This document shows positions 1-64,000 of a stretch of DNA of 64,000 bases, in pieces. The DNA comes from Curvularia clavata (Eukaryota): contig CP089277.1 in assembly GCA_023920165.1 (NCBI GenBank), positions 2,542,001 to 2,606,000 on the forward strand. Reading direction: 5' to 3'. Position 1 is the stretch's first letter, and each line of letters begins with the position of its first letter. Made by a program: the position numbers and the translations under genes. The notes beneath the pieces were generated by a model. That model had not been told where the DNA came from. It ran no database searches and saw only the letters and a list, made by a program, of their open reading frames with translations.

Positions 1-105
1 TATTCATATCGTACAACGCATTCCAAGCGTAAATAGAAAAAAAAAAGCAGAACATAAAATACTAAACAGGAAATGGAACCCCATCACTTGGTCTCATGTG
101 TACCG

Positions 106-3100
106 TTAAAAGCCATACTGTCGTCTAACCGTACCACGTGGCCTGCGCCCAGAGCCAGGACCAATGTCTATGCTCTGAAGCTCAAGACTGAGCGCCATGT
201 CTTCATTCTGGGAGCCGTAGCTGCCTCCGCCCATGTCAATGGGGACTTTGGCAGGGATCGGGGGTGCAGCGATGCTGTGTCGCTGTGTACCATGACGGTC
301 ATAGCCGAGACTGCCGTAGGTGTTGGGGTTCTCGCGCTCACGTAGAACTTGCCTGTCGGGCAGGTTGAACTGGAGCGGGGACGAATCGTAGGAGGAAACG
401 GGTCGTGCCTGCTGATCACGCTTCTGCAACCTGTTGCGTCCAGTCGAGATGGGTTGTGGGGCGTGTTGGCTTGCAAGGACCAGTGCGCCGGCATTCACGG
501 GCGAGTTGTAGTCGTTAAAATCGTGCCGCGCAGGAACAAGTGCGGTGCTATTGTCAAAGTTCATGCTTGCTGCATGGCGGAGACGTTCTCGTTCGGCGCG
601 ATCACGTTGGTATCTCTCCTCACGCTGCATCGCAGCCTCAAGGTCACGGCTTCCATTGGGTTGCGTTCGCGTGCGAGGCGCCTTTTCCTTCACAGTGCCC
701 TTGGGCACAGGCTCGGGTGCCCAGTTGTCGACAGGTAAGTGGTCTGAGGCATCAACAACCCGGCCGTTGAATGTGACGATCTGACCCTTGTCATTGTACT
801 CCATGCGACTACCTGGACGCTCCTGCTCATCATCTGAAGGAATTGGTGACTTGGATACCCTAGGGTTGTAGACGTCGAAGCTGTCGGGGTTAAATGCTAT
901 TCCGGACAATCGACGTTCGCCAAAATCTTCTCCTGGTGGTGGCGGACGAGGCGATACTGACTTGCGCGTCGGCATGCTACGTGCCGGCATCCTAGAAGAG
1001 CGATCAGTGACTGGATTTGGAGAGTGACGATCCATATCCGGGTGGGGAGAATAGCGATCCATATCAGGATTCGGGGAGTAACGATCCGGGGTTGGGTTTG
1101 GGGAGTAACGATCAGGAGCTGGGTTTGGCGAGTATCGCGGGTTCACACCAGGACTTGTAGCACGGGGCTTAATAAGTGGAGTAGGATCATATACAGGAGG
1201 AGACCTCTGTCGGGGCTGCTCTGGGGGATCGTGAGGGTAGTAATCATTCATCTGGTATGCTGAATGATGGACCAGTTCCTGTGACTGCACAGGAGTTTCG
1301 AACTGAGTGATAGCTCGATACTCGGCAGGCTCAGAGTAGTGACGGAGCCTTGGCGCAGTGTCATAAGATGGAGGCGCCTCATATGGTGGAGTCTCAATCT
1401 CTTGTCTGGCGGGATTGAGTCCAGCAATGAGGCTAGACGGCAAGGCTGGCATTTCTTGTCTCACAGGCTCTGGTCGGGGAGGCTCCTGGTGAAGAGGCTC
1501 CTGATGCAGAGGCTCCTGTCGCAGGGGAGAGGGTACCATGGCGTCACGGGACACTGGACGGCTTGGTGACTGTGTTGGCATACGAGGATGCGTGTACCGG
1601 CGCTCAGAAGGCTGTCTAGGCGCATAATCAGTAGGCTCATACTCTTGGGGTACTGCACCAAAGCTCCTCCGATGAGAATCCTCTTGAGATCGCGGTGCAA
1701 AGTTCAGTGGTGCCGGAGTATCATCCTGGTACATTTCATGACTTTCTTGATTGGGATGAGGCAGTGTACTCGCGTTGCGTTTGTGCATGGGTGGTGGCGG
1801 TGGCATATCATCCTCGTCCTCAACCATGGGCTGCATGGCACTACGCCTTCGGTGAGTAGGACTCTCCTCCTGTGGTGGGGGAGCTTCGATGAATCTTTGA
1901 CCATAGTACGGGTTTTGTGGAGATGCTTGTTCCTGGCTGTATCCGCGATTGCGGCTGCTCCGTAAAGGCGCAACTTGGTAGGCGGGGTCTTGGTACTGCT
2001 CGTGGGCATGAGACGGGGGAGGTTGCTGTGTCGGCTCGATCCTTGCAGGTTGAGGCTGCGGCTGTGGTTGCTGCTGATGCTGCAACAACTGCTGCTGCAG
2101 GTACTCGATTTGTTTTTGTTGGTTCTGAATCTGCTGCTCATGCGCAGAGGGTTCGTAGCTATGCTGAGTTGGCACTGCTGGAGCCGAGTGCGAGTGGACT
2201 GGCTCAGCCGGGTGTTGGGGCGGCTGCTGGTAACTACGGGGAGACCTACTGTCTTCTTGTGACATCCTCCTTGGTTCTGCATGGCGTACATGCTGTGGCA
2301 GAGGGTCGATCGGCTTCACTTCGTACGGTTTGGGCGCTGCGTACGACATGTCAAAGTTTTCGTCTCTTGGTGCGGGTATCCTCTGATTGGATAATCGCGG
2401 ATTGGGTGGTGTGCTGTAGGCAGACTGGGGTGGAGGGCGTTGGGGCGTGTTCTGAATCGATATCGATGCAGGATGTAGTGGCGATGAGTCTGGCACGGGC
2501 CTGCGGTTGGATGTGTCCGCCTGGCTTCGATGAGAGGGCGGTGTTTCCTTTGGCGTTTGTTGATGTCGCGGTGACCCCAATTCACGAGGCCCGGCACGCA
2601 TGCCACGCAATCCCCGGTGTTCTGGTGTATGGACAGGTGACGGTGTCGCGCCTGTCGGGTCACTGGGCAGCGGTCGTCGCTTGACTGGTGCCATCTCTCG
2701 CGCTCCACCAACAGTAGCCTTTCCCTCTGGCCTGGTTGAAATCCTCTTCTTCTCCGGCACTAGATTGTCTGCCTTGGGACGGGTGTCGTAGAAGGTTATT
2801 TCCATGCGGAGCTCGCCAGCGTATTTTCCTTTACAATTCAGGCCTAACCACTCATCGCTCTGTCCTCCGCCAGGCGTAATGACAGATTGAAGGTTTGCCC
2901 ATGCCTCTCCAATGAGTTCTGTCTTTTTATCATCATTGAACACTGAGACCTTTAGGCGGTTGTAATCGGGCGAATCGTGTACTGTGAAGCGTAGTTCTTG
3001 GTCCCTGCATACGTCAGAAGTTGGGCTCCAAAGTAGTGGGCTTCACACTCACCATCTTGGTGTCTGGCCTCCACGCTTGTCTGTCCGAGTCTTCTTGGCC

Positions 3101-3288
3101 TCTTTACCTAGACGGGCAGCGCAGTAGGGGTCCTGTTTGCCCATTGTGCGCTTGTTGGGCAGGTTCCTGGCGCGGTCCATAATGACCACCAGGGTGCCTA
3201 TGACGGGCCCGTCGACCGTCATGTCGGAGAAGATGCCAGCAGCGTGGGCGCCGCCAAAAGCGGGAGTATGGGCCGACTTGCTCGCCAT
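106..3288 (-). CDS. C2-domain cytokinesis ingression protein (Inn1/Fic1-like); exons 3288-3053, 3004-106
   Basis: N-terminal C2 domain (GTLVVIMDRARNLPN..KQDPYCAARLGKEAKKTRTDKRGGQTPRW|DQELRFTV..LKVSVFNDDKKTELIGEAW) is joined across a 48-nt GTGAGT..CAG intron (3052-3005). It is followed by a long Pro/Gln-rich tail with PxxP motifs (PPIPAKVP), the Inn1/Fic1 architecture. Confidence 0.85.
1011..1143 (-). repeat. Coding tandem repeat of 8-9 aa units (RYSPNP-x-x-D-like), 5 copies
   Basis: Translation reads PRYSPNPAPDRYSPNPTPDRYSPNPDMDRYSPHPDMDRHSPNP; units of about 27 nt are visible in the DNA. Confidence 0.85.
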
Positions 3289-4562
3289 ACTGAGGACGGC
3301 GATGGGGTTGTACCTATGTGGTGTTGCGGAAGGAGGGGAAGCGCGTCGAGCGGAAGTGGGAGCAACGAAGGGTGGAGCCGCCGGGGCAGCGTAGTGGGAC
3401 AGTGGTAGCGAGCATGCGCAGCAATTGCGGGCAGGCCGAGTAAGGTAGAGGAGAAAACAGCAAAGGAGCGGGCGAGGAGTTTGTGCAAGTGCGGTTGCGG
3501 GTGCAAAAGCAAAAGAGTGACGGTGTGCAGAGGCAGACGAGACGGGTAGGGCAGAACTGGTGTTGTTCTAATCGCAGTTACGCACCCTGTGGCTGGGAGC
3601 ATCCAGCCTCTCTCAGCTCCGCTAGGGCTTAGCCCCGAGCTCTCCACGCCAATCACCGGGCCACCTGCTGAGCCTGCCACCCACTTTGTCGTCTTCCCCG
3701 TCAGATCACTAGGGGGTGTACCTTGCAGCTCGACATCAGGTTTCTTGTTTAGCCTTGTTTTGGCCTGCGAACGCCCTACCGCGCTATCGAAGTGGTTGTC
3801 TTGGGTGGTGCAAAATGCCGTGGCTGGTTCGCGCTTGTCCGTCGTACCGCATCTGCGCCCCTCTTCACAGCACGCGACGTCGAATATAGAACACCGGACA
3901 GATAGCGGTGCCGGCATACAATGGATCCGTTCCGGTGAGCGTGCAGATGGACGTGTGTAGGATGCAGCGCTGGGTCGTGGTTACGCACTCCATGGCACTT
4001 CGCCTCACTGCCCCCCTGCCCGGCGGAATCCCTTGCCGCCAACAAATCCAACTATTTGTATATCCCATGCCTAGAAGCGGCCTTGGTCACATTTGGCCGT
4101 CTCGAATCCGGCCGCGCCTAGTCGAGGCCATTGTCTTTTTCGAGGTCACGATGCGGCTCGTTTCTATGGGGACACGGCCAAACTCAGGGATAGGTTGATC
4201 TCCCGTCGCCAATCGTGCTATGAGATCACTCCACTCCTCGGTACATGCTGAAGACGCCATCCCACGAGATGGCTGGGACTGTCGCGATGCAGCCGCATGC
4301 TCATTGCCGAAACGCCGATTCGTTCCATGTGAGCTAACAGGTTAATTGGTTACTTCACATGCTACACGATCGCTGCAGCAGGCGGCTCGGACATGTCGGC
4401 GACCTCTGAGCGCGATCCAGTTAGTTGTGTTGGGACTCAGCAATTTCTGTATGTAGCGACGTGCCGTGGTTGTTATTGTGAGGTTTGTTTGTTTTGGCGC
4501 GCTTATCACAAGCCACAGACAGTATCGTGCCGCAGCCGGCATAGCGCCGCTGTTCCCGTGAC

Positions 4563-4630
4563 ACCGCGCACCCGCGTTACGCGATGTCCCTGCATCAATT
4601 AGGAACTTCGCCACTTGCGCCTCGCGTCGC
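4563..4630. promoter_or_regulatory. Cluster of CGCG cores (MCB/MBF-like) upstream of the 4700 gene
   Basis: CCGCGC, CCGCGT, ACGCGA and TCGCGT lie within about 65 bp, 70-135 bp upstream of ATG 4700. No perfect ACGCGT is present. Confidence 0.35.
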
Positions 4631-4699
4631 TGCACGGAACAGCCACATAACCCTACACCATCAGCCCAGGCGCTTTCGTTTTCCAATGTCGCCATCAAG

Positions 4700-5896
4700 A
4701 TGCCGACACATACGCCCTCTCCACACCGTTTCCTGGCTCCAACCCCGCATTCGGCACAGAAGTCGACCAGACCTCACTCGAGTTTGCGCAATCCTCCTGC
4801 ACTCGCGTCTCCCGCGTCGGCAAATGCACCAACACCCATCGCCACACCAGGATTGCAGTTGAAAAGATTAACACCCGCAAAACGCTTTGTCGTTACACCG
4901 CTACAAAAGCACGTTGTCCCGGAAGCCGCAAAGGTCGAAGAAGCAGATGCCAAGACACGTGCTGGTGATGCACAGGCAGAGCACACGCCGCTATCAAGGC
5001 CACGCAGGAAGCTCCAACGCATCGAAAGTATCGAGGAACCATCCCAATCAAGCCTGCCGGATGAGAATGACGAGATCCATGTCTCTGGCGTCATACCCTT
5101 CACCGAAGACCAGGATACGCTGTTTGACGAGCAAGATGAAGGAAATGAGGATGACGAAATGCTCTTTGAATCAACCGCACGTAGCAAGCGCCGGCGCATG
5201 TCACCACCAAGCTCTCCCTTTTTGCAGTCACCCGAGCCATCTACACCCCTTCCTGTGAACAATTCAACAAACCATCGTTTCAAGGTAGCGCCGCCCCGCA
5301 CCCCTGCACCCTTTCCCAGCATTTCCTCTGTCACGGCCAAAACATCAACACCTGCGCATCGTCCGCATTTCATTCTCCCCACACATCCAACTTCTCCTCC
5401 CAAGACTTCAAGACCTCCACCGGAAATTTTTTCTCCCTCACGCAAACATGCAAAATACCTCCCTGGTGGTCTTGCTTCTACCGTTTCCAACTGGATTATC
5501 GAGACAGCCAGTACGGGGTTTGCGGCACAGGAAAGGACTAGTGGGCCAGCTGGAGGTCGCGAAACGGATCACGGTGTGAAGATACAGTTGAAGATTACTT
5601 GTCTGTCTCGGGGCGGCGCCCATGAGCGCAATGCACAGGAGCTAGAGTGCTATGCCGGTGGGATGTTGTTCGCGAAGAGCGAGATACAGCCAGCCATGCA
5701 TGATGTCTCGGGGGCCTCTAGTTTCGCTAATCCAAACAACGACAAGAACGTTCTCTTAGCTGGTCAAGGTGGCTCGAGAGGCTCGAGAGGCGTCAGAGTC
5801 AAGGTTGGTACCGTAATCGGTGTACGTGCACCGACATGGGAGATTGATGTCGGTAAAGAGAAATGGCTGGTAGCCGTGGACTGGGTGATTCTCTGA
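4700..5896 (+). CDS. Hypothetical protein, 398 aa: disordered S/T/P-rich N-terminus and a predicted beta-rich (OB-fold-like, SPIDR/DUF4502-like) C-terminus
   Basis: Single-exon ORF with coding-like composition. C-terminal motifs are KYLPGGLASTVSNW, GVKIQLKITCL, KNVLLAG and VGTVIGVRAPTWEIDV. Confidence 0.8.
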   Translation: MPTHTPSPHRFLAPTPHSAQKSTRPHSSLRNPPALASPASANAPTPIATPGLQLKRLTPAKRFVVTPLQKHVVPEAAKVEEADAKTRAGDAQAEHTPLSRPRRKLQRIESIEEPSQSSLPDENDEIHVSGVIPFTEDQDTLFDEQDEGNEDDEMLFESTARSKRRRMSPPSSPFLQSPEPSTPLPVNNSTNHRFKVAPPRTPAPFPSISSVTAKTSTPAHRPHFILPTHPTSPPKTSRPPPEIFSPSRKHAKYLPGGLASTVSNWIIETASTGFAAQERTSGPAGGRETDHGVKIQLKITCLSRGGAHERNAQELECYAGGMLFAKSEIQPAMHDVSGASSFANPNNDKNVLLAGQGGSRGSRGVRVKVGTVIGVRAPTWEIDVGKEKWLVAVDWVIL

Positions 5897-6765
5897 TTTT
5901 GCGCTATCTTAATAGCGCGACATTTGATGAAGATATGAGATATGAGTGACGATTTATGAATGTTAAAAGGCCTGGAGATTGACTGGAGCATCTATATGGG
6001 TAGGCCCTTTCTTAGAACTTAAGACTAATCGCGTACTGCATCTTTCTATCAGCATGTTCTTCTTCCTCCTTGCTTCCGTTAATCTGGCATGAATTAGGAC
6101 CACCGGTCGTTGTGTCAAGCAGTCATCACACCGCGGAGCATAGCAGAAAGCTCCGCAGTACCAAGTATTCACATTAGCCCCTTGTCGACTACTAAGCTCT
6201 GTATTTACACATGTCGGACACCTCGACTTTCTTCATCACTCTCACTGCCAATCCATGAATAGTAATAAATATATTATTGAGGAGGACCCAAATTGAGGTT
6301 GTGGCCTGCTGGCACCTTGAGTCGAGTTGTTCCCAGTTACACAAAGGGGCGTTAACCACAGTCGCTATCATTGCGAGCATGGTGGCAAGGATAAGACTAA
6401 TCAGCGCGAGATGGTCAGACTGAAAATCGAAGCATAAAACATAAGGAAAAAGTTGAGGTGCTGACAGTCACGTATCGTTTCCCATCCCGATGGTATTGGG
6501 TTCTGTTGTCAAATGATGACGTTTTTGTGAGAGAGCGTGGATGGGAAAACGAGTAATCACAGCCATGTACTGACCAACCACCTTTTCCTAGCGTCCAATA
6601 TGTTGAGCGCTCACATAAAAGTGAGGCTTACACGTATTTGTTGAGATTTATGCGAATCTCAAATGCCCATGGTGATGGAGACATTTGTAATACTCAGCCA
6701 GTCATGTAGCGAACCACAGTAGGCGCCAACCATGTCATAGGGATATTCAATGCTGGAACCAAAGG

Positions 6766-7530
6766 ATGAGATACAGTGGCAAACACACTGTGTGGCAAAG
6801 ACACATATACCGAATTGAGGCTCCTCGTGTTGTGACTAAATTCTACATTATGTCATGCCCTCCTATGTCGACATCGCTTCAACACCATCTATCGATACAG
6901 CAATGGGAGCTTGCTAGGTACAGGTGTCGGATTGAGCACCTGATTCAGGGCGAAGCATCCCAGAGGGCGTCAGCTGCACGACCGCTACCAAGAGTCAGAC
7001 ATCTCACCGTACCGACGATGGTGGGTAAGACGATACCTTTACCGATCTGTAGCATCCTGAAGATGTCAGAAGCACCCGAAGGAGCCCGGTTCAATTCCTT
7101 TCTAGCAACTCTGAACATCGATAAGGAATCTTTGGGCAGACCGGATTCAGGCGCAGACATTAGAAATGGAGGGGAGAATAGAGATGGGACATGCACTGCC
7201 GTCATACTTCATCGCGGAGATCCAATGCTACGAGTACCGACTATCACACTCACTCCCTCCTCAAAGATATCGCAGCCAACTATGGATGCATGCACTTGGA
7301 TCACGCTTGGCTGCAGGACTTGGGTTTGCGCAGACGTGCAGCTTACGGTGAGGGCTCGTCCTCAGAGGAAGCACTTTAAGAGCAAAAACTGTGTTCAATG
7401 CAACTACGCTATGAAGCAAAACAGGGCTTGGGGAAAGAAGATGGGACTTATCGTGGTTGAGGCGGGGAAAGAGGGAGAGGAGCCAATGATGTCTGATGCA
7501 GCAGACGATAAGGAAGACAGAGTGGGATGA
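6766..7530 (+). CDS. Possible orphan hypothetical protein (254-aa ORF, true start uncertain)
   Basis: Longest ORF in this intergenic stretch, followed by an AT-rich 3' region. No recognisable motifs. Confidence 0.35.
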   Translation: MRYSGKHTVWQRHIYRIEAPRVVTKFYIMSCPPMSTSLQHHLSIQQWELARYRCRIEHLIQGEASQRASAARPLPRVRHLTVPTMVGKTIPLPICSILKMSEAPEGARFNSFLATLNIDKESLGRPDSGADIRNGGENRDGTCTAVILHRGDPMLRVPTITLTPSSKISQPTMDACTWITLGCRTWVCADVQLTVRARPQRKHFKSKNCVQCNYAMKQNRAWGKKMGLIVVEAGKEGEEPMMSDAADDKEDRVG

Positions 7531-9056
7531 ATGGGGTGATGAATCCTCGTGTTATGTGTAGACAACTCCTCCTTTCCCGTTCTGCATTCAATTTTTGTAA
7601 ATTCCTTCCTATTGGCTTTTTGTACCTCTCTGACCATTCACAGCCCAATATTGATTGAAGTGCATGCATACTAATTCGGCAATTAGCGCAATTGATAACT
7701 CAACCGTTCACGTGACCTATAATCATATCTGTTCCCGCCCGTTTGAACGACGTGCAGAATCGTAAAGATGACCAGTCTTTGCTTACACAGTGCATATCGC
7801 CTCTCAACCTACTATATCCATGGTTGCACGGAGCATTGGGCTGCGAACACGTACAGGCATCAGATTCGCCCGCCGCATTGGGTTTCTCCTCGCTCACTCT
7901 TCTCCTCTTTTTGCAACCTCGATAGCCGCTGGATAATAGCGCAGCCCGATGACGACATGCATGTCACTCCTGTCCGTGGTGATGGATTGAGCAAGCCGGG
8001 GGAGCAATGGCCTCTTCTCATCGTGATCCACTCTCGTCTGGAGCGGCAGCCATGTCGACAGCACGCGAAGATGCCGCGCTGACGACCCTCTGGATGCTTT
8101 GTTGTAAAAAGTACATACCTAGGGTCTTCTGTGGGGTCACATGGTTGTGTGCCCTTCTGCGTGTCCCACGTCGCATAGAAGACAGTGGAATACAGAGACG
8201 GTCGGGTCGGCTCGACTTGATTAGTCGCTTAGTGGCGTCTGTCCTGCTCCCCGGCCCCTCGCCTCGCCGCCACGTCACTCGACCTCAACTCTCTCACTTA
8301 CCTTTTGCCATCATGGCTGGGTCTCTCCACCCCTTCCCCCTGCATCGGCAACCATTTTGGTTCGTCGGCGGCCGAGGCTTACACACGGGTGCTCCCTGTG
8401 GACTGACGTTATGCCATGCGCGCAAGCCTTCCGGTGGCCGCGATTCTGGCCGTTTGAAGGTTACGACCAGCGCTGCACCGCGCTCCACGCTCGCGACACA
8501 TGCTGCAACTAGAAGACTCCATCGGGCCAATGGCGGAAAGACTGCGGATGCCCGATCCCACCCTCCGGCTCACTCTCTTCTCTTCTTGAACGAACTATGT
8601 TTCCCTACGTGGCCCAATGAGACCTACAGGCCAAGCTCGCCATATTTCTGTGAGGCCGGCGGGAGCAGTCGGGAGGAGTACCGTCCCAGAGCTTACCGAA
8701 CCACTGCACCCACAACGCGCGAGCTTGTTCCCTAACCATCTCTTGCATCGTGTCTTGTGACAGCTGTCCTGCAATTTGCCTTTGTCTGATCGTAGTGTTC
8801 CGTCCCAGCTTTGGCCGATTGAAGCCACGCACATTGCACATCCACCATCCGTGCTGCGTCTAGACTGACCCTGTCTCTCATTCGTCTTCTCTGCACTCAA
8901 TCTTCGCACCCCACGTTGAATGCTCCCATTGCACATACATCTCTTGCTCGTTCTTGCCTGTAATGGAACAACGGAACCCTCAGATATAGCACGTAGCACC
9001 ACTTGACCAATTCCCGAACTCCGAAACACAACCACACTGTGCTTGTCTGAGCCACC

Positions 9057-12000
9057 ATGCGCAAATTCGAAGAAGTCTCCATCTCGCCGTGGCAGAATCC
9101 ATATGGAACTTCTGCTCCCAACACCGGGAGGAACCTATATGCTGCCAGCATACCACAACAGCAGCCCATTTATCGACGTGTAGTTTCACCTCCAACACTT
9201 ACATATTCCCATGGAGCACACTTGATAGGTGAGAAGAATAACGACGACAGTCAAGCAGGTATGCTTGAAATATGTTGTTTGTGACCAGTAGACCAAGTTA
9301 ACAGCTATAGGTACAGGAGTTTCACCAACCGCAGCAGAGGCTTCGAATCCAGCATCTTCTGCCGCACCGGAGCCATCTCCAGAAGAACAACCCCCCACAT
9401 CGGATGCCACTGTAGAGGCGACTCCAGAAGTAACTGCACCTGAAAATCCTCCAGCACAGGAACCTGCTCCCCAAAGTAGCGAGGGGGACGTTGTAATAGA
9501 CACTGTGGCCAAGGATGTCCAAGATGAACCTCCAGGACCAGGTGGCAGTGAAGATGCTGGGCCAAGTGCAGAAGAAGCACTTCCAGTGGCTCCGCCGCCA
9601 CCTCCAACAGCACCAGTATCAGTGCCCCCTGTGGAAACCCCAGCCCCTCCACCGCCAGCACCAGCACCCGTGGATCCGGCGCCTGAGACAGCAGCAGTCC
9701 AGAGTAAGAAGAGTGGTGAGTCCGAGCAGGCCGCTCTAGAGCCCCCGAAATCTCCAACAATGAAGTTTGTTCACTTTACCTCTGACACCAAAGACCCAGA
9801 CGACTCGGAAGATAAGAAAAGGAGACCGTATGGGTTCAGTAGGGTAAAGGCAACTGCATTTGTTCGTCTAAAGAAACCAGCTTCCCCTCCCCCAGCACCA
9901 AAGAAAGAAGAGAAGAAGAAGGTTGTTGGCCCCGATGCCTTCGTCAGGAGACGGAGGAGGAGCTCACTTCTCTCATCTTCATCCGACAAGCCAAAGGTCA
10001 GCAAGGATGAAAAGTCGAAGAGTCGAAAGGGAAGCAAAGATCCCACCCCGCCATCGAGCGATGACGGGTCATATGCTGTGGCCGATGCTCCTTCCTCTGA
10101 GATTTCTGAGAGCGTCATCATTGAGGAGACAGCAGAAGATGTCGCGCGGTCCATTGTGAGTGATGCCACACCACCACCGCCTCCACCACCTCCTCCCCCA
10201 GTAGATGAGATTCCCCTCGAGACAGACCGAGCGGTCACCGAGGAAACTGCAGCAGAACCTAAGCAGTCGAACGAAGAGGAAAGTGCTCCCCCTCCGGTTG
10301 AAGAACCACCTGCCCCTGAAGAATCTGCTACCAAAAGTGAGCCAGCACCAGAAGCTCCTTCCGCAGAAGCTCAAGAACCTTTGCCGGAGGAACCCGCTGC
10401 CCCTGCACCGGATGCTGGTGAATCTGCACCTCCTGCTGAAGAACCAGAACCAGTATCAGCAGAACCTGTTGTTACTGAAGAGACTTCCGCACCAAGCGAG
10501 CCAGCGGCGGATGCTGCTGACAAGGAAGAAGCTCCTGTGACTGAACCATCAGCAGGCGCTGAGGAGCCACCAAGTGAGGAGGCTCAGGCACCTAGTGAAC
10601 CCGTGGCAGAGCCAGCTGCTGAGCCAGTAGAAGCTCCAGCTGCTGAGCCGACAGAGGCCTTAGTAGAAGCCCCAGCCGAGTCGGCACCAGAGCCTGTAGT
10701 GGAACCTGTAGTAGAGGCTGTAGTGGAGCCAGCATCAGAGCCAACACCTGAAGCTGCACCGGAGCCAGTGGAAGAATCAACACCTGAGCCGGCACCTGAG
10801 CCAGCATCTGAGCCAGCATCTGAGCCAACAGAAACGCCTGCACCAGATGCTTCACCAGAAGCCCCAGCCGAATCAGCACCAGAGCCTGCAGCGGAGCCAG
10901 TACCAGAGCCAACACCTGAAGCTGCACCGGAGCCAGCAGAAGAATCAACACCTGAACCAGCTCCTGAGCCAGCTGCTGAGCCGACAGAGACCTCAGCAGA
11001 AGCCCCAGCGGAGTCAACACCAGAGCCTGCAGCGGAACCCGCAGCAGAGGCTTTAGTAGAGCCAGTATCAGAGCCAACAGCCGAAGCTGTCTCGGAGCCA
11101 GCAGAAACGCCTGCATCAGATACTGCACCAGAAGCCCCTGCAGAGTCAACACCAGAGCCTACACCCGAACCTGCAGCAGAGGCTGTAAAGGAGTCGGCAC
11201 CCGAGCCAGTGTCGGAGCCAGCATCAGAGGCTGCACCTGAGGGTACTGCTGACGCTGCACCTGAGCTGACAGAGGAGCCAGCACCAGATGCTACAACTGA
11301 ACCGACGCCTGAGCCAGCAGCAGAGGCCTCACCCGAGCCAACTGTAGATGCTGCAACAGAGCCAATGGCGGAGGTTCTAGCAGACCCAGCACCGGAGCCA
11401 GTAGCTGAGATCACGGCCGAACCGGCAGAAGCGCCAACAGAAGAGCCTGCACCCGAGGCCGCACCCGAGGCTGTAGCAGAGTCCACACTCGAGCTTGCAG
11501 TAGAGAGTGCACGCGAACCAACAGTAGAAGCTGTCACAGAGCCTGAACCAGAGGCTACAGCAGACGCTGGAACAGAGGCGACGACTGAGCCCGCTCCAGA
11601 GACTGCCACGGAATCAACACCTGAACCAACACCTGAGCCTGTAGCCGAGGCTGTGACGGAGCCAGGACCTGAGCCAGCATCTGAACCTGTACAAGAGTCA
11701 ACAGCTGAGTCTGTAGAGGAGTCTGCACCAGAGGCCCCCAAAGAGGCAATATCTGAGCCTCCAGTAGAGGCTGTTGCAGAGCCAGTACCAGGTGCCCCGG
11801 AAGATGCGACACCTGAGCCTGCATCAGACCCTGCACTAGAAGACGCAGTAGATCCAACACCAGAGCCAGGATTGGAACCAGTCGAAGCTCCTCCAGCTAG
11901 GCCTGAAGCTGAGGTCGTCGAAGTATCAGCTGCACCAAAAGAAGCCCCCGAAGAGGAGGCAAAGCCGTCTGAGGACGCTGCCACTGTTCTTGAAGCAGAT

Positions 12001-15000
12001 CCGTCACCACCAACGCCTGAAGAGGCCGCTGTTATCGAGGAACAACCCGCAGCTGGGGATACGCCTGCCACTGAGGAGACGTCTGCTAATGAAGAAGTGA
12101 AAGCTGTCGAAGAGGTTTCTACTGTCGCTGCTGAAGAACCGCCGGCAGAGGAACCGTCACCGGCTGTGGAAGAGTCATCTGCTCTTCCCGAAAATGCAGC
12201 CGCCTCAGAGGAGATGCCAGTCGGTGAAGACCCTACAGTTGATACTCCAACCGCCGAAGAGGCACCTGCTAGTGAAGAGAGTCCTGTTACTGAAGAAGTT
12301 CACGCTACCGAGGAAGCTCCTATCACAGAGGAAGCTATTCCTAGTGATGAACCTTCTGCTACTGAAGAAGCTCCAGCTGCTTCAAAGGCTGAAGAAACTC
12401 CTGTTGCTCCTGCTGACTTAGAAGTTCCAGCTATCGAGGAGGCTCCCAAGGAAGAGACAGCCCCTCCAACCCTGACTGAAGAAGTCCCTGCTGCTGAAGC
12501 GGCCCCTGCAGCAGATGGCGAGGCTGCCATCGAGGACTACCAAGCGACAGACCAGGAAAGCCCCGATCCCGAGAAGCCCGTCGCCGAGACCGAAAGTGAG
12601 GCAGCTCCTCCGGTCCAATCCTCGACTACAGAAAATGAAGCGGAAGTGGAGTTGGGATCTGACGAAATAAGCACAGCAGGTAAGCATGTCTCCGCCGTTG
12701 TGCGACAATCTTCACCGATAAACATAATAGACGTTGTCTTCGCATGCTAATATATGGTAGCTGAATCTCAACCTGCCGACCTTCCTTCACCTGTCGCACC
12801 TATCACAACACTCATCGACGAGGGTTCAAGTGAAGGCCCTCAAGCCGACGACACCATAGCTGCAGCAACTCATACTGATGGGGAGCCATCTGAGCATGCG
12901 GATGCCAACGAATCTGAGCAAGACACCTCCGACTGGGAAAAAGACGACGATGATTCATCACAGTTCGATGCGAATGAGACTGACGCATCTGAACATCACG
13001 ATGCTGATGCACCCAGTACTACTCGTAGCTCCGTTGAGCTCAATCACGATTATATGGAAAAGTTGGAATCACCACAGCCTGGTGAGACTGTGAATGTCTT
13101 TGAATTCCAGGAATTTACTACTACTTCCGTGGTTGAGGCTACAGAGGCGACCGTCACGAAAGAAACGATAGCTACGGACAAGACGCTCCCAGAGCCCGAG
13201 ATCGTCACGCCAGGAGGGTTGGATGACGAAAAAGAACCAAACGTCGCCAATGTTGACACGCTACCCGAGTCACCACAGACTGTTGTGAAGGAAGAGATTC
13301 CTGAGACGACTATTGGCGAGACGCTCGAACAAGAGGCGGCGAGCGAGGCACTGGACACCAATTGCGATGCGGCACAACCAGAGTCACGACCGGAATGTGG
13401 TACGGGTAGTGAAGCAGCGGGTGCACTAGACGATACACCTGTTCTGGACCCTGTTGTCGGTGAGGCGGAACCCACAAAAAGCAGTGAGGTCTCCGAGGAC
13501 AGCGGACAGGCCGTGGAGTCGGCTATGCCCGGTGACGTGGGAAACGTGGGCGAGACAACAGGTAAGTAGACGACGCACATTGATTGCTTTTCACATCTTT
13601 TATGTCGCGTGCATTTTGTCGATTGTCACTGTCACTGAAGGGCTTCGTCACACACGGCTCCGCGATAGCGCCCTGCATGCACCGAATCGGGCTAGCGCCT
13701 AGCATGTGGGAACTTGCCATTGGCTGCCCCAGAATTTTGCTTTGGCCCACAGTGCCAACACATTCTGCCATTTGTCGCACTTGGCTTATCGTCACGTGAA
13801 ACAAAGTCACCATCTCGAGTCGGGCTGCGATGCATGGTATATGCGATTCGCCGAGAGTCTAACCTGCGTGGTTTTGCTTTGCGCTAGCCCGTCCGGCTAT
13901 CTTTTGCGTCCCGACATCCCCGTCACGCTCCAAACCCATCGTCACCTTCTTTTTTGCCATCATCCTTCTTTCTCCCCACGCCGGCAACATTCTTGTTGCA
14001 CACAAGCCTGCTTGGGCGACACTGCCACTAACTCGACACAGTTGACACTGCGGTCAATTCGCCCCCAGCCGAAGACACTCCGGGCGAGTCATGCGCAATC
14101 ACCCCGGCTGACGCACCTAGTGAAGTGAGCCCAAATTCGGCCTCAGAGGAGGCTGGCGTAGAAGCACAAACTGAACAACACACCGTCCAAGAGCCCCTGA
14201 CTGAGGATACTCCTGAACAGCCAGCTGTTACTGCATCCTCTCTGGACCATATCGACCAAGATGTTATAACCGCGGATCCAACATTAGCAGAAAGCGAACA
14301 AAGCCCTGCTTCAGATATACCCGCCACCCAGGTGCCGGAAGCGGTAAGTTAAAAAAAAACGCTCTAAAATTTTGTTTTGCGATTCTGGGATCGTCACTAC
14401 ATATGCTTCTCAGAGGTCATGCTTATGAATCATAGGTTGCTGTCCACCAAGATTCTTTGGAGGTGTCTGATCACCCCGAAGCTGATATGAAGGCCAACGC
14501 AGAACCAAAACCACAAGAGCCGGAGTCAGAGGCGGGAAGCGAATCAGAGTCTGAAGACGACTGGTCAGCGTCCGAAGTTTCATCCTCACCTCCCGGCGAT
14601 GATGTGTCACAGGTTGATGGCGCACCCAGCTCTGAACCTGGACATAGTGCGATCGATGAACCTGAAGATGCACCCTTGGAACATGACGCTCCTGTAGTGG
14701 CCGACAAGCCTGAGGCATCGCTAGCAGCTGAAGATGAACATGATGTCGACGATAGCTTCGAAGTTTCAGGTTCTGAAGTGTCAGCATCAGCTGTGCAGGA
14801 AGAAGATGGATCCGCGATAGCTGAGGAGGCGAGCCAAGTTGAAGCCGAAGGAGACGACTCAATTGTCGACCCTCCTGCCGAGCCTCTACTAGCTGAAAAC
14901 ACCGACCCACGACTATCACTTGCATTATCCGCAGCAACATGTGAGATCGTACCCGGAAGTGAGGTTGCCCCGTCTGAGTCTGGACAAGGCTCTCAAGTCA

Positions 15001-18000
15001 GTCTCGACAGTGCGCCCAGCGACATCGCAGATGCTCCTGCCGAAGAAGACTCGATCGTGTCTTCAGAAGGCTCCGAGGACGCCCAGGAAGAAGCAGCTGT
15101 GGATGCGGACGTGCCCGAGCCCCAAGAGCCATCTGAGCCAGCGCAGGACGAGATTGACGATGAAGCTGAAGATGACGATTGGGATGGGTCATCTTCAGTT
15201 AGCGGCTCCGGGAGTGAGGACGAAGCTGAAGAAAGCGAAATGCAACTGGAAGCAGCAGCCGAAGCGCCCGCGGATGAGGCTGACGCAGCTGATGATGGAG
15301 AGGAAGAAGCTGATGCCGCTGTATCTGAAGCTCAGCCGGCCGAGCCGGCTGCTGATGCGGAATCTCTCGTGTCTGAGTCAGCAGAAAGCGCTTCGAGTGT
15401 GCATGAGCCTGAGACTCAGGAAGTTGATACGCCTGCACCGGCGGCACCTGAAGACGCCCCCGAAGAGGCCAGTCCTGATGGCGAGGAGAAACTTGAAGAG
15501 CAGGCAGAGGATGATGCTACTGGGCATGAAGATGCCGAACCTGCTCCGATCGACGAACCAGAGGCAATCGAGCCTGCACCTCCTGCCGATGCAGACATTA
15601 TAGAACCACTTCCGGCCGACGATGCACCAGCTGACGAGCTAGAGCCTGAATCCGAAGAGAGTGAAGTATCGGTAGAGGATGATGATGAACCAGAGGGTGA
15701 AGCAGATGACATGCCTCCAGAAGATGCTCCAGCCGCAGAGGAGGTGGTAGCAGCAGCAGCAGCAGCAGCAGAAGAAGAAGATGAAGTTTCAGAGGCACCT
15801 TCTGAGCCCGCTCCAGAGGAGGTTGTTGCTGAAGAACAGGCACCTCCAGTTGGAGAAGCTTCCCCGGAGCCAGAACCAGAGTCCGAGCCTGAACCTGAAC
15901 CAGAGCCCGCCGAAATTTCTCCGGAAGCACAGCCTGAAGAAGAATCTCCGCCAGCTTCTGAAGCCGATGCTGAAGAACCACAGCCAGTTGTCGAAGATGC
16001 GACGGAAGAGGCTGTCGAGCCTGAGCCGGTCCCCGAAGAGGAACCTGAAGCTGCACCTGCATCCGAGGCTGCGCTTGCACCCGAGGAACTTCCTGTAGAA
16101 GAAGCTGCACCTGTTGAATCAGAGGCAGAACAGGAGCCAGAACCAGAAGCCGAGCCAACACCAGAACCTGAAGCTGAGCCTGAGCCTCAGCCTGAGCCAG
16201 AACCACCAGCGGAGCCAGAGCCGGAACCTGAGCCAATCGTGGAACCCGAACCCGAACCAGTAGTCGAACCAGAGCCAGTGACTGTGACAGAAACAGAGGC
16301 AGAGCCAGAGCCTGTAGCAGAGCCAGAGCCTGTAGCAGAGCCAGAGCCTGTAGCAGAGCCAGAGCCAGAGCCAGAACCAGTCGTCAATGCGGACGTAGAG
16401 GTACCAGTAGAAGAACCCCAGGCTGAACCGGCAGAATTGGAAGACGAGGCAGCCGACGGAGGAGTTGCGGTTGGTTTCATGCCTGCGCAAAGGTCACTCG
16501 ACTTTGTCGAAAGTCCAACCAGACCCCCGCCACCGATTCCCGTTGATGATCACAGAGACCGCGACTTCGCAATCGACGATGAGCTTGCAGCTGAACCTCC
16601 TGCCCGAGAAAGGCCTCGTCGGAGGCATTCGCATGCTCACCGCGATGGCTATCATTATTCTAGTCGTAGACGTGAGAGCGATGCTAGTTACAGGGAGCGT
16701 CCGAGCATGGCTGTGCCAGACTCTTCTGGTATGCCAAAGACCAAGCGTCGTGATAGCATGAACGAACGTGAAGCCGCCGAGCGAAGGAGAGAAAGGCTAC
16801 GTGAGGCCGAGAGAGCTGGCAGCAGCAGCGACCGAGAGAAAGCTTATCCCGAGTATCCATCGCGCCGCCGCGACAGCAGGAGCGACGAGAGACACCCTAA
16901 ACGCCGCCCTGTTGACGAAAGGGAAGACGAGATCGAAAGACAAAGGCGAAGAGAGGCTCGAAGAGCTGAAAAAGAGCGACTTGCTGCCGCAGATGCTGCT
17001 AGGCTCAAAGCCGAAGAGGAGGCTAGAAAACTGGAGCATCGTGAGCGACGTCGTGCAGCAAAGCGGGCAGAAGAGGAAGCAATCAGAGCTGCCGAGGATC
17101 GCCGCAGGCTCAAAGAAGAAAAGAGACAGGCGATTGAAGATGAGGAGAGACGGATTCGACACGAGAAAAGGCGACAGAGACATGAGGCCGAAAAAGAAGC
17201 CAAGCGTCTGGAAATGGAGAAGCTCGAAGAGGCTGCACGCGAAGAAGAGGAGGCCAGGAGACTTCGCAGACAGAAGAGGGCGGAGCGAGAAGCAGCCAAG
17301 TTAGCAGCTGCACAGCAAGACGACCTCATTGAGCCGCCACCTCGCGACACTGCTCGACGTGCTGCAGAGGATTATGAGGAGCCAGCGTCACCCCCTCCTC
17401 TACCACCGCTCGATGACGAGACCCCGCCTCGCAGCAACCCTCGGAGACGATTGAGCATCAGGGATACCCCAGGAAATGTGAAGCGCGGTATTTTTGGAGG
17501 TATTTTCGGTCGTTCGAAGCCAGAAGCCTCCCCGCCTGTGTCGAAACCTACCCGGTCAACCCGCGCGCGTGCGAACACGATCGACGGCCCCATTAAAGTC
17601 CCTCGAAGAGAATTTGAGCCAGAGAGTTCGCCAAGCAGGGATCTTTCTTCTAACAATGAAAGTCGCGACCGAGGCGACCGAGCACATCGTAGTCGACGTT
17701 ACTCACATCAACGTCGCCAGTTCGCATCTCCTGAGGAAGAAGCGGACTACTACAAGTGGAAAGAAGAGAGGCGTTACATGCGCCGTCCAGAGCACGAGAT
17801 GTCTGGTGGCAGGGATGGTGGAGTCTCTGTTCCGCAGCCAGTTGACGACCTTCCTCCACCACCACCGGTGCCTTTCGATTACGCGCTCGAGGACGAAGCA
17901 GTTGAGGACGCTGAATCACCTGTGATTGAAGATGCAGCTGCAGTTGTTGGCGTAGCCTCCTATTCCGACGAGGAGCGACGTGAGCGCCGACGCAGTCGCC

Positions 18001-18230
18001 GCATGTCCAAGCCTGAAGAACGCACCAAAACACGTCGAATCTCCTTTGCCGACAAGGAGCGACCTTCTGGTCGCCGCGTCGAGATCGAGCGTCCACGAGC
18101 TCGCGACCGTGGTGACGATCGCCCACGCCCCAAGAGAGGCGAGACTGAGCGCCGGGACAGACGAAAGAAGAAGGAAGAGTCTGGCGGCATCAAGGGTTTA
18201 TTCGGAGGTCTCAAGAAGAGAATCCACTGA
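9057..18230 (+). CDS. Giant intrinsically disordered Pro/Glu/Ala-rich protein (~2822 aa) with an Arg/Glu-rich charged C-terminal region; exons 9057-9258, 9311-12679, 12761-13561, 14042-14343, 14436-18230
   Basis: Five ORF-track segments join in frame through canonical GT..AG introns (GTATGC/TAG, GTAAGC/TAG, GTAAGT/CAG, GTAAGT/TAG). Summed exon length is 8469 nt = 2823 codons including the stop. Confidence 0.7.
10590..11900 (+). repeat. Degenerate coding repeat array (EP/AEP/PAPE units) with longer internal duplications
   Basis: GAGCCAACACCTGAAGCTGCACCGGAGCCAG occurs at about 10738 and 10906. GAGCCGACAGAG..AGAAGCCCCAGC occurs at about 10645 and 10978. GAAACGCCTGCA.CAGAT occurs at about 10831 and 11104. 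Confidence 0.85.
15750..15770 (+). repeat. (GCA)7 coding microsatellite (poly-Ala)
   Basis: gcagcagcagcagcagcagca is seen directly. Confidence 0.9.
16299..16379 (+). repeat. 18-nt coding minisatellite (GCAGAGCCAGAGCCTGTA)x3 plus GAGCCA units
   Basis: Three perfect copies at 16299-16352 encode AEPEPV repeats. Confidence 0.9.
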
Positions 18231-18949
18231 AACGATAATGAGATGTTTTTACGAGAAGACGGCCTTTACTTCAATGAACTGGTCAACGGCGTTTATGAGG
18301 TTTTTGCAGCATTTTGGCTCTATACCATTGAAAAGGAATCATCATCACACATCAGGTGTTTGCTGGCGTATTGGAATCAACATTGGGTTCGGATTGGTGG
18401 GCGGCCATTCTGTAATAGTATTTGTACTGGTCTTCTTTTCTTCAATTCTTGTTCATCTTCTTCTTTTGCTCCATATTTAGACCGCTAGACATGACTCGCG
18501 AGAGGACAACATACTAGTATAGCTTGTATTCACGTTTTTCCACATAAGTATCTTTTAATGAAGAGCTATGGGAACTATCCATCATGGTATTGATTTCTTC
18601 AATGTCACTGCTTGTAGGTGAGGCGGTGAAATTGAGTGGTGATGGCATGTAGGATACGTTGTGTTCATGATAGCCATCCCATGCGAAGCCATGCAACTGT
18701 GCCTGAAGAGGCTATTTACCATGGTAAAATATGGAGTTTCTGTAAAGGACCGCGTTTTTCGTAAAGAATCATAAAGGAGATGCAAGGAAATTGCGTCCTG
18801 AAGATAACAACGTGTGAATTACTGAGCGACAAGTCAAACGAAGCAAACGCCATACGGAACAAAGGCATAGACCACACATGTGGATAAAAGAAGAAAAGCA
18901 ATACCTAATACATAGACTTCGCAAAGCTTCACATCAAGTACCCAACCCA

Positions 18950-21639
18950 TCATCTCGCCCTCCCCGCATCCCTAGCCGCATACCCCCCTCGACTCCCCTG
19001 CCTCGGCGCCCCAGCACTCAACTGCCTCACCCTCCCTTGCACAACCTCATACACGCCATCAGGCAGATACGTCTCTCTCTCGCCCTCGATAGCCCCACCG
19101 CTTCTACCACGCTCCTCGCCATCCAGCCGCCCAGGATACTCAAAGCTCTCTCTATCCCTCGCGGCGGGCGCATCCTGCTCGCGAAACGAAGTCGAGGATC
19201 CCGCGTGCTGGTAGAAAGACCTTGGGTAGGGTTCTTGCTGGCCGTTGTGCGATGAGGAGACAATGATGCGGTTGAGGATGTTGTTCGAGATGCTGATGTC
19301 AGAGGAACGGTGCGCGCGCGATGGGGGGTCCATGGCCATGCTGCCGGTTTGGCTGGTGCTTCTGCTTCGGGGGATGCTGGGAGCGGGAGCAGAGTCGTCG
19401 ACCCATGGGTCGTAGGGAATACGCTGGCTATCTGGGGTTGTACTGCGGGCGCGTCTTCGCGCTGGGGCGTGGTTTGGGGGCGTGGATATCCTGGTGCCGA
19501 AGGGGTCGAAGGAGGGGGTTGCTTGCGAGTAGCTGTGCACACTGCCGACACTGCTTGTGCGACTGTTTCGCTTTTGGAGTTTTCTGCGGGGCTGCGGTTT
19601 CTCGTTATCGCTGGTGACGGTCTTGGTGACAGTGGTGGACAGGCTGGCTCGCCCGTAGAGGTACGGGTCGATGGCTGATTCTTCGGATTCTTGCCGCCCG
19701 CGCTGAGAAGCCGGCATCACTGGGTCTTCAGAATGTGGGCTGTGGCTGTTGGCTCGAGACCGTTTCTCGTTGTTTCGATCGGCAGTGCCGCCTCGACTAC
19801 TGCTCTTACCACTGCCTGCGCTTTCGATCAAGCGCTTATGCCACGAAGTGTTTCCGTAGTTGAAATTGAGGCGCTTCTCAGGGTCTTGTTTGCCGAACCA
19901 CAACGGTTCACTCTTTGAAATCTTCACTGCGTTGAGCCATGTATTACCCGGAGCCTCGTCGGCTAGCTGGAAGATGACGTCGACCTCTTCGAGAGAGCGG
20001 AATGCGGTTTCCGGGTAGAAGAAGTATACGAGGGGGATAATGGCAAAGTTTATGGCGGCGAAGATAATCCATGTCCGGTAAGAGATGCGCTGAAAGGCTA
20101 TCGGCGTGATGAAAACGATACTATGACGACGTTAGTGAATGTGGAAATGATACCCGGGGGTGGACATACACAAAGTTGAGCAACCAGTTGGCGCTGGTGG
20201 ACAGCCCATTGGCCGGACCGCGGATTCTCAAAGGCACAATTTCGACTTGGTACAGCCATGCCATACCTTGCCAACCGATAGCGAAGAAGACAGAAAAGAT
20301 GAACAAGAACACAGTACTGGCAATCCTTGCCGCCCCCATACCCTTCTCAACCCACAAGTACTGCAAGATGGTGATAAGGATCATACAACTCGACATACCC
20401 CCAGCGCCGAACATCATCAGAGAACGGCGGCCCCAGAAGCGATCGATACCGACAACGACGATGAACGAGGCGAGGAAATATAGTGTCGCTGAACAAGATG
20501 CTAGAAGTCTGGCAAGCCATCCAGTAAATGACATGCGGGTGAGGAGAATCCAGGAGAGATATTGCAGGACCAAGTTGATGCCCGTGCCTTGCTGGAAGAT
20601 TTGAACAAAGTAGGCAAGTACTACACGATGGAAGCCTCGTCGCTCTTTGTTAGAAAACATGCTCACTCCTGAACCTTGCGCCATGATCAAGATGGCGTCC
20701 TTGATCTGCAGGAACTCGTCTTTGGTCTCGAAGCTATCTGGTTCATCGTCATTCAACGCTGCCAGCACCGTGAGTGCTTCTTGTTCGCGTCCCGTCAAGA
20801 TCAGCCAACGAGGTGACTCAGGTAGCACGAATAGCATTGCGATAGCTGGGAGCGCGAACACGATTTGTAGGGCGATAGGTACGCGCCATGATGCTGAAGA
20901 GCCGCTGATGTAGGCGAAACCGAAGACGAACCAGTATGAGAGTGCGATGCCGGCGGATACGAATGCGCCGGCGCTGATCATGAGGATTGTGCCTTTGCGA
21001 TGGGACTTGACACATTCTGCTTGGTACGCTGGCGCAGTAGCTGTGGTGAAGCCATTGCCTGTGTCACAGTATCAGCATCCGCCTTTAAAACATGCTATAA
21101 CAGCACTTACCAAAACCAGCCACTGCGCGACCAACGATGAACTGGGGAAAGCTGTATGACGATGTCTGGATGATCTCGCCAATGACCCAGAACGACAAAC
21201 CCAAGATCAGTGTTTTCCGTCGTCCTAGCAAGTCACCAATGAAAATGGTTGCGATGGCAGACACGATGCAGCCCAAATTCCATGTTCCAACCGTGAGGCC
21301 TATGAGTGTCAGTGTCTATTTCGTATCATCAAAATGGCGCCGATATATGTGCAGAAGTACCGAAGTTTGCCTCAACGTACCAGTAACCCACGCATCGTGG
21401 AATGAAGGGTCATTGACAACGTCAACCTGAGGAAATCTGCTCAAGAACTGCTGAACGGTCAAGAGACCGCCCATCACACCCTGCGCATACCCGAAACATC
21501 TGTATCACATTAGTCAACGAATCAAACATTACCCACCATGTTCCCCAAACGGTGTGCCGACATACAAAAAGCAAAGACCGCAAGTCACACTAATGGCGCT
21601 CGCTAAACTCTTGCCTCGAAGTCCTAAGAATCGTGCCAT
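18950..21639 (-). CDS. MFS sugar porter (STL1-like) with an unusually long C-terminal tail, ~813 aa; exons 21639-21566, 21499-21381, 21299-21111, 21058-20170, 20120-18950
   Basis: Sugar-porter motifs are FGYAQGVMGG, GDLLGRRK, GRAVAGFGNG, PAYQAEC, LPESPRWL, DRFWGRR, EIVPLRIR and YPETAFRSLEE. Four canonical introns; exons sum to 2442 nt. Confidence 0.9.
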
Positions 21640-22855
21640 TTGCGCATAAGATACTACAGCAGCGTCGATGGAAATGATAGAAGTCCGTCTGAGGAGCTAC
21701 GAGAGTTAAGTGACGACGAGTTGCGTCGTATACACTCTTCGGCGCAGGCGTTGCGACGGTGCCCTTCTAGCATTTTCAGAACCCATGGAGCTGACCCATG
21801 TTGCCCAGCCGTCGCGGCTTCTGGCCATCACCCCAACGTCATGTTTTGCAGAGCTGTCGCAAGCGTTCTGTTCAGCTAATGCCGGCATCCCTGGCCACTT
21901 GTCCAAGGCGCTAAGGGTGAAAGAGATCGCGGAGAGTTCCCGCGATGCGCTACGTCGTTCCGGCACCTCCCCCAAAAACGTTTCATAGAAGGCAATTCTG
22001 GGGTAAGTTTGGACAGAGATATTAATGTTTTAACCAACAACCATGTGTATATTCGGTTTCAACTCGTCAAAAAACGTGAGGGCGCTCGACTCGCGACACT
22101 TGACTGATGACGTCTGCTCCATTTCCCCTCTTACACAATGACTTTTCTCCGCTTGCCACGCTCTCCAGCCGCAAACTTAGCACAAGCGTACCGCAAGAAA
22201 AAATGGGTAGAGGATGGGTGCCTACATACGGCCTGTCTGGTTATAGACTAGAAGGTCCTAAAACACGCGCTATAGCCCGTCTAATCTTGCAGCTGTCAGG
22301 TACGCGAAGTTAGAACCGAAATTTGAGTGGTTGCTCAAAATACCTAACAATTACGATCTCGATGCTCCACTGATGTCATCGACATGTTAGCGTCGATCAG
22401 TAATACGATCGAGCGTTCGGGGCCATGGGTGCTTGAAAATTGTAAGTGGAATACAACACTCGGGAAGCGATAAGGAAAGTTTAAAGGGGGGTAGGATGAA
22501 CAAATGCGAGTCAGTGGAACGATTCCGAGGTTGAATGTGATTTGTTGCCCAGTTCAAGAGTCGGTGCAGCATGGATTGGAAATCCATGGCTCACTAACGA
22601 TAGGTTCGGAACAAGAGCCGGGTTCTGGGATGCGAAGCGTGCTGGGATGATCAGATCAGGGACATGCTGGATATAATTGTTGTGGTATTTGTAAATCGGT
22701 TGGATTTCGGTCAGGCAATCCGTACTCACTGGCGGAGCACCATGCCCTATCGACCGCGAATATTCCTAGTCACAAATTGCCATTAGCATGCGAGTGTTAA
22801 GAGAACCGTTTGCGAAGGTCAAGGCAACTTTAGAGTAGAGTTGGGTATCAATTTG

Positions 22856-24838
22856 CTACTTGGCCAAAAATTTCTGAAACGCTTCCTGGTCAATCACAAC
22901 ATTTCCCACAGCCCGGAGCTTCTTCCTGCCCTCTTTCTGCTTTTCGAGCAGTTTGCGCCGCCTGCTGAGGTCGCTTGCATGTAGCTTGGCTAATACGTCC
23001 TTGCGGTAAGGCTTGATGGTAGCTCTGGCCACAATCCTTCTCCCTGCGGCTGCCTGTATGATGACCTCAAACATCTGCCGCTCGACGTGTTCCTTGAACT
23101 TCTCCACCCACGTGCGTCCCACCTTGTCAACTTGCGATGTGTGCAGGACGCGCGAAACGGCATCAACTGGGGAGCCGTTGACAAGTAGATTGAGTTTCGT
23201 AATCGATGACCGACGAAAACCGGCATCTTCGTAGTCCAGCGATGCATAACCCTTGGTGGAGCCTTTTAATTTGCCAAAGAAGTCATCTACCAGGTGCGAT
23301 AAGGGAATATCGTACTTGAGAATGACTTGCGAGGCTGTGAAGAAAGTGAGTTCCTTCTGCTCTCCGCGGTTGGCCTCGCAGAGCTTAATGACCTCACCAA
23401 GATACTCATCCGGCAGAGTGATGGTGGCAGACACGTAGGGCTCATGGACTTCCTGCACCTTGAAATGCACTTGGTCTTGATCCGGAAACTCATTGGGATT
23501 GGTGATGATGGACTCGGTGCCATCCCTCCATATCACCTTGAAAGGTACCGAAGGTGGCGTGATGATGATGTTCGCACCGTGCTCTTGACGAAGTCGGTCC
23601 TCGAACACAGAGCAATGCAGCGTTCCCAAGAATCCTAGGCGCCACCCAGCGCCCAACGCATCTGAAGATTCCTTCTGCAGAGTCACGCTGCGATCATTCA
23701 GAATAATCTGGTTGATGCTGTCTTCCAGATGCTCATGATTGTCCTGGTCAGTCGGGAAGGCAGAGACAAAGACCATGCTTTTGGGCTCCTCGAATCCAGG
23801 GTAAGGCTCAACCAGCTTCTCGGACCCAATGGTTGTGTAGGTATCGCCCACCTTGGCTTCCTGTGATCGCTTCATACCAGGGTTAAAGTAGATGTAGCCC
23901 ACCTGGCCTGCCCTCAAGACTGTCTGCGGCGTCTGATCGGGGTACATGATGCCGACCTCTCCCACAATGTACTTGAGCTTGGTCGCAAACGAGCGTATTG
24001 TGTCTCCAGGCCGCACCTGACCGTCGAAGATGCGCACAAGCAGAATGACTCCCTTGTACACATCATACCACGAGTCGACAAGGAGCATACGGAGAGGTTT
24101 GTTTGGGTCGCCTACCGGGGCAGGGATCTTGTCGACGACAGTTGGAAGGAGTGATGCTACGTTTAGTCCAGTCTTTGCGGAGACAAGCACAGCGTCCTCA
24201 GGGTCGAGCTCAAAAGTCTCATGCATCTGCTCAAGTACGCGTGGCGAGTCGGCATGAGGGAGATCGACCTTGTTCAGTACAGGGACCAGTGTCAGGCCCT
24301 GAGAGAAGGCAAGGTAGAAGTTCGCGACGGTCTGAGCCTGTACACCCTGGCTGGCATCTACCAGCAGCAATGCGCCTCCACAGCTGGCATAGCTCCGCGA
24401 CACCTCGGCACGAAAGTCGACGTGGCCAGGCGTGTCCACCAAATGCAGCAGATAGTCTTTGCCCTCGTGATTGTAGATCATGGTGCACGTTTGCGCCTTG
24501 ACTGTGATACCACGCTCCCTCTCTACATCGAGCTTGTCGAGGAATTGTTTCTGGCCACCGGGCTCAATGGTGCCTGTAAGCTCCAAGAGACGGTCCGACA
24601 AGGTCGACTTGCCATGATCGACGTGCGCCACAATGCAGAAGTTGCGGTAGCGGTCAATGGGGATGTCGGCGATGCGCTTCTCGAGCTCTCCCTGCGGGCG
24701 GAAGGCTTGGGCATACTTTCTGGCGGGGGTCCATAGGCGCTCAAGCAGGCGTGAGGTAGGTGGGAGAGCCCTGGAGCGAGCCAAGGGCGTCCGCCAGCCG
24801 TGCAGAAGGCTGCTTGCAGTTCGAACGCATGATCGCAT
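22856..24838 (-). CDS. GUF1: Mitochondrial translation factor GUF1 (LepA/EF4), ~660 aa
   Basis: GTPase motifs are [29 protein letters not shown] and NKVD. LepA C-terminus reads [19 protein letters not shown]. The Arg-rich N-terminus from MRSCVRT looks like a mitochondrial presequence. Confidence 0.97.
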
Positions 24839-24920
24839 GGGTGGGCATGAGATCAAATCAATGCGTGGCTGCTGGTCGTGTTGGATGGCTGTCGCAACTT
24901 TTCTTTGCTGGAAGTTGATC

Positions 24921-24962
24921 ATCTCATCTTATCTTATCAGTGGCATCTTATCTTATCTTATC
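24921..24962. promoter_or_regulatory. Two tandem (ATCTT)n blocks giving five GATAAG sites on the minus strand, in the GUF1/MAD2 divergent intergenic region
   Basis: atctcatcttatcttatc agtggc atcttatcttatcttatc. Confidence 0.5.
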
Positions 24963-25237
24963 GCCGAGCTGCCGGTCGTTGCTGGGCGGCACCTCACAAC
25001 GGCCAGACCTTTTTCGTCTTGACACGACTCCACCGCTGCTATACCAAGCCTGTTCATCACTCGTGCAGCGCTCAAGCATCCATTGCGATCATCTGTGAAG
25101 AGCTTTTTGGTGCCTTATTGCCAACCTGTCCCTCTCCGACTTCGCCACTCGCAGTTTCCCCATCAACAAACTGCGTAAACAATAACTTCCTTTCCTACAC
25201 CGCTTCCACATCGCCGCCACAACCAGTGCCGCCAAAC

Positions 25238-26294
25238 ATGTCTCAACCCAAGACTTCTTCGAAGAGTTCCTCAAAGTCCAAGTCTTCAAAGAGCGATTCA
25301 TCCAAGGTCCACAAGCTTGCTTTGAAGGGATCCTCCAAGATCGTCAACGAATTCGTAAGTCTGCCAAGCCATGAAAGAAGCCGTGCGCTTATCCAGATTA
25401 GTTCGAGTATTCTATCAACACCATACTGTAAGCAGCGTCATTGACATGGAGCCCGGTATCGTCTGTTGGCTAAATTTTCATAGCTTCCAACGCGGTGTCT
25501 ACCCCGCTGAAGACTTCACTGCGTAAGTAGCTGCCACATTACAAAGTGTAAATCACCAATTAACCGGGTGCAGAGTCAAGAAATATGGTTTAACAATGAT
25601 GGGTAATTGCGCCATATACTCACCTTGCTAAAGTCTTGCTGATGTGTGTAGTGACCGCTGATGACCAGGTGAAGGCCTACATCAAGAAAATCATGGGTCA
25701 ACTAAAGGAGTGGATGTATGGTGGCAAAATCTCGAAGCTTGTTGTTGTCATCACAAGCAAGGAAACCGGAGAGCATGTCGAGCGATGGCAATTTGATGTA
25801 TGTGAAGTAATGTGACTTCTTACCTTGCCTTCTCACAGCGTTTAGGTTCAAATTTTTGGTAAAGGATCCAAGTCGAAATCCTCAAAGAAGACTACCGACC
25901 AGGAGAACGCCGCTCCGGAGTAAGTTCAGAAAATTTCCCTGATTGTATATACTGAATGTTTGTAGGGCCAGTGATACACCCGAAGAGAAGACCGAGGCAG
26001 AAATTCAATCGGAAATCCAGTCCATCTTCAGGCAGATCACGGCCTCCGTGACTTTTCTGCCTATGCTGGATGGCAACTGCACTTTCAATGTCCTTGTTTA
26101 TGCCGACGCTGATTCCGAGGTGCCACTTGAGTGGGGCGACAGTGATGCGAAAGAGATCAAGAATGGGGAGAAAGTGCAGCTTCGAAGCTTCAGCACTAGC
26201 AACCATCGTGTTGACACATTGGTGAGCTACAGGTGAGTCACCCCAAGATTGCATGACCTGTATAGTCCGCTGATTTATTAGGCTGGCGGACTAG
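25238..26294 (+). CDS. MAD2: Spindle assembly checkpoint HORMA protein Mad2; exons 25238-25354, 25402-25427, 25484-25522, 25574-25602, 25652-25797, 25846-25919, 25966-26232, 26282-26294
   Basis: Spliced translation gives LKGSSKIVNEF|FEYSINTIL|FQRGVYPAEDFTA|VKKYGLTMM|V..ERWQFD|..IFRQITASVTFLP..QLRSFSTSNHRVDTLVSYR|LAD. All seven introns are GT-AG. Confidence 0.95.
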
Positions 26295-27298
26295 CGTATT
26301 CGCGCCATACTTCCTGCTGAAGCTTTTTTCCGATTCTCCATTTCTTTCATTGTTTCGGCTGGGCGCATGGTGTATCAACAAAACAATTTTCAGTTGGCTA
26401 TCTATTCCAGGGTTGCTGGATTACTTCACCAATGGCATAATTGACCAATAGAAATGTGCCCTTTACTCTGCGACAACCAATGTGTACGTGGGATCTGACA
26501 TCCGACTGACTGCCCTACACGGCGGCTCTTTCGTGATTACTTCGCTACCAGAACTCGTAAGAACTTTTTTCATGGTTCCTTGGTGTCCTCCTGAATATGT
26601 TTGGGTAATTTTAGTATTGCAAGTTTGAAGATAGGTCAACCCATACGTCACGCTAACGCGGAACAACGATTTCAATACAAGAAAAGAGAAATGTTCCGTT
26701 CTCAGGATCAATCACAGCACGGAGATATTGAAAGCGCCAATCAAACTGCCATCAGAGGCTGACAGCGAGTAGTCTACACACCTGAAAAGATGTCATTAGC
26801 AGTTTCACATTTATCAAATACTGGCCGTGCAGCACACGTCATGATATCTGTTTTCAAACAGTTCTCTGAGGTTCTGGCCTGGAGTATCCGCAAAGCCGCT
26901 GTCTGACCGTTCAACCCGTTCTTGGGTTCTGCTTCGGCGAAACTATTGTGTCCAGGCTCCATGGCCCATCAGTGTCATACGTCAATGCTATATTGAACCC
27001 ACCCGGCGTCTTGGACTTTCTATGTGATCCAGCAAACCTCGATTTGGTACTGGAATTGGTCCACTCAATGATGCTATGAAGTGACATATCATGATGTAGG
27101 CTCACTCCACTTTTCGCAGGTTTGGGGTTGCATCATGATGTTGAACATGCTTTTAAGTTATCTTCTTGCCCTCTTCACTTAGATTAATAGCTCGAAGTTT
27201 CCTCTAGTTGCTCTTTGGAATCAGGAGCTTGCTCACATCTTGCCCCGGAAACGCCCCTTAGCAATCAAGTTCACTCACCACAGGCCATTCAAGAAAGA

Positions 27299-30200
27299 AT
27301 GGGTTTTGGAGTGAGACTTCCAGGTGGTTCCCACGCTCAAAATTCCACAGAAGATAATGAGGAACCTCCACCACTGAACCCTCTCGCCCCCAAGCCTAGA
27401 ACCAGCCCTAGCAATGCTTCTGCCGGATCCAGATCAAGACCTGCGAGCTTCACACCTCTGCAGCTTGGAGGAATAAATTCGCCGAGCTCCAGTTCCATTG
27501 CCGGTTCTGATCCCAGTTCTACCTCTATCGGAACAGATCCTGTGCGGGATGTCAAAGCTGAGATATTGGCTAACTGGCTACACACGAAGCAGGAGGAACG
27601 AGTATGGACATTTGGCGGGGCGGGGGAAGGAGTATTCATGAAAAGAGCAAAGGGGAGTTATGCATGTGCGCCTCACGGGGTCCAAAGCGACGGCACAGGC
27701 CTCTACCAAGCAGTCACAGAGTTGAACGTCCGCGTAAGTGACTATATACCTCTGTTTGCTGTATTGAAATGCTAATAACCCCAAGTGTGCTATGACTGTC
27801 AACACAAGAGTTATCAAGTACATCCTCGAGCGCACAACGATTCCCTATGTTCAGATTCAGTCCGGCCTCCGTCTTCAAGTGATTCCTGATTTCGAAGCCC
27901 TACCATTTTGCCAAAGGGGACAATCGGCTGCGTTCATCGCCTCTCGCGGCATGCTGGTGGTATGGCAAGATGACCCAAAGTTATTGCTCGAACGATCCGA
28001 ATTCATCATCAACGCCTTGATGAGGATGATGTGTGGATCTGAGTATGGTTATGACGCACAGGACATCGAACTAGAGAAGGTCCTTGGCAAGAATCCTATG
28101 GTAGACGTCGAAGAATATGATGAGGTTTTTGACCCTACAGGTGGCAGAGATGAGGGACCGCGAGATGTCAAGATTTGGCAATCAGCTTACTGCGGATTAT
28201 CCATATTGCTACTCACAACCGCCATTGGATCCGGATGGAGGCAAATTGCGATTGAAGAGGTCCAGGCTTACGACATGCTCCGAATGCTTTTCTTGGTCTG
28301 CTTACCAGCCCAAGTCTGGCTCTCATTGGTATGTTCTCTCTCTCTCTCTCTCTCAAACACACAAGGCAAGACAGAAGGCTAATGACACCAGTTCTTCTTT
28401 CAAGCTGTAGTCGGCAATGTGGCACAAATCTTCGGCCCCACTGATCAGATGAACGAAAACAGCCGTTACTATTCGGGGAAGGCGCCCAAACGCATTCATC
28501 GTGACACTTTTGGGGCACCACTTCCGCACGTCACTATTCAAATGCCTGTCTTCAAAGAGGGTCTGCGCACCGTAATCGAGCCCACTGTTCGTTCACTGAA
28601 GCAAGCAATCTCTACCTATGAGCTTCAAGGAGGGAGTGCAAACATTTTCATCAACGACGACGGCAGTAAGTGGGCCTCGTCTTGAGCAAACGTATGACTC
28701 GTGCTCACATCATACAGTGCAGCTGATTTCAGCTGAGGACGCTCAAGATCGCCAAGAGTTCTACGACGAACACGGCATTGGTTGGGTGGCTCGACCAAGA
28801 CACGACCCCAAGGGCGAGCATGGAGTGAGGCCCTTCGTCCGTCCTGGAAAGTTCAAGAAGGCTTCCAATATGAACTACGGACTTCGCATCAGTTGCAGGG
28901 TAGAAGAGTTGCTAAACCAGACTCGGCGTGGAGAGGGCTGGAGCCAACTAGACGAAAACATTGCCTACAAGCACGCTATGGAGACTGCTATGGCTGAACA
29001 TGCGGGCGAAGCCTGGGCCGACGGAAACATTCGCATCGGCGACTACATCCTACTAGTTGACTCGGATACCCGGGTGCCCAAGGACTGCCTTCTTGAGGCT
29101 GTAAGCGAGATGGAACAGAGTTCCGAAGTAGCGATCCTGCAGTACTCTTCCGGGGTCATGAACGTCACCAATAACTTCTTTGAGAAGGGAATCACCTTTT
29201 TCACAAACATGATCTATACCATGATCCGATTCGCCGTTGCCGGTGGCGATGTAGCACCCTTCGTAGGACACAATGCCATTCTGAGGTGGTCAGCGGTTCA
29301 GAAGATTGCTTATCAATTCAGGGAGGAGGATGGCACAACATACGACAAGTTCTGGTCTGAGGAGACTGTTTCTGAAGATTTTGATATGAGTCTAAGGCTT
29401 CAAAGTGCTAATTACATAATTCGTCTAGCATCATACAAGGGCGATGGTTTCAAGGAGGGTGTCTCCATTACGGTCTACGACGAGCTCGCTCGATGGGAAA
29501 AGTGCGTTCTGCTCTCGGTACCTGCAGATTGACATCACACTAACGCTCAAATCTCAGGTATGCTTACGGTTGTAACGAGCTCATCTTCAATCCCTTCATC
29601 AAATGGTTTACCAAGGGCCCATTCACCAAACTGTTCCGATCGTTCCTTCGGTAAGTTCAGAAGCCGTTCAAACCCCTAAGCGTCCATTCAGCTAACAATA
29701 TACATCTCAGCTCAAATATTCCACTTGCATCCAAGATCACCATCATGGCCTACATTGGTACTTACTATGCTCTCGGATGCTCGTGGATCCTTACCATGCT
29801 CAATTACTTCCTGATTGGGTTCTTCAATGGATGGCTCGATCACTACTACATCAATTCTTTCCGCGGTAAGTTTACCTCCGCCAACCTCATTATGCACGCA
29901 CTGACATTACACAGTCTACTTCGCCATCGTCCTTGTTTTCACCGTCCTTGGCAACATCTCGCTCGCCGTCCTCCGCTACCGCATCGGCGAAGGCCCCATC
30001 ATGGGCGGCTTTCTCACCAACCTTAAGTGGATCCCCCTGCTAACCATCTTCCTCGGCGGTATCTCCCTACACATCTCGCAGGCCCTGCTGTGTCATTTCC
30101 TCAGCATCCCGCTGGAATGGGGCTCCACGTCCAAAGAATCTGAGCACGTTTCTTTCTTTGTCGCGATAAGCAAGGTGCTTAGGCGTTTCAAATGGAGCTT

Positions 30201-30369
30201 CATGTTCTGCTTTGGCATGACGGCGGTCATGATAACCATGGCGTTTGTGCTGCCGGAGGACTGGCAGATCAGGACGCTGATTGCGGTGTGGCCAATGGGC
30301 ACGATTGTTGTCAGCCACTTCTTGCTGCCGATTGTGCTGAATCCGCAGTTGATGACTTTTACATGGTAG
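27299..30369 (+). CDS. Membrane-integral family 2 glycosyltransferase (Glyco_trans_2_3-like); exons 27299-27733, 27786-28328, 28392-28665, 28718-29501, 29558-29650, 29711-29865, 29915-30369
   Basis: Motifs are TIQMPVFKE, INDDG, KKASNMN, LLVDSD, FVGHNA, SEDF and ELARWEKYAYG, with N- and C-terminal hydrophobic TM segments. Introns are canonical. Confidence 0.88.
28335..28354 (+). repeat. (TC)10 microsatellite in GT2 intron 2
   Basis: tctctctctctctctctctc is seen directly, just after the GTATGT donor. Confidence 0.9.
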
Positions 30370-30699
30370 AGGGGCAGCGCTAAAGGGACATGTGGGCAAG
30401 TAATGGTAAGGAGATGTTACAATTTGGGGTGGCATGAATGTAAAGGTTGGCAGCAGTGAGATATCACTCTCTCCGTGCCAAGCCAACTTCATTCAGCGCT
30501 TTGCGTGTGAGTTCTAGAAGTTTTCATTTGTCGTTGTGTTCGTACTGCAATAATAGAGTCCATGTCCATATAGGGCATGGCATAGTAATCGTAATAATGA
30601 TAGAACTATAACTTAATCATGACTCTTTTCCTTTTTCCTCTCTTCAAACTTTCTCAGGTATGGCTATTTTACCAGGCAGTAAATGCTCATCATAAGTCT

Positions 30700-32130
30700 T
30701 TAGCCACACCATGTAACAAACTTCTCCACCACAAACTCATCTAACCCCCACCTTCCATTCATCCTGCCAAACCCGCTTCCTTTAACGCCACCCTGACTTC
30801 CTGTCGGACTCGTGTACACACTAATCGTATTCGCATGTACCTGCCCATACTCTAACTCCCTGCTCATTCTGAGGAAACGCGCCATGTCGCGCGTCCAGAC
30901 CGTAGCATTGAGGCCATAGGACGAGCGATTCGCCAAGTTGATAGCCTCTTCATCGGACTTGACTACATACAGCGAAGCCGAGGGACCAAAAGTTTCTTCA
31001 TCGAAGATTCTGCTGCTGTCGGAAGGGCTGAGCACCAAGGTAGGCGGAAGCACCGCCTCAGAACCACTGGCAGCATTAGAACTTCCGAGAATGACAGTCT
31101 CGCCCCTACTCTCCGCATCACGAATTACTTCCTCCGCATGCTGAGCAATATCTTTCGTCACTGCACTACCTGTCAAATCCTTCTGTACCTTACGCATAGC
31201 CTCAACAAGGTGCGTTTGGAACTCTTTCGCCACGCCTTCGAGCACGATAATACGCTCGGTACTGAAGCAAATCTGCCCATGATTCATCGTCGCGCCGAGT
31301 GCGCACTGCTGTGCCGCAACAGCTAAATCTGCGTCTTCGAGCACAATAGCCGGGCACTTACCGCCGAGCTCCAGCAGCACGGGTTTCAGATAATTTGCTG
31401 CTGTCTTCATGATCTGGCGGCCTACCGCTGCCGAGCCGATGAATTCGATCTTACGGATCGCTTCGTGAGCGATTAGCGTTTCACTGAGTTTCGCGGCGTC
31501 GGAGCGCTGGCATTGCAGCTGGTTCAGTACTCCGGCGGGAGCGCCACTTGTGGTGAAGGCTTGCGTGATGCTGAAGTGCGTCTTGGGACAGAGTTCAGAC
31601 GCTTTGAATACGACGGTGCATCCGACGGCGACGGCGCTGGCGATTCCGCGTGTCGCGAGGATGAGAGCAGCATTCCATGGGGCTATGCATAGGATGGGGC
31701 CGATGGGTTCTTTAAAGACAAATCCGGTTGTGTTGGGCTTTTCGGTGGGCGGAATCACGCCTGTCACGCTGCTGACTTGCGCGGCTATCTCGCGCAGGTA
31801 GGATACCGAGAGATTGACGTTCTGGCGGGCCCAGGCCTCAGTACAGGAGGTTTCAGAGATTTGGACGGCGATGAGGTCGGCGGCGTGGGCTTCGTAGTAG
31901 GCGGCTACACGCAGAATCAGGTCGCGCCGGGTGGTGTGGGGTGTTGTGCGCCATGATTTGAAGGCTGTCCAGGAGGACGACGCAGCCCGGGTGGCGTCTT
32001 CAATGGAGGCGGATGAGGCGTGATGAGCGATGCTGTCAGACGAGGCCTGGGTTATGGGAAATGTGGTGTTTGTGTGTACGGCTTCGTTTTCTATCCATAA
32101 CGGAACTGTCGACTCTGCAGTAATTGACAT
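30700..32130 (-). CDS. NAD(P)-dependent aldehyde dehydrogenase (salicylaldehyde/vanillin dehydrogenase-like), 476 aa
   Basis: Motifs are IAPWNA, FKASE, FIGSAAVG, LELGGK (catalytic Glu), GQICFSTE (catalytic Cys), EETFGP and GGVKGSGFGR. The subfamily call is by recall. Confidence 0.92.
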   Translation of the reverse strand: MSITAESTVPLWIENEAVHTNTTFPITQASSDSIAHHASSASIEDATRAASSSWTAFKSWRTTPHTTRRDLILRVAAYYEAHAADLIAVQISETSCTEAWARQNVNLSVSYLREIAAQVSSVTGVIPPTEKPNTTGFVFKEPIGPILCIAPWNAALILATRGIASAVAVGCTVVFKASELCPKTHFSITQAFTTSGAPAGVLNQLQCQRSDAAKLSETLIAHEAIRKIEFIGSAAVGRQIMKTAANYLKPVLLELGGKCPAIVLEDADLAVAAQQCALGATMNHGQICFSTERIIVLEGVAKEFQTHLVEAMRKVQKDLTGSAVTKDIAQHAEEVIRDAESRGETVILGSSNAASGSEAVLPPTLVLSPSDSSRIFDEETFGPSASLYVVKSDEEAINLANRSSYGLNATVWTRDMARFLRMSRELEYGQVHANTISVYTSPTGSQGGVKGSGFGRMNGRWGLDEFVVEKFVTWCG

Positions 32131-32763
32131 GGTGATTTGATTGGTGCTAGTCGTGAATTTCCCCTACTCCTTATGTTGTTTTCGCTGCAGCCTTGTACAG
32201 CTATGTCCTCGTGCGGCTCTGGATACAGGAATATGACATGAGGCCAGCTACAATTTTCCGCTTAAAGTGGCGTCGTACGAGTTGATTCTACCGCTGGCCT
32301 CTTCGGCATTGACGTCGATCATCCGTCGGCAGATGTCGAGCAGGTAAGGCCGCGGCACTGCAAGCATATCTGCACGTGACTCCGCCATGATATGTGTTTG
32401 TTCTAACAGCATGAATGTCGATCTCGGAGCTCGCTCAACCCACTCATGGACCGGCTGCGCGTCATGCATGAGCGAGTACGCGGCCAGAATTGTGGTGGTC
32501 AGCCACTTCATACCAGCGAGATCGGAGTTACCTAAACTCCACCCCGGTGGAATCAAACCCACACCTGATGCCATATCGCGAATGATGGTGCAAAAGAAAG
32601 CCCCGAGTTTTCGATTATTAGGAACACTCTAAATGAGTGTTCAATAGAAATACACCTGTACGGGAGAGCATGTAATTCCAGTTAAGTACTAGAAGATGAG
32701 AAAGTAGACCAGATTCATAGAGGTATCTAACGAAAAAAACAATACACATATTCGCAACAGATA

Positions 32764-34593
32764 TCAAACATCCATCTTCTTCTCAATATCCGCCCCCTCT
32801 TCTTCAAGCCTCAACCGCTCAGCCCTCTCAGCAGCTCTCTTCTTCTTGTTCTCCAACTTTTCTCGATCTTCTCTCATCTGTCTGATCAATGTGCTCTTTT
32901 CCCTAATCTTATGGCCATAGAGATAGAAAATCACTGGAATAGGAATCATGGCAAATTCAATCAGTGACAGCATAGTGGCGCTCCAATGCGGGCCGAGAGT
33001 CTTATACATCTGGGGACCAGCCAACGGAAGGGCGCCGCCCATGGCTGAGCGGAGCACTGCATTTCCAGCGAGTGCGGAGGCGGCATAGATGCCGTAAGAG
33101 TGGACGAGATAATTCGAGGCATAGATGAAGACACCACAATTGCCAGCGCCGAAAGGAACTCCTGCAAGGATAGGAAAGATCCAGTGGACATTAGGCGTGC
33201 ACGTCCTGAGAACCCGTTAGTCACAGGCTCGTGACATGATCGAGACTACTTACCATGCAAAGATCATCTCGCCGACTGGACAGCATACTGCAGCGATGAC
33301 GACAACGCTTACCATTGCTTCCGGATACGGCTTACCTGTTGCGGGGTCCTTCTTGTGATTGTTAATCATGCGCCGAATAAGCGGCTCCGATGCTATCACT
33401 ATTATGCCGCCAATGCCAATGCCCATGTAACCAAGTCCGACTAGTCCAGGCGACCAGCCTCGCAGCTCGCCAAAAACGATTGGATACGAAACGAAGCAGA
33501 GATACAGAACCCCGTAGACTAGTGCAATGTAGACATCCCAAAAGATGCAAATGGGTTCGTTGAAGGCCATGCTGAAGGGACGGTAGAGGTTCTCTTTCAG
33601 TAACGGCCAAAAGGACTTCTTGTCATCGTAGCGCGAGTGGTATCGAGGATCGGACGTCTCCTTGCGTTTCTTGGCCGACTTCGCGCGAAGGATGGCTGGC
33701 GCATATGTTTCTTTGACCAAAAACAGCATGAACCACGATGCGGCAGCACCAATTGCAACGATCCAGTTTGTCCATCGCCAGCCCAGAGCCTGGAAAACGA
33801 AGCCTCCGACTAATGGACCAATAACAGGGCCATTCATAGGGCCAAGGGACCAGATGGAGAAGGCCAACGCACGATATTCTTCACTGGCAATGTCGGAGAC
33901 AGTTCCAGGGGCGTTGGAGATCATGGCCGCTCCAGCAATGGCACCAAAGAAGCGTAAGACAAGAATCTGGGGCAAATTGTTTGAGAGGGCACACGGGATT
34001 ACGAGAATACCAAAAACGGCGACGGAAATCATGTATACAGGCCTCCTACCGTACATTTCGCTGAGCGGCGCGAGAAGCAAGGATCCAACAGCGAGACCCA
34101 GCAGGTAGGTTGTGATGCCCAAGATAACGGGAGTCTTGGAGTGTATGCCAAATGTCTCCATCATACCAGGTATGCCGCTTGTATAGCTCGTCGAATACAT
34201 GACGACGACCAAGGTAGAGTAGCTTGTGAAGAAGACAACGAGGGCCTTTTTCGCCATGGACCAGTCTTGTGGGTTTTCGCCGTCATCGTCGAAGTCGACT
34301 TCGAAGCGTGGGTCTTGGGTCGCGTTGGTGGTGACAGCCGCAATGACGTCGTTCTTATCCCCAGGCCAAGAGTGACCAGTGTTTCTGCTCAAGGTATGGT
34401 GTATGGATTGACGGTCATCTGCTACTGAAGCAATCGAGGCGGATCGCGTTGACAACGAGGATTCCGAGGCATCTTCTTCCTCTACGTGGGGCTTGTCCGA
34501 GGTATGCGACTGGGACGAAGGCAACGTGCCGTTTTCCGGGATTGAAGAAGTGTTGGCGACAGAGATGTCCTTGTCAAAGTCCCTGTTAGACAT
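32764..34593 (-). CDS. MFS drug:H+ antiporter, DHA1 (12-TM) family; exons 34593-33254, 33205-32764
   Basis: Motifs are ENPQDWSMAKK, APLSEMYGRRPVY, GWRWTNW, KETYAPAIL and YAASALAGNAVLRS. There is a 48-nt GTAAGT..CTAAC..CAG intron. Confidence 0.92.
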
Positions 34594-35828
34594 GACTCTG
34601 GTGGAGGCGCTGACAGAAGCGCACAATCGACGGTACGAAAAGATGCGGCGAATGCGAGCGCACAAAAAAGTACATTGGGCAATGGGTGCGAGATATGCCA
34701 ATTCCTAGATTGCGCCATGGACTAGACGGGCTAGCTGTGAACGCCTTATAGCAAGGGCGCCTTGCCGTCTTCATCGTGGCGGTTTCCAATCAACGGGAAT
34801 AACGGCGATAGCATGAACGGTACCGAGGGCGACCAATGCAGCCGAGGCGGGCGTGACTCAAGGATAGATCAATTAGGGTGGATCCTGCAATGGAGGACAA
34901 AGCGAAGGGCGAGGCCAAGGGCGGGCAGGTGACGGATCCGAGCCTTGGAAAAGCTTCGCCATCTGACATGGTGTGATGCATTGACGATGCCATTGGTAAT
35001 TGGCGACTGTAGGATTTGCAAAGTACGGGAAGCGTGATGCGTCCTAATGAACGCCCCGTGGAGGTTGTGAAGCTAGGCAGATGAGGGGAACTCGAGGCGG
35101 GTAAACACCGGGCCGCACCTAGACCCTTTTTCAGCCTCGCCAATGTCGCGACTACATGGACCAACATCTCCAATACACTCGCCATTGACCTAGGCGCCCA
35201 TCAACGCATTTGTCCTGACTTACTAAGAGAGCTTTGTGATAGTTTCCGTGATCTCACACTAAACGCCGTCTTTCAATGCTACGACCATCCTCATACGGTC
35301 TTGGCATTCACTCATCATCTATGTGTCTCCTACTTCACCTTCATCTCATGCCGACCTATTTTTGCTTAAGAACGTTCTTTCTTCTGGTTTCTGCGGCTAT
35401 GTCTCGCTTCAACGCGTACATGAAAATCGAGTTTCTAATGTGCTTCTTGCTTCAGGCCGGCGCTGCACGAGTAACAAACGGCCATGTCAATGCTGCATCT
35501 TCCCTTCCACATGCATACTGCCAACAAATATAGTGGCTGCAGTCTTCCGTCTCTGGAAAACTTGCGCCAGACTTCGCCTTTCATTATGCCACCAGTGGAC
35601 AAGGCTGTCCGTTTGCACTTCATAACCGCCCACCTGCAAGGCTGATCACATCTCATCTTCACTGTAACCTAAACTGAGGTCTTGGCAAGGCACTGTGCCT
35701 CATGGCGAAGCCGCTGCTAGCACCACGCCGATACATCACTCCCAAACAGCCTCACAACAATCTTCTTCATTCTACAACTCCCGTTTACCCCTACTTCTAC
35801 CAATTGCACTGCTCACTCCTGCATAACC

Positions 35829-38800
35829 ATGGCGTCCGCTAGTCGCCTTGAGCTTCCACATCAGCTTTACAACCATATCGCCTTGCCCCGCAATGTCCCC
35901 GGCGAAGAAGACCGAAATATTTCCCACATCGATGCTGACTTGCTGGAGCGCATGCTGGACGCAACCAGAATGCTCCGTCGCTACACTGCTGCTGAACTCC
36001 AGCCTTGTATGCTTGGGCTAATTGACACGCTAGAAGCATCTCAGAGGCTGAATGGGGCCATCAGCAAGCCCACGCTTGTTAAGATGTTTCGCAATTTGAA
36101 TTGCCACAATATGCTTGTACTCTATATCACCCCACAGAATTGCGGTCTACTTGTCTACCAAGACACTGGGTGAGTTTACTAGTCACTCATGTCACACTCT
36201 ATAATGCTAACTTTTACAGTCCTGCAGGTGAAATTTCTATCGTTTTCGAAGCTTTCGAGGCATCTGCAACTGCCGACAAGGTGCTCGCAGCAAAGGGTGC
36301 GCTGCAATGGGACTGTGAGTATTTTACATGCATAAAATGGGTGGGTGATAGATGCTGACAGTTCTCCTTACAGTTCCTGGATCGGCTGTGTCTATTCCCA
36401 GGTCCAAGTTCGAACAGAGCGCCTTCCAAGATGCGCTCGCGACCTTCCTCGAGCAGGCCAGCCGTGAAGCCGTCAGCAAATTCGCCGCCGTTACCTGGAA
36501 GGCAACTGCCAAGCTCCCTGAAATCCGAGACACGAGTGATCCGGCAATCATATGTGGCTTGCTGATGGCTATACTGGAAGCCAATGGCACTACAGCAGCT
36601 GTGCCTCGACTGAGAAAGCGAGTACGTGATACCGTCGTCTTTGACAACGCTCGGAAACCTTGGAGACGATCTCCTTTCTATCTGGTTCTAAGAGTGGCTG
36701 TACAGAGGTATCTGTATCGTCGGCTAGGTGCACAAATGGGTAGAAACGTGTACAAGGCCATCATGTGCACACTTCATGTACAGCTCTTAGAGACTGTTCT
36801 GAAGAGAATACCTCTCGAAGAAACTTTCTTCTTACGCCAGAAGCTGGGCCGCCGTCTCGCGAAGCTGAGCTCTGATCTCCACGGCTCTAACAAAGCGTCA
36901 CTTTTTGCTCAGCCATATGGTCAGCGGTCGTTTGAGGAAATGTTTGAGATGGCCCTATCGTCGACAGGTGGATATTTGAAGCAGGTCTGGCGAACACACA
37001 AACAATCACGCGAACGTGTTGTCCCGGCATTGCCCCAACACGCGCGTGATGACGATTTCAGGCTCCTGTTATGCAACAGCCGCAATATCTTGCGCAGGAT
37101 TGTGGATGAGTATTCTTTGTCCTCAAGACGCCAAGGACAAACCGCTGCCGAGCTCTTAAGTTCATATGAGCAGTCTTCGACTTCAACCAAACCGTACATG
37201 AAAGCTGTTTCTAGTCACATCTCTTCATCCCAGTACCATGAAGATTTTGTGTTGCCTGCGAAATGCTCAGTACGACCGGAAAGCGACCGCACCATCGAAC
37301 TCAGCAACATAATCTGTGAATATGTTAGCGTCATCGGCGCAGAAAATCAGCCATATGCATACCAGAAAAGTCAACAACTGCTCCACCTGATGGAATTGTG
37401 GGTCCTTATGGACGAGGCTGCCGTGACGTGCTACCCACTACTCCTGGATTACCATCCCGGCTTCGAATCCGATATACTAGATCCTGTTGAATTGCTGACA
37501 CTTGAGGAGATGACAAGAGCCCAAGATGTCCGCCGGTATCTCGCAGCTCGATATCGTCCTCGCAAGGCGACTAATAGTAGGACGATATTCGATGATCCTG
37601 CAGATGACTGCTTCGCTGTGCGCTTCTATGATAGCAGCGACCTTGATGGTAAGCTTTCAAAGATGCGCCAGGAGATCGAAGATAAAGCCGAAGAGTCACG
37701 GATGAAAAAAGAGGTGGAATGGCAGGAAAGGAGCGCAGAGTACGAACAAAAGACCCTTAAGTGGAACGAAAAGGAGTGCATATATGATCCTGTTTTCACT
37801 CGAGATCCTCGTGGCGCTGGCTCACGTCATAGGGTACCCTGTGAGTGGCACAATCTTCAAAACGAGCTGAAGAGCATGAAAATCCGGATCTTCGAACACC
37901 CCCTCCCAGGTTACGAGCCAGCTGCAAAAGCAGCAATCTTTGAACTTCAATGCCCAAAGGTATTTGCTGCATACCGCGACGCCACTTGGCTTATTCTCTC
38001 GAGCCTTTGTCATCAGCCAGTTGAGCAGCTTGACCGCGTATCGCTTATCCGTGAATATTCGCAGTTGCAACCCTATGCCAATAACGTACGCTGTCGGGTA
38101 ACACTGGGATCTTACAAGAAAGCTCATTTGGAATGCCACTATGCCACTTGGGGCTTTCCGATTCCGTTCGAGGAAATCATTCGCACTTGTGGTCTGAAGC
38201 CTAAATACTGCGATACTGCAGGTGTCTGTTGGACAGATCGGCCCGCCAAGGCTTCGCTTTGGCATCACTTTCCCGTGAAGCTCGAGTTGAACTCGCCATT
38301 TTTAGCCCTCGGGCTAGACTATGCTGCTTGGCCAACATCGAACGAGATCCTAGCAAGCCAAGCCAAGTGTCCGCAAGGTCTAGGCCAACATGAATTTACG
38401 GCTTTTCAAGGCCTTCTAGTCGGCACTCATTCAAGATGGATTGATCTGCTTCGAGAGCTGGGCTCAAACAACATCAACTTCTCTTCGCAGTCGACCTGGG
38501 CGATTGTGTCACGTCTGATGCTTCAGCAAGGACCCAGCCACAACCAAGATACTGAGTATTCCGATATCCATGGTGCGCTACTGGACAATGACCTTTGCAC
38601 TGCATTATTGAACCAAGGCAGCTACAGACTACTGAGTATTCAGCGCAACTGGAGGGAACCCATGCAGATGGAAACCTTGATTACAATCTTGCTCAAAGTC
38701 ACGTCCCTGACTAGAAGCACAGAGGTCCAACGACATGGGATGGAACTCCTTCACCAAGCTCGCCAGATAACTGATGCTTGGCGAAGAGAGCTCCAAGGCA

Positions 38801-41800
38801 TCATCACGCAAGACCGCAGTGTTCTGCAATGGGCTATATGGGCGTCGCTTTTGTGCAAGCGCACGCTCCATACCAACAATCAACTGCTGCGTAATCCTGA
38901 AGTCCTTCAGATGTATCTGGATGCATCAATTTCTCTTCATTACAATCTTTCCGACGACATTGCATACATGCCCTTCAGCCTGCGTAACGCCATCGTTCAG
39001 GACGTACTATTCGCCTACGAAAATCGAGAACTCGTGAGGGACACTCTCCTCGCACATCCTGAAACGTTCATTGCTGTACTGCAACGGGTATGGCATGTTG
39101 CTGACGATTTTGATCGCAATGAATTGGAGTTGGAAACCATCTCTGACACTTGGTGGATTCTACTTACATTGAGGTCCAAAGCCGATCAGTATACATGCTT
39201 TGTGCACTTCAACTATCTCTATGGGACCCTTCTCATAGATGGGAAAGAGATGGGTACGTTGCCGTTGTCGTATCGAATGCATCCAGATTTCCGACACATC
39301 CTCGGTGCTAGAAACCCAGTCGTTTACCCTTCCCCTCTACGTGGCATGGATTTTGCGTTGTGCGAAACCGTGCGGAACAAGCACAGAATTCACCTGGCGT
39401 ATCGCAATGGTCGACTTATCATCCGCGAGGTTCACGACGGACGCTTGCTCGAGTTCGTCCCTCATAAAATATTTGAGCCTGATCTCCCCAGCCCTCTTGT
39501 TCAGGGCTGCTACCATTGGCTTGATGTTCACACTGGCCATGTTGAAGTCCGCCAGAGGGATCAATGGGCGGTCAGAGACATGAATTGGTGGCTACGAAAA
39601 TATCCTCAAGGAGTGTATCGTGCTGTGCGGAGATTTCAGCAAGCATGGCAGACAACGCTCATCGAGCCAACCAGCCACTTTGTTCAGAGTATCGCCCAGA
39701 TTTTCAGGTACTTTGAGCTTCCATCAGAGATACTGGTATTTGCCTCAAATAACCGTAAGGTGACCGTAGAATTGAAGCGCATGGACCTGAGCTTCTTCAT
39801 CAACCCGCATGGCCTCCTAGTGTCGGGACAACTAGGTGCTGTCGTTTCACAAAACCAAAATTGTGGAACATGGTACGGTCTACGTAACAAGATCGTGATA
39901 CAATCCGTCGCCAATCACCGTCAGAGGAGCATACTGGTCCCCTTGGGAGACTTGGATGTCTCAAGAGATGGGCCTCACGTCTGTGTCGATATCGTGACGG
40001 GCGGAGGTGAATATCTCAAGTTTACAGTCAATGATACCTTAGGGCGAATTGACTGCGCACCTGAGCCGCGTCTATTGTACACCAAGGCTCTACTTCATGC
40101 TTATACTTCGCATGTGGTAGCTGATCCCCTCACTGGCCGAACAGGAACTGAAGAAGCCCTTTTGCTTCTTCAATCTGCGGCCTACCAACCCTGGAACCCG
40201 TTAAAGGACCACTTGGTCGACTTGTTGAATCGCATCGAAAACCTCTCGCCGAAACGCGGATACTACCCGCCTGAAATCAAATGCATGGAAACAGTGTGCT
40301 GGAATGCTGACTGTACCAGCTATATGCAGGACGATCGCTATGCCGCAATCATCTCTAAAATTCTGAAAAGGTCGTCCGATTTGTCGCGCTTCCTTCCCGA
40401 GCACCAGGCTCAAAAACAACTCGGATTGTCCACACAAACCACACACCTCGCTACACGCGCTCTCGTAAGGTGCAATGCTCTCAAAAGAAAGGACACTGGT
40501 GACCAGGACGAAGTCTACCATACACGCGACACACGCACATCTTCCCGAGAACTGCTCAACGTGTTGGAGATATCGAAACTGCTTTTAGCCTGGCAGTCAT
40601 CGCACAGCATAGAAATTCCCTTGATCGCTCTTCTCCATGACGCTCCTGTTGTGGGTGGCTACGACAAGCTCTACCGAAAAGTCTTGCTCAGTGATCACTT
40701 TGCTGTTGACATCCGAGCCGAATGGGGAGCACTTGCACAGAAGGCTTTGCAGTGCAACTCGGACGATAAGTTTAGTCTGATGTTTCTCTTCAGCACCTTG
40801 GCATTTTCGCCCGATGCAAATCTGGACCTGCTTCGTGTTCTAGTTTCATTCGCCATGTTGCCAGAGATCCGTGCTATACCTGCACCAAAACACCCTGCCT
40901 ACTTCCACTTCCGTGCCGACGGTGCACCTCCAACATCATACTTTGTGTCCCTGATGGCTAAAGCGCGTGTTCCCTTCTCAGAAACTGGGTTCAAAAAGCG
41001 TTCGCAGCTAGTCAAAGCCGAGAGTTTACATGAGCCAAACGTAGACAAAGCATGCGAACTGCTAGCCGCCTCGATTGTAGCGCAATGGCCCAGCTCAAAG
41101 ATTGACCCACAGAGATTGGAAGCAGTCGATCCGGCGCATCTCGACATCGAGCGTGCTTTGGCAGACATTACTCCTGAATGGACGCGCCTCACGCAGAATC
41201 ACGAACTACTCTCGTATCTGGAGCAGGTTCAGGATGTTCTCTCTCGGGCGTATCCTCAAGAGTGTAAATCATTGAGGCCCGCCGTCGCACAAACCGAAAT
41301 CGTATCATTTTTGGTATACCCAGAACGTTCAAGAACTGGGGATGACATGCAACTTTGCCATTTGCTCAAGTGCCCCATAGCTGGTTATGCTGGGGTCGGC
41401 AAGGCTGATAATCCTGTTGTTGGTTCATATCCTGGGGCTCTTAGTGTTAGATCAGGTAATATTGTTCGGAGCCCAGGTAACTTCCATGGTCGCATGAACG
41501 ATACTCGCCCTCAGAAGATGTTGCTTCCTCATAATGCACCTTTCTTCCCATCGGAAATCGGAAAGCTCCGAGAGGTTGTATCGAAGTTTAAAGATGCATC
41601 ATCTTTTGTGCAGTGTAGGTATGCAGCGGAACTTGAAGCCAGCATTTGCGCGCTTCAAAAGTATATCATGAACAAGGAGAAAATAGTAAACCGGACCAGC
41701 CACCAGATCACTGTCGACGAAATCAACGCAGCAAAGGGCTCTGCAGCTGCAGTGGCCGAACATATCCGATGCGCTCTGCGTGCTAGCGACCCTCAAGCAA

Positions 41801-44800
41801 GATGGCTCCAGACGGCCGATCTTTGGCCCAACATGACGTTCATTGATCTACTGAGTCAGCTACGAGAGTCCTCAGGAACAGAGTTCGGAACAGGTACAAA
41901 AGAGGCACTAGTTGCTCTTGGTCTCGCGATGAGCAAGTTGCAACAGCTACTTCGCATACACGACTCACAAAAGCGGGGGAAGCAACAGCAGGAGCGAGAT
42001 GAATGGGCAAATAGGGGCCATACCAACTGGAGTCCACTAAAACATACGGATTGGTTGCTCCTAGAGATCGATGGCGATGTCCTCCTCCGAGAGGAGCAGG
42101 TAGAGGTCGCCCTGGCGACGGTTTTACCACCGTCAGGCAGGAATTCCGTTCTCCAACTCCAAATGGGCAAGGGGAAAACTTCCTGTATTCTCCGTAAGTG
42201 CTTTTCAGGTCCTATTCCAGTTTCACATTGCTTACTATTTCTAGCTATGGCGGCTGCGCTGCTCGCCAACGGCACAGACCTAGCGCGCGTCGTGGTACCA
42301 AGAGCCCTCTTGCTACAGTCGGCCCAGGCGATGCAAGTTAAGCTTGGAGGCTTAGTGAATCGCGAACTGATGCATGTACCCTTTTCTCGAAGAACGCCTA
42401 CAACGCCGTCCTTGATACGTCTATATGCAAATCTGCATATGAAGTTGCGTGATCGCCGTGGCATACTTCTCGCATTGCCCGAGCATATTCTCTCGTTCAA
42501 ACTCAGCGGCCTGCAGCAGCTGTGTGATGGAAATCTCGAACCAGCATCCAGAATGATGGAGACTCAGCATTGGCTCGATCAGTATTCACGGGACGTTTTA
42601 GATGAGTGTGATGTGTCTTTGGCGATACGCACGCAACTCATCTATCCATCCGGCACTCAGACGACTGTAGACGGCCATCCTACGCGCTGGCAAGTCATCC
42701 AAAATGTCCTTCATCTCGTAAAAGACTTCTCGTCCACGATACAAGCGCGGTATCCTTGCAGTATCGAAGTAGTCAAGCGTGGCGATGACGGATTTCCGCT
42801 CATATATTTTCTGCGCAAAGATGCTGAGGAACATCTTCTCTATCTCCTCGTCAATATCATCTGCAAAGGCCAGGTTCCGTCGATCTTGCCTTGTGCTGAG
42901 TATTCTCTCGCCACCCGGGAAGACATTCGAGCCTACATCTTCGTTCCGACTGTTCGCAGCCATGTAGTCTCCAGGATCTGCAAGGAATTTCAAGATAAAC
43001 CGAAGTTGATGAAGACAATCAATCTGCTTCGTGGACTGTTCGTTCATCGCATACTCCTCACCACTCTGAAGAAACGTTGGAACGTACAGTACGGACTGCA
43101 CTCGACACGTGCACCCATAGCGGTGCCATATCTAGCGAAGGGCGTCCCATCTCCTACAGCAGAATGGGGCCATCCAGACGTGGCCATCACTTTAACATGT
43201 CTATCTTTCTACTACCAGGGACTGAGCATGCACCAGTTCAAGGAATCCTTCGAACACCTTGTAAAGATCGACGAACCAGGTATCCAATATGAGAAATGGT
43301 TCCCAAAAGGATTTGTCATACCGAGGGAGCTGGACTATGCAGCCATCAACGCTGAAGACATGCGACAGCTAAGTGAGCTGCATCAATTGATTCGATGCAG
43401 TGCTAGCTTGGTCGACTTCTACTTGAACAATTTCGTGTTTCCAAAATACGCCAAGACTTTCAAATTGAAGCTCCAGGCGTCTGGATGGAATCTGTTCCCA
43501 TCTGTCGCCGCAGAGATAAAGCAAGGCGGTCCTCGTGTCACTGGGTTTTCAGGTACGAACGATTCCCGGCACCAACTGCCCCTTTTGATTCAACAACAAG
43601 AGATTGCACAACTCGCACACACAAATGCAGAGGTTCCATACTATCTCCTCATGCCTCCAAACCAGACCTATGTCCGCATGAATTTTCCAGATGGCGCTCG
43701 GTGGACTGAGGTGGACTTGATCAACAGCCTCGCGGTCACCGATTCTCATTCCAAGAAACAAAATGGGATGTTCCGTAGCAACAATTCATATCAACCTTGG
43801 ACAACTGGGAAAATTCGCATTCTCATCGATGCCGGTGCGCAGGTATTGGAGCATTCCAACAAGGATTTCGCCAGAGCCTGGTTGAATGCAGACTGGGACG
43901 CTGCAGCAGCCGTGTACTTCGATGACGACCACCGGGTATGGGTGCTGTCTCGTGCGGGTAAAAGTACTCCCCTGGTCGCGTCTCCTTTCGCCGACAATCT
44001 TGAGCGATGTGTGGTATACTTGGATGAAAGCCATTGTCGTGGAACCGACCTCAAATTTCCACCACAGGCACGGGCTGCACTCACTCTTGGTCAACACTTA
44101 ACAAAGGATGCGCTAGTACAGGCAGCCATGCGATTGCGCCTACTCGGCAAGACCCAGTCAGTCGCTTTCTTTTCACCTCCGGAAGTCCACCAGGGCATAC
44201 TGGACCGATTGAAGGTAACCAACGATAAGTATCACCCGACGTCCGGCGACGTGCTCCAGTGGTTATTTGGTCAAACTTGCGATATCATGGAGCAATCCGA
44301 ACCCTCTTTCTTTGCACAGACATCGCATTACCTGCAGCAAGAGCAGGCGCGGTTGGAGTTTCCTGACTATCTCCATTGCCCCGTGTTGCGAGATTCATTC
44401 TTGTCCAAAGTGCGCATCAAGGAAACCCTCTCGTTGAAACAACTATATCAGCCAAAGTCTCAGCGTCAGAATGAACCTCTCAAGACGGTCAAATGGGATC
44501 CAAAGCTAGGAGATATTGCCAAGGAGCTTCAACAACGACGAAAGAACTTCCAGGATCGCGGAACCGCTGTTCACGCCTCAGCCTTGGAGGAGGTAGAGAT
44601 TGAGCAAGAACGTGAAGCCGAGCGCGAGATTGAATCAGAGGTGGAACACGTGCGGGAAGTGCAACAATCTCTGCAATTCCAAGCAGCCAAAGTGAAGAAA
44701 CTTCACGAAGACGTCATCCATTTCGCTACTTTCGGACATCTGATTGCTGGGAGCGACGCCTACCGACCTATGTTCTCGCAACTGGCACGAGCTGAGCTGG

Positions 44801-45653
44801 GCCGTAAATACATGGTCAACCCTTCTATGAGATCAGGTCTCTGGGTTTCTGATCAGTTCAGCCGTACTGTTGAGACTTTGGAGTTGAACGATAATTACAT
44901 TCGGTCTCCTCATTGGATTCTCTGGAGCACTGTCAGCCAGCAAGCACTTCTGGTTAGTCCAGAGGAAGCGAATGAGCTGATTCCAATCGTACAACAATCA
45001 CAGCACTTTGAGGTAGGCAGCAAGATTCATCTTATCGTTTACGCCGCGCCAGTCACCCGCAGGATGCTGCATTTCAATCAACTCAACTTCTACGCCGTAC
45101 CATCGCTGCCGGCAGACTTCTGCGCTCCTGTTTGGCTGAGAGTAGAGTTGGGACTTTTCGCCGGACGCTTGTATCTTGAGTGGGACGAGTACCATGAGCT
45201 ACTGGGATACATTGGACTGAACGAGAACTTATCGCAAGACCCAGACAAGACTGCATTTGCAACGAAGCCACTGACTTTCCGTACGTATACCAAGCATTAT
45301 CTTTGTTAAAACTTTCGATTACTAACCAATAAATAACAGTGCACGACTGGATCACTCTCCGCCGCAAGGGACAAGACTTCGAGCACACGCCTATGGGTTT
45401 CATTACCACTGGCAAACCGCTCACGGAGAAGCACCCTTTCTTCCATACGCTCGCAAACGGAAACGATCCAGCTCTTGTTCAGAAGATTGCGCGACATGCT
45501 CCGGGCTATCCAGAAGAGCAAGAAGAAGATCAGCACGATGATGAAGATGACGAGGAGTTTGAACCTGCCCTTCAGCATATCGATGAGTCTGAAGACGAAG
45601 GTCCGGGATTCCAGTCTTGTGAGGAGGAAAGTTCTGTCGGGGATGATGAGTAA
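35829..45653 (+). CDS. Giant DUF6606/DUF3638/DUF3645-type protein with SF2 helicase-like P-loop motifs, ~3201 aa; exons 35829-36169, 36220-36314, 36374-42193, 42245-45280, 45340-45653
   Basis: N-terminal motifs are LYNHIALP, FEAFEAS, WDFPG and PWRRSPFYLVLRVA. Central motifs are DPLTGRTGTEEA and WLLLEID. Walker A-like QLQMGKGKTS, Walker B-like VLDECD, KRWNVQYG, AVPYLAKGVPSPTAEWGHPD, GFSGTND, LDESHCRGTDL and QAAMRLR follow. Exons sum to 9606 nt. Domain names are by recall. Confidence 0.85.
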
Positions 45654-46076
45654 GGAGCATGTGTCTATTTTGTTTTGTCTAGGACGTAACATGTAGGATA
45701 TTCGAGGTAATAGTGAATAAAAAGGAGTTGCAAAGAAATAGTCGCTTGTATGGTATGCTACCATGACTACGACAGTGACACTGCGCCAACCAAAAAGGCT
45801 AGGTGAATACTGATTGTGGCTGAGTTGAGCGGCTACTAGGTATTCAAGCTGAGACAAGAGACATTTAATTCCTCAGACCACAGCTGCATACAGCCGCACC
45901 ACAACACAGCCTCCACCTGACACCAAGTCACGAAACCCAAGATATCACTCGTGCATTCATTACATTCTGTACCCAGATTAAATATACAATAATGAAGATA
46001 TGCCGCCCTCCACCCACAAAAGAAATAATAAAAAAGCCGAAAATAAATAAACCTGACATGACTCCCATTGCACTCA

Positions 46077-46829
46077 TCACGGCACATACGGCGGCGGCGG
46101 GATGTCCCGCTCCCCCAACTCCGTCGACACGGTGGGCGCATAATGCGGTCTTTCCTCCCCACCGCTCTCGTATTCCCTCTGGAATCCATACCACTCATCC
46201 ACATCATGCTCCGTAGTAGCCAATTCGTACCGCAGCCCCGGCGACGTGGGCGTGGCCCCAAATGCCGGCGTCGACGCAGCGTACCGTGTGTTTCCGTACG
46301 GCGATAGCCCCGGCTGTTTGGCTTCTTTTTGTGGTGACGGGTCTTCGTCGGAGGGAATGTCGTGTGGCCGCGAGCCGTTGGCAACGGGCATGCGGGATAG
46401 CGTGGCGAAGGAATCGGTGCGTTGGAGAGAGGGCTGGATGATGATTTGGGGTTTGTGCTGTGGGACGGGGCGGCGCGGAATGTTGAAGCTTTGGGTGTGC
46501 TGGGGTGCTTGGGGTCTTGGCTGCTGATACTGCTGCTGCTGCTGCTGTTGTTGTTGCTGAGGTATCGTCTGAGGTGTATAGAGCTGAGGGCGTGGTTGGG
46601 GTGCGACAGCATAGCAGGCACGTTTGGTGTGGCATGGTGGCATTGCGGGCTGCTGCTGAGGAACGTGTGTATTCCAGCCGGTTTGCTGCTGCGAGCAGTT
46701 TGTGCCTGGGTACGTCTGGTGTCGTTTTTTCTGGGTATCGTACTGGAAGTCATCTTTTTGGTTCTTCTTTCGGTAGTGCCGGTGGAGGAGATAGCCGCCT
46801 GCGACTATCTCTAGGCCGCCCAAGATCAT
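46077..46829 (-). CDS. Hypothetical Gln/Pro-rich protein, 250 aa, with a short N-terminal hydrophobic segment and C-terminal PPPY
   Basis: ATG is in good context (CAACCATG). The protein begins MILGGLEIVAGGYLLHRHYRKK, contains a polyQ tract and ends DIPPPPYVP. Confidence 0.75.
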   Translation of the reverse strand: MILGGLEIVAGGYLLHRHYRKKNQKDDFQYDTQKKRHQTYPGTNCSQQQTGWNTHVPQQQPAMPPCHTKRACYAVAPQPRPQLYTPQTIPQQQQQQQQQQYQQPRPQAPQHTQSFNIPRRPVPQHKPQIIIQPSLQRTDSFATLSRMPVANGSRPHDIPSDEDPSPQKEAKQPGLSPYGNTRYAASTPAFGATPTSPGLRYELATTEHDVDEWYGFQREYESGGEERPHYAPTVSTELGERDIPPPPYVP

Positions 46830-47786
46830 GGTTGTTGGAGTTGGGAAGGTGGTAGATGGAGGCTAGAGAGGAAAGTTTGAGCTGGAGGGGAGGATGCTTG
46901 CCAGGCAAGAGACGGGTGAGGTGACTGAGGCCATAATTATTGGTTTTGTGCTCAGCCTCTTTCTAGTTGCACGATGGCTAGAAGCTATTGGGGCCGCATG
47001 TTCCGACCGTGGTGGCGGAGTCACGGAGGTGCAGAGGGATCTTGGCCAATGGGCGCACTGCGTCTATCACAGCCTTGTTGGCGGCCGCAGGAATACTAAA
47101 CGCTTTCTGTTTCTCTTCGCTAACAATTAACCGCGCGAAACCATAGCTTTGAACAAATGCATTAGTAGCTGCATGGCTCCTAGTTCTTTCCTACCTCATT
47201 GGATGACGAGAAGGAATAAAGAGACGAATGGCGTGATGCACTCTTTCTCGGATACTTCTTATGCAAGACAACCGTCTGCCTAAAATCCCTCAACAGTTGT
47301 CTGCGCAAGGCTCACAACATGATGTCGTGGAAAAACATCTGTTGGATCGTTTCTTTAGCCCTCTTGCTTATTTGTGACAAGATAGCTATTCTTTTCGCAA
47401 AACACTTTCTCATCTCAACGTGAAAAAAGACTCAGGTTTGCGATCACCGTCTTTGTAAATTCATGCCAAACATCTAAACTAGTCCAATTGCACATGCCTC
47501 GGAATTGGAAAATCCCGGATAAATCACACTGGGTTGTAACTCTCAATCATACAAGAAACAAGGGGGGTTGTGTGTCCCTTGCACCTAGCTGCAATACCCC
47601 TATGCTGTGACCAAAAGCTGCAGCCTGAGAAGGGACAACGCCTATGTCAGAAGGATGTGTTCAGACTAGATTCTAAAACAAGATCGCAAGCATCTGGTAT
47701 CCATTGATACACCTGCTCACCAGCTGTTCTAGCTCTTCTCTTTAACAATAGCTTTTCTCCTTTGAATTAGACTACCAAGCATTTCA

Positions 47787-48719
47787 TCAGTCTCCATTAG
47801 CGCTTGCCTCGCTATCGCTGTCTTCATCCGCCGCTGCAACCTGAATACCGACATCATCCAAAGTCTTATCGAGTTGCGGAATGCCAGCAAACTCAAGCCA
47901 CTTTTTCACACACTCAGGTTTGTTGGCTGGTATTATTTCTCTTGTCGAATTTCCTTCATCGCCCGTGTCTTCTTTCTTCTCCTCAAGCATCCAGGGCTCT
48001 TTGACCGTGTGTCGGATGTTAACAAACAGCTGGTTTGCGTCCGATCGACTGAGGAAATATGAATAGTCTGTGTAATATGCTATTCCAGTAACATATCTCT
48101 CAACGTAGTCCCTCCACTCTTGATTTCCTTTGATATCAACGAGCGCGTTCATGTTGACTGGGTCGCGCCCTTGCATTTTATCGAACCTCAGAGTAAGACC
48201 TGGTGACTTGCGCAGGTACTGTATGAACGGTAACACTTCGAGGTGTTTGACTCGTTGTGTTAACAAGAAACATGTGCCGTAGGCATCCTCTGGTCGGAGG
48301 AATAAGTCCAAAATGTATCGTGGCACCTCGTCGGAATACATGAATTCAACTTGAACTTGACTGAGGTGCAAAGGGAGGAATTCGCGACGGATAACCCGAC
48401 ATGTTTGGGTAAGGCCTAACGTCTGCCTTTTCAGTCGCCCCCAACAGCTGTAATACCCGCAGCTGGGTGAAATTATGCACCCCCACTCTGGGTAAGGACG
48501 AGCCCTCAGCCGGACGGTGTATGGTCTATCAAGATCCCTGTCTTTGTATGGGTCACGGTGAATAAGAACGTAATCGTAAATACGGTTACGAAGTTCTGAA
48601 TAAGTCAATCGATGAGGAATTGGTTTTGCAGAAATTTTCAGGAGTATTTACATACCTCCTGGAAGTTCTAAAAGATAGCATCGAGATGGTGTTGCGGCCG
48701 GTAGTATAAGATCCGTCAT
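47787..48719 (-). CDS. Hypothetical protein with an N-terminal F-box-like motif; exons 48719-48656, 48595-47787
   Basis: Spliced start reads MTDLILPAATPSRCYLLELPG|ELRNRIYDYVL, followed by LGLTQTCRVIRREFLPL. The intron is GTATGT..CAG. Confidence 0.8.
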
Positions 48720-49975
48720 CTTGCCACAGTCCCACGATCTGCAACCCAATCAAATTGGATACAATTCTAAATGAAAGACAACAAAATTCTTGGTAGCCCA
48801 GTCATCTCTGTGCGATGGCCTTTTGTATGCCAAAAATCCTAGAGTCGTCGTCACCACTTGCGTCTTAAATTGTTGCCTGATCTCTTGGCAAAGGAGATAT
48901 CCAAAGTTGTGTACGAAATAAGGCCGTGAAGTCCCTGTTCTCCAATCTATCTTGCATATGAAGTGTCTCTAAAGCGGTAATAGAGCTACCAACTAGGACT
49001 AGTTGGCAAAATCGTTCATGGACGGAATGGTAGGCAGCATGTTAAAAGCATATAGTAAGACCACGTCAAGATAGCTAGTGTAAAATTTCATCTTGTTGGC
49101 ATTACGTGGCAGCTTTTTTAAATTCAAAAGTCTCTTGTCAAGGACTTATACTCAGCTAGGTGAGAGATTGGATAGTGGATGACGTTTCACGTGACCTAGG
49201 CTAATAGCTGGGCGTTGGCATAGGTGTGCGGCATTCTTTTGCCCATATCCCCCACTGCTTCTATCGTAAATAAGTTTTGACTTCGCATGGGTTTAAATGT
49301 ATCTGTGTATAACACAAGACATCTTGATAGGGATCATCGAGCGCTGGAGCACAAGGTTGCACGCCGCCTTTGGGCGATCGAGCACTGACTAAAGATTAAA
49401 GAACAGCACATTCATCATACGCGAGGAACACGGAACGAAACACGATTGTTGGGTAGTAGGATATAATTTTGGGTGCTTACTCCTAGAAGGTTTGGGTTTA
49501 AATACAGCGGCATGTACAACGCCAATTTTCCGAAACGGAATGTCAGCAAAACTTTTGGTGATGCTGGGTGCAACACTTTGCATCTCACTTTTCCTTCTTA
49601 TTTCACTCCCAAATCGAATAACTTTTGTATGAAGATCTAGGTTCTCACCACCTGGGGCCAATCGTCTTCGCATTTTCCGGCGTATTGGCAAGGATGCGCC
49701 CGAAAAACGGCCGTGGTATTGGCTTCCCAAGGTTCATACCAGGACCCGTTCGTGAACAGTCATGAAGAGCTGCACAGCAGTCTTGAAATTGATGTAGCCG
49801 TTTGTTCTCGTAAATAGTGTTTCGCCAAATTCACCAGCCTTTGTAGATGGCGGTGCTCACTCAGGTTTTTTCCAGAGCAGTGGCCGGTGCGGTATAGCCT
49901 TGTAGTCGTAGTGGATATTGATTCCCTGCTTTTCTGAATATGTACGTATAAAAAAGTCGTAAAACGTTAGATTGC

Positions 49976-51772
49976 TCAAGTCGAAGAACTCTGTTCAGCC
50001 GCTGGGCTGCCGCCCTCTTCAAGCCCAGTCAATGATGGATCCTGACGCAACTTCGTTCGTTTGATGCCAAAAGATATCAAAAGCCCCAGCGCGCCGACAA
50101 CCGTGTACAGGATCCACACCCGCCTCATTGCGCTCATGAAGCTTTGGTGGACGACTTCTTGTTGAAATTCAGTAAGGTCGCTGATCTGGACACCTTGAGA
50201 GATTGCCTCGCCTCCAACTAACAGCTTTGCAAAATCCCTAGGAATGCCGCTACTGACAAGTCTATCGGAATAAGATACCGTCAAGTACTGAAAGATGACC
50301 TGGCTCAGGACGAGGCCGATAGCGCCGGAAATCATCCGGACGAAACCGAAAGCCGCTGTGCCAGTGGCCATGTCACACGTCTGTATACGTGCTTGCAAGG
50401 CAATAAGCGGGGCTCCAAAGTTAGGGCCAAATCCAATTCCAATGACGACCAAAACGCCGATGATCTTTCCGAGATCGAAGGATGCGTTGAATGATATGAG
50501 AAGACCGACACCGAGTGTCATCAGGAATAATCCAGCCTGGAGCACCTCGAGAAAGCGACCCGTCTTTGCCATGAAATGGCCTGATACTAGAGACACTATT
50601 GCCAATGGGATTGCAATGGCGAGCATAAGTACTCCAGTGGCGGCCGGACTCCTTCCAAGGACAATTTGGAAATACAATGGCAGGAAATACGCGACTGAGT
50701 TGAACACCAACGCATCGCAAGCGCACACCCCCAGTGCACTCAGGTTGCTCATATCTCTGAAAATTCGCAGGGGCATGATGGGGCTGCCACCACGCTTGTC
50801 TTCCCACCATTGGGAAAAAGGGAAGGCGATGAAGATGACTGATCCAACAACAATCAACACAATGACCAACGGGCTGCCATACGAGCCACCACTCCCAATC
50901 TGGAGGCCGACCAGCAGTAGGACAGCTGCAGAGATTATAGTAGCAATGCCAACCCAATCGACAGAAGCAAGTCCTTTGAGAAGTGGCGTCCTTGGATCGT
51001 GCAGCTCGAGCGTGAAATAGAGCACAATGATGGAAAGTGTAACGATGGGTATGTTGATGTAAAAACACCACTTCCAGGTCAACTCCTGGGCAAAGATACC
51101 ACCGAGCACAGGTCCTAAAGCAGAAGCGACCGCCCACGCTGCGCCCACCATGCCCATGTAGAACGAGCGGTGCCGAATGGAGAACAGGTCACTGACACAC
51201 ACGTGCACCAGCACCACTACGCCGCCGCCACCGAGGCCTTGGATGGCTCGCCCGGCAACTAGCATGGGCGCATTGATACTCACTGCGCAAATGATGCTTC
51301 CGCCTAGAAAGACTGCATTCGCGGTCAGTATAATCGACTTTCGCCCAAAAACATCGGATAGCTTTCCCCAGAAGGGTATTGACGCGGCATTGGTGAGGAG
51401 ATAGGCAGATCCAGTCCAGGCATATAATGAATCCGGTATCCGGAAAGATTGTGAGATGGTCGGTAGGGCGGTGGGAATGAGAACTGTATCAAGGGCTACC
51501 AGAGATATTGAAAGGGTGAGAGCGATGAAGGCGACGATAACTCGGATTGGCGGTCGACCGTGGCGGCTTGGAGTGGCTTTGTATCCTACTGATGATCGGG
51601 GAGTTGTCGTTGCCTGCTCTTCATCTTTTTTCTCATTAATCTCATGCGGCTCTACGGCCGTTGTAGTCGTCGAGCTCGAGATGTGCTTTGCTGCATGGCT
51701 TGCATGCTCAGTCTGAGATGTGATTTCCAAAGGGTCTGTTGGATCCGAATTCACATTCGGTGTCTTAAGCAT
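49976..51772 (-). CDS. MFS drug:H+ antiporter, DHA2 (14-TM) efflux pump, 598 aa
   Basis: Motifs are LVALDTVLIPTALPTI, WTGSAYLL, GKLSDVFGRK, GRAIQGLGGGG, WKWCFYINIP and YFLPLYFQ. Confidence 0.93.
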   Translation of the reverse strand: MLKTPNVNSDPTDPLEITSQTEHASHAAKHISSSTTTTAVEPHEINEKKDEEQATTTPRSSVGYKATPSRHGRPPIRVIVAFIALTLSISLVALDTVLIPTALPTISQSFRIPDSLYAWTGSAYLLTNAASIPFWGKLSDVFGRKSIILTANAVFLGGSIICAVSINAPMLVAGRAIQGLGGGGVVVLVHVCVSDLFSIRHRSFYMGMVGAAWAVASALGPVLGGIFAQELTWKWCFYINIPIVTLSIIVLYFTLELHDPRTPLLKGLASVDWVGIATIISAAVLLLVGLQIGSGGSYGSPLVIVLIVVGSVIFIAFPFSQWWEDKRGGSPIMPLRIFRDMSNLSALGVCACDALVFNSVAYFLPLYFQIVLGRSPAATGVLMLAIAIPLAIVSLVSGHFMAKTGRFLEVLQAGLFLMTLGVGLLISFNASFDLGKIIGVLVVIGIGFGPNFGAPLIALQARIQTCDMATGTAAFGFVRMISGAIGLVLSQVIFQYLTVSYSDRLVSSGIPRDFAKLLVGGEAISQGVQISDLTEFQQEVVHQSFMSAMRRVWILYTVVGALGLLISFGIKRTKLRQDPSLTGLEEGGSPAAEQSSST

Positions 51773-52717
51773 GATGGCGAGTGCTCAAACCCAGGGCGTG
51801 AGACTCCCCTCCTTCATTACGCATCCGCCGCATGTGGGTAGCTTGCGTACTTGTAGTCTCTCACGGACCGTCCTGACAGCTAGGTCGGTTCCGTTCGAAC
51901 GCCACTTCATGCCTGGATTGAGACCAATTATCAACGAGAGCTACCGGGAACTTGGACCCCGCGTTTTTACATACCATGGACTTACATACGTCTTCAGCAA
52001 AACTGCTTGCTGCAGGGTGGCTTAGCGTGTCCTACGACCAACGAGAGCATAGCGCTGAAGACGATCGGTGGTTTTTGGCATGAACGTGCTTGCACAAGCA
52101 CGCATTAATGGTGCACACACATGCGGAAATTCCCAGGCGGTGGTTTTAGGCCATCTTGGCCCTCTCACAGTTCATGCAGCAACCGTAGCACAAGGGCGTG
52201 TTCCTAAGAATCTGTACCCTGGCGCGATGGATGCTTCTTGCTGCGGTCCTAGTTGCCTCGCGTGGCGTGTTGTCTGACTTGTCTTTTTTCTTAGTGGCTT
52301 GAACAACCTCCGACTACTCGCTGCGTATAGCCAAATGCACCTATTCGCATACTTGTTTGGGTACGATACACAATCGGCATGTGGTATCATAGCTTCAAAC
52401 GCCTAGATATGTATTTCAGTGAATCTGTGGGTTTGGAACACCCGAACGGACAATGGCTGATTGAACGTGGAAGGTGCTGCATGGTCTGTCTCAAATCCAC
52501 ATTTTATTGCACGATGTAACGGCGGTTATGCATGCTTTTACAAGGTATCCTAGGCTATTCCGAACGCGATTTTGACAGTAATAGACTACTGCCGCCAAGC
52601 AATCTTACATTGCCTTAATAACATAGGGAATTGTTGATAGGGTAGGAAGTGGCCTAACGTACGCAAAACGATCTTTACTAAATCAGAGCGGCTAAACGTT
52701 TTTTTGCCGCTTTTCAG

Positions 52718-53039
52718 AGTCTGTCGCCACGTGGATGGATTTGGAAGGCTCAAGAACGTAGCATCCTCGATGGAGGAACATATTGTGTTTTAGCGCTCAT
52801 TCACGAACGGACATTTCTCGTTGTATGTATCGAGTGAACAAGGCTTCGCCAATACGTGGGTAGTAGGTAATTTTCGTAAACAGCGGCCTTACGTTCCCGG
52901 GTACTCCGAGAGGATTCTCGTGCATAAAATTGCTGTGGAACGTGCTACCGCAGCTTGTGATGCTCGGTTAGCGATGCTTATCGCAGAAGCAAAAGAATCA
53001 AGCGAGGATTCCCAACCCGTTAATTCTGATGGATATTGA
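52718..53039 (+). pseudogene. Possible degraded gene fragment with an in-frame TAG
   Basis: A protein-like frame follows a TTTTCAG acceptor and is interrupted by TAG at 52791. No homolog recognised. Confidence 0.2.
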
Positions 53040-54915
53040 TTGAATAAAATCCCAACTATACATGGACGCGCCATGTTGCACTATCTTACCGGATGGTAAG
53101 ACAAATGATGAAGCACATGGCAGCTGAGGCGGGGTATGGCGAGAGGTAGACCAACGCTTTTCCTGATCTTCACACAGCCTCATGGGCGCCCAGACTTCGG
53201 GAAGAAAGGCAGCCAGTAATTTTGGGGCGTAGAGTGGGTACACGGTGATCGTGCAGCTATCCCATGGGTCCAGATCTGCAGTTTGGCAAGAAGAACAGCA
53301 AAAGCAATATCATCCCGTGGTATCCAAAAGTAATGGACCGTTGTATTACCAAGACGGAGCAAGCGAGGGCTAACACTTGAGCCTCATAGCGTAGGAAGCT
53401 TTGATTGTACGGATCCACATGTAGTCGCCCACAAATTAGGGTTTTGATGATGCCTTTCCTCAACCAGTACTTCGATTTAACGTAGTGAATGTAGATCAGC
53501 CATTCAGTCGATCTTAGCCATGTATTCGGTGGCGAAGTAGCTTTAACCCGGTATGCGATGCTGCTGAAGTTCAGTTGGTACTGGAGGCGAACTGAACTGC
53601 ATGTTCCACGGTTGGCGAACCGGAGGCATGGCACCGGTCACTAAGGAGTCAAACCTAAAGTTGATCCCCCAGGTCCCGTCATGGCGCCTTATAGCCGCTG
53701 GGACCCGCTTCCGTTCTTAGTAGGTGTACGTGGTTGGGGTCCAAGGGCATATGGTACTGTCAGTCGCCGCTTATGGTTGCAGACCAGGTTGTATGGGAGT
53801 CGCATTCTGCCAGACTAGTTGGGTAGCAGGACCGAAGCAAAAAGGTATCCAAGCCAATCAGTAGTTCTATTGTTGTGAAGCTGCAGCTATTGGGTGGGCT
53901 ATTGGCAGTCCAACAGATGCAGGTCACGTGCAGTAACTGTAGACAAGACTGTTGGTGACGTTCATTAGTTGCTTCCTGTCAGCGCCAAAAATCAACTTGT
54001 ATATTACCTATTGGCTAGGCAATATGCAACTCACACAGCCAGCATACCAGAGGACCCATCTTCCAATAGGACCAAGCGGCAGAGTACGGGCAGACGCATG
54101 CAGACAGTGCTGACGAGGCTGGTGGATGAAGATCTCTGGGTGGTGCCACTATGGAGCCAGAGGCGTCGGGGAATCTGCGGCCCGATCCCGTCACAGTGCA
54201 CAATAACAGGCATTATGCATCTACTTGAGGGGAAGCAATTGGAAAAAGAAATTCGCGTCACCGGAACTGTTTGGCTCTATTCAAAAGTCTGTTCAAGAGC
54301 TGGCTTGGCATTGGGCTGTGACTGCTGACATTCGCTTCGAAGCTGTAATATCGCCATTGGCTAGCTTCGCTCTTCCATTGAACGACTTTTCTACATTTTA
54401 GGAAATTTTTCGAAGAGGATGACGAACTCCCCTGCTTACAACACGTCACTGCTGATTACCATATCGTGGTAGCTGCGAAGACGGGGACTGTATAGGGCCG
54501 CCAAACCGCATTCGCTCTAGTCAGCACGTGGTGATTACTATTCACGCCCGTCATTACACTGAGCTCCTCAGCCACGATTACTATCTGCAACTGCCGCGGA
54601 CGAGACTTGTTGTTAAAGGGTTTAAACTTTAGCTGAGTAATTGGCTATAATACATGCAGAGGGGCATGGGAATGCAGCGGCCGATACAGAAAGCCGTCAT
54701 GGCTAGCTTATGTGGTATAGTGTCTTGTAAGAGGCGACTCTACAAGGCCCGACTAGGTTGAAGACTTCTTGAAAAATAGTTTGAAAAGAAGCATAAAAAG
54801 CCACGGGGTATCAAGAGGGTGTCAATTCACTACCAGCATTATCTATTCCCATCATTGACAACGCTTGATCAATACAAAAAAGTCTCACCAACGTATTCAG
54901 AACCCAACTCCCAAA

Positions 54916-55872
54916 ATGTCATCACCTATCAAGAAGGTCATCATCCTTGGAGCATCAGGTTCAGTTGGAAAACCCATTCTGGCTGCCCTCCTCGCAGAGC
55001 CCTCCTTCACAGTCACCATCGTCGGGCGCGCCAGCTCGTCCGCAAAGTTCCCCACCGGCGTCCCTGTCAAGACTGTCTCAGACGACTTCACAGTTGAAGA
55101 GCTCACCACCATCTTCCGCGGCCAAGATGCCGTCGTCGTTGCCCTCTCCACCTTACCCGTCACCGCCGGCGGAAAAGACGGCCTCGCCTTCCGACTTATT
55201 GATGCTGCCCTTGCCGCAGGCGTTAAACGCTTCATCCCTAGCGAATTCGGTGCCAACAACCTGGACCCACGTGCCCGCGCTCTAGTCCCCACGTACGACA
55301 TCAAAGGCAACATGCTCGAGTACCTGCAGCAAACCTGCGCCTCTAGCAACGGCAAAATGACCTGGAGCAGCATCTGCTGCGGCAGCTGGCTCGACTGGGC
55401 ACTTGATGCTTCTCGCTCCAACAACTTCCTGGGCGTCGATGTCAAGAACCGCACCGCTACTATATACGACTCTGGAAACAAGCCCTTTGCTGTTACTACA
55501 AGCTCCAACACTGGTCTCGCTGTTGCCAGGGTCCTGGGCCATGCTGATATGACCGCGAACAAGCAAATTTTCCTTGCGGACTTCCAGGTTAGCATGCGCG
55601 AGATTGTAGCGGAGTTGGAGAAGCAGATGTCGACGAAGTTCTCGATTACGGAGAAGGATAGTGCATCTGCGATCAAGGAGCTGAAGAAGAGGCACGAGGA
55701 GGGTGATGCCATGGCGACCTTTGGGCTGTTGGCCATAAGCTTCGGCGCGGATGTCGATGTTGGGTATGACTTTTTAGCCGAGCAGCAGGTTTGGAATGAG
55801 AAGTTGGGACTGCCAAAGGTGCAACTCCCAGAGGTGATTAAGGAGGTAATTGAGGCGGCGGAGAGGTCGTAG
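54916..55872 (+). CDS. NmrA-like / isoflavone-reductase-like NAD(P)-binding protein, 318 aa
   Basis: Rossmann motif VIILGASGSVG, plus GQDAVV and AAGVKRFIPSEFG. ATG context is CAAAATG. Confidence 0.92.
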   Translation: MSSPIKKVIILGASGSVGKPILAALLAEPSFTVTIVGRASSSAKFPTGVPVKTVSDDFTVEELTTIFRGQDAVVVALSTLPVTAGGKDGLAFRLIDAALAAGVKRFIPSEFGANNLDPRARALVPTYDIKGNMLEYLQQTCASSNGKMTWSSICCGSWLDWALDASRSNNFLGVDVKNRTATIYDSGNKPFAVTTSSNTGLAVARVLGHADMTANKQIFLADFQVSMREIVAELEKQMSTKFSITEKDSASAIKELKKRHEEGDAMATFGLLAISFGADVDVGYDFLAEQQVWNEKLGLPKVQLPEVIKEVIEAAERS

Positions 55873-56548
55873 GGAATGGGCCGGGTATCAGGATGTGACG
55901 GAGTTGAGGATAGACGTGTTTAATATTATTCTTTAATAGGTTCTTGTCAACATAAGAAAAAAATCGGGATGAAAATTCATAGACATACCCTGTCCCTTGG
56001 TATTCTTCTTGCTAGTTTGCGCTGAAAACACATTCCTCTTTCGCCAGATTCTCTTACTCGAGCCAAAAATCTCTGTCCCAGCCATGTCCAATCGCACACG
56101 TGAAGCCATCTTGACAAACAAAATCTTATATATATTGAGAAGAAGCACAAAAGGGGATATTTCACGCAGAAGATGCAATATCATGGAACAACTATCCCAT
56201 CTCAAAAACGCTTACTATTCGAGCGAAAGAGTACAAAATGGGTAAAATGATGCTACACTTGCAAGTACAAGAATCATCGCTACTTTAACGACACAAAAAA
56301 ACGCCGCTACGAGAAAGCCCTTATCAGTACAACATTTTGATCTTTTCGAAAACATGAAGAAAAGGCGCGGAAGGAAAAAAAAAGGGGGACATAAGTAATA
56401 CAACGCCTCTTTGCTTGGGCGAAAGAAAAAAAAACCTCCCTTCTCGCACCGTCTCGTACACAAGAGAAGAAAGAGAGTCGATAGAAGACGCACCGCATCA
56501 CTACCACTCAGACTCATTTCCCCCTACCCCCTCCAAACAACGAACAAA

Positions 56549-57908
56549 TCAAGAAGCCTTCAACGCCATCGGACTCTTCGGCGGCGTCTGCACACTCACC
56601 GAATCCGCCCTTTTCCTCGGCGTCCCTGCTGTCGATCCAGCAGCAGTCCCTGGCGCACAATCATACTCATACCACACGCCCTTGATCCTCCTATTCAACT
56701 TCCTCGGCGGCGGACTAATCCTACTCGCCAGGGCACTTGCACTTGCCTCTCTCACCAACGTCGACGAAGACGTAGCCAGCGAATGCGTACTCGCGGTATC
56801 CGACACCGCTGTATTGTGTGTGAAGGACTCTAGACTCTGAATCATAGACTGACATGTCTGCGATAAATCCGCCTGGGCTTTCGCTAGAGAAGCGAGTTGC
56901 GCAACCGTCTTGTCTAGAATATCTTTTGTTTGTTCCTGGGCTTTGAGTGTGCGTTCTTGGGCCTGGCGGGTGGATTCTTGAGATTGGAACGATGTGTTGG
57001 AGAGGGCGATGTAGTGGGAGGCGTTTTGGTCGACGAGGGCTTGGAGCTTGATTTGAGACTCGGAAATGGCTTTGATTTGGATGCTGTTGGATTCGTTGAT
57101 TTCTTGCATGGCTTGTAGGCCGGTGGATTGTGCGACAGAGAGGGCGTGGACTTGTTCGGCGTTGCTTTCGACGACGCTGGATAGGCGTGCTAGGCTTTCT
57201 GCAAGGCTGTCGAGAGCGGGTGTGCTGATCTTTTCGGATGCTGGAGGGGGTGGCGACATGGCGGGGGCGCCGTTGGCGTACTGTAGTGGCAGGACGATGG
57301 GAGGACAGGTTGGGCTGTCTTGTGATGAGTAGAACCATTTGTTACGGAGGCTAAAGAACTTGGGGTCGTCTTGTATAAGCTCCATGTCTTCGCTTCGCAC
57401 TATGAAGAATTGTGGGCTTGGACGCGCAGACATGGGGTACTCTTGCTGGACGAGATTCCACCATTGCGAGCATATGGCAGCCGATGCGAATGTGAGGACA
57501 TACGGCGGGGAAGAGGGATAGTCGCTCTACGGCATGTCAGTCCTGCGTCGCTGTGTAGGTTTCGCACTCGTCAAAGACGTGGTGGCCAGCACTTACTCGT
57601 TGCGCATATGCGTAAAAGAGAGTCGCGTCTTCGTCCACCTCTACTCTCCTCTCCTCAGCAGGCCGACTCTGGCTTCGCTTGCGCGGCGAAATCGGACCCG
57701 TCGCTAAAGGAGTGTCGGTATTCATCATCAGTCCAGCAGCAAGCGAGATGCTGGGTTTCATGCGCGAATGATGCGCTTTTCGCTCTGGCGACGTCTGTCT
57801 GCGACTGTGAATGCGCTTTTCGAAATGCGAAGTGGTCGATTGTTCAAACAACGGAAGAGACGAGTCCATGAGTGTAGCAAAGTCGGGCATGCTCTGTGGT
57901 CGTGACAT
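56549..57908 (-). CDS. Hypothetical protein with a PH-like segment and a long coiled coil; exons 57908-57597, 57526-56549 (an upstream in-frame ATG at 58031 is possible)
   Basis: A GTAAGT donor at 57596 and a CTGAC..TAG acceptor at 57527 join two ORF-track segments in frame: FYAYAQR|SDYPSSPPYVLTFASAAICSQWWNLVQQEYPMSARP. A heptad-like Q/S/L/A-rich region follows. Confidence 0.75.
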
Positions 57909-59299
57909 GTCTGCGACTAAGAGTTTGGTTGCCGGGTCAGAATCGGGCGAGTGTTCGGGTGCAGGTTCGGGAACGTAGTGGCAGCAAAAGGTGTCGTCGA
58001 AATTATTAGCCAGATGGCATCTGTACGACATAAAGATTCACAGGCTGATGACGGTAGCAGTTACTAAAGATAACAATTAGCAGGCCCTTGACAAGGGTGG
58101 TGTGAACGGTGGTCGTGTATGAGAAGTGTGGGAACTGGTCTTCACCCTTGTCGATGACCTCACGGTAGCAGGGGGATGGTTGCGATATGCCCGCACCATG
58201 GTAGGTTTTGGACTAGCTGGGGGCGAGACGACACCCGAGCAGCCCTGTCATTGAACAATGGCTCCCAGGAAAAGAATATCATCTTGCAGTCTTTGTCGAC
58301 GCCAATGGACGCGGACGCAACTGGTCTCCTCCCGACGGCCACCGTCTCATGGGAGAATGCAGGGGTAGTGATCGGAAACGAGATGTCAGGGGCACACCAA
58401 CGGTTCAGCTGTGGTGGTTGCAGCATTCAAGTCCTTTTGTCTGAGAGCGCAACGCGTCGATGGAGATAGCCAGGGCACAGGATCCAACTTTAGGCATGGG
58501 GTGGAGCGGAAAGCGGGGAATGACGAGAGAGTGCACGTACCTGGGCATCTGCACGGAGAGTTGTCGGCTATCACCACTGTGCTCTGCAGAGATAGGAAGT
58601 ATTCCGCCACGGACTTTTGCCCGTACTTATGATTTCCTTTAGTCAAGGCCGCGGCATTGATACGTGCGCGCAGTTTGCTTTTGCTGCAGCGCTGGAAACA
58701 GCCGTGTTGATTGGACAATACACTGTTGCGCCACCAAATGCGCCCTGTCGTCAGCAGTATCGGTTTCGAAAAGCAATGTATAAGTCCTCGGCATTATCAC
58801 CAGGTCACCATGTCCATGGACCCACACGCAGCACAGTCGTTGATGCAAATAAGAATATGACGAAAGTACGTCTGCGGAACTGGGGACGGTCACGATGATT
58901 GGTAGGCTGGTTCGCAATTATGTCTGGCAGCTTTGATTGTTCCTTGTGCTTCATACTCGTATTGATCCCAGATAGGTACCTCCACCGCAAGGTCGCAAGG
59001 CCTTCGCTTTCACTGGATGCGCCACCAAAGGTGCCCCACCAGATCGCCACCTTATACATGCTATCAAGAGAGTCGTGTGTGAATTTTCCCGCATTCTGTT
59101 CCTGTTCCCGTCAGCCATTTGAGTCAGCCAGTTGAACTCATCCTTCCGTCAGACAGAGTCAGACCATGCCCAAGAACACCTTCCATGTCCGCGCTTCAAT
59201 GCAAAATTACAGCTCCGAATGCACACTACTGCGTACAGCAAACGTGCAGGTAACTTTTTGCATGCCAGAAGACAGCATCACAAGAGAATGCAAGGAGCA

Positions 59300-60842
59300 C
59301 TAGTGGGCAGTGTCCTGCTCAACACCGACCTTGACATCAAAATGGTCCATGCCGCCGAAGCCTCGAAGACTGAGCCAGTCGGTGGGAATGACGGACTCAA
59401 ATTCTGTCATCCATGGCTCGGCCTTGTCCTTCTTGAAGATGAGGTGAATGTAGGGCCTGCTGGCTACGACGACTCTATATCCATTGTCGGTTGGCACAGC
59501 CACGGAGGACAAGATAAGATGAGGGTTCTGAACAGGAAACATCCAGGCAGGCATGATGAGGGACCGTGAACCTGGAGCGCGATGGATGCGGACCGACGCG
59601 AGAGCCCGGGTGCGCAAGATGGTACGCCAGTAGCGATTCATGTCAGAGCAACTCCGATCCCTGAGGACCTTGCGGCCGAAGAGGCGATAACTGTATTACA
59701 ATTAGCGGAAGCGTTTACTTCCAAGTGGGTAAGAGAACTTACAGGTCCTTGGCTTCTCCATCCGTCTCCGGGACATAACGTCCATTCATATAGCGACCGA
59801 AACCAGCTTCCATCCTGATGCTGTTTGCCCAGACATCCAGAAGAGGAAACACTTCGATGCCCTCAGGACCGCGCTCTTGTTTCTTCAGCATATGGCCGGC
59901 GGCAATCGTGAGGTTACCGATGAATGGCATGTCGGAAGTACGCTTTACCATGGCTGTGAGCTTGTTGATCTCTTCGGGAGCAGAAGGGTAGAAGGCACGG
60001 ATATAGTTGACAACGTCAGTTAGGTCGATACCAATCTCCTGGTGAGCCATGTAGATAGGGCGATACTCCTGTCTGATCTGGCGGCAAACTTGAGTCAAGC
60101 CCCAGAATGGACGGTTGGTGTCACGAGGAACGTTCTTGTCTTCTCCATTCTCAAGTTCGGGAGCTATGTTGACACTCGAGAGCTTTTGATCCTGTTCGTG
60201 TCCTGCAACATCTGAGGGAAGTGTGCGTCCTCTGTCGAGACGCGTACGTGGACGCAAAGAGGCAAGGCGTGGACGATGAACAAGAAGTGCCTGCCTATGC
60301 TCGGCATGTGTATGCTTGTATATCATGTTGCGGATCTCTGTAGACAGTCAGCTTTTGCTACATTTCCTCTGTGTGTACAATTCCGTACCTCCAGGTAGGT
60401 CCATGAAACGGAAGAAGCTCGCGCTTCCACCATTGCGAGCCCTAGCTGCATTAGGAGCGTCTGTCTCAACTTGAAGACTGGGACGTGTGGACTTCTTGGT
60501 AGAACGTTTCTGGACACCTGCGCCAGTGTGTGCTTTCAGCATGTCACTGGTTAAGAGCTTGGGGTCAGGAATCTTGAAACCGGGAGTTGCTGGAGAGGGA
60601 GGAACTTTCGTATGCTCTGGGCGAGCAATCTTGTTCAAGCCCTCGCCAGTGCTGCCTCCACGGTTAAGTGTTCCAGGGAACTCAATGACTGAACCACTAG
60701 AGCCCATGGCGGAGGTGTTGATAGGAGACGAAAGCCTTTTAGGGCGAATTGGTCTGACTGTGTTAGCAGAATTCCTCTTACGCCTAGTAGGGACCTTATA
60801 CCGCCAAAGGGCGCTGGATATAAGGTGGGGGACTCACGCCAT
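59300..60842 (-). CDS. Hypothetical protein with an internal F-box-like motif; exons 60842-60838, 60783-60389, 60337-59743, 59690-59300
   Basis: Spliced translation includes FFRFMDLPG|EIRNMIY, WGLTQVCRQIRQEYRPIY and AKDL|YRLFGR. All three GT-AG introns preserve the frame. The 5-nt first exon is less certain. Confidence 0.8.
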
Positions 60843-62032
60843 GCTTGAACGTCTCCGTCGACTGAATTGTAAAGATTGTAGTAGCTAGTTGGGTGAAGCG
60901 AACGTGGTACTCGTGGAGTAAAAAGGTAGTGGAGCACGAGGTGCAAGTGATATCGTACCATGAATGAGCCTAAATAAGTAAAGGTGAGCTAGGAACCATG
61001 ATTACACAAGCCAAACGGTGACCTAGGAGACCGCCAGAACCCCTGTCGCCTTACGGTGAACTCGGGGCGAGGCACGTGGCTCCGTGGGTCCTTACGGTTG
61101 TCGTTGGTTCAGTCTCCGTTGGCGTGATTGTGAAAGTATTGTTGGCTAGACACGAGCAAGCTCCTTCAGCTCACCATTCAGCTCACATGTCCGTCCTAGC
61201 TACAATAGCAGTCATTTTGACAGTCGGAGTGGCGAAAATGCCGTGCTATTTTGAGGGAGGGTTATTGTAGCAACAAACCATGTGGCGTGGGGGCCCTCTA
61301 GTCCGCAGCAAACAGAGTAGCCCACCTCGTAGAAATGCAGAGGCAAGTCTTGAAATGAGCGTGAAGTTAGGTCCCGATAACCGCAGCACTATGTGCGAAC
61401 ATGCCGCCGGTGTCTCAGTTGCTTGCGGTGAGTTGAAGAGTACCGTGCTGGAAATGATGAAGGAGAGTTAGCAAGGAGGAGGAGGGGAGGAAGGATGAAG
61501 AAGCTATTGTTCGACCAGTTGTTAGAGCAAAGGGATTACCTAAGCAATCTGTCCAGCAGGGGACCCTCAATGTGCTGGGATAAACTGCACTCATCAACTC
61601 TGACAGTACTCACTTTTCGACTCTTGAGGACACCAGACAGATACGAACCTGTCCAGATAGGCAGAGACTATCACGAGACTTGTCCTATTATGAGAAAATC
61701 TACACAAGTTGAGCGGTATTGATGTGGCGATACTATCCACCGATTTCGGCACACAAAGAGGGTGCCTGGTTGGGCAGCAGTGAGGCTATTTTTTGTGACG
61801 ACTGGGGCGAATTTGGCCAAACACTGTCACCTTGCAGAAGAAGCAATCAACAGAAACAGACAAACTCACAGCTAAATGATAGACATTTCACTAATGCCTC
61901 ACCTGGATCAACTACAAAATTTACTTTCTATCACCTTGTCTGCCTTTACGGCGCCATCTTGTCTACCCAGCGCCACCTGTCTATCTTTACAGCACCACCT
62001 TTTTCACCTTTACTTCACCACCCTGCCTCCCT

Positions 62033-62863
62033 TTACGGCAGCACATACCCACCATCAATAATGCAATCACTTCCTGTCATATAACTCGACGCGTCACTCG
62101 CCAGATACAAAAATAGACCCTTAATCTCCTTGACATTTCCCTGTCTTCCTAGTGGAATCATACGCAGACCCTCGTTGATCACCAGCGGACCCGCACCCAT
62201 CTTCGTATCAAAGAAACCCGGACTGACGACATTCACCCTTGCAAACTCCCTCCACTCACGAGCGAGCGATTTGCCCAAGTGCGATACAAAAGCCTTTGTG
62301 CCATTGTAAATGGGCTGGTCAACAGGAACATTGACAATGTGGGCTGAGATACTCGATGTGAGGATGAGGTTGCCGAAACCTTGCTTCTTGAAGACTTCGC
62401 CTGCATACTTGGCACAGTAGACGGGTCCGTCAACGTTGACACGCATGAGGTTGTGGTAGGATTCGAGGGTCTGGTCGAGCAAGGGCTTGCTGTCTCCTGT
62501 TCCGGCGTTGGCGACAAAGCAGTCGATGCGGCCAAAGTCCTCGACAACTTGCTTGACGGCTTGCTCTACGGCTGCGGCATCGATTTGGTTAACGCTGTAC
62601 GCTTTTGTCTTGACACCGTGCTCTTTTGCTAGGTTCTCGGCTCGCTGAATGGCCATGCTGTTCGAGTTGTACCACAGGGCTACGTTGCCTCCTGCTTCGG
62701 CCATGGCGTCGGCGACGGCACCTCCAATTCCCTCAGCAGCGCCTGTGATGACAATGGTTTTGCCTTTCATGCTGAATTGTTGCATGACATTTGTGGGTGT
62801 ATCCGGGACTGGCTTGGGAAAGCCGGCACGCGGCGTTTGGCATTCTTCTATCGACATAGACAT
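62033..62863 (-). CDS. Short-chain dehydrogenase/reductase (mannitol dehydrogenase / L-xylulose reductase-like), 276 aa
   Basis: Motifs are ITGAAEGIG, VANAG, SSISAHIVNVP, catalytic YNGTK, ARVNVVSPG and YLASDASSYMTGSD. Confidence 0.93.
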   Translation of the reverse strand: MSMSIEECQTPRAGFPKPVPDTPTNVMQQFSMKGKTIVITGAAEGIGGAVADAMAEAGGNVALWYNSNSMAIQRAENLAKEHGVKTKAYSVNQIDAAAVEQAVKQVVEDFGRIDCFVANAGTGDSKPLLDQTLESYHNLMRVNVDGPVYCAKYAGEVFKKQGFGNLILTSSISAHIVNVPVDQPIYNGTKAFVSHLGKSLAREWREFARVNVVSPGFFDTKMGAGPLVINEGLRMIPLGRQGNVKEIKGLFLYLASDASSYMTGSDCIIDGGYVLP

Positions 62864-63360
62864 CTTGGAGATGTTGCGAGATTTCAGGACCAGAATATAA
62901 CGTAAGATTGTTCAAAGGTAAAAATAGGAGAGTTCTCGATTGGTGTGTTGTGATGTCGAGAATCAAATCGGAAATTCAGGCTTTTATACATTCCTCGGAG
63001 CCGAGAGAGAATCCCATTCAGCAAGAGTACGGCGGATGATCTTTAACCCGTCATGGCAAATACTGGCAACGCCTGCGTCACGGGTTGGTGTTGCGGGGCA
63101 GATCTGGAGGACTGTCGTCCGGGGTTCTTGTTGATTCGCGGGCCGATTCCTATTCCAGGACTACCGCATGTAAGAATGACTCGGCTAACCTTCCACTTCC
63201 GTAAGCCCAGCGTGTGAGGAATATCATGGTGGATTCTAATACAACACAAATCTCCACCAGGGCGCATGAATTGGGGCAATTGGGGCAGAATGCCGCTTGA
63301 TTAAAGATGTAATGCTTGCTCAATGTACAAGAAAAGGATTCGGAAAACTTTCCAACACAT

Positions 63361-64000
63361 TTACTGATCCTTGCTCTTCTCCTTCTGCAGGGCTCCATTT
63401 TCACCGTTCATGCTTTCCCTCTCTGTTGTTTCCCCACTTGCATTCGCCTCGGATCCCTTACTTTCTTCATCTCTCTTCCTATCCTGAAGGATATCTGGTG
63501 CAGGTGCAAACTTGCTTCTAGCCCGAATCCTCTTTCCGTAGATGTAAAAGAAAATGGGCATCGGTACCAGGACCGCAGCTACACATCCAAGCAGTGTGCT
63601 TGCCCATTCGATGCCCATGCCCTCAAACATGAAGGTAGCAAACAAGGGAAACACACCACCAAACATGGAGCGCATGAAGGTGTTTCCAGCAATGGCGGAG
63701 GCGGCGAACATGAGGTAGGCGTCGACGATGTAGTTCAACAAGGAGAGGAAGATGGAGAAGATGCCAAAGCCAGTGAACAGACCGGAAAGGACGGGGACAA
63801 TCCAGTGGACCTTGCCGGTATAACCTGACCAGCCAAACCAAAAGAGGCCACCAGTAAAGAGAACACCACCAACCATGGCGATAGGTAAGCGCCACTCGGG
63901 AACGGGGATGTTATTGTTTGCCGCCAACTTTCTGGCATATCGGGGGTTGTCGCATACTACGACGATAAAGGCAATGATTTCACCGGTGACCATGCCAAAG
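63361..64000 (-). CDS. MFS DHA1 transporter (Tpo1/Flr1-like), 3' portion only; the gene runs off the window end
   Basis: Motifs are PEWRLP, GLFWFGWSG, VHWIVP, NYIVDAYLMFAASAIAGNTFMRS and YGKRIRARSKFAP. Confidence 0.9.
   Translation of the reverse strand, partial: FGMVTGEIIAFIVVVCDNPRYARKLAANNNIPVPEWRLPIAMVGGVLFTGGLFWFGWSGYTGKVHWIVPVLSGLFTGFGIFSIFLSLLNYIVDAYLMFAASAIAGNTFMRSMFGGVFPLFATFMFEGMGIEWASTLLGCVAAVLVPMPIFFYIYGKRIRARSKFAPAPDILQDRKRDEESKGSEANASGETTERESMNGENGALQKEKSKDQ

Follow-up and report, generated by a model that had tools for sequence, protein, structure and literature searches.

Do filamentous fungi have a counterpart of SPIDR, and is it encoded by an open reading frame of 398 codons in Curvularia clavata? 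SPIDR (KIAA0146), which carries the Pfam families DUF4502 (PF14950) and DUF4503 (PF14951), is a partner of the human Shu complex and is linked to disease, namely primary ovarian insufficiency. Wan et al. reportedly mapped its BLM and RAD51 regions in 2013, and to our knowledge no function has been assigned to its central domain. An initial annotation of the 64,000-nt stretch of DNA analyzed here (the window) had proposed that this ORF encodes a compact SPIDR relative with a single OB fold, of a kind not described in filamentous fungi. On the latter point our literature searches agree, as none of them brought up a SPIDR relative from fungi. Among the papers that they listed, no title or abstract concerned a non-animal SPIDR.

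In PMC11377751, SPIDR is described as having an N-terminal disordered region adjoining a central globular domain, for which an OB call was obtained only at E = 0.015, and a C-terminus made up of three ssDNA-binding, RPA1-like OB folds together with a zinc ribbon. Supplementary Data 2 of that paper aligns only the zinc-ribbon fold, OB3, and its SPIDR rows are all from vertebrates. Binding of SWS1–SWSAP1 and of RAD51 maps to residues 1–515 of SPIDR according to PMC6821187. Residues 1–515 comprise the tail and the central domain, the half of SPIDR that the fungal protein would match.

Gene model and probable expression

The coordinates of the gene and of the features of its product are collected in Table 1. 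The 398-codon ORF is enclosed in a stop-to-stop frame of 444 codons (4562..5896). A contig of 1610 nt from one public run (X1, depth 59) is colinear and gap-free across the whole transcript-like span and covers the entire ORF; another study (X5) contributes a contig that starts at 4642. The gap-free contigs are compatible with an unspliced (intron-less) mRNA, and the gene is probably expressed, the RNA type of the underlying runs being the tool's guess ("RNA?"). Given the intact frame, hundreds of full-length homologs, the conserved start and end, the confident fold and the transcript-like contig, the ORF is a real gene.

Table 1 Features of the gene and its product (positions are those of the window)
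Feature	Positions	Strand	Residues	Basis
Single-exon CDS (P0001), 398 aa plus TGA stop	4700..5896	+	1–398	ATG start; homologs align end to end
Transcript-like span, ~61 nt 5' of the ATG and ~351 nt 3' of the stop	4639..6247	+		Public-run contigs
Pro/Ser/Thr-rich N-terminal half, predicted disordered	4700..5449	+	1–250	pLDDT, composition, conserved short motifs
N-terminal motif MPTHTPSPHRFLAP, with S-P-x-R at S7	4700..4741	+	1–14	S/T-P at S7 in 60/69 rows with residues
Acidic motif ESIEE, followed by SQSS	5024..5038	+	109–113	ESI..SQ conserved; I111 invariant in alignment A1
Basic patch KRRR, followed by S168-P	5186..5197	+	163–166	At least three basic residues in 92/93 rows
Junction motif PPPEIFSPSRKHAKYLPGGLASTVSNW, with S245-P-x-R and GGLA	5414..5494	+	239–265	Alignment conservation
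Long α-helix N-terminal to the barrel (predicted)	5471..5536	+	258–279	DSSP on both models
OB-fold β-barrel (predicted)	5573..5893	+	292–398	Predicted models
Glycine-rich loop LAGQGG after strand 3	5756..5773	+	353–358	L353 100/103, G355 80/103 in alignment A3
PxW motif (P378-T-W380) on strand 4	5831..5839	+	378–380	Conservation in alignment A3

A fungal family with a constant order of motifs

A search of one database at E ≤ 0.001 returned 140 homologs, the best of which, from Bipolaris zeicola, is 66% identical (E = 1.8e-159), and 264 emerged when 1.84 billion representatives were scanned exhaustively. The alignments run from Met1 to the last residue. Members range in length from ~220 to 530 aa, and throughout this range the order of the motifs is constant. 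In the tail it begins with TPSPHRF and a second xRF, followed by the acidic ESI(E/D)xSQ, KRRR and two further RF/HF motifs; the later part contains the junction motif, LAGxG, VGIxxPxW and a final VDW.

Many of the named members belong to the Pleosporales. Other Dothideomycetes with members include Lophium, Glonium, Rhizodiscina, Aulographum, Viridothelium, Zalaria and Salinomyces, and the Xylariales (Sordariomycetes) are represented by Hypoxylon, Hypomontagnella, Astrocystis and a Xylariaceae species. In our searches the range of the family is thus limited to the Pezizomycotina, within which it comprises Dothideomycetes and Xylariales. Nearly all of the public records that we saw carry the label "hypothetical protein"; the names eIF4E and "altered inheritance of mitochondria", together with one F-box match, were taken to reflect mis-named or fused gene models.

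The homolog searches returned no forms intermediate between the fungal family and animal proteins. A profile search among proteins of 917–2615 aa recovered no SPIDR, its single hit being P0125, whose gene model is fused to an F-box protein, and a profile built from the short members (alignment A4) recovered, among proteins of 500–2000 aa, only the own-family variants P0003 and P0253; in each of these searches the ~8000 candidates with the most words in common were scored, and such absences are weak evidence. In a feature search of the ESM Atlas, unnamed ascomycete clusters at 0.93–0.94 are probably the family itself. Basidiomycete clusters at 0.83–0.84 in the same search lie under the lead threshold and were not counted.

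A disordered tail rich in proline-directed sites

In an AlphaFold2 model based on a 103-row alignment, the pLDDT block means of residues 1–250 range from 41 to 60. All 17 of the S/T-P sites of the protein are located in this part, which is 16.8% proline, and the disordered, SP/TP-rich N-terminus noted in the initial annotation is therefore confirmed in both respects. Four of the sites (S7, T58, S232 and S245) match the full S/T-P-x-K/R consensus. The KRRR patch is likely to be a nuclear localization signal. We considered whether the [HK]RF motifs that recur in the tail are RAD51-binding motifs of the FxxA type, an idea that was dropped because there is no consistent Ala at +3.

Near-invariant residues lie where the tail meets the folded region. 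Across the family the junction follows the consensus PLP[DE]xFSPxR+GxKYxPGGLAxxVxxW, and in alignment A3 the conserved positions include F244 (94/95), S245 (95/95), P246 (94/95), G257 (95/95), A259 (96/97) and W265 (98/98). At position 245, all but one of 95 rows retain an S/T-P (94/95).

A helix and a single OB barrel

The helix and the barrel are predicted with confidence, the best blocks having pLDDT values of 84–94 in the model from the 103-row alignment. A second AlphaFold2 model, of residues 216–398 and based on a different alignment of 52 rows, contains the same elements (mean pLDDT 75.8, pTM 0.57). OB-fold proteins dominate the rows listed by two exhaustive structure scans, with the N-terminal OB of MCM8/9 among the top rows. 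According to the models, the C-terminal ~110 residues clearly form a single OB fold, i.e., a small five-stranded closed β-barrel of OB topology, with strands at residues 295–303, 314–317, 322–329, 348–354, 365–368, 372–384 and 387–397. Two models and two scans thus bear out the earlier proposal of one OB fold behind a long disordered N-terminus.

The strings on which that proposal was based are all present in the translation: KYLPGGLASTVSNW (residues 252–265), GVKIQLKITCL (292–302), KNVLLAG (349–355) and VGTVIGVRAPTWEIDV (369–384). Two motifs singled out within them, GGLA and PxW, are indeed conserved among the fungal relatives and contain the best-conserved positions of the whole family, the former at the frequencies given above for G257 and A259 and the latter with P378 in 102 of 103 rows and W380 in 103 of 103 (rows with a residue, alignment A3). 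W380 is the sole fully invariant residue of the 103-row alignment.

Solved structures provide little to compare. Foldseek searches of the PDB with both models gave no match at E ≤ 0.001; the weaker rows were OB folds mixed with evident chance rows to bacterial toxin chains, and the latter were disregarded. By sequence, the protein matched no PDB chain at E ≤ 10, and three rows from a PDB search with the family profile (E 2.1–8.5) were judged to be chance. No solved SPIDR structure was present among the results of the PDB structure searches. Thus, the class of the predicted fold is clear, yet no solved family stands out.

Comparison with SPIDR

SPIDR and the fungal protein appear to have in common a long disordered N-terminus directly before a helix and a small β-barrel. 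They differ in size (~915 versus 398 aa), and the fungal protein ends right after its one barrel, whereas SPIDR continues into three RPA1-like OB folds and a zinc ribbon (PF14951). There is no detectable sequence-to-profile similarity between the two.

We compared predicted structures by searching the ESM Atlas, with TM-scores taken by query. With residues 236–398 as the query, the first three rows are unnamed ascomycete clusters and the fourth is a chordate cluster named "DNA repair-scaffolding protein", with a TM-score of 0.58. The alignment covers 135 residues of 236–398 and falls in the DUF4502 part of this cluster (913 aa, PF14950 and PF14951 in 100% of members). RecJ, the next row with a name, has a TM-score of 0.46 over 111 aligned residues, and the other OB rows score 0.34–0.38.

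The second query consisted of the C-terminal 129 residues of P0255, a relative from Salinomyces that is ~25% identical. Again the fourth row, after ascomycete clusters, is a chordate SPIDR cluster, aligned over 89 residues of the DUF4502 part with a TM-score of 0.52, a row that the service describes as one that "meets the bar for a name". It is followed by an arthropod cluster (TM-score 0.52, 105 residues aligned over 198–323), 10% of whose members have DUF4502. In both searches, therefore, the non-fungal rows start with SPIDR clusters in the order given by the service, the two queries being homologs and so not fully independent. In the second search the OB fold of RecJ reaches TM-scores of 0.54–0.55 against 0.52 for SPIDR. 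Because RecJ scores as high as SPIDR, much of the score reflects generic OB-fold likeness; moreover, these comparisons have predicted models on both sides, and TM-scores above 0.5 mean little for short stretches.

Profile searches do not extend the resemblance to sequence. An hmmscan of the 398-aa protein against Pfam at E ≤ 10, a threshold to be read with the fact that HMMER filters drop most matches above E ~0.1, returned no family. At the same threshold neither DUF4502 (PF14950) nor DUF4503 (PF14951) was matched in overlapping sets of 43, 103 and 52 relatives; in one of these sets, 25 of the 26 families with a single member are among the matches listed. The presence of DUF4502 in only 10% of the arthropod SPIDR-like cluster suggests that the Pfam model misses divergent relatives, in which case its silence weighs little. 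Overall, a structural resemblance to SPIDR models is present, and the proposed kinship is partly supported: the first non-fungal rows of the structure searches are SPIDR, while a profile match is lacking and RecJ scores as high in the second search. Homology to SPIDR may be inferred from the models; it is unproven.

Proposed role and alternatives

The explanation that we prefer, tentatively and at somewhat less than an even chance, is that the gene product is a nuclear adaptor, regulated by kinases, and the counterpart of SPIDR's N-terminal half. The disordered tail of ~250 residues would be regulated by proline-directed kinases and would contain a basic nuclear-localization patch and six to eight conserved motifs that recruit partners. 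The last ~140 residues, i.e., the helix and the single OB barrel, would dock partners in complex form, for which the Sws1/Rad51-paralog complex is a plausible candidate. Together, these parts would correspond to the disordered region of animal SPIDR and the central "inferred OB" domain inside DUF4502, and the fungal protein would serve recombination or replication-stress repair as a compact scaffold that resembles SPIDR but lacks the three RPA1-like DNA-binding OB folds.

Several features point in this direction. All of the S/T-P sites lie in the tail and the KRRR patch is nearly universal, from which we infer nuclear import and control by cell-cycle or stress kinases. The barrel is not basic, which makes docking on a protein partner more likely than coating of ssDNA. 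A role in recombination would follow from this reading. A more specific form of the proposal, in which the protein is core SPIDR itself, i.e., the missing fungal counterpart, is possible but doubtful. In that case the single barrel would dock the Sws1/Rad51-paralog (Shu-type) complex, and the phospho-regulated tail would bring Rad51 and a RecQ helicase.

The main rival to the SPIDR-like adaptor is an OB-fold adaptor specific to the Pezizomycotina that has no common ancestry with SPIDR, its likeness being that of any small barrel with a helix; we regard this as a serious possibility, ranking second. Such an adaptor could act, through its tail motifs and barrel, in another nuclear process, of which replication, telomere maintenance and transactions of RNA or chromatin are examples. 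The occurrence of members only in Dothideomycetes and Xylariales would be expected of it, as would the RecJ scores in the second Atlas search, whereas the place of SPIDR clusters as the first non-fungal rows in both searches and the clear margin of SPIDR in the first (0.58 over 135 residues against 0.46 over 111) would not. The lack of a DUF4502 or DUF4503 match in any hmmscan also agrees with separate ancestry, but it carries little weight if, as it appears, the DUF4502 model misses most members of the arthropod cluster. A disordered tail immediately before the domain, which the fungal protein shares with SPIDR as described in PMC11377751, also speaks against this rival.

We next in rank place an SSB/PriB-type ssDNA binder, which we consider improbable. 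Here the barrel itself, perhaps in oligomeric form, would bind ssDNA, and factors of repair or replication would be recruited by the tail, in the manner of the C-terminal tails of bacterial SSBs. The OB folds of bacterial PriB and SSB share ~7–12% sequence identity with the fungal barrel, and their scores lie in the range of a "common arrangement". Unlike the fungal protein, PriB and SSB are basic ssDNA binders without an N-terminal disordered half; most of the fungal relatives have a neutral or acidic barrel, with a median net charge of −2 and a positive value in 16 of 97 rows. Most of the conserved residues are Gly, Pro or Trp, and not those of a basic or aromatic binding face. A two-copy prediction of the C-terminal region scored 0.01 against a mark of 0.32, which is uninformative either way. 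Least of all, and with negligible probability, could the ORF be a chance frame or a pseudogene with no functional gene, a reading contradicted by the intactness of all 398 codons, by hundreds of full-length homologs in which both ends are conserved, and by the confident fold and transcript-like contig.

Other proteins with OB folds were also compared. HROB (C17orf53), SHLD2 and SPATA22 are grouped with SPIDR on the basis of their layout of a disordered region plus OB folds in PMC11377751, and they resemble the fungal protein in having a disordered N-terminal portion and one or more C-terminal OB folds. No Pfam match to them was obtained from the fungal protein at E ≤ 10, and the top rows of the structure scans contain none of them. 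Their OB folds are ssDNA-binding; the fungal barrel, by contrast, is not basic. The protein-docking OB folds of RPA70N, TPP1, Ten1/Stn1 and Teb1 have no sequence relation to the fungal protein and occur in different architectures, and none of them ranks above other OB folds.

Implications of a fungal SPIDR-like adaptor

If the SPIDR-like adaptor reading is correct, the fungal tail and its one domain would offer the least understood half of SPIDR on its own, in organisms in which knockouts and epistasis analysis, with sws1, rad51 paralogs and recQ as partners, are easy. The Shu complexes of filamentous fungi would then have a scaffold subunit that the budding and fission yeast models lack. Should the protein be core SPIDR, the scaffold would predate the split between fungi and animals, and the three RPA1-like OB folds would be either an addition on the animal side or a loss in fungi; there would also be a simple and genetically tractable model for the central domain of human SPIDR, so far unexplained. 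If the likeness to SPIDR turns out to be only generic, the family would still be a widespread and unannotated OB-fold family of nuclear type.

Genomic neighborhood

No recombination genes were found among the ORFs of the 64,000-nt window that have family matches. The matches include transporters, a LepA-type GTPase, a family-2 glycosyltransferase, an aldehyde dehydrogenase, a giant DUF6606/DUF3638/DUF3645 protein, an NmrA-like protein and a short-chain dehydrogenase. Upstream of the gene, the ORFs on the minus strand have a C2-domain match alone.

Repeated motif in the disordered tail

In the disordered N-terminal half of P0001, the 398-aa product of the single-exon ORF at 4700..5896 (+), a short basic-aromatic motif recurs four times at intervals, and its positions are conserved across classes in alignments of the fungal family. 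The motif has the look of a recurring docking site for a partner. A reading of these copies as FxxA, the RAD51-binding motif, gave no consistent fit.

Motif copies in P0001 and very long open frames elsewhere in the window
Feature	Window position	Strand	Extent
Basic-aromatic motif, PSPHRF	4715-4732	+	residues 6-11
Basic-aromatic motif, PAKRF	4874-4888	+	residues 59-63
Basic-aromatic motif, HRF	5273-5281	+	residues 192-194
Basic-aromatic motif, RPHF	5360-5371	+	residues 221-224
Very long open frame	106-3042	-	978 codons, stop to stop
Very long open frame	9292-12750	+	1152 codons, stop to stop
Very long open frame	14436-18230	+	1264 codons, stop to stop

Gene models and leader

Some public gene models of the family appear fused or mis-named: an F-box domain is present in P0125, a Massarina eburnea record of 1001 aa, the label 'eukaryotic translation initiation factor 4E' is attached to P0017, and UniRef calls P0029 'altered inheritance of mitochondria'. 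Other family members should not inherit the names of these records.

An out-of-frame ATG (4686-4688, +) lies 14 nt 5' of the P0001 start codon, within the transcript-like span, which begins near 4639-4642; it shares its reading frame with a 92-aa ORF at 4584..4862. Because position -3 is A at the main ATG and C at the upstream one, initiation at the P0001 start may involve leaky scanning, or a small uORF that overlaps the coding sequence.

Surrounding sequence

Just downstream of the P0001 gene region lies the interval 6397-6465. A single 60-nt contig of X3, one of the public sequencing runs, connects 6396 with 6466 and leaves out these 69 nt, which are present in another contig. The interval starts with CT and finishes with AC on the plus strand, equivalent to GT..AG on the minus strand, and has the appearance of a short intron in a transcript that converges from the minus strand. 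This splice-like gap is a weak hint that these public runs are RNA.

Elsewhere, an open frame of 2985 codons at 36352-45309 (+) encodes a giant protein with Pfam matches to DUF6606 (E 8e-47), DUF3638 (E 2.1e-81) and DUF3645 (E 2.4e-15). The three tabulated frames had no Pfam match at thresholds of 1e-3 and 1e-5. A C2 domain closes the minus-strand frame just upstream of the first of them (3049-3567), so a single gene may span 106-3567. An ordinary LepA/GUF1-type translational GTPase, with GTP_EFTU, EFG_C and LepA_C matches, is located at 22856-24928 (-).
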